Source: Macrostomum lignano (taxonomy: Eukaryota). From it: a DNA stretch of 58,655 bases. A program made the translations under genes and the position numbers. Below are positions 1 through 58,655 of the stretch, piece by piece. How positions within the stretch are numbered: position 1 is the stretch's first letter; every line of letters starts with the position of its first letter. Location of the stretch: assembly GCA_002269645.1 (NCBI GenBank), contig NIVC01004132.1, positions 1 through 58,655 on the forward strand, written 5' to 3'. The notes beneath the pieces are model-generated. The model had not been told where the DNA came from. It saw only the letters and a list, made by a program, of their open reading frames with translations, and ran no database searches.

Positions 1-3000
1 TCTTTCCGTTCGAGAGTCAGCGACCACAGCGGCATGCGGAGGATGTAGTCGAAGTCGGCGATGGATTGGCCAGCATCCGCGGCTGCAGCTTCATCATCAT
101 CATCGTCAGCCTTGGCAGCGTCCTCGTCTGCGCCAGCCGCCCCGGTGCCGGCAGACTTAGCAATCTGCTGTAACTGCTGATAGTAGGGCTGCTGAGAGCG
201 CAGGCTTTCACCGGATCGGAATCGTAACCTCGCTCAACTAGGATGGCTACTATCTTCTTCTTCGCCACGTTCTCAATGCGGATCAGGTTGTCAATCTTCT
301 CCTGGACGAACCTGGCTTGGTTGTCTAGCAGCAGGGACTCGGAGCCGAGGCGGCCCAGCAGGTAGGCTTTGCGCTTCTCGTACCATTCCAAGCGGAGGCT
401 GTAGAACTCGCGCAGGATGTCCAGCACGAGTCGTAGCTGGAGCGGCATTGGAAAGAATGGAAAAAATCTTGAATAAATTTTAATAATAAATTAGAAATCT
501 CTCCATTACAAACTTAGCTCTTAAGTAAAATCCTCAATCAGAATTCTCCCCAATTACGAAATCTTTACATAAAAATCCCCAATCAGAAATCTCCCCTATT
601 AAAAAATCTACCATAAAATCCCCAAACCAGAAATCCCCCTCATTCCAAACTCACCGCTTCAGACAGCAGTTCCTATCGAACAGCACCATAGAGCTGGTGC
701 TGAAGGTGCTCTGCAGCTTAAAGTACTTGTGCAGCCCGACCTGCCGGGCATTGGCCATCTGCTCAGGTTTCAGCTTAACCACCAATCGAACGTGAGTATC
801 CGAGCAATAATTATTGAAATCCTCAAGCAGCTGCTCGTTGGGCTTGCTCTCCTTCCTGTCGTTTTCTTCTTGCCGCCGGCGCCTCCGCCAGCACCGTCGC
901 CGCCTTCAACGCCGACTTTCAGCACCGAGTCCTGGTAGGGTTCGCTCCACACCTTCACTGGCAACTCGGTGATTTCAACAACGTTAGCGTCGCCGAAAGT
1001 TCGAACCTCGCCGTAGGAAACGTAGCGCTGGGCGTCTGTCTGCCTGATGATGCCAGTGAAGCCTCGATACGATGGCAGCATGTCGCGCGGCTCCTCATCT
1101 CGCAGCATTCGACGCAGATTAGCAATGACGTCATCCACCGAATAGTTGGGGATTTTGGTGCTCCAGCCGGTGCCGATGCCGTCCGCTCCGTTGATGAGCA
1201 CCATTGGGATGATGGGGATGTACCTGGGCGCAGGAATCGTAGATGGCTTTTTAAGGGTTATTAGAGGCAACCTTGTTGCTACAGTAACTAACCTGGTTGC
1301 TAGGGGGCTAATAACCTTGTTGCTAGGGCGCTAATAACCTTGTTGCTAGGGCGCTAATAACCTTGTTGCTAGGGCGCTAATAACCTTGTTGCTAGGGCGC
1401 TAATAACATTGTTACTAGGGCACTAATAACCTTGTTGCTAAGGCGTTAATAACCTTGTTGCTAGGGTGCTAGCTAACCTTGTTGCTGCGGTAAATAACCT
1501 GGTTGCTAGGGCGCTAATAACCTTGTTGCTAGGGTGCTAATAACCTTGTTGCTAGGGCGCAAATAACCTTGTTGCTAGGGTGCTAAACTTGTTGCTAGGG
1601 TGCTTCTAAAATCAATTGATAAAGTGAAGAAGGATTGTTTGTTTTAAACCTTATTTCTATTTCTGGATGTTAACCTATTATAATATTCTTTTAAAGTAGA
1701 TTCCAACCGCAAACGCATCTATCCAAGGAACTTACCAGACGGGCTCAACCCGTTGATTATCGTCCACATTGTACTCGAGCATCGGTTCGTCATTCGGATT
1801 AAAAATAATCCTAGCCAAAGGCGACAGGCAGGTATGGATATAACGAGCCGCGGCGGCATCTTTGCCACCCTGGAGACGCGAACCGAACTGACCGTTCGGC
1901 ATCAGCAGGTTGAGATTGTTGGAGCCGACAAAGTCTTGCGCTAAATTGATGATGGTGCCCACTAGAGAGGCTTCGCCGTGGTGATAGGCCGAGATCTCCG
2001 ACACTGAGCCAGCTAGTTGAGCCACCTGGCGGGTTGTGTAACGAATGGGATATAGCATCTTAGTGTCTATATCTACCTGTTTTAGTGTCTGTATCTACCT
2101 GTCTTAGTGTCTATGTCTACCTGTCTTAGTGTCTATGTCTACCTGTCTTAGTGTCTGTATCTACCTGTCTCAGTGTCTATGTCTACCTGTCTTAGTGTCT
2201 GTATCTACCTGTCTTAGTGTCTGTATCTACCTGTCTTAGTGACCATATCTACCTGTCTTAGTGTCTATATCTACCTGTCTTAGTGTCTATATCTACCTGT
2301 CTTAGTGTCTGTATCTACCTGTCTTAGTGTCTATATCTACCTGTCTTAGTGACCATATCTACCTGTCTTAGTGACCATATCTACCTGTCTTCTGTATCTA
2401 CCTGTCTTAGTGTCTATATCTACCTGTCTTAGTGACCATATCTACCTGTCTTGGTGTCTATATCTACCTCGATAGGATCATTTTTAGTATATAGGATCTC
2501 ACCTTAATCTCCTTGAGCAGATTGCGCTTAAAACAGGTGTACATGACCTTCCGCTGTCCAGGCTTCAGTCCGTCAACCAGAGACGGAATGGATCGCTCAT
2601 TATCGGCATTGGAGAATAGCACCAGCTCCTTGTGCACGAAATCGTTGTAGCTAATCTCTCTGGTTGTCTTCTCGTACAGGTAGGCCTCGGGCAGGCCAAG
2701 GTCGGCCCTGCGCTTCCGATCGTCCATGAACTTCAACAGCCAGTCTTTTCGCATGTCGGCGTTCTTGCCGAATGCCATCAGAATCGACTCCTCGTCGGTC
2801 TGATCTCGTCGTATAAATCGGACGCAGTGCCGACGCATGTCGCGAAAATATTCGCGGCCCTCTTTAGCCGTCGAGGTGCCCAAACCTTTGTAGTATTTCA
2901 CGTGCCACTTGTGCCAGTCGGGCGTCTGGCCGCGCCATTCGTCAAATTCCGGCATGGAATAGAATGCTTTCACCTGGTCGCGCTTGGTCACCTTCACGAT

Positions 3001-6000
3001 TGGCGTGATGAACTCCTGCGGAGGGTTGCCATGGTTATTGATAGGCTTTACCGTGTAGGTTGGTGCGATTCTTAAGACAGTAATACGGATTTAGGGCGAT
3101 TCTCAGGGTGGATTTGGGGCGATTCTCAGGGTGGATTTGGGGCGATTCTCAGGGTGGATTTGGGGCGATTCTCAGGGTAGATTTGCGGCGATTCTCAGGG
3201 TAGATTAGAGGCGATTCTCAGGGTGGATTAGTGGCGATTCTCAGGGTGGATTAGTGGCGATTCTCAGGGTGGATTAGTGGCGATTCTCAGGGTGGATTAG
3301 TGGCGATTCTCAGGGTGGATTAGTGGCGATTCTCGGGGTGGATTAGAGGCGATTCTTAAAGTGGATTAGTGGCGATTCTCAGGGTGGATTAGTGGCGATT
3401 CTCAGGGTGGATTAGTGGCGATTCTCGGGGTGGATTAGAGGCGATTCTTAAAGTGGATTAGTGGCGATTCTCAGGGTGGATTAGTGGCGATTCTCAGGGT
3501 GGATTAGTGGCGATTCTCAGGGTGGATTAGTGGCGATTCTCGGAGTGGATTAGGGAAGATACTAAAGGATGGATTAGGGATGATTCCTAAAACAGATTAG
3601 GGCCATTGTCAGGTTGGATTTAAGGGCTATTTCTAAGCGAGTGTAAATGCGGTTCAATACCGAATGAAAGTCAAACTACTCACCTGCAAGAAGTCGTGAC
3701 GCAGCAGCTCGGGCCAGAAGAAGTGAATAAAGTTAATGATGAGTCCTTTGATATGCGAGCCGTCCTGGTCCTGATCGGTCATGATCATAATATGCCGATA
3801 CCTGAGCGACTTCAAATCTTCCACTGTGTTGTACTTTTTGCCGTACTGCAAGTTCACAGCGTCCTGAATAACTTTGATCTCCTTGTTATTCATTAGCTGG
3901 TCCTTGCTAGCCTCGCGAACATTCAATAGTTTACCTTTCAGCGGGAACACGCCGAATCTGTCTCGGCCGTCCGGCAGGGAGCTGGCACCGGCCACGGCCA
4001 GGGACTTGGCCGAATCGCCCTCAGTCAGGATCAGAACGCACTCGCCTTTGCCAGCATTGTTAGCGTGGTCGAGTTTCTCGTGGAACGTCTTCTTACTGGC
4101 TTTGGTTCGCTGATTCAGAGCTTTGTTGGTCTTGAAGTCGGCGTACTCAAGGACGCACCGGACAATACCGCAGTCTTCGGACAGAAGCTTCTTAAAGAAT
4201 TTGTCGTCCAATTCTGGCGCGCTGCCAAATTTCTTCGCTTGCAAAGTCATGAACTCTTTAGTTTGCGAGTCGAAGCTGGGATTCTCAATTAGACAGTTGC
4301 AGAAGATCCACAGGTGATTTTTCACAAATGCCGGCTTGATGGAGCCTTTCAGATTCTTCTTGTCGGCTTTGCACTTGCCGTCGATTGCGTCGACAAGGCG
4401 TTTGAGCAGCAGGTCGCAGACAAAGTCAACGTGACGGCCGCCTTTGGTGGTGGCGATTGAGTTCACAAAGCTGACCTGTGGAGAAGTTGAAGGTTTCAAA
4501 TACAAGTGGATCTCCGATATATATCGAAATTTATTTTCTTATTTTAGACAATTTTTCACGAAAGTCCCGGGTTCGATTCTGTGAATTGTGAACTCGCGCG
4601 TGCATCTTAACGAAAAAACTCTGCATGGATGTACACTGCGTACCTGCGTGCCCAGTAGCCAGCAGCATAATTTACCGTGTAATAATAACATTCTAAAGGC
4701 GATAATTAATATCTAATTAAACAGGTGCAACCATCTTCCACTTGGCCAGAAGTAATTATTACCGGCCTAATTAGAGGCGCGCACCCACCTCACGCTCAGA
4801 GGTAATAATTACCCTAATTAAAGCGGCGCACTCACCTGACGCTCAGAGGTGATAATTACCCTAATTAAAGCGGCGCACTCACCTGACGCTCAGAGGTGAT
4901 AATTAAAACCTAATTAGAGTAGCGCAACCACCTAACACTCACGGGTAATAATTACCCTAATTAAAGTGGCGCAACCACCTCAAGCTCAGAGGTGATAATT
5001 AGCCAATTATAGAGGCCTACCCACCTCACGCTCAGAGGTGATAATTACCCTAATTAGAGTAGCGCAACCATCTCACGCTCACAGGTAATAATTACCCTAA
5101 TTAGAGTGGCGCAACCAACTCAAGCTTAGAGGTGATAATTAGCCAATTAATAGAGGCCTACCCACCTCATGCTCAGAGGTGATAATTACCCTAATTAAAG
5201 TAGCGTACTCACCTCATCCTCGGGTGATAATTAGGGTGCCCCTAATCACAAATCACAAACTAAATTACATTAACTTAGTATTAATGCTCAAAACTTTACC
5301 TGCTTAAATCCGTCGTTGCTCAGACAAACAGCCAGCTCCCATCGGCCACTTTTAATAATAGCCACCTCTTTGTCCTCCTTCTCTGTGAGGTACAATCTGT
5401 AATAGTCCTTAAACGAAGTGACCGGCAGTTTCTCGCCGTTGAGAAACACTCGAACGCCGCTGCAAGTGCCGGCAATGTCGAAAGCCCGACGGCTGAACAA
5501 GGCGATCGTGTCGTCATCGAGTTCGGTCATGCCGAATTTCGTGAGGTCCGGCTTAAAGCTCACCTGCAAAGATTGCGATATAACTGATTAATTTGACTGA
5601 CAACGGACATTGTTTAATACCTTCATAATTTGCGATCGATAGGAGATCATCAATAAACTACAGGAGATTAAGAGACTATCCGATGCAAACGGTGCCTTGG
5701 CTAAGAAGCGTCACTGAGTCACTTGCGTCGCTCCATAGTCGTTGCGGGTAACACAGGTAAAAATGGGAAAGAAGTGACTTTATAAGTCGCCTAAGAATCA
5801 GTTTGAGGCGTCTGCGGCCGTAGAGTCATATCTGGGTCGCGCTAGAGTCGCTGTAGAATCGCTGAGTGGCGTCTAAAGCGCATCTGCATCACTTTATAAA
5901 TTGGAATCAAATTTTGCATTTTTAAAACTCTATTTAGTCTACTTGTAGTTAGTAGAAAGTTAAGCGCCTGAAATTGAGTTTGAAGTCCCTTTTTAGCGAC

Positions 6001-7292
6001 TCAACAGTCGCCTCTCCGTCGCATTACAGTCGTTTCAGTCGCTTAAAAGTCACAAAATTCGCCCCAGCCTCGTTATAGATTCACTAGTGAGTTGTTTGCA
6101 ATGATTCTTTAGTGATTATTATCACGGTATCGTTTTTAAACAGGCTACTAAAACTTTCAAGGGACTTTGAAGAGATTATCATGAGATTATGTGTGACTAT
6201 TCAGTGAGATTATCGAAACATTAGTAAGACTTAGAATGGATTATTATCGAAACTTAAAAAATAGACTTTCAAATGAAACTTATTCAGATATCTGGGACTT
6301 TGAAGAGAGATTATCCTGATATCTGTGAGACTTTGAAGGGAGATTATCCAGATATCTGTGAGACTGAAGAGAGATTATCCAGATATCTGTGAGACTTTGA
6401 AGAGAGATTATCCAGATATCTGTGAGACTTTGAAGGGAGATTATCCAGATATCTGTGAGACTGAAGGGAGATTATCCAGATACCTGTGAGACTTTGAAGG
6501 GAGATTATCCAGATATCTGTGAGACTTTGAATGAAGATTAATCCAGATACATGTGAGAATTTGAACGGAGATTATCCAGAGAGCAGAAAATGCTTATCAA
6601 AGGTCATAAATTTGACAGGTGGATTAACCTACCTTAGTATAATCTTCGGCGGCATTTTTCATAATCTTAGCTTCGCCAGCTTTGCCCATATTGTCAGTCC
6701 AAGTCTGTTGGAACCGTTTTCCGGACTCTTTGCACGAGGTCTCAACAGTAAATTGGCGACTGTAGACGTTGCACAGTTTCGCTCCGTAGCCGTTTCGACC
6801 TCCCGTAGTTTTCTTCTCGCTGTCATTAAAATTGCTAGACGTCAATAAGTGACCAAAGATTAGCGTTGGAACATAGAGCTTCTCTTTCTTGTGCTCAACT
6901 ACTGGGATGCCTTTGCCATTGTTCCACACTTCGATGAGATTGTCCTCCTTGCTGATGGTGATGCGAATGCAGGACATGCCGGGATCGCGCTGTTTATTAT
7001 CCGCCGCATTGACCAGCACTTCGTCGAAGATTTTATAGAGGCCAGGCACGAACGTGATCTCGCGTTCAATCATGCGTTTAGCGGTGGAATCGTAGACCCA
7101 CATGTTCTGGCGGACACTTTCTACTGAGCCAATATAGGTGTCCGGCCGGAGCAATATGTGCTCCAGCTGCGTCTTCTTCTGGTAGATTTTTTCTACTGAC
7201 ACTCGCTGCTTGCCGCTGCCGCCACCAAACCGATTGGCTGCATCGCTAAGTGGCGAAGCCAGCGGGCCAAGATTGTCTGTTTCGCTGCTCAT
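1..7292 (-). CDS. TOP2: DNA topoisomerase II, 7 exons in window (7292-6633, 5563-5300, 4475-3684, 3015-2503, 2025-1736, 1223-655, 436-<1); C-terminus beyond the window; three apparent 1-nt deletions near 864, 428 and 201
   Basis: GHKL motifs EIYQKKTQLEHILLRPDTYIGS, EVLVNAADN, GGRNGYGAKL; TOPRIM LILTEGDSA, PLKGKLLNVR, IMTDQDQDGSHIKGL; DGLKPGQRKV; YHHGEASL; catalytic AAARYI; NGADGIGTGWST; DFDYILRMPLWSLT. All junctions are GT-AG with matching phases. Confidence 0.97.
1268..1603. repeat. 23-bp minisatellite (AATAACCTTGTTGCTAGGGCGCT) in TOP2 intron 5
   Basis: About 14 tandem units read directly. Confidence 0.9.
2058..2470. repeat. 20-bp minisatellite (TATCTACCTGTCTTAGTGTC) in TOP2 intron 4
   Basis: About 20 tandem units; sense strand contains CAG|GTAGA. 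Confidence 0.92.
3088..3553. repeat. 22-bp minisatellite (GATTCTCAGGGTGGATTAGTGGC-like) in TOP2 intron 3
   Basis: About 20 tandem units read directly. Confidence 0.92.
4760..5235. repeat. Degenerate ~45-60-bp tandem repeat in TOP2 intron 2
   Basis: Recurring CTCACCT..CGCTCAGAGGTGATAATTACCCTAATTA units. Confidence 0.8.
6290..6585. repeat. ~30-32-bp tandem repeat (GAGATTATCCAGATATCTGTGAGACTTTGAAG) in TOP2 intron 1
   Basis: About 9 units read directly. Confidence 0.88.
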
Positions 7293-7595
7293 TTTTGCTG
7301 CTGGAAATGAAATATATATAACTACTAGTCAAATATAACATGTTTTCCCTTGCCATATTCACAGCATAAGGTATTTAAAAGGTTTTAGTGCTATAAAATG
7401 ACAGTCTGATGCCTATTCTAGAGAAAAAACTGGTCTCATTACCATGCTTGGGCGCAACCTTGGGATTCACTCGGCCGTTTCTATTGGCAACACACACGTG
7501 TAAGTCGCTATTGGACAGAATAGTAGTCACGTGACTGTCTCAGCCAATAGCAACTTACATGTATGTGTTGCCAATAGAAACGGCTGGGTGATTCC

Positions 7596-7893
7596 CATAC
7601 ATGCGCAACCTCCAAAATTCGGTCGGCCATGCGACTAAGTTTTAACAAAAATGCGACGCAGTTTTTGGCCAAAAATGCGACTTACATGTAAAAAAACCCT
7701 AAAGCAAAATTAACGCAACTTTGGGTAAACGGCAGGAGTAACTATGACTGTCTTATAAAGTCAAAATGCCTCGTCAGCTACTTAGTACTACTACTTGGGT
7801 GTTTTTTCGGGTGGGCATTTTTGCGACTTCCTTGGTTGGCCGCCAAATCGGTCGGCCGGATCGGCCGACTCGGCCGACTGTTGCGCATGTATA
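7596..7893. mobile_element. 298-bp MITE, copy 1, nested in the palindromic MITE; carries a 28S rDNA fragment
   Basis: TIR CATACATGCGCAAC...GTTGCGCATGTAT(A); 8-bp TSD GTGATTCC at 7588-7595 and 7894-7901; second copy at 52259-52556. Confidence 0.92.
7723..7786 (+). other. 64-nt fragment derived from LSU (28S) rRNA, helix 69-71 region
   Basis: GGGTAAACGGCAGGAGTAACTATGACTGTCTT...AAATGCCTCGTCAGCTACTTAGT matches the conserved eukaryotic 28S sequence as recalled at 53/64 nt. Confidence 0.88.
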
Positions 7894-8970
7894 GTGATTC
7901 CCAAAGTTGCACATGTATGCTCATTACTCAAAAAACTTTTTACTAACCAATTTCTATTCCTGATATGTCACTTTTCAGCTTTTTTATCTCTTATCTTTTT
8001 ATGCCAATAGCCCACGAAAGTTTCAAGCATTTTATAATGTCATTTTATACTAGAACTTTCCATTTGGTTCATTTTTTAACATAAAGGTTTTTTTTGTAAA
8101 CATCACAGTTTTTGCAACAAGTCTTTTCTATAAAAAAGATGACATATTCTAGCTTGATTTCATTCTAATGAAATCCATTATCCATTATATATTAAACTTT
8201 TTCTCTGTCTTTTTTCTTTCTATTTTATATTTAATCTATCTAAATCCAAAATCCTATTTAAACTCTATTTTGGTAATAGTTAGTCACACAATTTGGCACC
8301 AAAAGCTTATCACAAAAAATGGATGACCCCAAAGCAATTACCACCAATCTGACTATTATCAAAGTAATTATTACCAGATTATAATCTTTATTATACTAGC
8401 TATGCTTAGAAAGGTAGTTGTTATATACTAGAAAGAAATTTTGACAATGGCTAATTGCATACCAATAGACACCATAAAAATTGCATGCCAGAATGATCAA
8501 AAAAGGTCCTTTGGATCAAAGTTCCTTAAAAAGTCATTCAAACAGAAGACTTTATTTGCATGCTAAAATGATAAAAGCAATATGTCTGCCAGGCAAAAAA
8601 GTTCTAAGAAAATTATGCTAGAAAATTCTAGCATGTTGGTCATATATCTACCTTTTCCTAAGCATGGCTTATTAATATTAGCTATGAAAATTGCAGACTG
8701 TTTCAAAAGTATTTTTTGTTATATTTCTCATTCAGATAAGCTCTATTCTATGAAAATCATTTTGCACAAACTTATAGCAGCAATTTTCTTCTTCATATTA
8801 AATTGAACAACCTTAAAACTAGCCAATTGAAACAAAAGTTATGAACAAAATAATTTTATTTGGATCATCAGAATGAGAGATAATATAATAAAAAGTAATG
8901 ACATTTAGGATAGCCCTTGTATTTTTAAGCTAATAAAAAGTAATGTTAAGACAAAGGCCTAAGCCTACTT

Positions 8971-9365
8971 CAGTGGCGGTGCAGGGGGGAGGGGGCGGGC
9001 TGCCCCCGGGTGACCACCCCTCACCACCCTTAGGGGGTGACCACCCACTACTTAAAAAAAATTGGTACTTTACCATATTTTTTCAAAAGTGTGGTCACCC
9101 CATGGGGCATGGGGTGGTCACCTGAGACCTCAGGGGGGTGGTCACCCGGTAGGGCCTGTAGGCTATAAGGGTGGTCACCCTTTGAGGGCGAACCGCGAAT
9201 TGGGCCTGGGCAATAACGAATCCTAACGATTTTGGAAAGCTAGAATGTAATTATTTTTGTGATAATTTTTTTTTGATAATTTTTTCTGGGGGTGACCACC
9301 CAGCCAGGGGGGGTGACCACCCAACCACCGCCCCCCCCCCAGCTGGAGGTCCTGCGCCGCCACTG
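8971..9365. mobile_element. 395-bp hAT-type MITE
   Basis: TIR CAGTGGCGGTGCAGG / CCTGCGCCGCCACTG (14/15); 8-bp TSD GCCTACTT at 8963-8970 and 9366-9373; internal GGTGACCACCC repeats. Confidence 0.93.
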
Positions 9366-10629
9366 GCCTACTTCCAATTGTAGCTTATTTTATATTAGCT
9401 CAATAGCCTCTTTACAAATTCAAGTTTTTTTCTTATAATTAGGCTATAATCATATCTTGCTTAATACTTCTATTTTAATTTTAAATTGCTATTGTTTAAA
9501 TATGGGCTCCATCATTTTAACAAACTAATTAAGTTAAATATTAAGTTAACTTAATTAGTATATTTAACTAATTAAGTTTAATTAGTTAAATATACATATT
9601 ATATATATTACTATAAAAAATAATAGGCCCTAAGGCCTAAGCTTGATTAAAAACCAATAGAACTAAAACTTTTTTAAAATTTAAATATAAAAATGTAAAC
9701 AAACTGTTTTCTTATTCAACAATTCTTGGATGCAAGACATCTATATTCTATATTATTTCAAATTTAAAGTTGTTGGATACTAGGTCTCCCTTTCTAAAAC
9801 TTTTCACACTAATAGAATGTCTAGGCCTATAAACTAGTATAGATAGGCACTTCAGTGAGAAAATTAAATTTCAGAAATTGTTATAGGCTGCTATTTCACT
9901 AGATAGATCTTACTTTCCCATTTCCAAAATGGCCAAACTTTAGTGATTTGGTTGAGTAATAAGGAAACTACAGCTATTTTAGTAACCCCGATTTGTGCCT
10001 TTAGCCAATGGAATTTTTACATTACGGTTTGTGATCATTTTTGGCCAAAAAGTTGGCTTTTTGTCTTTGAACACTTGTAATTAATTTTCTAGCCAACCAA
10101 AATGACTGTGCTTGGTGTCATTTTGTTCAGTTTTTTAGTGTTAATTGTATGAATTATATATTTTAATATTATTTTATATGCCCAAGTTGCTAAGCTAATT
10201 GAAACAGGATGGGTGTATGAAATTTTGACTATTTTAACCAGATACGCAATGATTGCAATTTTAAAAATACAATAGCATCTGTTCTGCTTGCTTAATTTAT
10301 ACAAGGCTAGTGTCATTTTGTTCAGGTTTTTACCTACTATAATACTATTCTACTTCTTGCCCTAAATTTTTAATGCATGACAGACACAGGGCTGTACAGA
10401 TTGTTGAAGCAGTATAGGTGTATGAAAAATACATGTAGGTGTTATTTTGTAACCAGATGGTCAGTAATTCTAATGATATAGGCTATACAATATTTTCTCA
10501 TCAAACCAAACCTATTTTATTTATTTAGATGAGTTTTTATTTGATTTTTTATGCAGCTACAGCACTGCACTACTTGGACTCAGTACTTTACTTCAGCACT
10601 ACCTAGGGCTAGGCTCCTAGTTACAATCC

Positions 10630-13600
10630 ATGTCCAATCCGATTACCATCAGAGAGGCCATCCATCGGCTTGGCAATGGTGGCCAAACAGGGCCTGCTAA
10701 GGCAAACCCTGTGCTGAAAGCAATGGGAGTGCGAACTCGAGACATGGAAAAGATCCCTGTCACTGCAAAGGAAGCGATTATTTGAAAGGTTCAGCACCAT
10801 TCAAAGAAGGCCCAATTGCTGGCAAAAAGCCGTCATCGAGACAGCACCTCGCAAGCAAATTATGATGCTTTCATGGAGCAAGCGTTTGTGCTGCCAGAGT
10901 GCTGTCTTCCAATGCTGACGGCCAACAGCAGCACACCAACAGCAAGGAGACAGTCAGTGGCTACTGAGCCCCTTGGCGTTGCTGTGAATTCGTCGTCAGC
11001 TGGTGCAGCTGCCTGCAGCACGCCGCAGCCTAGCCCAGCTGCCTGCAGTACGCCGCAGCCTAGCCCAGCTGCCTGCAGAACGTCGCAGCCTAGCCAAACA
11101 GTGAAGCGCAACCGCCAGCCCTCTGGCTCTGGGCTTAGTCGTAGTGCCACGTTCGCTGGCTTCTCAGCCGAAGAGCTGAGTGGCATCAGTGCTGCAAAGC
11201 AGGCGAAACTGAGCGAAGAGATCGACGACTTGAAGGACCAACTGGCAGGCGCCGCAAAACTAATCTTCAGTCTGCAAAAGAAACTGCAAAAGCGCCCAGA
11301 AACTCGCGTCTGGAGGCAGCGTGAGCGACGCCTGCGATCGAAGATCGCCGAACTGAAGAAACGGCTCAAGGTGTCGAGCGAGTGCCAAAGCGAAGCCGCC
11401 CGCCGCCGCAAAGTGCTTTGCATGCGTGTGAGACGGCGTCGTCCAGCTGTGAGCCATGCAGCTGAGACGGCGAAACGACTGCGTCACGAGGTGCGTGAGC
11501 TACACAATCAGCTCTGCGAAAGCTCTGCGCAACTCGAAGGCGCCGGTGACTTCAGCCTCACGACGATGGAGTCTAGGGAGAAGGGTGGCGTCCAGTTTAC
11601 CAACAAAGTAATCGCTACCTGCGTCAATCTGGTGCTCGACTGCCAGGTGCCCGTCCAGCAGACTTCGGAGACAATCGCTGTGGTCTTGCGTGATCTGCTG
11701 GACGTTGACGTTCAAGACCTAAGACTCCCGTCACCGGCCACAATCAGTAGCATATGTTACTGCGTCGGCAGCAGTTTGTCTAAGGCATCTGCAATGGAAA
11801 AGCTGCTGCAGCGGAGTGGTGAAGAGCAGCCCTTCACCATCATGACAGACGCTACGACGAAGAAGGGTCATCATTTCGCAGAGCTGCAGGTAAGGAAAAT
11901 ATGTATGTTTAGCAGCATACCTCTGATTCTGAGTGTTTTGTATGTCATTCATTATTTTTAATGTTTATTATTCACAGATTGCTACTGGTGACAGCCGGCC
12001 AGTCGCATTGGCCCTCACCGAGGTCGTTGGCGGCACGGCAGCCATTTATGCCGCAGAGCTCGAGTCCTCCGTCGGCGAGCTGGTGCGGCATTTCACTGAT
12101 GTGATGATGAGCAACTGCAACGAGGCTGAGCGGCAGCGAATGAAGTCCGAAATTCTGCTGCGGCTCAACTTCATGATGACCGATCGCCACGTCGTCAACA
12201 AGTCACTGCTGGTAAGCTGATGTCCCAGTGACTGTTTTTAAGCAATCGGTTAAGCAATGAATCTTTACCTTATCCCAGGTACTTCTCAATGAGATGCGCC
12301 AGGCAATGGCAATCCAGCAGAACGTGGCCGAGATAAATTTGTCCACGGAAATGGACGACCCCTTCCCAGAGCTCCACAATGCCGTGTTGAAGGACGCGAC
12401 GCAGGATGTTTGGGAGTCTCTGACCTCGGACGAGAACTCTGCGCTGGACAATGAGATTGTCTGCCAGGCGCTGCAGGTCAGTGAGCATTGTTATTGACAA
12501 ATTTTTGTCAAACTCATGCTGTGAAAGCATGAGTGATGCGTGGTGCTTTTTTGGGTTCCAATTTCAAGGCTCAATATGATTCTTATTCCAGATTCTTGCG
12601 GCCCACATGGTCGTTCTGCTGGAGCGCGAAGTCAAAGACCACCTTCCTGGCGGCTCACTTCGCCAGTTGCCAGAGGACACAGCCAGGCTGGCAACCAACG
12701 CGCCCAAGGACAACGTCGCAGGCGAGCGGCTTTTCGCAGTGCTGGATAGATCGATGGTCGACAAGGCCAACATGAGACCAGGCGCTCGGGAGTCACTCGT
12801 GCTGTACGGCCAGAACGCCACGTACAACTGGCTGACGTCAAAGGCAGCAGTTGAGAAGAACACCATCCTTAGCCGGGCACGAAAGCTGGCGCCGCTCCTT
12901 GAAAAGCGCTGGAAGCATAATGCCGAAGCTCTCCGCCAGCAGCAGCAGGAGCGGTTTGAAGCGAAGGAGATTGAGAAGCAACGCAAGGAGGAGGCCTCTG
13001 CTGCAACCTTGCGCCGCCTGATCCTCGATGTTGGTTTCTGCGGCGGCCTGTGGTCGACTGTTGAACAGATGCACAATGCGCTCGGTAGAATTGAGGTGAA
13101 CCTGCATGGAAAGGCTATAAAATCTCAATTGCGCCTTTTCAAAGCCACCAGTGAGTGATTTTGCTTTTACATAACTTAAATCAAAACCATCTCGCATTAC
13201 AACTAAGTAGAGATGTTCCGAAAGCGAATTTTCTGTCGAAATCGAAATCGAAATCGAAATCGAAATCGAAATTTTCCGAAATCGTAACTCAGAAAAACAA
13301 AGTTTAGTACAACCGACACTCACTTTTCTACTTTCGATTTACTGCTCATGCAAAACAAAATACATGTATGTTTAGCAGAAGTTAGTTTATTTTTGGTCAC
13401 TAATTAAGTAGAATCCCTCATTGCCACTTTTAAATGCAAAAATTTTTTTCGACGCGAAAACTACATACTGTAAATGTGTTAAGTAATTTATTTGAATTAG
13501 TGCCTTTAAAAGAAACACTAAGGCGCATATATTGCATTACTATAGACGGTATTAAAGCACGGCCGCAAAGTGCGCCTTTTCCCTGCTAGACAAAACAAAT

Positions 13601-14824
13601 TTCTCTGCCTTTATCCGTCTAGGCGGTAGGGTATAGGGTGTATACTGAGTTGTACATGTATAAAATGTACAGTTAAAATGTACATGTATCACTGCATGAC
13701 TAGCAATAACTGAGATCGTGTAAACGATAATGCATGTACATGTACGGTAAATGTACATATATATACTGTAAAATGCGAAAAATATGCAATATATCAGCAG
13801 ACGCTTTTGCAGCTTTAAAGTGCAACAAAATTTACGAAAATTTACAGTTCCACATGTACAAACTACCATGTTACATGTCCTACATGCATGGAACAGTTTT
13901 AACAAATTCAAATAGTTTTACATGTAAAAATTGTATAATATCACCAATAAAAGACAGTAACGAAGTTCTAAAAAAACTAAAATTAGATAAAAATTTCGGA
14001 AGTAGGCAAAATTTGCTTTAAAAAAATCCGAATTTCGGAAAATCGAAATCGAAATCGAAATTTCGGAACATCTCTACAACTAAGCTTCACATCCTTGCTC
14101 ACATCCCTCATTAACAGAGCTTCGCCTGCCCAAAGAGAAGGCCAAGCTGCTCAACCTGACCAGCGGCGGGGTTCAACGCAGCACTGCTCAACTTCGATTG
14201 AATCTGGAAGAAGCTCTTCTAATCCTGGAGCAACAGCAGTCGACCGCCGCACAGCCTACACCACCTCAAGCCGGCTTCCTTGACGCTGATGAGCGAAAGA
14301 GCCGAGTGCAAGCAGCTGTTGAAAGACGACTAGCTCGAGATCGTCCGAACCGGCCTGCCCGTCCTGATCGTCCTGCAACGAGTGCACGAGACCGTGGTGC
14401 CAGCGCAACTGGCAATCAGCAAGGTTCGGGGCGTGGGCGCAGAAGCAGCAGGGGACAAGGCGCAGTGAGAGTTCCCGAATCCTCGAGCAGCCGGCAGCAC
14501 CAACCTGGAGACGCCGAAGACACCGAAGACGCCAACGACGCAGACGATGCCAGCACAGCTCCACGGACACTTGAAAACTGTCCCGACCTCATCAATCGCT
14601 GGATTGAAATGCGGTTCGAGTATTTAGATGGCGACTTCTGGGAGACTGGCTTCGTTCTTCGACGTAAACCAGTAGCTGGACGAGGCAGGGTCGACGTCCT
14701 CCATCAGACGTTTGTCGTGACGTTCAAGGACTTTCCTGCTGAAGTTGAATATGACCTTTATCGCGACTGGATGAATGGCGACCTTAATGTCCTTGAAGAT
14801 GACGATTTGAGTGATCCAGAGTGA
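10630..14824 (+). pseudogene. Spliced hAT-like transposase (~985 codons; exons 10630-11889, 11978-12211, 12279-12476, 12592-13150, 14118-14824) with premature TGA at 10783-10785
   Basis: DDE-like motifs MTDATTK, MMTDRHVVNK and APKDNVAGERLFAVLD (hAT ERxF-like), HLPGG; coiled-coil N-terminal region; C-terminal Spin/Tudor-like segment; splice phases join in frame. Confidence 0.8.
13208..14076. mobile_element. 869-bp non-autonomous hAT element nested in intron 4 of the transposase
   Basis: Perfect TIR TAGAGATGTTCCGAAA / TTTCGGAACATCTCTA; 8-bp TSD CAACTAAG at 13200-13207 and 14077-14084; subterminal (AATCGA)n. Confidence 0.95.
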
Positions 14825-16475
14825 CCTGGAACTCTACGCTATAAAATAGCGGTCACTGCTGCCAGTCTACACGTAGCATACAGCATGTGCATGTACATGT
14901 ACATGTACATGTACATGTACGTGTACATGTAGCATAAACATGACTCTTGCCAAAAGTAGAATAACCTGTTTAGCTATGCTGCTGCATTTCTTAGAAGAAG
15001 TAAGTGAGTCATTGCGATTATGCAAATAAAAAGCAAGAAAGCTTATTCTTTGGTGTTAGAAATCCAGCTGCCTTCCAATGGAAGCCTCCCCAACTGCAAT
15101 GTAATGTGCTGTACAGGCTTTGCGCATGGGTTTATTAAAAAACGGTTTTGCCTATCGTGTTCAGCATAGCAGAATTAGTTAAATGACACAGAGAACTAGT
15201 TTGCCGGAAGGCAGAGTCTTACAAAAAACACGAAATACACGTTTCAATGGGTATTTTACATGTAAACGTATCAAAAAAAGAAACCTCCACAAAATTTTTG
15301 CGCCTATAGCTATTGGCAAGCGGTTTTTTTTACTGTGCTTGTATTGTCAATAGGTAATGAAAAATATAAAGAGAAACAATGCAGGAAAAGGATTTCATGG
15401 AAAATTTTGGATTTGAAATTTTGCATAGAGCCATATGGGCATTAAAAGAAAAAAAAATTTTTTTAACACCAGAAAAATGTTTCTAAATTATCCCTTTACA
15501 CTATAAAACCTTTGTTTCCATTATAAGAAACACATTGCAGCTAAGAAAAAGCATTTTCTGAACCACTGTTTTTTATTCATTTTGGCTTCAATTTTATATT
15601 CCTCCTAAAAAATGGTCAACTTTAAAAATAGACAGTGCAAAAAGTATAACAAAGCTAGACTTGCAGTTGGTGTCATTTGAAAGAGCTCCTTTTTACCTTT
15701 TAAATGCATATTTTACTTTCATCCTGGCTTCTATAGTTTCTTTAAAATCGCCCTTGAAAAATTGGACTTTTTTCTTACTTTTTAGCCATTGGCACGCACT
15801 TCTTATAACTCACTGAAGTCCCTAGTATAGACTACATTGTTATAGGCCTAGGCCTATTCAAAGAGACCAACCATTACAACATTTATCAATATCAACAAAG
15901 AGATTATTGGGCAGCTACCATCTCACTCTGCATTCCTACTTTTATTTCCTAGTACTAGTAGACAAACAGTTTTAGAAATAGAAAAGTTTTTATCTGCTAA
16001 GCAGATAAACTTTTAGTAAACAAAACAACTGGCACCTATAAAATAATTCTAAAACCCTCAAATCATAACAAAAACCAGAATTCTAAGCCTAATTAGGCCT
16101 ATTCAAACTAAAATATACCTAGACTAGATGACTGGATCTCATTTCAATTGTCACTATCAAACTTAGCAACCTAGGCCCTTTATAACTTTACTAATACATT
16201 TTTAGACACACCTTCCAACACTTTTTATGACACTTAAAATGTTGCAAAAAGTGTTTGAAAAAGTGTTATACAATTGACTTTTGCCAACATATCTTCCAAT
16301 ATTTAAAATGTTGCTTAGAGCTAGGTCATGTACATATAATAACTAGTAATCTTATTAGGGTTACAAGGTCAGTATAGAATTAGAGATTAAGTATAGTTGG
16401 ATGATTATGGACATTCATTCAAACATACAAACCTGTGCGTATGCCTAAGATTTAGTATATTTGGATATAGAACAC

Positions 16476-19039
16476 GCCTCGACGTCGCTATGAAGTCGCC
16501 ATTGGTCGCCATCGTCGCGGGCAAATATTGGTTGCAATGTTTTAGTCGGGGCGACGTCATCTTGCGACGTAGGCTTTTTTCAAAAATTATTTGATATGCT
16601 ATAGAAGATCTTATATACTTACTTAAATCGGAATAACTTTTTTATGAATTTTTAAACTAGTTGAGCTGAACTATCCTTTATTTCTACACGAAGGTTATTT
16701 GCTCGTTTGTTATACGATGGATAGTAAAATTTTCTTGATCGAAGTAGCAAAATACGAACTGTTTCTTTTGACAATAAGTTAAATTTACTGATTAATAGTG
16801 ACAGAAGTAGCTAAATAATTAATTCTGCATTTGATCTCTGTACCTTGTGTGGTATAATATTGTATGAGTATGACCTTATATTTATAAGATGATAGAGGCC
16901 TGTGGTCAACTGTCTTTAACGATTATTCAAATTTATCATTTTCTTTGTGCTGTCTACATCTTAACAAGCAAACCTAATTTTGCCTCAGCCTACCTACCTA
17001 TAAATATTGTGTTGTGTTTTTGGCCAAACCAAAAGGCTTGTCAAATCAAGTTCATAAAGTGGAGCCTGTTCCTTAGTAACCTATGATGCTATGTACACAA
17101 ATGATGTCATTCTGCTTACAATGACATTAGAAAGCTGGGTTGGAAAAAAGCAGTAAAAATTGGACTTTAAATAGGGGAAAACAAGCAAGGGGATAATAGA
17201 GACTTTATTTTATAAGCTTAAGTTGGCCTTTTATATTGTTAGGCCTTAATTTAATAATGTAGACTATTGAATTGACTAGACCTAGGCTATCTAATAAGAT
17301 TATAAGATATGATTTACAAAATTATTTATATTTATAATGACATACGTAATACATATTTATTATTAATGTTAAAAGTTAGGCCCTAACTTTGTTTAATCTA
17401 ATCTTTGGCCAAAATTCATATTTTGAAAATTAGTCTAGTGTACTATTAATTAGGAATTTAAGAGGTTAGTTTATAGAATTTTTTTGCATTTTTTAAGCCT
17501 ATACTTTTATAATGACTATGTATTGGGATTGCCATTAGGATTAGCATGCCATTGATTAGGCCCTATTTTGTCTATCTATTTTAAATTGCTTTATAATTTA
17601 TGCTTTGAAAACTTAACCAATTTCTATGTCTAACTTGGCTCTTAGGTAAGCCTATTATTTTTTGCCTTTTATCCCTCAATTTATTGATAGAAAATAAAAA
17701 ATTCTAATAAAATCTAATAAAATTATTAAATATCTAATCTTATTTTAATCTTTAATAATTATCTAATTATCTAATAAATTAATAATTAAATTAATGTAAC
17801 TAACTAAAAAGGCCTATAAATCTTTATACTAAATAATAGCTACCTATAGATTATTTAATATTGATTTTTATAAGCTTTTATTCTATGTATTTCCTTGAAA
17901 AAAATATTCATTTTTTGTTTCTTATATACAAATAATATATTTTTATCAAATTTTGCATTGATGATGGCATACTTTGCCCAAGAAGTTAAATGATGTCATG
18001 CTCCCATCATGTGCACCAGATAAGGCAATTGCAGCTAATTACAGCAGAATACCAAAGAGATTATGTCAACACAAAGCCTGATGAACATTCATGAGCATTA
18101 AGCAGGTCCATCAGGACATCAGCAAGACAATAACTGGACAAGTGCAGGAACTTCCATTTCTATATTTCCTGATGCATCTGAGTCATGATGTGGAGGACCA
18201 TGGCGAAGTTGGCTGCTTTCAGTGTCCCACCATTTCCTTTTAAGAATAGTGAGTATGCTTAATGCTTAAAGTCAGATATTTCAAGTTAGAAAAATGAAAC
18301 TTAATTTCTTTCCTGTTGTAAAATGATAATGTTTAGCATTGTAGTCCAATTGTCACTAATGTAATGTACTGATAAATTTCATTGCAGCATAATTGCTTTG
18401 TCCACAAGCTGTGCATGCAGTGCAGTTCCGTCGCCGGCTCCAGGACCTAGTTCTCTGCAGTCTGAATCGAGGGGGACTTGATGTGAAGGAAATGGTTCGA
18501 TTTAAGTAATAATTATGCTGCCAACATGTAAGGTTTAACTGGAAAATCTGGAGCAATTTCGTTTGACACTGTTTTTTATTGTCCCTTTGACCCTTCTCAG
18601 TGAGTAAAATATCTGCACTTCAAAATGCATTTGTAAATTCAAAATCATTTGTCTTTGAGTGTAACTGTGTAAAAATTACTTTTCTGATAATAATAACTAA
18701 ATTAACCAACAAAAAAACCTTTTTAAATTGAATTATATTGAATAATTTATAAATTCAATCAAGATATTTAACCAGAGCAAGGTAGCTTATTAATCTTCGT
18801 TTAATTTCATCTATAATCTTAGTAAAAATTAATTGAATTATGATTTCGAGATTCGCACTATATTGAAGGTGCTAAGCAATCTGTAATATATGGTCGCCGT
18901 TTGGTCGCCAGTACGTGAAATTCTGACGTCGCCTGGGGTCGTAATGGCGACGTCGCCGCGCGCGACAAAATGGCTGGTTTGGCGACGTTATTTTGCGACG
19001 TGTTAGCGACGTCGAGGCAACGGCATTGCTTTGATTGGG
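16476..19039. mobile_element. Decayed DNA transposon with GTCGC/GCGAC subterminal repeats (animal EnSpm/CACTA-like)
   Basis: Inverted 15-mer GCCTCGACGTCGCTA (16476) / TAGCGACGTCGAGGC (19004); GGG terminus at 19037-19039; left terminus and TSD not found; no intact ORF. Confidence 0.4.
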
Positions 19040-19735
19040 CTATAATTTAATAAAATTTTTGGGCGCCTAATGGACGCCATTTCGCTAATCCCTGAACGGC
19101 CGACGCGTCGCCATGGGCATTGCGAGGCTGTTCTCTAAGCTGCGCTTGCACCATTGGTGCAATGGGCGGAGGATTGCGGCTCAGGAGAGAAAGCGCGGGC
19201 GAGCATTTTGCAATGAGCAATCGAGGAAGTTCAAGAGGATGAGTGTGATTGCATGAAATTTGCTATTTCTGTTGCGTCAGGCATTTCCCTAAATTGCGTG
19301 CAGCGCTAAAACTTAAACCTTTTGTTATATGTTTGTTATTGTTACTTTTGTTTTTTAGCTTACATATACATGGCAATGAGGTTATAACAGTTCTTACTAC
19401 TTCTCATGACTTTGCGCACGCACCGTTTGAACAAATTAATTACAATGATAGCGCAGCATTCATCTGCAGCGTCAAAACGATGATTCAGAGAGCTTTCAAA
19501 GGCTGTCTTGAGCTCAACTTTTACATTCAACTTTGCGTTTAAAAAATCGCAGCTACTTATCAGCTTCACAAAGTTATAGTAGTGCAAGCGCATTTATTTT
19601 CGCTTTCAATAGAGAACTGTGCCGATTCGCCATTCTGTGTATATTCTGTGATTTAGGTATTTTGTTTTATTCTGTGTTTTAATTTACTGATTGATCAGTT
19701 TATATAACGATAAATATATTGGAGTGCTCTATATA

Positions 19736-21084
19736 CGAGGGGCATCCCAAAAGTCCGTTCAGTCACTGAATAAAAACGCAACAGTGCAACAGGAAAGTTT
19801 AAAAACTTCATAGGCCTTCAAAATAACTTCCATTGGCCGCAATCACACGCTGCCAGCGCTCTGGTAGTTTCTTGACTCCGTCAGTAGCGCCAGAATCACA
19901 CAGGTGTTGAAGCACCTGGACGATGATGCTGAAGAGTTCGTCCAGGCAGTAGTAGCGGTGGCCTCGTAGCTGATTTTTTAGCTTTGGAAAGAGATCGAAG
20001 TCACAAGGACTCAGGTCGGGAGAATAGGCGGGATGAGGTAGGACTTCCCAGCCGTAGTTTGCCAGCAGCTCCTTGACAATCCAACCAGTGTGGGGGCTTG
20101 CGTTGTCATGCAGCAATAGGGGTCCATTCGAAAGTGTCAGTGCTCGCTTCTTCTGGAGCGCTGGTCGAAGATGGTAAATAATAAAGCGTCTGTAATACCG
20201 ATTTACAGTCTGTCCCTCAGGCACTCTGTGTACAAGAACCATACCAAAGTAATCATAGCAGACGATGAGCATCATCTTCTTGGACCCCTTGCTGCGCCTC
20301 AGGACTTCTGGCCGGGAAGACTGTGCGGCAGAACGGTCGCGCTGCTGCCATTCAGAATTCTGCGACTTTAGATTCGGTTCATATGAGCAGGCCCACGTCT
20401 CATCTAAAGTCACAATTCTCTGAAGAAATTTCTCTCCCTCCTTCCGAAAGCGCTGCAGCAGCTGCTGGGCAACAGTTCTCCGACGATCCTTCTGTGCATC
20501 ATCCAGGTGGTGAGGCACCCATCGAGCTGTGACCTTCTGCAAGCCCAGATCTTCTGTTAAAATTCGGTGCACACTAGTAGATGGAATTCCAGTCAGTTCC
20601 TCCAGTTCTTCACAAGTCCACCGACGATCGATTTCGAGGATGCCCTTCACCAGCTCAACGTTGGCATCTGATCGAGACTCCCTTGGCCGTCCTGATTGCT
20701 GGCCATCCTCGATGTCGAATTGCCCATCTCTGAAGCGCGTATACCAATTGTACACAGATCTCTCAGTAAAGGCACGGTCTTTGAATGCTTCAACAAGTTG
20801 CCGGTGAACTTGCGCAGCTTTTGTTCCTCGCAAAAATTCGGCTTTGATGTACAAGCGTTGCTCGATATTGTTAACGTCCTCCATCAGTTAATCAGATCGG
20901 CCAAGTTTAAAATCACTAGACTGGTTAATTTATTATAACACTTCGAATACTCGATATATAAGCTCAAAATTTTATAAAGTTAAAGAGGGGTTGCTCTAGT
21001 AAATAACTGTGAGTGGTTGAGCTCTTTACTCGTCGTTTATGGTAAAAACGGCACGTACTGAACGGACTTTTGGGATGCCCCTCG
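19736..21084 (-). mobile_element. Full-length mariner transposon, 1349 bp
   Basis: Perfect 28-bp TIR CGAGGGGCATCCCAAAAGTCCGTTCAGT; TA TSD on both sides; single ORF. Confidence 0.97.
19808..20884 (-). CDS. Mariner transposase, DD34D, 358 aa, uninterrupted
   Basis: HTH N-terminus, WVPHHL, TLDETW, HDNASPH, YSPDLSPCD; 34 residues between the second and third Asp (counted). Confidence 0.96.
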   Translation of the reverse strand: MEDVNNIEQRLYIKAEFLRGTKAAQVHRQLVEAFKDRAFTERSVYNWYTRFRDGQFDIEDGQQSGRPRESRSDANVELVKGILEIDRRWTCEELEELTGIPSTSVHRILTEDLGLQKVTARWVPHHLDDAQKDRRRTVAQQLLQRFRKEGEKFLQRIVTLDETWACSYEPNLKSQNSEWQQRDRSAAQSSRPEVLRRSKGSKKMMLIVCYDYFGMVLVHRVPEGQTVNRYYRRFIIYHLRPALQKKRALTLSNGPLLLHDNASPHTGWIVKELLANYGWEVLPHPAYSPDLSPCDFDLFPKLKNQLRGHRYYCLDELFSIIVQVLQHLCDSGATDGVKKLPERWQRVIAANGSYFEGL

Positions 21085-21139
21085 TAGCTCACCTACTTTC
21101 TTCTCAACTGCAACTGCAATATACTCAAGTTAATTTGAT

Positions 21140-21495
21140 CATGGCTTCATCTGAGGTTTCTATGGCGCTTCACCTGGGGTTTTCATGGCGCTTCACTTGA
21201 GGTTTCCATGATGGCGCTTCACCTGCATGAGGTTTTCATGGCGCTTCACCTGCATGAGGTTTTCATGGCGCTTCACCTACATGAGGTTTTCATGGCGCTT
21301 CACCTGCATGAGGTTTCCATGGCGCTTCACCTGCATGAGGTTTCCATGGCGCTTCACCTGCATGAGGTTTCCATGGCGCTTCACCTGCATGAGGTTTTCA
21401 TGGCGCTTCACCTGCATGAGGTTTCCAGGGCTTTACCTGAGGTTTATATGGGATTATACCTAAGGTTTATATGGGATTATACCTGAGGTTTATAT
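21140..21495. repeat. 27-bp minisatellite (CATGAGGTTTCCATGGCGCTTCACCTG) with 21-23-bp degenerate flanking units
   Basis: Tandem units read directly; related to arrays at 28.6-30.0 kb. Confidence 0.9.
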
Positions 21496-21673
21496 GGGGC
21501 CAAACGAATTGTGTTTCCGTGGCGCGATATATACAAGAACCCGAGAGTCCTTAGGTTTTAGATATACCTGAGATTTGATTCGCTGCTAGCTATACTAAGT
21601 GATATATCCAATCATTTGATCATTCATGATATTCTGCGCTATCTTTGGTGACAGCTTAGACAAGAATAGATAG

Positions 21674-22200
21674 TCATTCAAATGTGAGCCAATAATTTGC
21701 TGATTCTGTGTGACACACCAGCATGCATGAGCTCTGCCACTTCCAGCAATTTGAATTGGCGTTCCATCTCTCAGTGACAGCTCTGGTAACTGCTCTGCTT
21801 GGGGTGACTAAGCTGTCATCCCGCTTGCACTTCAGTCGCAGGAACTTCCAGGAAGCGTGTCCGTTGGAACTCCGTTGGATCAACGTACCCTTTTCCACTG
21901 GGTTTCTCTTCAGTTCCTGCTGGCACACCTCACACTTGCACTCGGTTTTAAAGAAGCGGAACAGCAACCAACCGCCGACATATGCGCACTTCTCGTGATC
22001 TAAATCATCCGATGTAGCAAAGAGCTCATCACCTGCTTCCGTGAGATCTGAGTCACAAGTGTTGCCCTGCATGTGGACTGGATCTGGAGCAATTCTTGGC
22101 TCACTGCAGCCTTGGATGCTCTCTGGCTGCTGAAAACCGGTGAAATCTTGCCCGGCGTAGTTGGGGCATCCGTATGCAGCTAGCGCACTGAAGCCTCGAA
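21674..22200 (-). pseudogene. C-terminal fragment of a P-element/THAP9-like transposase
   Basis: AYVGGWLL..CKCEVC..EL..LVTPS..V resembles the YIAGY..CxxC..L..PS signature of P-type transposase C-termini; no catalytic core nearby. Confidence 0.55.
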
Positions 22201-22848
22201 GCAGACGCAGTCATGCGAAAACAGTATCACAATAAGCTGCGTATTCAAACTCTAGCAGATATGCCTTCGGTATTATCACTTTTGAAGCCAAACCTAGCTT
22301 CAGCAGCACCAGCTTGGGCCATAGAGAATGCAATACAGCAGACAGGCTAGCGCGATCAATAATGCATTTGACCTACATTTGAATACATTTGGCATGCTTT
22401 CACGCCACGCGAGCTTGTGCTAGAACGCCCAAGGCATGCTGTCTATAGCACTAACTTAAAGCGCAGCAGAAGGCAGGGCCAGCCTTAAGGTAGTTTCTAA
22501 AAATCACAGTTCAGAAGGGGGGTGGGTTGGTTCTATCAAGCCTTCCTATATTCTGTGGGACAAACCCGCAATAAATGGCAGAGAATTGGTAAAGTGCCAT
22601 TCAGCCTCCTTAGTTTTTCTTCACAACAAGAGTAGCCAAGTATAGAATATCATTCTTGTGCAAGAAATTTTCTCAAAATGCGGGATTCGCCATTCTGTGT
22701 ATATTCTCTGGTCTAAATTATACGGAACTTTTATTTGATATAATCTACTGACAGTAGAAATATTAGGAAAACACGCTAAAATAACTTATAAAAATATGTC
22801 AATACATGTACTGTTTAACTAATTTAATATTTTAGATACTACACAACA

Positions 22849-25230
22849 TCTCCCCCCGATCACCAGCGGTCACCAGCTGTTGGATCTGGAACAGCTGTGC
22901 ACCCCGAGAGACTTCCTCACTGGCGTCGCTGGTGATGGTGACGATCGTGTCCACGCTCGTGTGTCAATACCGATGGATTGCAGATTGCAGCCTTCAACCC
23001 CCGGAAAGCTTGCTCGCATTCGGTTGTCCACTCGTCCACTCGAACTCGGCGTCGCTCTTGAGCAGATGTCGATCAGAGGCAAATTGGGTTTGGGCACGAG
23101 GAAGTTGGCCGATCCCCAGGAACGCCTGCAGCTCCTTCTTCCTCCAGTCGCTTCAGCAGAGACTTGAGTCGGTGCTCAGTCTCCGTTGCTCGGTGAACAA
23201 TGATGTCATCCAAGAAGTGCTCCATTCCGGGCAGGATACTACCAGGTCGTCCAGCATCCTCTCTGTAGGTTCCAGAAAATTTCGTCAATCTGTCATTTGG
23301 TAATTTAAAATGAAAGAAAAAATCGAGATCGACTTACTTTGATGCCTTGCTGAAATAAGCCTACTGTGTCGAATAGGAACTTTACTTGTCGTTCAAGCGA
23401 AGTGTTTCTAAGAAAACCCACATACTTATAACGTCAAAATAAAAAATTAAGAACTAAACGGGAAGTGTAAAATTAAAAGGAAAAAGCATAATTAATTTAT
23501 AATGAATATTATATATGTAATCTGCAGATGATCAAAACAATCTATTTAACACGGTTCCCATTAGTATTCGAATCAAGGAATACTCAAGTTGACTATTAAA
23601 GTGATTTCCTAGAAACAATTAACTTTAAACACAACAAGTGAAATCTCCTTTCGATTCTGACCTATTTTAGAAGTAAATTTGATTCAATTTTACTTTAAAA
23701 TCACGCACAAATCTTCTTTGACGAAAAGTTTTTTGACGAAATGTCCGTCCACTCCTCCGGAAGGCCGCAGGCGCTGACGCTTGACCAACGGCACCTGGCG
23801 GTGTCGGTACAGGCCCTGCAAGGTACGTTATGAGTCGCATGATGACTCGTGCAGCCGCATTTGCCTGTAGCCCGCCATGAGGTCGATCTTGGAGAAGGCG
23901 CGGCCGCTGGCTGTCTTGATATTCGTCAAGATCTCGCCCAACGGAGGCATCCCGTGCTGGTCAATGACGAGCGACTTGTGCACATCGATGCAGACTCGAA
24001 TGTTGCCGTTCTTCTTGTTGGCGACCACCAGGTTGGAAATCCAGGGGCTGGAGTTCACTCGCTCGATGATGCCCGCTGCCTCCAGCTGGTCAAGCTCCTC
24101 GCCGATCTGTTGCTGCTTTGCTAGAGGCAGGTGGCACAGCGGCTGCTGTACTTTGCTTTGCAAAGTGTTGATCCTCGGCTGGTTTACCGCTCCTTTGCAC
24201 AGCTCGATTGAGCCGTTGAAGACCGCTAAGAATTCCTTTGCGATATCGACACTGGCAATTCCGGTATCGGCACCTGGAAGCTGCCCAGCTTTTCCACCAG
24301 GTCGCGGCCGATGAAGTTCTCGCCCGATCTCGTGATTTGGAAGACGTGTTGCAGCTGCCAACTCCGGTGCTGGATGTCCATCTGCTTGCCGACGTACAAT
24401 CGTAGATGCACCGCCAAAGGTCTCAGTTGAAGGTCGCTAAGGCTTTTTGCCGTGAGGATGTTGAGCAGCTGGCCACCTTAGCACCGCAGTCGACCACCAA
24501 GCTATCGATCTTTCGAGCATTGCCCAGTCGCAGCTCGACTCGGATCTCGTCGTTACCATGCACCGAGTAGATTGTAACTGACTCCTCCGCGCCGCAACTG
24601 CAGAGCCTTGCTGCGGCAACATCAACTGAAATGATTGAGCTTGCCGCAGTTTTTTTTCACTTTTGTCATGCCGCCGCGGGGGTCGTGACTCCGGCTGCAT
24701 CGCTGACAGGGGCCGGCGGCAATTGATGCTGTCACTTCTGTAGCTTCTTTCTAGCCGGAGCGCCGCGGTGGCCTCGGGGCCCAGCATCATGCACAGCCTG
24801 GACGTTTCCCGATGAGCTGGCAGCCGCCATCGCTTTGCTGCCAGCCGCTGCCTCCCTAATAGCAGTCGCGATCACAATGGCCTAGCTAGTCCAAAGTCAA
24901 CCTGGCAGCGTCCTCCGTCAGTAGACGCTCGCGAATCCGAGGGCTGCTGGTCTTCTGTGCCAGCTGGTCGCGAATCAACTCGTCACTCAGAGCTCCATAG
25001 TTGCAGGTGGCTGATGGCTCTTGCAGTGACAAAGTGACTAAGGTGACTGCGTCCTCTCCAGGCAACTGCTGTCGCTCCTGTTCACATCACGTTCACATTC
25101 GATGCATTTCGAGCCCTGGCGATCTGCTGCCCCTCGAAGAAGAGCAGGTGCAGCAGCAGGTTGCGGCACACCGTTGCAAGAGAGAGAACGTACTACTGCT
25201 TTTGAATACTCATCGCTGGTCTGCGACACT
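22849..25230 (-). mobile_element. Decayed, internally deleted Ty3/Gypsy retrotransposon (gag, protease, RT; RNase H and integrase absent)
   Basis: gag IRDQL..RERLL.E..LTLD, degenerate CCHC knuckles near 24620-24720, protease VVDCGA near 24490, RT PWISNLVV..KKNGNIRVCID, FSKIDLMAGYRQM, FLDD; PPT GGGGGGAGA followed by TG at 22848; stops and frameshifts; paired LTRs not found. Confidence 0.9.
23268..23753. mobile_element. AT-rich insertion splitting the Gypsy RT, probably a MULE-like MITE
   Basis: RT reads APAAFRR on one side and MLDDL on the other; both ends begin GG and share inverted ATTTCGTCAA; TSD degenerate. Confidence 0.55.
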
Positions 25231-25257
25231 GTCGGGGTTTATTTTAGAAAATAAGCA

Positions 25258-25500
25258 GCCGTCGGAAGAGAAGGCCATAGGCGAACGTATGCTGGAGGAG
25301 ACTCGATCTGTCCTATTCCAATCTGGACGAGCCCAATGTGTCGGAGAATGACGTCAACAACACTAAGATGTGGCTCAGGGTTAAGCTCGGTTTATATGTG
25401 CTTTATCTAATTTATCTAATACTCGATTTGGCGTTGTCTTTGTGATTCAATTGAAAAAATCTCAGCTGACCGCACTCTCAACTCTGAATCGTGAATACTG
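25258..25500 (+). pseudogene. 5'-truncated, frameshifted diverged paralog of the 66-aa secreted peptide gene
   Basis: EEKAIGERMLEET then SNLDEPNVS..LRVK aligns with EEKAMAERVLEETLSNIDESSMS..FRVR; downstream CTGACCGCACTCTCAACTCTGA matches the 3' flank CTGACCGGACTCTGAACTGTGA; signal peptide missing next to the Gypsy. Confidence 0.7.
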
Positions 25501-26321
25501 AACGTGGAATTATCAGACTCCGAGAAGTTAAGAAATTGAAGTACTGGAAGCAAAGAGTGAAAGTCGGCTATATCGAGAAGATTCGTCGACGGCTGCTCTG
25601 CATACAGAAGATTTTGCCATCAGCGAAAAGAGCTTCAAGCTGCATTGGATAGTGCATGCTGAGCAGACCAAGTTGCCGATCGGAAGGAACCGAGAACAGA
25701 GCCGCACAACGACCTGTTTGAGGGAGTTGCACGTGAGTTGCTCTACAAAACTGCAAGTTTATTGTTTGTGTACAGGAACTGAGGCATCCCACAAGAGATC
25801 ACTACCGACTGAGACCCAAAGTTGCTTCGTCTTCAAGGAGTCCGAGCTCTCTGTAGTTCTTAGGGAATTTTCCGGAGCAAAGTGTCTAAGACGTGTCAAC
25901 AAAGAGAACTGGCGGAGTAGCATTCCACCCAGTCTGGAATAGTGTACCGTGTTCAGTGCTCAGTGCTTTAGAAACTCAATTGCATTTAATTCTGAAAGAT
26001 CTTGTTAAACTTTACTGTGTATGCAAGAAAGAGTAAAATAGAAAATGCGGAGAAAACTCTTGAGAGTTGCCTGTTTGACTGATAGCTGTCATCAAACAAA
26101 CAAATTCTGCATCATATTCATAGGCATGCAAGACTGCAGTCTCTGCTCCGCTCTTCTCGCGTAAAAGCAGAAAAGTCAAACAACGTCGCTCCTTGGACCG
26201 GAAACACGTGCCAATCCGAAGCGCATAAATTCGCAACTACCAGCTACTCAAGAATTCAATTTCAAATTCGACTTAATCTACACACAGATCCAAGACTCGA
26301 CTCGACTGGACTCAAGCAATC

Positions 26322-26522
26322 ATGAAGTGGCAGCTCGCTCTCGGACTTTTGCTGTGCGCCGCCCTGGTCGTCGCCGTGCCCACCCAGGAGGAGAAGGCCA
26401 TGGCCGAACGCGTGCTGGAGGAGACTCTGTCCAACATTGACGAGTCCAGCATGTCGAAGGAGAAGGCACTGGACCTGAAGAAGAAGATCTTCAGGGTTAG
26501 GGCCAGGATCCATATTGGTTAG
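26322..26522 (+). CDS. Unknown 66-aa secreted peptide precursor, copy A
   Basis: ATG start, signal peptide MKWQLALGLLLCAALVVA, GC3-rich codons like host exons, CATAAA about 95 bp upstream, ORF preserved in the inverted copy. Confidence 0.75.
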   Translation: MKWQLALGLLLCAALVVAVPTQEEKAMAERVLEETLSNIDESSMSKEKALDLKKKIFRVRARIHIG

Positions 26523-27869
26523 ATCTGAGACTGGCAACTGACCGGACTCTGAACTGTGACTGTAAACCGCCCAAATCTCAATGTAGAGGGTTTAAATCTT
26601 CTAATATCTACCGATCAGTTTTGCCAAATATATCAGCAGCAAAACAATATATCTTTGTCTTGTTTTTTCTGGAATACCGGACTGTATGTTGTGAATATCT
26701 CTTCATAATGAAGAAAGGAAGAATTTTGAACCAAAGGATTCAAAGGAAGAAATTTAGCAATCTGCCGTCCGTCAATTTTTTTTCGCAAACTAGACTGGTA
26801 AATTTTACGTATGCACACTTTTACAGTGCATTAATTCGCACCCGCCTACAACGCTGAGGCAGCTCAGCGGGAGACGCATCTGATTCGCATCGAACTACGA
26901 GAACCTAAAATATGAGCTTCGATTCCATGCGCAGCTTCTTTTTTGTTGCTCATAGACGAAAATCATCGGCAACGCCTGCCAGCAAGAGGTGTCGTGGTTC
27001 TTGAGACGGGCGGAGCCGTTTCACAGTGATCAGTCCCGTCATCTGATTCATACAGATGCTAGCTGTTCCATACAGATGTTATATACTTCACTTTCTGTTA
27101 TTTATTGAACGTCTTCAAACTTTTTACATTCATGTTATGCATGCAATTTATTCGGCTACACTTTACTCTGGACTGCAGCCTTGTACGTTTTGCCGTTTTT
27201 GTACTTATTTTGTGTTCTTTGTAGTATATTGTACGTATAGCTAACGGTATGACTTTAGCGGCATATTGTGGCCATATTTTAATCATATACGTATATGAAA
27301 CGTATATGAAACGTATTAAAATCAATTAATCATTGATTTTAATTTTCATGATTACAAGCATTTCCACTCGATTTCTGGTGTGTAGCAGTTTTGTGAAAAT
27401 CTGACTCCAGGAGATGAAACTGCAGGCAAGCTCCTACATGTAAATAAGCTAGAGATATCAAGAAGACTTATACGTAGAGTTGATCTCTAAGACTTTTTTC
27501 GCTTGAGTCGCCAGTTTTCTGTCCTTAGTATTGAGCAGTCCCTACCCAAATCTTTCTCATTTTGTCAACCTCACACACGCCAACGGACGTGACGTTTTAC
27601 ATGTATTACTTTAAGTAATAAATATCTACGCGGAGATGGGAACGCTCAGGTGAGATTCTATGAATAAAATATGTGTCAATGTTTTAATTTCTAATGTTTC
27701 ATAAAGGAAAACAAGACGAAGCGTACAATGGGTTGCTGAAACAATGTTTTGCTGCTAATATATTTGGCAAAACTGGATCGGCAAATAGATATGGAAGAAG
27801 ACCCTCTACATTGAGATTTGGGCGGTTTACAGTCACAGTTCAGAGTCCGGTCAGTTGCCAGTCTCAGAT

Positions 27870-28070
27870 CTAACCAATATGGATCCTGGCCCTAACCCTG
27901 AAGATCTTCTTCTTCAGGTCCAGTGCCTTCTCCTCCGACATGCTGGACTCGTCAATGTTGGACAGAGTCTCCTCCAGCACGCGTTCGGCCATGGCCTTCT
28001 CCTCCTGGGTGGGCACGGCGACGACCAGGGCGGCGCACAGCAAAAGTCCGAGAGCGAGCTGCCACTTCAT
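27870..28070 (-). CDS. Unknown 66-aa secreted peptide precursor, copy B (K46E relative to copy A)
   Basis: Same ORF; ATGTCGAAG vs ATGTCGGAG is the only amino-acid difference. Confidence 0.75.
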   Translation of the reverse strand: MKWQLALGLLLCAALVVAVPTQEEKAMAERVLEETLSNIDESSMSEEKALDLKKKIFRVRARIHIG

Positions 28071-28569
28071 GATTGCTTGAGTCCAGTCGAGTCGAGTCTT
28101 GGATCTGTGTGTAGATTAAGTCGAATTTGAAATTGAATTCTTGAGTAGCTGGTAGTTGCGAATTTATGCGCTTCGGATTGGTACGTGTTTCCGGTCCAAG
28201 GAGCGACGTTGTTTGACTTTTCTGCTTTTCCGTGAGAAGAGCGGAGCAGAGACTGCAGTCTTGCATGCCTATGAATATGATGCAGAATTTGTTTGTTTGA
28301 TGACAGCTATCAGTCAAACAGGCAACTCTCAAGAGTTTTCTGCATGCAAGTGTATTCAATTCAGTGCGGTCTATTTGACTGCTCGCGTGCACAGTAAAGT
28401 TTAATAAGAACTTTCAGAAAATTCAGTGCAATTCAGTTTCTAAAGCACTGAGCACTGATCACGGTGCACTATTAGAGACTCGCTGGAATGCTACTCCGCC
28501 TGCCCTTGTTGTTGACACTTCTCAGACACTTTACTCTGGGAAACTCAGCTAGTCCTCCATGGATATTCC

Positions 28570-29075
28570 ATTGCTTTCCATTGAGGCTTCCATGGCTTTA
28601 CCTGAGGTTTTCATGGCTTTACCTGAGGTTTCTATAGACATTTACCTGAGGTTTTCATGGCTCTTTACCTGAGATTTCCATGGCCCTTTACCTGAGGCTT
28701 CCATGGCTTTACCTGAGGTTTCCATGGCTTTACCTGAGGTTTCTATAGACCTTTACCTGAGGTTTTCATGGCTTTACCTGAGGTTTCTATAGACATTTAC
28801 CTGAGGTTTTCATGGCTCTTTACCTGAGGTTTCCATGGCCCTTTACCTGAGGCTTCCATGGCTTTACCTGAGGTTTCCATGGCTTTTTACTTGAGGTTTT
28901 CATGGCCCTTTACCTGAGATTTACGTGGCGCTTTACCTGAGGTTTTCATGGCCCTTTACCTGAGGTTTACGTGGCGCTTTACCTGAGGTTTCTATGACCT
29001 TGACTGAAGTTTCCATAGCTTAACCTGAGATTTCCATGGCGCTTTGCCTGAGGTTTCCATGGGGCTATACCTGAG
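28570..29075 (+). repeat. 21-23-bp minisatellite (TTTACCTGAGGTTTCCATGGCCC)
   Basis: About 22 units read directly. Confidence 0.9.
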
Positions 29076-29119
29076 CGTTGCACAGCGCTAGCTGATTTCA
29101 TAGAACATTACACGCCTAC

Positions 29120-29260
29120 ACTGTACGCAGGCACACACTCACACAGGGTGTATACAACGGCCCTGAGTTTTCTAATCGTCGGGCATGAACAGTCTGTGCC
29201 TTGGGGGGGGGGGGTCGGCTTTCATGGCAGCGAATCGCACGACAGCCCACCGGCTAATTT
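29120..29260 (-). mobile_element. Diverged partial copy of the tRNA-derived SINE body
   Basis: CGCAGGCACACACTCACACAGG...TGTGCCTTGGGGG shared with 31045 and 47505. Confidence 0.65.
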
Positions 29261-29349
29261 TCGTGCACACAAGCGTACCAGGGAAAATTCTTCAAAGGAA
29301 TGAAACATGTCCATAATTTTTATCGGAATAAGGCCGATTGTGAATAGGG

Positions 29350-30010
29350 CCTCAGGTAAAGGGCCATGGAAACCTCAGGTAAAGGGCCATGGAAACCTCA
29401 GGTAAAGGGCCATGGAAACCTCAGGTAAAGGGCCATGGAAACCTCAGGTAAAGGGCCATGGAAACCTCAGGTAAAGGGCCATGGAAACCTCAGGTAAAGG
29501 GCCACGTAAACCTCAGGTAAATGGCCATGAAAACCTCAGGTAAAGGGCCATGAAAACCTCAGGTAAAGGGCCACGTAAACCTCAGGTAAAGGGCCACGTA
29601 AACCTCAGGTAAAGGGCCACGTAAACCTCAGGTAAAGGGCCATGGAAACCTCAGGTAAAGGGCCATGGAAGCCTCAGGTAAAGAGAAATGGAAACCTCAG
29701 GTAAAGAGAAATGGAAACCTCAGGTAAAGAGAAATGGAAACCTCAGGTAAAGAGAAATGGAAACCTCAGGTAAAGGGCCATGGAAACCTCAGGTAAAGAA
29801 AAATGGAAACCTCAGGTAAAGGGCCATGAAAAATTCAGGTAAAAAGCCATGGAAACCTTAGGTAAAGGGCCATGGAAACCTCAGGTAAAGGGCCATGGAA
29901 ACTTCAGGTAAAAATCCATGGAAACTTCAGGTAAAAATCCATGGAAACTTCAGGTAAAAATCCATGGAAACTTCAGGTAAAAATCCATGGAAACCTCAGG
30001 TAAGGCCATA
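29350..30010 (-). repeat. Same 22-bp minisatellite in inverted orientation (CCTCAGGTAAAGGGCCATGGAAA)
   Basis: About 30 units, reverse complement of the 28570-29075 array. Confidence 0.92.
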
Positions 30011-31040
30011 GAAACTCAAGTATAGCATTTCTTGACAAACACATTGACTCATTGAAAAATTTACACACCTCATTTATCTCAGAGATAGCAAAAATCTGTC
30101 TATAATTCGTTTACTACTTTCATATCTACAGATAGACCTATCTGACTGATTTTATACCCCTACCCCTGAGGACATACAGAGCTGATTGGATGGATGGCTA
30201 AAAGCAAAAAGGAGATTTTTCAAAACCATATAAGCCACCGGTATATGTCTGGTTTATACTATTCATGCAATAGATTTATTCATCATTTGTCGTATCAACA
30301 GTCGATGTTTATCTAAGCTGCCGGATTAGCCTAATACATCAAGTTCGGCGCCAAAAATGTTGACGTATCGGCTAATTGCAAAGCAACATTTGTCTGGAAA
30401 GTTCTTTAGAGTCAGATTATGAATTATGACTATGTGTTAGATTGAATTGAGAGATTTCATGCTAACCACGGACTAATCATCGCACCTCATCATCTAATTA
30501 TCACATCTCATCATCTAATTATCGCACCTCATTATCTAATAATTATATATATTTTACAGTATTAGAATCAGCTGTGAAGGTTTTTAAAGACGCTTATACG
30601 AGTAGATAGAGCAAGGACTTCTAGACTAACAGGACGTAAAACTCAAAGATCGTGCAATTTTTTGGAGGCCACGATTTCCTGGAAAAAATACACTGCGAAG
30701 ATAGGAAAAAATCTGTTTTTCGTCACAAAATCTGTGATTGTATTTGATCTGGGGCAGTGAAGACTACCATTCTTTTAATTTAACATGCACAACATGTTAC
30801 TCTATTATATTTTCATATAGCTGTGTAATGAAGTTTTAATTTTCATATTGTTTTCACTTTATTTCATAAGCCCAAAGTTGCAAACTCACAAGTTGTCTAG
30901 AAGTCCTTGAGATAGAGTTTGATTAGTAGAGGCCGGGGCTGTGTGTATTTTAAGCGACATAGGCACACAACCGGCGAGAGGCATTACTGCCCATTCCGCC
31001 GACTCCTCTGAGCAGGCACACAAGCGCGTGGATACGTACG

Positions 31041-31273
31041 CAGTCATACGCACAGGCACACACTCACACAGGAGTGTACAGCGGCCCTAACTTTATTTAT
31101 CGTTAGGCATGTACACTTCACTGTGCCTTGGGGGTTGGCCCTCAGGGGCGTTAATTGCACGAGCAGAGCCAAGCCGAGATTCCAATTTAGCTTCAAATTA
31201 ATCTGACTGCACTGGGAATCGAGCCTGGGCCGCTGGCACATCAGAGCCCTGCGCTAGACCACTAGGCCACGGC
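31041..31273 (-). mobile_element. tRNA(Glu-like)-derived SINE
   Basis: Head GCCGTGGCCTAGTGG (A box) ... GGCTCGATTCCC (B box); acceptor stem does not pair; body shared with two other copies in the window. Confidence 0.8.
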
Positions 31274-31504
31274 TTTGTACCCTGCGACTGATAAAAATTG
31301 TCCTATCCAAAGATTATCCCCATTCCGATTGGCCCAGATTATCTCCTACGCATTGACCCAATAAGATTTTCCTGAAGAAAGAGACAGTAAGAGAGCTTTC
31401 TTCCGAGGAAAAAAGTCGGTTTCTTTAAGACATCATCTTAAAATTAGCATTACTTGGCGTATTCTCAACAGGCCCCAAAAACATCAGCAAACTATAATTC
31501 AGAC

Positions 31505-33751
31505 ATGCTAGTAAAACTTAAAGTACAAATTGTACTGATTATCTTATTATCCGTTTGTCCGTTAGCATTCGGCAGTCGAGTCAGCACAGACGAACAGGAA
31601 CTGCTGTCTTATCTAATGGCAGACTACGATTCGGCATCCAGGCCTACTATCAACGCCGCCAAAACTGTGGAAGTCCGCTTTCAAATAGCGCTGGTTCAAA
31701 TTTCGCAACTGGTAGGTTATGATTTATTGATGTCACATCTGTATTTTTGTCCCGTAGTTTATGATTGAAGGAAGGAATGATGGAGCACCTTCTAGATGAT
31801 TACAAAACAGCTGTGAAACGGTGGTGGAGACTGGGACACATTCAGGTTACTGTAGCGAACATCAGGATATGGTACAGCTGATGGGAGACAGTAGAGTGAC
31901 AGCTGGATAGAGTGGAGTAACAGCTGGAATACAGTAGAGTGACAGCTGGATTACAGTGGAGTGACAGCTGGGATACAGTAGAGTGACAGCTGAGATAGAG
32001 TGCAGTGACAGGGAACACAGTAGAGTGACGGGGAACACAGTGGAGTGACAGGGAACACAGCGGAGTGACAGGGAACACAGCGGAGTGACAGGGAATACAG
32101 TGGAGTGACAGGGAACACAGTAGAGTAACAGGGAACACAGTGGAGTGACGGGGAACACAGTGGAGTGACAGGGAACACAGTGGAGTGACAGCTGGGATAC
32201 AGTGGAGTGACAGGGAACACAGTAGAGTGACAGGGAACACAGTGGAGTGACGGGGAACACAGTGGAGTGACAGCTGGGATACAGTGGAGTGACAGCTGGA
32301 ATACAGTAGAGTGACGGGGAACACAGTGGAGTGACAGCTGGGATACAGTAGAGTGACAGGGAACACAGTGGAGTGACAGCTGGGATACAGTAGAGTGACA
32401 GGGAACACAGTGGAGTGACAGGAAACACAGTGGAGTGACAGGGAACACAGTGGAGTGACAGGGAACACAGTAGAGTGACAGGGAACACAGTAGAGTGACA
32501 GGGAACACAGTAGAGTAACAGGGAACACAGTAGAGTGACAGGGAACACAGTGGAGTGACAGGGAACACAGTGGAGTGACAGGGAACACAGTGGAGTGACA
32601 GGGAACACAGTGGAGTGACAGGGAACACAGTGGAGTGACGGGGAACACAGTGGAGTGACAGGGAACACAGTGGAGTGACAGGGAACACAGTGGAGTAACA
32701 GGGAACACAGTGGAGTGACAGGAAACACAGTGGAGTGACAGGGAACACAGTAGAGTGACAGGGAACACAGTAGAGTGACAGGGAACACAGTAGAGTAACA
32801 GGGAACACAGTAGAGTGACGGGGAACACAGTGGAGTGACAGGGAACACAGTGGAGTGACAGGGAACACAGTGGAGTGACAGGGAACACAGTGGAGTGACA
32901 GGGAACACAGTGGAGTGACGGGGAACACAGTGGAGTGACAGGGAACACAGTGGAGTGACAGGGAACACAGTGGAGTAACAGGGAACACAGTGGAGTGACA
33001 GGAAACACAGTGGAGTGACAGGGAACACAGTGGAGTGACAGGGAACACAGTAGAGTGACAGGGAACACAGTAGAGTGACGGGGAACACAGTGGAGTGACA
33101 GGGAACACAGTGGAGTGACAGGAAACACAGTGGAGTGACGTGGTGGAGGCAGGGCTTGGCAGGAGAGTCCTTGAGAATACTGAAACAATAAAATAGCAGT
33201 TTATTTTTTTCGGCGAGCCAAAGATTTATCGTTAAAGTTTGCAATCTAAAAGTTGATTGCTAAAAAGGAAGTCTTCCGCAGTCATTTCCTATCCGGAAAG
33301 CGAAATAAAAAATGCTTGCACAGCCAAAGCTGCCTGCCTAGAAATAGCTAAGCTTTCTGAAGAGCTGTCAGACACGTGTCAAGAGAAAAGCCACAATCTA
33401 TAAAGACAAATTTGTTTTGCCAAAGTCAGCATTAAAATATTAAGCTGGTGGGATTAAGCTTCAAGCGGACACGCCCTCAACCGCGGATCTTCTTGTCTTA
33501 TGTTGGGGATTAGGGGGGGGGGCGCTGCGAAATTCACTGGAGGTCGGTTTAAATATTGTTTAAAGTAACGTAAATATTTTCAACAATATATTTATCTGGG
33601 TATAATAAATGCAAACTGGGTATTTGCAGGACGAGGTCAATCAAGTGCTAACAACCAATGTCTGGCTTGAGCAGGTGAGTCCTTACATGCTACAGGTGAT
33701 GTGTCCATATTCACCTAGTTGGTTAGTTAGTTAGTTATTTAGTTAGTTAGC

Positions 33752-33796
<45 letters not shown>

Positions 33797-33805
33797 GGTT
33801 AGTTT

Positions 33806-33850
<45 letters not shown>

Positions 33851-33873
33851 CTAGTTAGTTAGTTGGTTAGTTT

Positions 33874-33942
<69 letters not shown>

Positions 33943-34082
33943 CTAGTTAGTTAGCTAGTTAGTTAGTTAGCTAGTTAGTTAGTTAGTTAGTTAGTAAGTT
34001 AGTTAGTTAGTTAGTTAGTTAGTTAGCTAGTTAGTTAGCTAGTTAGTTAGTTGGTTAGTTAGTTAGTTATTTAGTTAGTTAA

Positions 34083-34118
<36 letters not shown>

Positions 34119-34171
34119 CTAGTTAGTTAGCTAGTTAGTTAGCTAGTTAGTTAGTTAGTTAGTTAGTTAGC

Positions 34172-34205
<34 letters not shown>

Positions 34206-34206
34206 A

Positions 34207-34242
<36 letters not shown>

Positions 34243-34464
34243 CTAGTTAGTTAGCTAGTTAGTTAGTTAGCTAATTAGTTAGTTAGTTAGTTAGTTAGTT
34301 AGTAAGTTAGTTAGTTAGTTAGTTAGTTAGTTAGCTAGTTAGTTAGCTAGTTAGTTAGTTAGTTAGTTAGTTAGTTATTTAGTTAGTTAATTAGTTAGTT
34401 AGTTAGTTAGTTAGTTAGCTAGCTAGTTAGTTAGTTAGTTAGCTAGTTAGTTAGTTAGTTAGTC

Positions 34465-34501
<37 letters not shown>

Positions 34502-34510
34502 TTTAGTCAT

Positions 34511-34545
<35 letters not shown>

Positions 34546-34591
34546 TTTAGTTAGTTAATTAGTTAGTTAGTTAGTTAGCTAGTTAGTTAGC

Positions 34592-34630
<39 letters not shown>

Positions 34631-37420
34631 CTAGTTAGTTAGTTAGTTAGTTAGTTAGCTAGTTAGTTAACTAGCTAGTTAGTCAGGCAGAACAAAATGT
34701 CAGAAAATCGCAAGTCAGACTTGTCACGCAGTCTACAGTCTTCAAGCAGAGAACTGGGCGACATGGAAGGCGGATCAAAGAACAAAAGCCATAAAAGTCA
34801 AGCCTGCAACTGGGCCAGTCTCCTTAATGCACTGACCACTCTGTATCTTTGCATGAGGCAGAAACATCTTCAGTATAAATAAGATGATAGGCAATAGTCT
34901 CTTTAGAGTTTTCAATATATATGTAAGGATTGAAAGCTTGTAATAAATGTACAACCAAAAGCCATCTTGGGTTTATTAGATAGATAAGCTACATGTAAAT
35001 AGTCACCTGCACTTCTAGTAAGTAATTAAATGAAAATAGAAGCGGGCAATCAGAATGGCGCTGGGAAAAAAGGCATTTGAAATCATCACTCAATTCAAAT
35101 ATTAAAAATTTCATCAGGAATGGCACGACGAACGGTTGCACTGGAGTCCGGAGAATTACAGCGGCCTTGCAGTGCTGAGAGTTCCCTGTCAGAAACTCTG
35201 GCTGCCAGATATTGTGCTGTATAACAGGTAAACTGGAGTGAGAACACATAAACCTTGGAGTGAAAACGGGTAAACTAGAGTAAGAACAGGTAAACTGGAG
35301 TGAGAACAGGTAAACTGGAGTGAGAACAGGTAAACTGGAGTGAGAACAGGTAAACTGGAGTGAGAACAGGTAAACTGGAGTGAGAACAGGTAAACTGGAG
35401 TGAGAACTGGTAAACTAGAGTAAGAACAGGTAAACTGGAGTGAGAAAAGATAACAGGTAAACCAGGAGTGAGAACAGGTAAACCAGGAGTGAGAACAGGT
35501 AAACCAGGAGTGAGAACAGGTAAACCAGGAGTGAGAACAGGTAAACTGGAGTGGGAACAGGTAAACTGGAGTGGGAACAGGTAAACTGGAGTGAGAACAG
35601 GTAAACTGGAGTGAGAACAGATAACAGGTAAACCAGGAGTGAGAACAGGTAAACCAGGAGTGAGAACAGGTAAACTGGAGTGGGAACAGGTAAACTGGAG
35701 TGGGAACAGGTAAACTGGAGTGAGAACAGGTTTAAACTGGAGTGAGAACAGGTAAACTGGAGTGAGAACAGGTAAACTGGAGTGGGAACAGGTAAACTGG
35801 AGTGGGAACAGGTAAACTGGAGTGGGAACAGGTAAACTGGAGTGAGAACAGGTAAACTGGACTAAACTGCAGTAAAAATACTATCTGACTAAACATCCAT
35901 TTGAACGGAAGAATTCACCTTGCCCTTCATCTCTGCTGCCTGACTATCCTGCCCCCCCCGCACGCAAAACGTTGACATGATTGACAGGTTTCAAGTAGCC
36001 ACCATATGCCTGAAAAACTATATGAGATAAACAGGGGCAGTGATGTACGCGGAAGGGAGGAGGACCGTTGCCCCTCCTCTACCCCAATCAACCCACAGAC
36101 ATTGCACTCGTCTAAAAATTAAATCAACGTGGGTAACCCAGCTACTCGAATGAAATGAGCTCAATTTTGCCGCCTCTTGGACATTGGCATCCACCGAGAG
36201 ACAGGGGCGCCCACCAAGAGACAGGGGGCCAACGAAGAGACAGGGCCGCCCACCAAGAGACAGGGCCGCCCACCAAGAGACAGGGCCGCCCACCAAGAGA
36301 CAGGGCCGCCCACCAAGAGACAGGGCCGCCCACCAAGAGACAGGGCCGCCCACCAAGAGACAGGGCCGCCCACCAAGAGACAGGGGTGCCCACAAAGAGA
36401 CGGGGAAGCTGTCGTGTCACATTCCCTTGCATTGGGGTCTAACCACGGAGGAAAGAATAGAATGGAGTGCTAATCTGAGCCAGTTATTTTTATCTCGCTC
36501 GATTTTCGCTTTTAACATCCCTTTCCCCCCGTTCTTTCCTATCGGCTGAAAGCATATTTTAATGCGAGCTCGAACTATGCTGGGACAGACCTTTTAGAGG
36601 GAACGAAAGCGAAAGCGAGACGAAAAATACTTTGTCTATGGCAGTCACGAGCCAATAGGAAAGAACGGGGGGAAGGGATGTTAAAAGCGAAAATCGAGCG
36701 AGATAAAAATAACTTGCTCAGATTAGCACTCCATTCTATTCTTTCCTCCATGGGTCTAACTTACGAGCGTATTCTAAAAATAGATTACCAATATTTCCAT
36801 CACTGTTTCATGCAAAATTTCAAAAAAAGTTGAGGTAAAATATGAATGTAATAAATTTATTGTCGATTTTGGGAATATCTAAGTTCGATATAGGCAGAGC
36901 ATCGGTTACGCGGGAAAAACACGATGCAGATAAGATAAGAGAATTCCCATAGTTAGACCTCGATTGCTTAGGTGCAGATTCTGTCAGATTATATCTGTTT
37001 AAAGAGAAGCGGTGCCGGGGTCAGCTGCAGGCCAAGCTGAAGCAGTGAAGGCCTGGGCGGAATTCGATACGCAGTGGCGTGCAGCAAAGATTTTGCGCCT
37101 CATAAAGTCAAGTGCCAACTTTGTGTTTCCTATAAGGGTGAAAATCTATTCAAGATTGATTGAGGGCCGGTAGAGCCACGTGACGGTACGGATAGGGAGA
37201 CAAAATGAACTGGTTGTTAAGGTCACGATGAAAAAGTTAAATGACAGAAAGTGACATTAAGAGTAAGGTCAGAGGAGCAGACAGACAGACAGACAGGCAG
37301 ACACTAAGACAGATAGACCGACACACAGACAGACAGACAGACAGACAGACGGACGGACAGACAGACAGACAGACAGACACTAAGACAGACAGACAGACAG
37401 ACAGACGGACAGACAGACAG

Positions 37421-37454
<34 letters not shown>

Positions 37455-37580
37455 GGACCGACAAACAGACAGACAGACACGCAGACGGACAGACAGACAG
37501 ATAGATACACAAACAGACAGACAGACAGGAAGACAGACAGACAGTCAGATAGATACACAGACAGACAGATATACAGACAG

Positions 37581-37627
<47 letters not shown>

Positions 37628-37638
37628 GGCAGACAGGC

Positions 37639-37679
<41 letters not shown>

Positions 37680-38850
37680 GGCAGACAGACGGACAGACAG
37701 AAAACAGAGAAAAGAGAGAAGGCAGAAAAGAGCAGAGAAGCGACACAAGCCTAGAGCGTGAGGGATCGCTACTTTGAAATATTCAAGAAGTTGAGAGCCA
37801 GAGTTTGCGAACCCCTGCTCTAATGCCAAACTGCACTTTATAAAACTGGATCTTCCGGATCCCCCATCCTGCAGCGCAGACGACTTCACCACGGGCTACA
37901 TGCAGAGCAAGGCGATGGTGGACTGCAACGGCACAGTGTTTTGGCCGCCCCCGGCAAAGCTACGATCGACCTGCAAAATCGATATCACGTATTTTCCGTT
38001 TGACGATCAGGTGTGCACAATGAAATTTGGCTCCTGGACCTACGATGGCTTTCAAGTGAATATAACTAAAAAGTGAGTTGAGCTTCTAGTTTCGAGCTCA
38101 TGGGTTTTCAAGTTTTTGAATCTTCTAACTTGTGAATCTTCGAACTTGTGAATCTTCGAACTTGTGAATCTTCGAACTTGTGAATCGACGAACTTGTGAA
38201 TCTTCGAACTTGTGAATCTTCGAACTTGTGAATCTTCTAACTTGTGAATCTTCGAACTTGTGAATCTTCGAACTTGTGAATCTTCGAACTTGTGAATCTT
38301 CGAACTTGTGAATCTTCGAACTTGTGAATCTTCGAACTTGTGAATCTTCGAGCTTGTGAAGCTTCGAACCTGTGAAGGCTCGAACTTGTGAAGCTTCGAG
38401 CTTGTGAAGCTTCGAACCTGTGAAGGCTCGAACTTGTGAAGCTTCGAGCTTGTGAAGCTTCGAACCTGTGAAGGCTCGAACTTGTGAAGCTATAGCCCTT
38501 CACGCATTTCGTCGAATCTCATGCAATATCTGGTTGGAATTTTGACGTTTAATTTTTAATTTATTGTTTTCAAACACCACGCAGACGAGAGGAGGTCGAT
38601 TTCGAGAACTACGTTCAGAGCGGCGAGTGGAATCTCATACGGGTTGACGTTGAAAGACAAGAGGTCAGCAGTTGCTTACAGTTTCAAAACCAACTAACAT
38701 GCACGTCAAGTATCATTTTTAACTTTTTAGCAGCCAACTGAAAAAAGTTCTTAACTTTGCCTACCAAAGACACAAAGGCAGACAACAAAGACAGACAAAC
38801 AAACAGACAGACAGACGACAGACAGACGACAGACAGACAGATACTAAGAC

Positions 38851-38914
<64 letters not shown>

Positions 38915-38982
38915 CGACAGGCAGGCAGGCAGGCAGGCAGACAGACAGGCAGGCAGGCAGGCAGACAGACAGGCAGACAGGC

Positions 38983-39019
<37 letters not shown>

Positions 39020-39093
39020 GGCAGACAGACAGGCAGGCAGGCAGGCAGGCAGGCAGACAGACAGGCAGGCAGGCAGGCAGACAGACAGACGGG

Positions 39094-39124
<31 letters not shown>

Positions 39125-41127
39125 ACAGACAGGCAGACAGACAGGCAGGCAGGCAGGCAGGCAGGCAGACAGACAGGCAGGCAGACAGACAGGCAGACAG
39201 GCAGGCAGGCAGACAGGCAGGCAGACAGACAGACAGGCAGACAGGCAGGCAGGCAGGCAGACAGACAGGCAGGCAGGCAGGCAGACAGACAGACAGGCAG
39301 GCAGGCAGGCAGGCAGGCAGCAAGACAGGCAGGCAGGCAGGCAGGCAGACAGACAGGCAGGCAGGCAGACAGACAGACAGGCAGGCAGGCAGGCAGACAG
39401 ACAGGCAGGCAGGCAGACAGACAGGCAAACAGGCAGGCAGACAGACAGGCAGACAGGCAGGCAGGCAGGCAGGCAGACAGTCAGACAGGCAGGCAGGCAG
39501 GCAGACAGGCAGACAGACAGGCAGGCAGACAGACAGGCAGGCAGACAGACAGGCAGACAGGCAGGCAGGCAGGCAGGCAGGCAGACAGACAGTCAGACAC
39601 AGAAAGTTCAAACCTGTACAATCAATTCAAATCCCGCAGACAGTCTATCCAATCAGCACAGTGCCATATCCGGACATCAAATTTCATATCGTTATTCAAC
39701 GCAGAACGCTCTACTATCTGTTTAATATCATATTTCCATGCCTGTGGCTAACTGTGCTCAGCTTGCTCAGCTTCTGGTTGCCGCCAGATTCTGGGGAGAA
39801 AATTACATTGGGCATCACTGTGCTGCTAGCCTTCTCAGTGTTCATGCTGCTTATTGCCGAGAATATGCCTGCGACTAGCGAGTTCGTGCCTCTCATTGGT
39901 AAGTGGCAAGGATCGCTGTGGGGGTAGGGGTGATCTGGAGGAGGGGTGCTGTGGGGGAAGGGTGCGTTGGGGGAATGCTGTGGGAGGAATGGGTGCTGTG
40001 GTGGGAAGGGGTGCTGTGGGGGGAAGGGGTGCTGTGGGGGGAAGTGGTGCTGTGGGGGGAAGGGGTGCTGTGGGGGGAAGGGTGCTTTGGGGGGGGATGC
40101 TGTGGGGGGAAGGGGTGCTGTGGGGGAAGGGGTGTTGTGGGGGAGGGGTGCTTTTGGGGGAAGGGGTGCTGTGGGGGAAGGGGTGCAGTTGTGGGGGGAA
40201 GGGGTGTTGTGGGGGCAAGGGTGCTGCGGGGGGAAGGGGTGCTGTGGGGGAAGGGGTGCTGTGGGGGAAGGGGTGTTGTGGGGGCAAGGGTGCTGTGGGG
40301 GGAATGGGTGCTGTGGGGCAAGGGTGCTGTGGGGGAAGGGGTGCTGTGGGGGAAGGGGTGCTGTGGGGGGGGTGCAAGGGTGCTGTGGGGGAAGGGGTGG
40401 TGTAAGGGGGAAGGGGTGCTGTGGGGGATCGGGTGCTCTAGGGAAAAAAGGGGTGCCGTTAGGGGGGGGGGAGGGGTGCACATGTGATTAACAGACGTGT
40501 TAACACTTTCTGCGAGCTTTTTGATATAGCAGATATGTACCTCATGCTACTTTACAATTGTACGGCACTAATGATAGCTCCTCTGTACGCATTGCAGGAA
40601 TCTACCTAACCGTCACAATGTCCACCACATCGCTGTCTATAGTCCTGACCGTGTTCGTGCTCCACCTGCACCACATCGGCCCGAATGACAAGCCGGTGCC
40701 TCGCTGGCTGCGCCGGTTTCTATTCAAGCGCCTGGCGCCACTGCTCTGCATGACCTCAGTGGCGCGCTATCAGCGCAAGGCGCGTCGCAAGCGTCGAGAG
40801 TTGCGCCAACTCGACGATTCAGATCAGCCTGCAGTTGATGACATCACTGACGAGGCGGAAGACGAGTTAGAGACAGCGACGTGCACCACCACAGCGTCGA
40901 CATTCAGGCAGCAGCATCAATTTCGACAGTCCATCCGTTTGGATCGGCATATCCGGCGACTGATGCGACAGCAACTCGACGATGAAGCGGCCCAGCTGTT
41001 GATCAGCGACTGGCGCACAGTCGCCTACGTCATGGACCGGCTGCTATTCTGGCTGTTCTTAACTGCCGCGTTCACGTCAACTCTGATCATACTGGTTGTC
41101 ATGCCGCTGTTTAAGAAAGTTCTTTGA
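31505..41127 (+). CDS. Nicotinic acetylcholine receptor subunit, non-alpha type, 475 aa; exons 31505-31711, 33630-33674, 35118-35227, 37875-38072, 38585-38663, 39640-39898, 40598-41127
   Basis: Signal peptide, [20 protein letters not shown], Cys-loop [23 protein letters not shown]1-M3 with [18 protein letters not shown]4 MDRLLFWLF; exons sum to 1428 nt in frame. Confidence 0.96.
31880..33140. repeat. 20-bp minisatellite (GTGACAGGGAACACAGTGGA), nAChR intron 1
   Basis: About 60 units. Confidence 0.95.
33716..34684. repeat. (TTAG)n microsatellite, nAChR intron 2
   Basis: About 970 bp with CTAG variants. Confidence 0.97.
35222..35862. repeat. 20-bp minisatellite (AACAGGTAAACTGGAGTGAG) starting at the exon 3 splice donor
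   Basis: About 30 units; first unit spans the exon-intron junction. Confidence 0.95.
36195..36400. repeat. 20-bp minisatellite (AGAGACAGGGCCGCCCACCA)
   Basis: About 10 units. Confidence 0.9.
36444..36752. mobile_element. 309-bp long-TIR MITE, CA...TG termini, 8-bp TSD
   Basis: About 110-bp inverted arms starting CACGGAGGAAAGAATAGAATGGAGTGC; TSD GGTCTAAC at 36436-36443 and 36753-36760. Confidence 0.92.
37277..37700. repeat. (GACA)n microsatellite, nAChR intron 3
   Basis: Read directly. Confidence 0.95.
38120..38490. repeat. 16-bp minisatellite (CGAACTTGTGAATCTT), nAChR intron 4
   Basis: About 23 units with a variant block at the 3' end. Confidence 0.92.
38790..39600. repeat. Mixed (GACA)/(GGCA)n microsatellite, nAChR intron 5
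   Basis: Read directly. Confidence 0.95.
39930..40430. repeat. G-rich ~17-18-bp minisatellite (GGGTGCTGTGGGGGGAA), nAChR intron 6
   Basis: About 28 units with long G runs. Confidence 0.92.
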
Positions 41128-41171
41128 CAACACCATGGCAGGCGCGCTGAAGCACTATCGCTTTTTACGAT

Positions 41172-41537
41172 CTAAAATGGGAAAAAAGCCATTAAAAACG
41201 GGAATTCGCCCAATTTAATGTACTTTAAATTAAATCTCAGGGCCACTGGAATATTTAAAAGAGAACAAAGGGCCCGGAAACAAAACAAAAGTAACTCAGA
41301 ACTTCTTGAGCGTAGATTTTCATCGAATTTCTCAACCAAGAATTCTCTTATTTTCTGATCGGCCTTGCACAATTCTTCTTTCTGACCACCGCGAGGAAGG
41401 GATTCCACTCTGCCATCGAGTCGAAAGTTGGCAAAGATTTGGAATGCGGTTGTTTTCTTGATTTGCAGGATTCTTGCAGCTCCTGCTATGGATGACCCTT
41501 GTTGAATTGCATCAATCACCCGCTTGCTTTTTCCCAT
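41172..41537 (-). pseudogene. N-terminal HTH fragment of a Tc1/IS630-like transposase
   Basis: G.SIAGAARILQIKKTTAFQIF..F...GRVESLPRGG resembles the paired-like HTH of Tc1/IS630; no DDE domain follows. Confidence 0.55.
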
Positions 41538-42321
41538 ATTGAATGTCCAAAGTTATAGTCTATGGCCAAGCCTCCCTCAGTGGGCTTTGCTAAACTGCTT
41601 AAGTCCATGACTGGGATGTGATCTTCGGCTTGAATGTCTATGGCGTCCCGTTTTAATTGTTCAAAATAATAAAAAAGTTAATATAATAATTACTTCGGGT
41701 GTGTCATAAGTAATGTCACTGCAGGCTTCTGTCTAAAACCTTTATGTACATAACACTGGCCTGTTCACACGCGCTCCTTCGAATAAACTTTTTCTTGACC
41801 ACATCATGGAGCTGAGATCCGCAGCTTTCATTTGAATCAAGTTACAATTGAAACGGACTGAAATTATGTCCGCTAGAAGACATCGTAGCAAGGGTTCCGG
41901 AACTTTTGACAGACAGTATATATCCAGTTCCGCTGGAAGACTGGCATGTGACATGTACAACCCACCAACTTTGTTGTCGTGGGCCAGAGGCTGATAATTC
42001 CGGTTGTCCAATTATCGGTGACTCATCCTGTCTGGAGTCCAGATCTGACTTGTGTATGATGTGCTTAGGAGTCAGCGCTGCTTGTGGGACGATGTCATTT
42101 ATTTAACTACTTATTAGTAGTGCATCGTAAGTAGTATACGTGTAGGTCAAGAAATGCATATTTTTTCTATTTTTCTAATAACTGTGGTAATCAGTAAAAA
42201 TGGAAAAAAAATAATAATAGAGGCAGTTTCTTATAATTAATGAAGCTGTTACTTTTAGAAAAACTACGAGAAGTATGCGATATAGCGGCATTGTTGCAGT
42301 AAATAAATTGAGTCATATTCT

Positions 42322-43775
42322 TTACAAACCATCCAATTTATAGACTGCACAGTCAGTAAAATCAGTCAGTAAAGTCTCAGAGTTGAGCTGTTGAAACACG
42401 TCGCTCAGTTCCTTAGTCAGTAACTGGTGCAGTTTGGAACCATCGTGAGAGTAAGTCCACTCGCCACTGTCCGCACTGTAATCAAATCGTTTCGGTCCTG
42501 AGGTTGGCGAAGACAGCCATATTTGCCGGTTCGGCGTCTGCTTGTTGATCACGTAGGTGCCGTGCTCACCGAGACTCAAAGTGAGCACGCCGCTTGCCAG
42601 CGTGACGTCATAGTCGCTTGAGTCAGCTGATTTTGATAGAAGATCGTCAACTTTATCGGCGATTCGTTCCAGCACTTCGTCTGTGACGTGTTCGAAATCT
42701 CCGAGGGACAGCTCGGCTGCGGGTCTGAGGGAAAAGATGGCAGGTTGTTCTGCAGTGGGTCTGAGGGCAGGCTGTTCTGCTGCGGGTCTGAGGGCAGGGC
42801 AGGGGGCAGGTTGTTCAGCTGCGGGTCTGAGGGCTGAGGACAGGTTTTTCTGCTGCGGGTCTGAGGGCTGAGGGCAGGTTGTTCTGCTGCGGGTCTGAGG
42901 GCTGAGGACAGTTTTTTCTGCTGCGGGTCTGAGAGCTGAGGGCAGGTTGTTCTGCTGCGGGTCTGAGGGCTAAGGGCAGGTTTTTCTGCTGCGGGTCTGA
43001 GGGCTGAGGGCAGGTTGTTCTGCTGCGGGTCTGAGGGCTGAGGACAGGTTGTTCTGCTGCGGGTTTGAGGGCAGGGATGGCAGGTTGTTCTGCAGTGGGT
43101 CTGAGGGCAGGGATGGCAGGTTGTTCTGCAGTGGGTCTGAGGGCAGGCTGTTCTGCAGTGGGTTTGAGGGCAGGCTGTTCTGCAGTGGGTCTGAGGGCAG
43201 GCTGTTCTGCAGTGGGGCTGAGGGCAGGGATGGCAGGTTGTTCTGCAGTGGGTCTGAGGGCAGGCTGTTCTGCAGTGGGTCTGAGGGCAGGCTGTTCTGC
43301 AGTGGGTCTGAGGGCAGGCTGTTCTGCTGCGGGTCTGAGGGCAGGCTGTTCTGCAGTGGGGCTGAGGGCAGGGATGGCAGGTTGTTCTGCAGTGGGTCTG
43401 AGGGCAGGCTGTTCTGCAGTGGGTCTGAGGGCAGGCTGTTCTGCAGTGGGGCTGAGGGCAGGGATGGCAGGTTGTTCTGCAGTGGGTCTGAGGGCAGGCT
43501 GTTCTGCAGTGGGTCTGAGGGCAGGCTGTTCTGCTGCTAGCAGCAAGATTAACTTACGATTTAGCGAAACCACCGGACTCAGTTGAGCTGGCCAACAATC
43601 GAATCGAACTCGGTACTACACCAATCGAATACCGAATAGGTGGGTTTAGCGCTTGAACGCAACAAGCATAGGGAATAGATTTGCTTCCAATCTGATTGAC
43701 AGCTGCTAATTGGCTGCAGGTGGTCAGAGCTCTGCGAGAGAGCAGATGACGGATGGGAGGCTGGAGGCGATGCAT
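42322..43775 (-). CDS. FXN: Frataxin, 206 aa; exons 43775-43558 and 42724-42322
   Basis: DVTLASGVLTLSL..GTYVINKQTPNRQIWLSSPTSGPKRFDY; Arg/Ser-rich non-acidic N-terminal presequence; phase-2 GT-AG intron joins in frame. Confidence 0.95.
42712..43535. repeat. 27/36-bp minisatellite filling the frataxin intron
   Basis: Unit CTGAGGGCAGGCTGTTCTGCAGTGGGT; overlaps the real 3' splice site. Confidence 0.93.
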
Positions 43776-43829
43776 GCAAAAATTTAATTTGGACCTCAAG
43801 TTTAGAAATATATATGAAGCGAGGACCGA

Positions 43830-44345
43830 CATGGAAATGGCGCTTTCATTCTGAGGACTGGCATGGAAATGGCGCTTTCATTCTGAGGACTGGCATGGAA
43901 ATGGCGCTTTCATTCTGAGGACTGGCATGGAAATGGCGCTTTCATTCTGAGGACTGGCATAGAAATGGCGCTTTCATTTTGAGGACTGGCATGGAAATGG
44001 CGCTTTCATCCTGAGGACTGGCATGGAAATGGCACTTTCATTCTGAGGACTGGCATGGAAATGGCGCTTTCATTCTGAGGACTGGCATGGAAATGGCGCT
44101 TTCATTCTGAGGACTGGCATGGAAATGGCGCTTTCATTCTGAGGACTGGCATGGAAATGGCGCTTTCATCCTGAGGACTGGCATGGAAATGGCGCTTTCA
44201 TCCTGAGGACTGGCATAAAAACTGGCGCTTTCATTCTGAGGACTGGCATGGAAATGGCGCTTTCATTCTGAGGACTGGCATAGAAATGGCGCTTTCATTT
44301 TGAGGACTGGCATGGAAATGGCGCTTTCATTTTGAGGACTGGCAT
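43830..44345. repeat. 32-bp minisatellite (ATGGAAATGGCGCTTTCATTCTGAGGACTGGC) upstream of frataxin
   Basis: About 16 units. Confidence 0.94.
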
Positions 44346-44751
44346 AGAACTTACTTCTAGATTTGATAAAAATTGATAAAATCTTATAAAATAAAGGTAC
44401 TAATTTCCTGAACTCTTGAAATAAAAAATGATAACCATTTTCTCGCATTTTTACAATGACAATTAGAATTACTGGTGGTACACAGGAATAAGACAGACAA
44501 AATCCACCTGATAGAGAAAGACGACACAAAGAAAGATATAAAATCGGCATTGGTATTGGTATTAATGAAAAAAACTATAAACTTTTTTGCTTACCGGCAA
44601 ACAATTAAAACAGCATACATTGTAAGTTTTTACGCAATTGACTAAATGATCACAGACTACTGAATATAAAACCATTAGAAAAGGCTTGCCAGGATTACAG
44701 ATAAAATCTTACAAAGGTTACAGTTGATTTATAGTCATACATACCTGTAAT

Positions 44752-45722
44752 AGGTGACACCCCTGTCTAACAGGTGACACTCCTCTCTAACAGGTGACAC
44801 CCCTGTCTAACAGGTGACACCCCTGTCTAACAGGTGACACCCCTGTCTAACAGGTGACACCCCTCTCTAACAGGTGACACCCCTCTCTAACAGGTGACAC
44901 CCCTGTCTAACTGGTGACACCCCTCTCTAACAGGTGACACCCCTCTCTAACAGGTGACACCCCTGTCTAACAGGTGACTCCCCTGTCTAACAGGTGACAC
45001 CCCTCTCTAACAGGTGACACCCCTCTCTAACAGGTGACACCCCTCTCTAACAGGTGACACCCCTGTCTAACAGGTGACACCCCTGTCTAACAGGTGACAC
45101 CCCTGTCTAACAGGTGACACCCCTGTCTAACAGGTGACACCCCTGTCTAACAGGTGACACCCCTGTCTAACAGGTGACACCCCTGTCTAACAGGTGACAC
45201 CCCTCTCTAACAGGTGACACCCCTGTCTAACAGGTGACACCCCTCTCTAACAGGTGACACCCCTGTCTAACAGGTGACACCCCTCTCTAACAGGTGACAC
45301 CCCTCTCTAACAGGTGACACCCCTCTCTAACAGGTGACACCCCTGTCTAACAGGTGACACCCCTGTCTAACAGGTGACACCCCTGTCTAACAGGTGACTC
45401 CCCTGTCTAACAGGTGACACCCCTCTCTAACAGGTGACACCCCTGTCTAACAGGTGACACCCCTCTCTAACAGGTGACACCCCTGTCTAACTGGTGACAC
45501 CCCTCTCTAACAGGTGACACCCCTGTCTAACAGGTGACACCCCTCTCTAACAGGTGACACCCCTGTCTAACAGGTGACACCCCTCTCTAACAGGTGACAC
45601 CCCTCTCTAACAGGTGACACCCCTCTCTAACAGGTGACACCCCTCTCTAACAGGCGACACCCCTGTCTAACAGGTGACACCCCTCTCTAACAGGTGACAC
45701 CCCTGTCTAACAGGCGACACCC
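44752..45722. repeat. 20-bp minisatellite (CAGGTGACACCCCT(G/C)TCTAA)
   Basis: About 48 units. Confidence 0.96.
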
Positions 45723-46099
45723 AAAAGCTGATAACTATTATTGATTTACAATAAGGTTAGAAAATTTTTTAGAACAACTAGATGCAATAAATCTATTGTG
45801 TATTAGAAAGTAGTTTTAACACAAATTACATATACTTTAAGTAGTAAAATATAAAATCTGCATAGAAAATCTTCGATAACACTCAAATAAAAAGTCATGC
45901 ACTAAATTAATAGGGTAAACTAACAATTTGCATGAAACAGCAAAGCAGAGCTTGCAGGACAAATACTAGAATATTTGAGGAAACATTCGTTGAATCGTTT
46001 TGTTTCTTACACTCGATTACTCGATTATTACTTGTACTAAAACGCCTGAAATCGATTTAAACGTAAATCTTTCTTAGAAACTGAATGAACTAAACACGC

Positions 46100-46670
46100 T
46101 TACACAGATAGTAAACACGCCCAGAACGATTTTAAACACACTTAGACAGACATTAAACACAACTTGAAAGATGTTAAACATACATAGATCAATGTTAAAC
46201 ACACTTAGACAGACACTAAACACATTCTAACAGGTACTAAACACAACTGGACAGATATTAAACATACTCAGACAGATAGTAAACACAAAGCGATGTTAAA
46301 AACAGACACTTCGATGTTTTAAACACACACAGACCGATTTCAACCACAAACAAACCAATTTTAAACACAGACAGACCAATTTTAAACACACTGACCAATT
46401 TTAAACACACACAGGACTGATTTTAAACACACATACTGATTTCAAACACAAATAGACCGATTTTAAACACAAATAGACCGATGTTTTAAACACACACAGA
46501 CTGATTTTAAACACACACAGACTGATTTTAAACACACACAGACTGATTTTAAACACACACAGACTGATTTCAAACACAAATAGACCGATTTTAAACACAA
46601 ACAGACTGATTTTAAACACAAATAGACAGATTGTAAACACAAATAAACCGATGCTAAACACAATTGTTTT
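46100..46670. repeat. Degenerate ~21-bp repeat (ACAGACTGATTTTAAACACAC)
   Basis: Read directly; most homogeneous at 46490-46620. Confidence 0.85.
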
Positions 46671-46741
46671 AACTGAAAGGAGCAAATAAAATATTTAAAA
46701 GTTTATTAAGAGTTCAGCCTTGGAGACTCAGGGAGGGAAGA

Positions 46742-49700
46742 CTACCTCAGCTGACTGCCATTGAACTGATCAGCACTGGCCGAGTTGGCCGCGGCTAATG
46801 CGGCAGCCCGACGCTTCTCAGCATTCGAATAGGCGCTAAAAAAGATGTCGCACAGCTGCCTGAGACGGACAGTTCGATCAGTCAGCTGCTGAGGCTGCTG
46901 CTGCTGGGGCTTCTGCAGATGCGGATACCAGCGCAGCATGGACAGATGCCGGTCCCGGCTAACGGAGTGCAGAAAGTGGAAGCAGTAGTGCAGCACGCAC
47001 TCATCCTTCTGCATCCGGTCTGGCAGGCGGTGGCCTGCGAGTGTTGGGCGTCGATGTTATTCAATAATATTATAGGGCCTGTATATAGGCAGCCAGTTTT
47101 AGTCTAGGGGGCTGCGTGCACCCTGACGCACTTTAGGCGACTTTGTAAAGAAACTTTTATCCAGTCAAAAAGGCCATTATTACACACCATTTAGCGGCTA
47201 CACCAGCAGATTTCTATAACTGATAAGAGCAGGCATACTGCTATGAGATTTTATTAAACTAATTAAAAGTTTATGACTAAGTTATAGACTCGTCTATTTA
47301 TCTTATCTGATTGTCCATTCCACTGCCCCTCGCCACCAGTAATCAATGTACATCATACTCTCTGCCAAAGTGACCAACCAGTTCACCCACCCCATCTCTC
47401 GTCCAATCAAATCAAATTTGAAAGTGTGAAAGAATTGGCCGCTCAAAAGTGTGTTAAAATAACCGGAAAAGTGTGGCAAATTGGCACAATGTGTTAAGTG
47501 CAGTCATACACGCAGGCACACACTCACACAGGAGTGTACAGCGGCCCTAACTTTATTTTATCGTTAGGAATGTACACTTCACTGTGCCTTGGGGGTTGGC
47601 CCTCTAACTGGGCGTTAATTGCACGAGCAGAGCCAAGCCGAGATTCCACTTTTGCTCTAAATTAACAGTAGGAGTACAAAGTCATTTTTTGTTGCGCAAC
47701 TTCTCAAACAAGAATTAAGTTGCCAGCCCTTCGGACCCTTAAGATATTCATTCAATTCAACGATTCTACCAGGTTGGCTTTTTTACATAAGCGCCAGTGT
47801 ATTCAATACACCCATGTGCACTAACCAGCACTGCGCCTCACTGAAGCCTTTCAAAGCCTCTAAACTTCATCAGTACGTCGACCACACGTGTCTGCATCAG
47901 CTCTGAATTTGTTGGTCACCGGCCTTAAGCTAGGCGGAGCTTCTCGACCTTAAGCAGGTGGCACCAGGTGACTATGGACACACTCTAATGTGACTGCACT
48001 GGGAATCGAGCCCGGACCGCTGGTACATCAGAGCGCCGCGCTAGACCACTAGGCTAAGAAACACTAGAATGTCTATGGCCGACAACTTACCAAAGAGGAA
48101 CCAATCATAAGCCAGGGTCAAATAGAGCAACTGCATTGCGCTCAGACTGGCACGGCACAGGCCTTCAGACCAGAGCAGGCACCTCAGCAGGCTGATAAAC
48201 ATTGGCGTCCTGTCCCAGCCGCTGACGCAGTGCAGCATAATGCCGCCATCGTCTGGGAACTCAACCAGATAGCCTAACAGCAGGCGCATGTAGTTAGCGG
48301 TCAGCCTGGTCAGGTCCCAGTCTCGATAGCGTTGCCAGTCGATGTCTACAGCGCACAATGGCAGCTGGTCATCGAATCTTAACTGGGCGGTGACTGACGG
48401 GTTGTGCCAAGCGAAATGCACGCCGGACATCGATAGGCCGTGACCGATGGACCAGACGCGGAAGAATTCGCAGCCGGGATAAGGAATCACGCATAGCTTG
48501 TAGTCTCTGTAATGAGGGAGTTCAGTGAGGGCAATTAAGTTAGGAGGGGAGTGCATGGGAATTTTCTTTATGTACAGTCTGGGGTGGGTGCGGGGATTTC
48601 CCTACTGTACATTCTAAGTTGGATGGGGATTTCCCTACTATATAGTCTAGGGTGGGTGTGGGGATTTCCCTACTGTACAGTCTGGGGTGGGTGTGGGGAT
48701 TTCCCTACTGTACAGTCTGGGGTGGGTGTGGGGATTTCCCTACTGTACACTCTGGGATGGGTGGGGGGATTTCCCTACTGAACAGTCTGGGATGGGTGGG
48801 GGGATTTCCCTACTGAACAGTCTAGGGTGGGTGTGGGGATTTCCCTACTGTACAGTCTGGGGTGGGTGTGGGGATTTCCCTACTGTACAGTCTGGGATGG
48901 GTGGGGGGATTTCCCTACTGAACAGTCTGGGATGGGTGGGGGATTTCCCTACTGTACAGTCTGGGATGGGTGGGGAGATTTCCCTACTGTACAGTCTGGG
49001 TGGGTGTGGGGATTTCCCTACTGTACAGTCTGGGATGGGTGGGGGGATTTCCCTACTGAACAGTCTGGGATGGGTGGGGGATTTCCCTACTGAACAGTCT
49101 AGGGTGGGTGTGGGGATTTCCCTACTGTACAGTCTGGGGTGGGTGTGGGGATTTCCCTACTGTACAGTCTGGGATGGGTGGGGGGATTTCCCTACTGAAC
49201 AGTCTGGGATGGGTGGGGGATTTCCCTACTGTACAGTCTGGGATGGGTGGGGAGATTTCCCTACTGTACAGTCTGGGTGGGTGTGGGGATTTCCCTACTG
49301 TACAGTCTGGGTGGGTGTAGGGATTTCCCTACAGTACAGTCTGGGTGGGTGGGGGGATTTCCCTACTGTACAGTCTGGGGTGTGTGGGGATTTTTTTCCT
49401 ACTGAACAGTCTGGTGTAGGTGGGGGGATTTCCCTACTGTAAAGTCTGGGGTGGGTGGGGATTTCCCAATAAAGCTATTTCGCCTGTCAATGACATTAAA
49501 GTCACCAATACCAACTGTCTGTAATAGCACACAACACATTCAAAATAGAAACCACAAAGACTTACTTGTATCGTCCTCTCTTATCAATCTTCTCCGTAGA
49601 CGATAACGGCAAGGGCACTCTGTACTTGTAGAACTTAGCCTCCACTGTTAAGTCGACAATTTGTCTGACACGCAAGCAGTCTAATAGGGCCATGTCCTTG

Positions 49701-50845
49701 CCCCTGGTCCGGTCAAAGAAGCTATTGCTGCTAATACCGGTTGCTGAGGCAACCGATTCGCTGTCAGCCGCCTCTGACTCGCCGGAGGTTGGCGCAATAG
49801 AATTGGGCGTGGATTTTCTACCGACGCTCATAGAAGAAAACCAGGACGACACCACCCCGATGGCGCTTCTGTGTTGGCAGAGGATGGTTTGGGAATGCTC
49901 TCTGTGATTCCCCACTCTGCTCTCTGTGATAACCCACTCTGCTCTCTGTTATTTCCCACTCTGCTCTCTGTGATTCCCCACTCTGCTCTCTGTGATTCCC
50001 CACTCTGCTCTCTGTGATTCCCCAGTCTGCTCGCTGTGATTCCCCACTCAGCTCTCTGATTCCCCACTCTGCTCTGTCTGATTCCCCACTCTGCTCTCGC
50101 TGATTCCCCACTCAGCTCTCTGTGATTCCTCACTCAGCTCTCTCTGATTCCTCGCTCAGCTCTCTCTGATTCCTCACTCAGCTCTCTGATTCCCCACTCT
50201 GCTCTGTCTGATTCCCCACTCTGCTCTGTCTGATTCCCCACTCTGCTCTCGCTGATTCCCCACTCAGCTCTCTGTGATTCCCCACTCAGCTATCTCTGAT
50301 TCTCCACTCTGTTCTCTCTGATTCTCTCACTCTGCTCTCTCTGATTCCCTCCTCAACACTGCACAATCCTACCTAGAATAAGCTTCAGGCCAAGCGCTCA
50401 AGGCTGCAGACCGGCACACCAGTTTGCCTTCAAACATGAGCGCAGGCGCCGGGAAGCGGCCTCGGACCCGGGCCTTACTAGCAGATTTGCACACGGCATA
50501 GAAGTCATCCGGATATGCTAACTCCTGCTCAGGCCGGCGCCTCAAACAGCTGCTAGGCAAAAACAAATATGGCGGATAAGTGTCGCACAACTGGCCATCG
50601 GTATTGTCTAAACAGCCGTGCAGTTTGTAGTCCAACTCAATCAGTTCCCGACAATTGCTGCTAGCTAGAAGTGCAGCGGCAGCTTCGGAGCCTCCCGAAC
50701 CAGACAATGGCGATGAGTTTGGCAAGTCAGTAAGCAGACGGCTGGTGTAAGCTTTCTCAAGCATGCAACCCAACAGTCTGTGCAGTTCCGACTCTGTGAC
50801 GTCATCGACTGGTTGGGAACGGGAGCGACGCCCAATATCGACCAT
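46742..50845 (-). CDS. MTMR14: Myotubularin-related protein 14 (Jumpy)-type phosphatase, ~494 aa; exons 50845-50373, 49868-49566, 48506-48091, 47034-46742
   Basis: ARVRGRFPAP, VCRSAALSAW, RGKDMALL, IPYPGCEFF, catalytic HCVSGWDRTP (CX5R intact), LAYDWFLFG, RLRQL..IFFSAYS; phases consistent; AATAAA shortly after the stop. Confidence 0.93.
47500..48054 (-). mobile_element. Second SINE copy in MTMR14 intron 3, with ~340 bp extra sequence between head and body
   Basis: Head 47993-48054 and body 47500-47648 match 31041-31273. Confidence 0.78.
48560..49465. repeat. ~32-34-bp minisatellite (GGGATTTCCCTACTGTACAGTCTGGGATGGGTGG), MTMR14 intron 2
   Basis: About 27 units. Confidence 0.94.
49905..50345. 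repeat. 20-22-bp minisatellite (CTGATTCCCCACTCTGCTCT), MTMR14 intron 1
   Basis: About 20 units. Confidence 0.93.
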
Positions 50846-52258
50846 TATCTGGCATGAATAAGATTGATTACGAATTTAGTTAGATTAGAATACACAATGG
50901 TGTTTTCTAGTTTGAATTCACGCCAGCATATACATACCAAACTTGAAATTAAAATCTACATCAGATATTTCTAGTGAGATTATTAGGTAAGACAGGCAGG
51001 TACAAATCATATTACGAATGGAGAACAACTGCACTAATGGTTAAAACTATAGACAACACATCCTAATCATTTTTGTATGTCATTTAGTCCAATTTATCAT
51101 ACTGGTCATTTTGGTGTACATGTGCAACCTGACATTACACTACCATGCAACTTAGTTTTGACCACAGATACTAAAATAACTATATGGGCAACTCGGGCAT
51201 ATATACCTAGTAAAACAGCTTTCTACTTTCAGTTCAGTAGCAAAGAAGAATACATAAGCTATTTTATAAAAAAGGCAGCTAAAATTACTTTGATGAGTTT
51301 AGAAGCCTGAGCTTGTAGACAAAGAACTCACTAATTGGTTCAACAATAATGTAGATTAGCCAGTCCTTTGAAATATACAAGGCAACCTTAAGCTGGAATT
51401 CTGGGAAAGGCAAAAAAAGGGTAAGGGAGTAGTGTGGAAAGGTGTGGCTTGAGAGTTTAAGCTGGGGATAAGAGCCAATAAATGAGCATTGGCTTTAAGA
51501 ATACATTAAAATGCTTTTGTTTAACTTAATACTGAACTGAAGTAGTTTGCATGCAAGTGTTCTGAGTGGCCAATCTAGGTTATTTTAGTATCTGTGGTTT
51601 TGACTAAAAATCCAGCTTAGTTTTACAACTTAATCCTAAACTAAAGAAAGAAATGTTTACTTTGTCACCAATATTTGTCAAAAAAGTCATAAATTTTGTG
51701 ACTTATACTTGGTCCAATATAATTTTTGCCACCTAGATTGGCTGGGTCAGCAAGCAGTTGCATATGTATTTTTTTGGTATGTCAATAGTATAGAAAATAG
51801 CAATAGTGACAGTAATAGTGAGTTGCAATTCAAGCTTTCAGTTTGTTTTATAAAAACATATGCATGCTTTTTGATTTATTATAATTTTATAGCTATAGCA
51901 AACCACTCAATAGAGCAGTTATACCAGGAGTTGTGGCAAAACTTTTAGCTCATTTAAAGATATTCCTATCTAGAAAAAGCCTGGAAACTTTTGCATGAAT
52001 ATCTGTGAAACTTAAAAAATTAAATATTAAATAAATATTAAATAACTTTAATTTAAATATCTGCAAAACTCTAGTGAGAGTATAATAGCTAGCTTGACAA
52101 AAAAATAAAAACAAACTAAAAAACTTTAGTTCCTTATTAAAGCTACTATAATTTTTAGTGGCTTTGCTTTTAAATGCAATAACTTTGTTTAATTATAACA
52201 AGTGCAATACATTTTCAAATGAAATCATGCAAGTTTTTGATTTTTGGAACAAATAAAA

Positions 52259-52556
52259 CATACATGAGCAACCTCCGAAATTTGGTCGGCCATGCGACTT
52301 AGTTTCAACAAAAATGCGACGTAGTTTTTGGCCAAAAATGCGACTTACATGTAAAAAAACCCTAAAGCAAAATTAACGCAACTTTGGGTAAACGGCAGGA
52401 GTAACTATGACTGTCTTATTAAGCCAAAATGCCTCGTCAGCTACTTAGTACTACTACTTGGTTATTTTTTCAGGTGGGCATTTTTGCGACTTCCTTGGTT
52501 GGCCGCCAGATCGGTCGGCCGGATCGGCCGACTCGGCCGACTGTTGCGCATGTATG
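52259..52556. mobile_element. 298-bp MITE, copy 2, with 28S rDNA fragment at 52386-52449
   Basis: TIR CATACATGAGCAAC / GTTGCGCATGTATG; TSD AAATAAAA at 52251-52258 and 52557-52564; roughly 95% identical to copy 1 by eye. Confidence 0.93.
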
Positions 52557-53524
52557 AAATAAAAGCTGCATGCACATAAACATTTTAGTTGCACAAGCTT
52601 GCCAAAAATATGTGCACAAGAGTGTAAGTTTTTATGCATAGAATGAGTCCAGCCAGAAATTTGTACAAAAATTTCATCTTTGATTTTTGATAGGATACTT
52701 TTATAGGCCCTAGGCTTATAGTATATCACCCAATAAAATGCAAAATCTGCAGAGGAATCAGAAAGGAATAGCTTATTAAAATGTGGAATCTGCAGCAGAG
52801 TGGTAAAATGTAAAATGAACCGCAGATTCCAATAACTTTAATTTAAATTATGCAAATGCAAGGTAGCTGAAGTGCACTATAAACTATATATAATCTTTTT
52901 AACAATAAAGCCTTTGAAATTTGACCAAACTATTAGAGAGAAAGTTATAATAATATTTTCAATATCTATCAGTCATATTATTTATGAGAGAACTTATATT
53001 TACTACTTTGAGTAGGCCTAATAGATGCTAGTTAATAGTTTAGTTTGCCTCACAATATAGAATTATACTAAAATTATATACAATTACACTGCTATTATAG
53101 GCATTAGTGGTATAGGCAAAGGGGGGATATAGGGATCTAACCCTCCCCCCCCCGTGGGCCTGGTCGATGGGTATAAGAAATGGAAAGCATAGTGCATGCT
53201 AATACATGCTAATGCAAATCAAAAAACAATTTTTATTTACTAAAGCAAAGCAAGAATTTTTTCTATTTTTCCACTAAATTGTGAATTTGAGTAGGTACTA
53301 GCAATCTACGCCTCCCATTGGGGAGCCAAAGAAATGCAATACACATTTTTTTAATAAGCTACATGCATCCTTGAAATCTTAAAAAATCTCTTGTCAAACT
53401 TTGTAAGCCTTGACATGTCAGTAATTCCCCCCCCCCACAAGCTTTAACATATCAACTTCCCCCCCCCCTTGACATCTCAGCAATGCCCCCAATAAGCCTT
53501 GGAAATCTAAAAATATCTGTCAAC

Positions 53525-54122
53525 CTTCCCTACCCTACCCTACCCTAGCCTAACCCTAACCTTAATGCCCCCTTAATGCCCTCAGTTAAGGTTCTACGCT
53601 TAACTGATGAGCCCCAATAAGGGCGAAACCACAGTCTTAAGCTGACACCCTTGAAAAATTTATCCTATACCATGTCTGAATTCCTTGCTTCCCCTATCCC
53701 CTCCTTGAAATCAATCCCCTTTGAGGCAACTGATGGCCCTGGTCTCCAGGTTGTCTGGGGGTGCCCCTAGGCTGGCTGGTTCCCCCTAGTCCCGTCGCCC
53801 TGTTCCGGTCTGGGTTGAGACCCCAGTACCGAGGACACTGTGGCAGAGGCCAGTGCCTCCTCCCCCTCCTCCTCCTCCTTCCCCCAGCCTCCCCTGGTGG
53901 TGCCCTGGATCTCCCACAGACCTGGGCCCCAGTTGCTTCAATTAGCAAAAGTATCCAACCTCACCTTACCCTAACCCTAACCCCTAACCCTAATCCCTTA
54001 TCCTAACCCTTACCCTAACCCAATCTCCTTCTGCCTCTGGTCCCCTGGTATCTTAATCTGCCTATCCTGCAACCCCATACCATAAGTCCTAACCCTTAAC
54101 CCTAACCCTAACCTAACCCTAA
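53525..54122 (+). repeat. Short interstitial telomere-like (CCCTAA/CCCTA)n tracts at ~53525-53565, 53960-54020 and 54090-54122
   Basis: Read directly; imperfect. Confidence 0.7.
53598..53642 (+). ncRNA. Minimal type I hammerhead ribozyme motif
   Basis: Stem I GCTTAA/TTAAGC, core CTGATGA, stem II GCCC-CAATAA-GGGC, GAAA, one-pair stem III C-CACA-G, GTC cleavage triplet at 53634-53636. Confidence 0.8.
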
Positions 54123-54994
54123 AGCATTGAAATTTCAGTAATAATTCTCTCTAAGAGTCATTATTGCACTACTATAGCATTATAGCGATTCCCTGCAAGC
54201 CTCAACATCGTAGGGATTCCCAAATAAATCTCTTAACTTCGACATGAAGCTTCTTTTATTTTTTACATTACGTTTTTTTATCAGCAATCCCTCCCCTGAG
54301 GAGGCATCAAATAATGTAATAAAAAGTTTTCAATAAACTACATCTAGCTTCTGACTTTAGCCTTGAAATCTCATTTATACCCCCATGAGCCTTGACATCT
54401 CAGCTATTCCCCCCGTAAGCCTTAACATGTCAGCGATGGCCCCCATAAACTTTGAAATCTAAAAATCCCCTGTTATTCTGTTAACCTTGAAACCCAATAA
54501 AATATAACCCTCAACCCATACCTAACCTAAACCTAACTTTAATAACCCAACCTAAAGCCTTGAAATCTCAGCAATTCTTCTCCCCTAAGCCTTGACATTT
54601 TAGTGATTCCTTCTTTAAGAATCACAGCACTATAACAATTTCCACCAAGCTTTGACATCGTAGCAATTCCCAAATGAATCTTTTAACTTTGACATGACTT
54701 TTCTTTTATGTATACATAGTGCTACTTTTATTTTTTACATGACTCTTCTTCTATCAGCGCCCCCCCCCCTGTGGCGAGCCAACAAAGAATGCAATAAAAA
54801 ATTGAGTAAAGTACATGAACTTTGAAGTAGCTTCTGACTTTTGCTTTGACATCTCAGAAACCCCCCCCCATAATCTCAGTTATTCTCTGAGAGCCCTGAC
54901 GTCTCAGTTTTTCTCCCCAGCACAGCATTATAGCTTCATTTAATTTTTACATGATACCCTTGCTTCTTAATTTTTTAAGTGACACTTTCATTAG

Positions 54995-55787
54995 TTTTTA
55001 AATAAGGCTTTTTATGATTGTTTATATGACGCTTCTAAGATTTTTTAAATGATGCTTCTATGATTTTTTAAATGATGCTTCTATGATTTTTATATGACGC
55101 TTCTACAATTTTTTAGATGACGCTACTATGAATTTTTACATGACGCTTCTATGATTGTTTACATGATGCCTCTATGATTGTTTACATGATGCTTCTATGA
55201 TTTTTTCATGACGTTTCTATGATTGTTTACATGACGCTTTAATGATTTTTACATGACGCTTCTATGATTTTTTCATGATGCTTCTATGATTTTTTACATG
55301 ACACTTCTATGCTTCTTACATGACGCTTCTATGATTGTTTACATGATGCTTCTATGATTGTTTACATGATGCTTCTATGATTGTTTACTTGTCGCTTCTA
55401 TGATTGTTTACATGACGCTTCTATGATTTTTACATGACGCTTTTATGATTGTTTACATCACGCTTCTATGATTGTTTACATGATGCTTTTATGATTGTTT
55501 ACATGACACTTCTATGCTTTTTATATGACACTTTTATGATTGTTTACATGACACTTCTATGATTGTTTACATGACGCTTTAATGATTGTTTACATGACGC
55601 TTTTATGCTTGTTTACATGACACTTCTATGATTTTTTACATGACGCTTCTATGATTGTTTACATGATGCTTCTATGATTGTTTACATGATGCTTCTATGA
55701 TTTTTTACATGACACTTCTATGATTTTTCACGTGACGCTTTTATGATTTTTTCACATGACGATTTTATGATTTTTATATGACGTTTC
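54995..55787. repeat. 21-23-bp minisatellite (ATGACGCTTCTATGATTGTTTAC), left part
   Basis: About 35 units. Confidence 0.93.
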
Positions 55788-57581
55788 TGTAAGCACTGGA
55801 ATTGCGCTTACATCGAAGCGAAAAAACAACGGCCTCCTCTCGTCTCGACCGGTTCTATCCAGCCAGACCAGCTCTACACTAAAGGGCAGATAACAAAGCT
55901 GAGGTTTGAAGGCCAAGCCAGCAGCCTGCGAATGTATGACACAGTAGACTCGCAGCAATGCTTTGGGGGGGGGTGATATGGTTGCCTAACAATGGGACAG
56001 AGAAAAATGCTCGAGCGATAACCCTGCCCCACTCAAACTATGCATTGCTCTTCATTTTGTCAACTAAACCAGTTTGCTTGCTTGACTATAAAATACACTG
56101 TCTCACACTTTGAGCCTCACACTCATAACAGGGCCCTCAGAGGCCAGTGTGTTAGAAAGTCTTTCTGACTTGTGAGCAGAAGATAACAGGAATAGAAACT
56201 GTTATATCTGGTTCCCTGAGAGTGAGTCACCCAGTTCCACCAACTTTGACTAAGGGTGATTGCAACAGGCCTTCTCCATTGCTAGATAACATCATCCTGC
56301 CATAGGTCAAAAAGAACGTGCTCGATCAAGGTCAGTGTAAAGTCAACAAGTCATCTCATCAAGCAAGCAAGAAGACCAAGTTGCAACGTGTTTCAACATC
56401 ATCAGAAATCCGAGGCCCAATGCAATTAATTCGTCCTCAACTAACCAAGATTCTCAAGAGAGCCAAGAGACAATTATCGACGTGGTATGCTTGATGACAT
56501 TAAGACGCGACTGTGACGCACCAAGCCGTTACAAATGTGCAGCCGCCACTCTACTTGATGCGTTAAATGGCAATCCAAGAGATATCAGTACAAAACCTAT
56601 TTATCTTCTATGCGTGTAGTGCTTAAGTCGGTCAAGGCACAACTTTGGATCGAACAAAACATTTGGCAGTCATTTCTTCGAATTTTTGGCCTACGACTTG
56701 GCGTACACAACGGATCAATTGAACAAGTGAGAATTTAAACTCAATTAGTAACACTGCCAGATTGCGACACTAGACGTGCAACCAAGCAAGCCTGATGGAG
56801 TTCTGCAGTCACAGTATTTCAAGATATCCGCGAATTGAAAATTGAGTAACTACTGACGACTACTTCGGGGGAAAAGAGCCCCATGAAAAACACAAACACA
56901 AACTGTACTGCAAACAGAAAAGACTTGCTGGTTTGTAACTTCTGACAAACGAACCCTGCCCAAACCGACTCAACTACGACGCATAACCAATCAGCCGACC
57001 AAGTAGCCCAGCCAGAAAACTAGTGACGAATTCAAGTATGAAACTGCTTATTACAAGGACAAAGTCATATCAAGAAGAAGCAACACCTTTGTGTCAGACT
57101 GACACGAGTGTCAGTCTCCAAAAAGGAGAAGATATATAAGCACTGGAATTGTGCTTACATTGAAGCAAAAAAAACAACAGCCTCCTCTCGTCTCGACTGG
57201 TTCTATCCAGCCAGACCAGCTCTACACTGAAAGGCAGATAACAAAGCTGAGGTCCGAAGGCCAAGCCAGCAGCCTGCAAAGGCGTGACACAATAGACTCG
57301 CAGCAATGCTTTGGGGGGAGGTGATATGGTTGCCTAACAATGGGACAGAGAAAAATGCTCAAGCGATAACCCTGCCCCACTCAAACTATGCATTGCTCTT
57401 CATTTTGTCAACTAAACCAGTTTGCTTGCTTGACTATAAAATACACTGTCTTGAATAATTTGCGGTATAGAGAGATTCGGAGATGTGAGTCTCACACTCA
57501 TAACAGGGCCCTCAGAGGCCAGTGTGTTAGAAAGTCTTTCTGACTTGTGAGCAGAAGATAACAGGAATAAAAACTGTTATA
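55788..57581 (+). mobile_element. Non-autonomous LTR retroelement, 1794 bp (LTRs 55788-56206 and 57135-57581)
   Basis: Direct repeats of 419 and 447 bp; PBS TGGTTCCCTGA at 56209 complementary to a tRNA-Glu 3' end; purine tract before the 3' LTR; 5-bp TSD GTTTC/GCTTC; no long internal ORF. Confidence 0.85.
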
Positions 57582-58250
57582 GCTTCTATGATTTTTTACA
57601 TGACGCTTCTATGATTATTCATATGACACTTCTATGATTTTTTAAATGACGCTTCTATGATTTTTTATGACGCTTCTACAATTTTTTACATGACGCTTCT
57701 ATGATTGTTTACATGACGCTTCTATGATTTTTTATATGACGCTTCTATGATTGTTTACATGACGCTTCTAAGATTTTTTACATGATGCTTCTATGATTGT
57801 TTACATGACGCTTCTGTGATTGTTTACATGACGCTTCTATGATTTTTTAAATGACGCTTCTATGATTTTTATGACGCTTCTACAATTTTTTACATGACGC
57901 TTCTATGATTGTTTACATGACGCTTCTATGATTTTTTATATGACGCTTCTATGATTGTTTACATGACGCTTCTAAGATTTTTTACATGATGCTTCTATGA
58001 TTGTTTACATGACGCTTCTGTGATTGTTTACATGACGCTTCTATGATTTTTTATGATGCTTCTTGATTTTTTACATGACACTTCTATGATTTTTACATGA
58101 CGCTTCTATGATTGTTTACATGAAACTTCTATGACTGTTTACATGACGCTTCTATGATTGTTTACATGACGCTTCTATGATTGTCTACATGACGCTTTTA
58201 TGATTTTTACATGACGCTTCTATGATTTTTACATTATGCTTCTTTTAAAA
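57582..58250. repeat. Right part of the same 21-23-bp minisatellite
   Basis: Array resumes exactly at GCTTC after the 3' LTR. Confidence 0.93.
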
Positions 58251-58655
58251 AATCTTTTAGTTTTCCTGACGTTGAAAAGCTTTAATTAAAAAATTATACT
58301 GTATGAAAATTTGAACCATTGTTGCTGCATTTAGCAGTTCAGTTTGTTCACCTCTAGGCTAGCTCTCATTGTTTTGATAACATCAAATTTTGCACTTATA
58401 TATTTCAACACTTTAAAATCCAAGCATAGAGTAAATCCCACAAAGCAGTTATGACATAATCAGTTTCTCAGTCAGTCAGTATCAGTTAACAATATGGTTA
58501 CGCAATTCTGGTGCTACGCTTCCACAACTGCATTTTCAATTCAAGTTTGGAGCTACAATTCAGTTATGATCAATCTATTTCAGAATCAAAATTAACCAGT
58601 CAGTTTTTCTCTAGCATTCTTACAATGCATTTCAAGTCGAAAAGTTTGCTTGACC

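Follow-up and report, generated by a model that had tools for sequence, protein, structure and literature searches.

What is encoded by a palindrome in a flatworm genome when each of its arms carries the same short open reading frame? The window that we analysed is the whole of contig NIVC01004132.1 of Macrostomum lignano, 58,655 nucleotides long, and the two 66-codon ORFs lie in it convergently, tail to tail, with 1347 nt between their stop codons. The original prediction, made from the letters of this DNA, had described two inverted, intronless ORFs of 66 residues, and this description, coordinates and translations included, is borne out. Both products read MKWQLALGLLLCAALVVAVPTQEEKAMAERVLEETLSNIDESSMS[K/E]EKALDLKKKIFRVRARIHIG, and their sole difference is an A/G difference at 26457 that results in K46E. 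The pair are real M. lignano genes, single-exon and convergent, that belong to a multigene family. As to what the genes do, we give a probability of about one half to the following: they belong to a lineage-specific family of secreted precursors of the host-defence type, the members in the window would give rise to IFRVRARIHI-amide, and the pair go back to an inverted duplication that was followed by gene conversion. The features of the locus are collected in Table 1.

Table 1. Features of the palindromic locus and its surroundings (positions in the window)
Feature	Position	Strand	Remarks
Decayed third family copy (pseudogene)	25218..25390	+	No start codon, no signal peptide
Arm 1 outer flank	25850..26050	+	70-88% identity to arm 2 outer flank
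Arm 1 core (promoter region, 5'UTR, CDS, first 69 nt of 3'UTR)	26051..26591	+	4 mismatches/541 nt vs arm 2 (28341-27801); both borders sharp
Distal upstream block GCTGTCATCAAACAAAC	26085..26101	+	Partially conserved in paralogs
Proximal promoter-like block CGGAAACACGTGCCAATCCGAAGCGCATAAATTC	26199..26232	+	E-box CACGTG, CCAAT motif, TATA-like CATAAAT; putative promoter
Copy 1 CDS, 66 codons + stop	26322..26522	+	K46
Copy 1 presumed signal peptide MKWQLALGLLLCAALVVA, 18 codons	26322..26375	+	pN/pS 0.22; cleavage site predicted by -3/-1 rule
Copy 1 acidic propiece, 34 residues (19-52)	26376..26477	+	9 D/E, 4 K/R; K46 at 26457
Copy 1 KKK, presumed basic processing site	26478..26486	+	K54, K55 invariant in close-paralog alignment; cleavage predicted
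Copy 1 tail IFRVRARIHI + Gly66, presumed amide donor	26487..26519	+	Stop 26520-26522
3'UTR block GACTCTGAACTGTGACT	26545..26561	+	Conserved in paralogs
Spacer between cores	26592..27800		1209 nt; outermost 50 nt or so on either side still align weakly
Copy 1 TTTTGCCAAATATA block	26619..26632	+	Conserved; paralog similarity fades just 3' of block
Copy 2 TTTTGCCAAATATA block	27759..27772	-	Counterpart of copy 1 block
Arm 2 core	27801..28341	-	Inverted match of arm 1 core
Copy 2 CDS, 66 codons + stop	27870..28070	-	Inverted match of copy 1; E46 for K46
Copy 2 Gly	27875-27873	-	
Copy 2 tail	27905-27876	-	
Copy 2 KKK	27914-27906	-	
Copy 2 propiece	28016-27915	-	
Copy 2 signal peptide	28070-28017	-	
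Copy 2 promoter-like block	28160..28193	-	E-box is CACGTA, matching mismatch at 26210
Arm 2 outer flank	28342..28545	-	Counterpart of arm 1 flank

Since a second contig, NIVC01001113.1 (locus L002; 99.1% identity over 10.5 kb), carries the same palindrome, with the same four arm-to-arm differences and an identical spacer, the palindrome is not an assembly artefact. Outside the core the similarity of the arms drops and can be followed outward to about 25850 and 28545, with which the predicted extent of 25865-28545 agrees. Inside the core borders about 50 nt more align at about 74%, and no family sequence was found in the spacer. The small number of mismatches in the core, its abrupt borders and the much lower identity of the adjoining flanks suggest gene conversion. 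Hence the best reading is that the palindrome is an old inverted duplication whose core, comprising promoter, CDS and 3'UTR, was probably homogenised later by gene conversion. The palindromic arrangement is not special per se: elsewhere paralogs are found in tandem, convergent and divergent orientation.

The third copy in the window has a frameshift between '..EEKAIGERMLEET' and 'SNLDEPNVSENDVNNTKMWLRVKLG' and no stop after the Gly; it is an example of decay at this locus, in contrast with the intact copies. A remnant of a reverse transcriptase, suspected by eye upstream of this pseudogene at 23828-24361 on the minus strand, was dropped, as a Pfam search gave nothing at E up to 1.

Conserved blocks accompany the ORFs on both sides. 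The proximal block, whose end is separated from the ATG by 89 nt, is kept upstream in 12 of 12 aligned paralogs; the segment CGGAAACACGTGCCAATCC..GCATAAATTC stands upstream of all 12, and a weaker form of it is seen in L011, a 929-nt Logan contig. With its E-box, CCAAT and TATA-like motifs this block may well provide each gene with a promoter of its own, a suggestion that is weakened because some of the family transcript models (P0004 and P0012) start upstream of the TATA-like motif. Downstream, the AATATA at 26627-26632 is likely a variant of the poly(A) signal; on the plus strand downstream of copy 1 there is no AATAAA before 27617.

An RNA could be the product of such a locus. If transcription of one copy reads through into the antisense of the other, the arms, convergent and 99% complementary, would form a stem of 541 bp with a 1.2-kb loop, and the resulting hairpin or its small RNAs could regulate the family; the gene model P0030, in which antisense-like and sense family sequences are fused, would be in line with this. 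However, each arm holds an entire gene that has conserved blocks of its own on both sides, near-identical inverted pairs are not the rule among the genes of the family, and there is no match in Rfam. We regard this role as highly improbable.

Distinct prepropeptides of the family number at least 43; each is annotated as "hypothetical", and all come from M. lignano except one from an SRA contig. A HMMER profile search among 1.84 billion representatives and word-index searches retrieved only M. lignano proteins and L011, the single exception outside the GenBank M. lignano set. Family members start with a presumed signal peptide that hardly varies, continue with an acidic propiece and a KK site, for which one subfamily has EK, and end in a hypervariable tail rich in Arg and His. 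The KK site is invariant among close paralogs, and the architecture is kept in proteins whose identity to the peptide of the window falls to 42-50%. FIHIHF and WLLRRIRIRWRRVLRVASRVYRIYRYLPI mark the extremes among the tails, whose length runs from 6 residues to upwards of 30 and whose net charge runs from 0 to +14. There are alternating 6-10-mers, long tails of a helical type, a Pro/Arg repeat (P0018) and a tail with a pair of Cys (P0020); in some tails, FIHIHF-(G), GFHVHFH-(G) and FHLHLP-(GK), the alternation involves His. Despite such radically different tails, a C-terminal Gly or Gly-Lys is present in 36 of the 41 members that are complete. In the short tails length changes in two-codon steps, and the two-residue alternation survives these indels. 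The pN/pS ratio is lowest for the signal peptide (0.22), higher for the tail (0.67) and highest for the propiece (0.90); synonymous divergence climbs along the gene from 0.11 to 0.37. This conservation at the level of the family strongly supports the architecture that had been proposed for the window's peptide, namely signal, acidic propiece, cationic tail and terminal Gly, and with it a basic cleavage site ahead of the tail.

Comparison with known families gave little. With E values up to 0.1 allowed, none of 15 members matched a Pfam family of antimicrobial-peptide precursors, and a profile search of the PDB gave no match below E 0.15. The only recurrent Pfam match, PF22991 ('Gag1-like lock domain'), covers about 17 residues of the propiece and scores 14-18 bits where the cut-off demands 27; it was rejected as a short sub-threshold match to an acidic helix, which attains 27.1 bits only in P0010, where the segment is duplicated.

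Are the ORFs coding, and on the strand that we assume? As a test of the coding strand dN/dS had to be discarded, being about 0.6-1.5 in all six frames. Nor does pN/pS, taken frame by frame, set the sense frame apart (0.77 vs 0.62-1.53 in the other frames), and the antisense frames are also open in every paralog. GC content at codon positions was used because dN/dS is uninformative. At positions 1, 2 and 3 it is 0.57, 0.35 and 0.83 in the sense frame, an exaggerated form of the pattern seen in the bona fide genes of the same contig, and 0.73, 0.40 and 0.51 in the overlapping antisense ORF. With frame-wise pN/pS uninformative, the coding call rests on architecture, codon-position GC, the direction of the flanking blocks and annotation. 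The plus-strand copy carries a GenBank gene model, the family models being named BOX15_Mlig; for the minus-strand copy no separate gene model was seen in the annotation look-up. The M. lignano annotation was built from mapped transcripts only, and both low-expression novel transcripts and transcripts overlapping annotated repeats were left out of it (PMC5730564).

A sceptic might still suggest that nothing functional is encoded here, and that we are looking at an ORF that arose by chance or at the reverse strand of a transposon or some other repeat. The open antisense frames and the uninformative pN/pS would suit such a suggestion, as would the repeat-rich contig with a mariner-like transposase 5.4 kb away. 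Yet the architecture is kept in 43 distinct proteins at identities as low as those given above, codon-position GC fits the sense frame only, and the annotation is transcript-based and repeat-filtered. The 20 genomic paralog ORFs examined in the close subfamily are all intact, 62-72 codons long, with Gly followed by the stop, and so the ORF is more than a product of chance. Nor are the copies dispersed; they lie in a few clusters (tandem, convergent and divergent), only three of them in the 58.7-kb window, and Pfam detects no domain of a transposon either within the unit or next to it. The original prediction had listed a missing transcript, an unconserved ORF and the antisense strand of a transposon as grounds for abandoning it. 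What is found instead is family models, that of the plus-strand copy among them, in an annotation made from transcripts only, an ORF kept in many paralogs, and no transposon feature. The non-functional explanation is largely refuted and has next to no chance of being right.

If the genes are real, what does the precursor look like? Its signal segment has MK, then a hydrophobic core of 15 residues, then V-V-A before V-P, and the n/h/c layout together with the -3/-1 rule suggests an 18-residue signal peptide. The propiece has a net charge of -5 or -7 in the two copies. The net charge of -5 that follows from the original counts is correct, while the counts themselves, 7 acidic and 2 basic residues, have to be replaced with 9 and 4. 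Across the family, the charge of the propiece runs opposite to that of the tail (Spearman rho -0.79, for members that are related and therefore not independent). The tail of the window's peptide has a net charge of +3 and one His, and its hydrophobic moment is 1.23 at 180 degrees vs 0.30 at 100 degrees. The moment peaks at 160-180 degrees in 14 of 14 short tails and at about 105 degrees in three long ones; shuffle tests on single peptides are weak, with P of about 0.01-0.19, and homologous peptides such as these are not independent. AlphaFold2 with the family alignment returned an all-helical model of low confidence (pLDDT 66) that is devoid of strands, and this model was set aside. Computed monoisotopic masses are 1278.815 for IFRVRARIHI-amide and 1336.820 for the Gly-extended acid.

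From these parts a sequence of events can be proposed. The 66-residue product would enter the secretory pathway by means of its signal peptide, and the 34-residue acidic propiece, judging from the charge compensation seen throughout the family, may neutralise the cationic tail in transit. If the chain is then cut behind KKK and its Gly converted by peptidylglycine alpha-amidating monooxygenase, IFRVRARIHI-amide would be released. Because the 10-mer alternates hydrophobic with Arg/His residues, as an extended strand it would be cationic on one face and hydrophobic on the other. Such a product would most likely be of the host-defence type and act on membranes, either as an antimicrobial or by lysing microbes or prey that the worm has ingested.

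What favours a host-defence role is that the family joins a conserved prepro region to tails that are hypervariable, strongly cationic and of more than one structural type, an arrangement well known from gene families of antimicrobial peptides. Precursors of the preprodermaseptin/temporin type from amphibian skin and prepromelittin from honeybee venom are about 60-70 residues long and have a conserved signal, an acidic propiece, a basic site and a short cationic peptide followed by Gly or Gly-Lys, which donates the amide; in multigene families of the amphibian skin and melittin type the prepro region is conserved and the mature peptide hypervariable. The M. lignano family has the same predicted layout and the same pattern of conservation. 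The traits of the host-defence class (cationic amphipathic tail, anionic balancing propiece, conserved prepro with hypervariable mature region) are all found in it, and so is that of amidated peptides, a Gly at the C-terminus of the precursor, optionally with a basic residue. It differs in that a Pfam search detects no homology, in the phylum of the host, and in the window's peptide being a strictly alternating 10-mer and not an amphipathic helix. Closer in form is IRIKIRIK (IK8L), a synthetic 8-mer that forms beta-sheets and is reported to be bactericidal with a broad spectrum (PMC4330034). FVRVRVRL, IFRVRVRI and IFRVRARIHI of the family share with it an alternation of hydrophobic (I/V/F) and cationic (R/K) residues over 8-10 positions, but that peptide was designed, whereas the tails of the family are gene-encoded and use Arg/His and not Arg/Lys.

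Architecture alone is no proof of activity, because the helminth defence molecules of trematodes resemble cathelicidins and are without antimicrobial activity (PMC3708846). These molecules (FhHDM-1, Sm16) are small secreted proteins with a signal peptide, from which a cationic amphipathic C-terminal peptide is freed by proteolysis, and they are reported to be trematode-specific and immunomodulatory (PMC3093369, PMC3708846, PMC7373315). By description, the M. lignano family is similar to them as a set of small, presumably secreted flatworm proteins reminiscent of host-defence peptides; theirs, however, is a helical tail of about 34 residues that has neither terminal Gly nor amidation.

Signal peptide, spacer, basic site, short peptide and Gly is also the design of a precursor of neuropeptides or peptide hormones, and the amidated C-terminal peptide (RI-, RL-, RF-, HI- or HF-amide) might act on a receptor in the manner of FMRFamide. 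Flatworms do produce amidated neuropeptides; FMRFamide-like and R-hydrophobic-amide peptides of flatworms and other spiralians have Arg-Phe/Ile/Leu-amide ends and are released at basic sites. Short, presumably amidated peptides behind a basic site occur in our family too, and several paralogs would give RF-amides, for example FVRVHVRF-G and IFRVHVRF-G. In FMRFamide-like genes, however, it is the mature peptide that is conserved, and copies are few. Here conservation is reversed: the signal peptide and KK are kept, while the presumed active peptide is the most variable part, in length, charge and structural type, and paralogs are clustered and number in the dozens. Moreover, the long tails contain runs such as RR and RRRRR, which one would expect neuroendocrine convertases to cleave, the predicted C-terminus of the window's peptide is HI-amide and not RF-amide, and few paralogs end in RF-G. 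A neuropeptide function appears distinctly unlikely to us.

The peptide may instead be a gland product with no part in immunity, such as a seminal or prostate peptide, an adhesive, a component of mucus or rhabdites, or some other self-assembling secretion in which strands form cross-beta assemblies and do not attack membranes. Small secreted peptides that evolve fast and are tandemly duplicated are typical of reproductive and glandular secretions. The designed catalytic-amyloid heptapeptides acetyl-LHLHLRL-amide and acetyl-IHIHIQI-amide alternate in a similar way to the His-containing tails of the family and, like the predicted products of these tails, have an amidated C-terminus, and the first of them forms amyloid fibrils (PMC10008563). 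The likeness is one of sequence pattern: the designed peptides carry an N-terminal acetyl group and depend on Zn2+ and on a high concentration (PMC10008563), and the window's tail ends in RIHI and has a single His. Against a gland product, those gene ids of the family that were looked up are absent from the supplements of studies on reproduction-related and neoblast/germline genes, a weak point as the tables may be incomplete and short ORFs filtered. In addition, very cationic long tails of the helical type and Pro/Arg tails suit lytic peptides better than structural ones. All in all, we hold this alternative to be unlikely.

A more speculative suggestion can be made for the short members. With the form (hydrophobic-Arg/His)n-amide and 6-10 residues, they might be natural, gene-encoded, self-assembling beta-strand amphiphiles that function by cross-beta assembly and not by simple lysis of membranes as monomers. 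Nature would then have its own equivalents of designed peptides such as IRIKIRIK-amide and LHLHLRL-amide, a catalytic amyloid that binds Zn. What they form could then be a granule- or rod-like secretion matrix, a gel switched by pH or metal, or a surface-active fibril, and gene duplication would tune their length by steps of two residues. We consider this quite improbable.

Free-living flatworms are models of regeneration that live in sediment rich in microbes. A review of planarian immunity catalogues response genes without describing any antimicrobial peptide that is gene-encoded (PMC7958881). The present family of small, presumably secreted precursors was previously undescribed: a literature search found neither the gene ids nor the peptide strings of the family in any paper and returned nothing relevant on their expression or activity, and the ids are absent from the supplementary tables examined for M. 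lignano studies. If it is a host-defence family, Macrostomum lignano, a transgenic flatworm model, would have a large and tractable repertoire of effectors. The family would moreover amount to an experiment of nature in the design of peptides, in which one conserved delivery cassette is combined with tails of the beta type, the helical type, the Pro/Arg-repeat type and the disulfide type. Its alternating 6-10-mers match the shortest synthetic antimicrobial and self-assembling peptides in length, and they are cheap to synthesise and assay. Should the role turn out to be neuropeptidergic or reproductive, this would still be an undescribed and fast-diversifying family that displays tandem and inverted duplication as well as gene conversion.

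Two 66-codon ORFs lie in opposite orientation in the arms of an inverted repeat, convergent and 1347 nt apart from stop to stop, and both encode MKWQLALGLLLCAALVVAVPTQEEKAMAERVLEETLSNIDESSMS[K/E]EKALDLKKKIFRVRARIHIG. A single non-synonymous change, K46E at position 26457, separates them. The core of the repeat contains 4 mismatches in 541 nt; outside it identity falls abruptly, to 70-88% outward (as far as ~25850 and ~28545) and to ~74% across ~50 nt inward. The original prediction had described the ORF pair and its repeat correctly, except that the seven D/E and two K/R it gave for the propiece (residues 19-52) become nine and four on recounting, a net charge of -5. The two inverted copies that it reported stand, but it overlooked a third, decayed one; the 58.7-kb window holds these three family copies only. 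Just upstream of the decayed copy (23800-25200), where a Pfam search found no match at E up to 1, the ORF 23828-24361(-) looks by eye like a reverse-transcriptase remnant.

A first protein search returned 15 relatives, every one a 'hypothetical protein' of M. lignano. An HMMER profile search against 1.84 billion representatives, together with a word-index search by profile, extended the family to 43 distinct prepropeptides. M. lignano is the source of all but one, which lies on a 929-nt Logan contig (SRR31628392_42504). This only homologue outside GenBank M. lignano (ORF region 541-813) carries a Pro/Arg repeat tail, FLRVRLPRVRMPRVRLPRVRLPRLRVRFRWSKK, without terminal Gly, and after its stop (814-929) comes a repeated ~26-nt motif. 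Some family gene models are unusual: P0034 contains a tandem of two prepro units, antisense-like sequence is fused to sense sequence in P0030, P0008 is spliced over 13.7 kb between two paralogs, and P0015, a 73-residue member, is nevertheless named 'SERPIN domain-containing protein' in UniRef. Curated families and solved structures gave no match to the peptide family, and no paper in the literature library searched mentions its sequences or its gene ids, which makes it an undescribed family. One review on immunity in planarians lists response genes and nowhere describes a gene-encoded antimicrobial peptide (PMC7958881).

The signal peptide, MKWQLALGLLLCAALAVA, is near-invariant and has the lowest pN/pS (0.22). 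It is followed by an acidic propiece of 32-38 residues with a net charge of -4 to -14 (56 residues in P0010, by an internal 21-residue duplication), and by a basic site of KK or KKK, replaced by EK in one subfamily. The tail is the extremely variable part. Short tails of 6, 8 or 10 residues strictly alternate hydrophobic residues with Arg or His (FIHIHF, FVRVRVRL, IFRVRVHI, WLRVRARVRI, and IFRVRARIHI in the window); further short tails are GFHVHFH and FHLHLP. Length in this class changes by two codons at a time, so that the alternating pattern stays in register. The hydrophobic moment is maximal at 160-180 degrees in all 14 short tails, although single shuffle tests are weak and the peptides are related; in the long Arg-rich tails (18-32 residues) the maximum is near 105 degrees. 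There are also one Cys-pair peptide and one Pro/Arg repeat. Gly or Gly-Lys ends 36 of the 41 complete members, and Gly followed by the stop ends every genomic ORF of the close subfamily (20/20). AlphaFold2 on the family alignment gave an uninformative model, helix throughout with a pLDDT of 66.

Could the ORFs not be a gene at all? The antisense frames, too, stay open in all paralogs, frame-wise pN/pS does not single out the sense frame, and beyond the signal peptide residue-level evolution of the protein is close to neutral. The antisense ORF 26262-26537(-), 91 codons in a listing that admits bacterial starts, is longer than the gene and has an open counterpart at the corresponding place in each paralog; it probably results from the gene's high GC3. 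Its codon-position GC (0.73/0.40/0.51) is not coding-like, and that of the sense frame (0.57/0.35/0.83) exaggerates the pattern of bona fide genes on the same contig. The ATG, the signal peptide and the stop after Gly are kept even in paralogs as low as ~42-50% identity with the peptide of the window. Behind the GenBank models stands an annotation built from transcripts only, from which novel transcripts below RPKM 0.5 and repeat-overlapping transcripts were removed (PMC5730564), and this method lends indirect support to transcription of the family genes. The + copy has such a model; none was seen separately for the - copy. We take the sense frame as coding because of the conserved architecture, the codon-position GC, the orientation of the non-coding blocks and the GenBank models. 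The absence of a gene is unlikely, and we put the probability of a real secreted-peptide gene family at about 0.9.

These conserved non-coding blocks follow the sense strand. An upstream block, CGGAAACACGTGCCAATCCGAAGCGCATAAATTC, with an E-box, CCAAT and a TATA-like motif, stops 89 nt short of the ATG in 12/12 aligned paralogs, and the Logan contig has a weaker form of it; two paralog transcript models begin upstream of the TATA-like motif. Two more blocks, GACTCTGAACTGTGACT and TTTTGCCAAATATA, lie 3' of the gene, beyond which similarity fades. We infer promoter and poly(A) functions for them. The E-box is CACGTG in 10/12 aligned paralogs, CATGTG in L003_1097+, and CACGTA in the - copy (28177-28187(-) vs 26205-26215(+)), one of the four arm differences.

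The window is all of contig NIVC01004132.1 in the M. lignano assembly GCA_002269645.1. A second contig, NIVC01001113.1, is 99.1% identical to it along 10.5 kb; the palindrome is there as well, its arms differ at the same four sites and its spacer is identical, so that an assembly artefact is excluded. The arm differences, K46E included, are older than the split of the two contigs, and gene conversion has been absent since. As the CACGTA change is common to both, the two copies may differ in expression. Sharp borders set the 99.3% core off from its flanks of 70-88%; this indicates an older inverted duplication in which gene conversion later homogenised the segment from promoter through CDS to proximal 3'UTR. 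Elsewhere six family genes in mixed orientations lie inside 20 kb (L003/L006), others form tandem pairs (L004/L007) or are singletons (L008-L010). As neighbouring genes are found in convergent, divergent and tandem order, the palindromic layout is one result of local duplication and no special device; an Rfam search of the palindrome region gave no family match, and a hairpin-RNA role is unlikely.

What else the window holds is consistent with an animal genome and includes many minisatellites. Arrays like those next to the palindrome (table below) also lie beside it on the second contig, and 31.8-50.3 kb of the window is likewise tandem repeat in large part. The channel and phosphatase-like exons neighbour the peptide genes without evident link.

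Features of the window
Feature	Position	Strand	Remarks
ORF, copy 1	26322-26522	+	
ORF, copy 2	27870-28070	-	
Inverted-repeat core	26051-26591 vs 28341-27801		
Decayed third copy	~25218-25390	+	frameshift; without start, signal peptide, promoter; no stop after Gly
Topoisomerase II exons	17-7292	-	introns almost wholly 22-47-nt minisatellite arrays
Mariner/Tc1-like transposase ORF	19808-20884	-	358 codons uninterrupted; HTH_48 and DDE_3 matches
Ligand-gated ion-channel transmembrane exon	40558-41127	+	Neur_chan_memb, E 3e-19
Two exons, weak myotubularin-like phosphatase similarity	48041-48556, 50369-50845	-	include HCVSGWDRT motif
Two 23-nt minisatellite arrays, TGAGGTTTCCATGGCCCTTTACC	28566-29075, 29350-30022		in inverted orientation; adjoin arm 2
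Related 27/23-nt array	21152-21498		4.7 kb upstream of arm 1
Short interstitial CCCTAA/CCTAAC runs	53524-54122		TTAGGG-type, telomere-like

Architecture, family conservation, gene clustering and gene conversion are shown by the sequences; the nature of the product is a proposal. The signal peptide would be cleaved after Ala18 and the precursor cut after KKK, and Gly66 would serve amidation to give IFRVRARIHI-amide (M 1278.815). Until then the acidic propiece may neutralise the cationic tail; across the family higher tail charge goes with more negative propiece charge (rho -0.79, among related and hence not independent members). With an Arg/His face and a hydrophobic face, the mature strand may be membrane-active or self-assembling. 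IRIKIRIK, a synthetic peptide that alternates in the same way, is reported to be bactericidal (PMC4330034). Heptapeptide amides in which hydrophobic residues alternate with His are known to assemble into amyloid fibrils (PMC10008563), which would suit a reproductive, adhesive or structural gland product, a less probable reading. Less likely still is a neuropeptide precursor: the short R-hydrophobic C-termini, predicted to be amidated, fit, but the inverse conservation pattern, the family size and the very long poly-Arg tails contradict it. Caution is also due with a defence reading, because trematode helminth defence molecules resemble cathelicidins and yet have no antimicrobial activity (PMC3708846).

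The conserved prepro cassette, the strongly cationic and hypervariable tails, which fall into several structural classes, and the clustered multigene family together form a host-defence signature. The architecture is of a well-known kind: amphibian preprodermaseptins and temporins, themselves host-defence peptide families, likewise join a conserved prepro part to hypervariable cationic peptides, and prepromelittin, too, has a terminal Gly as amide donor. We would give even odds that this family has a host-defence or lytic role in M. lignano.
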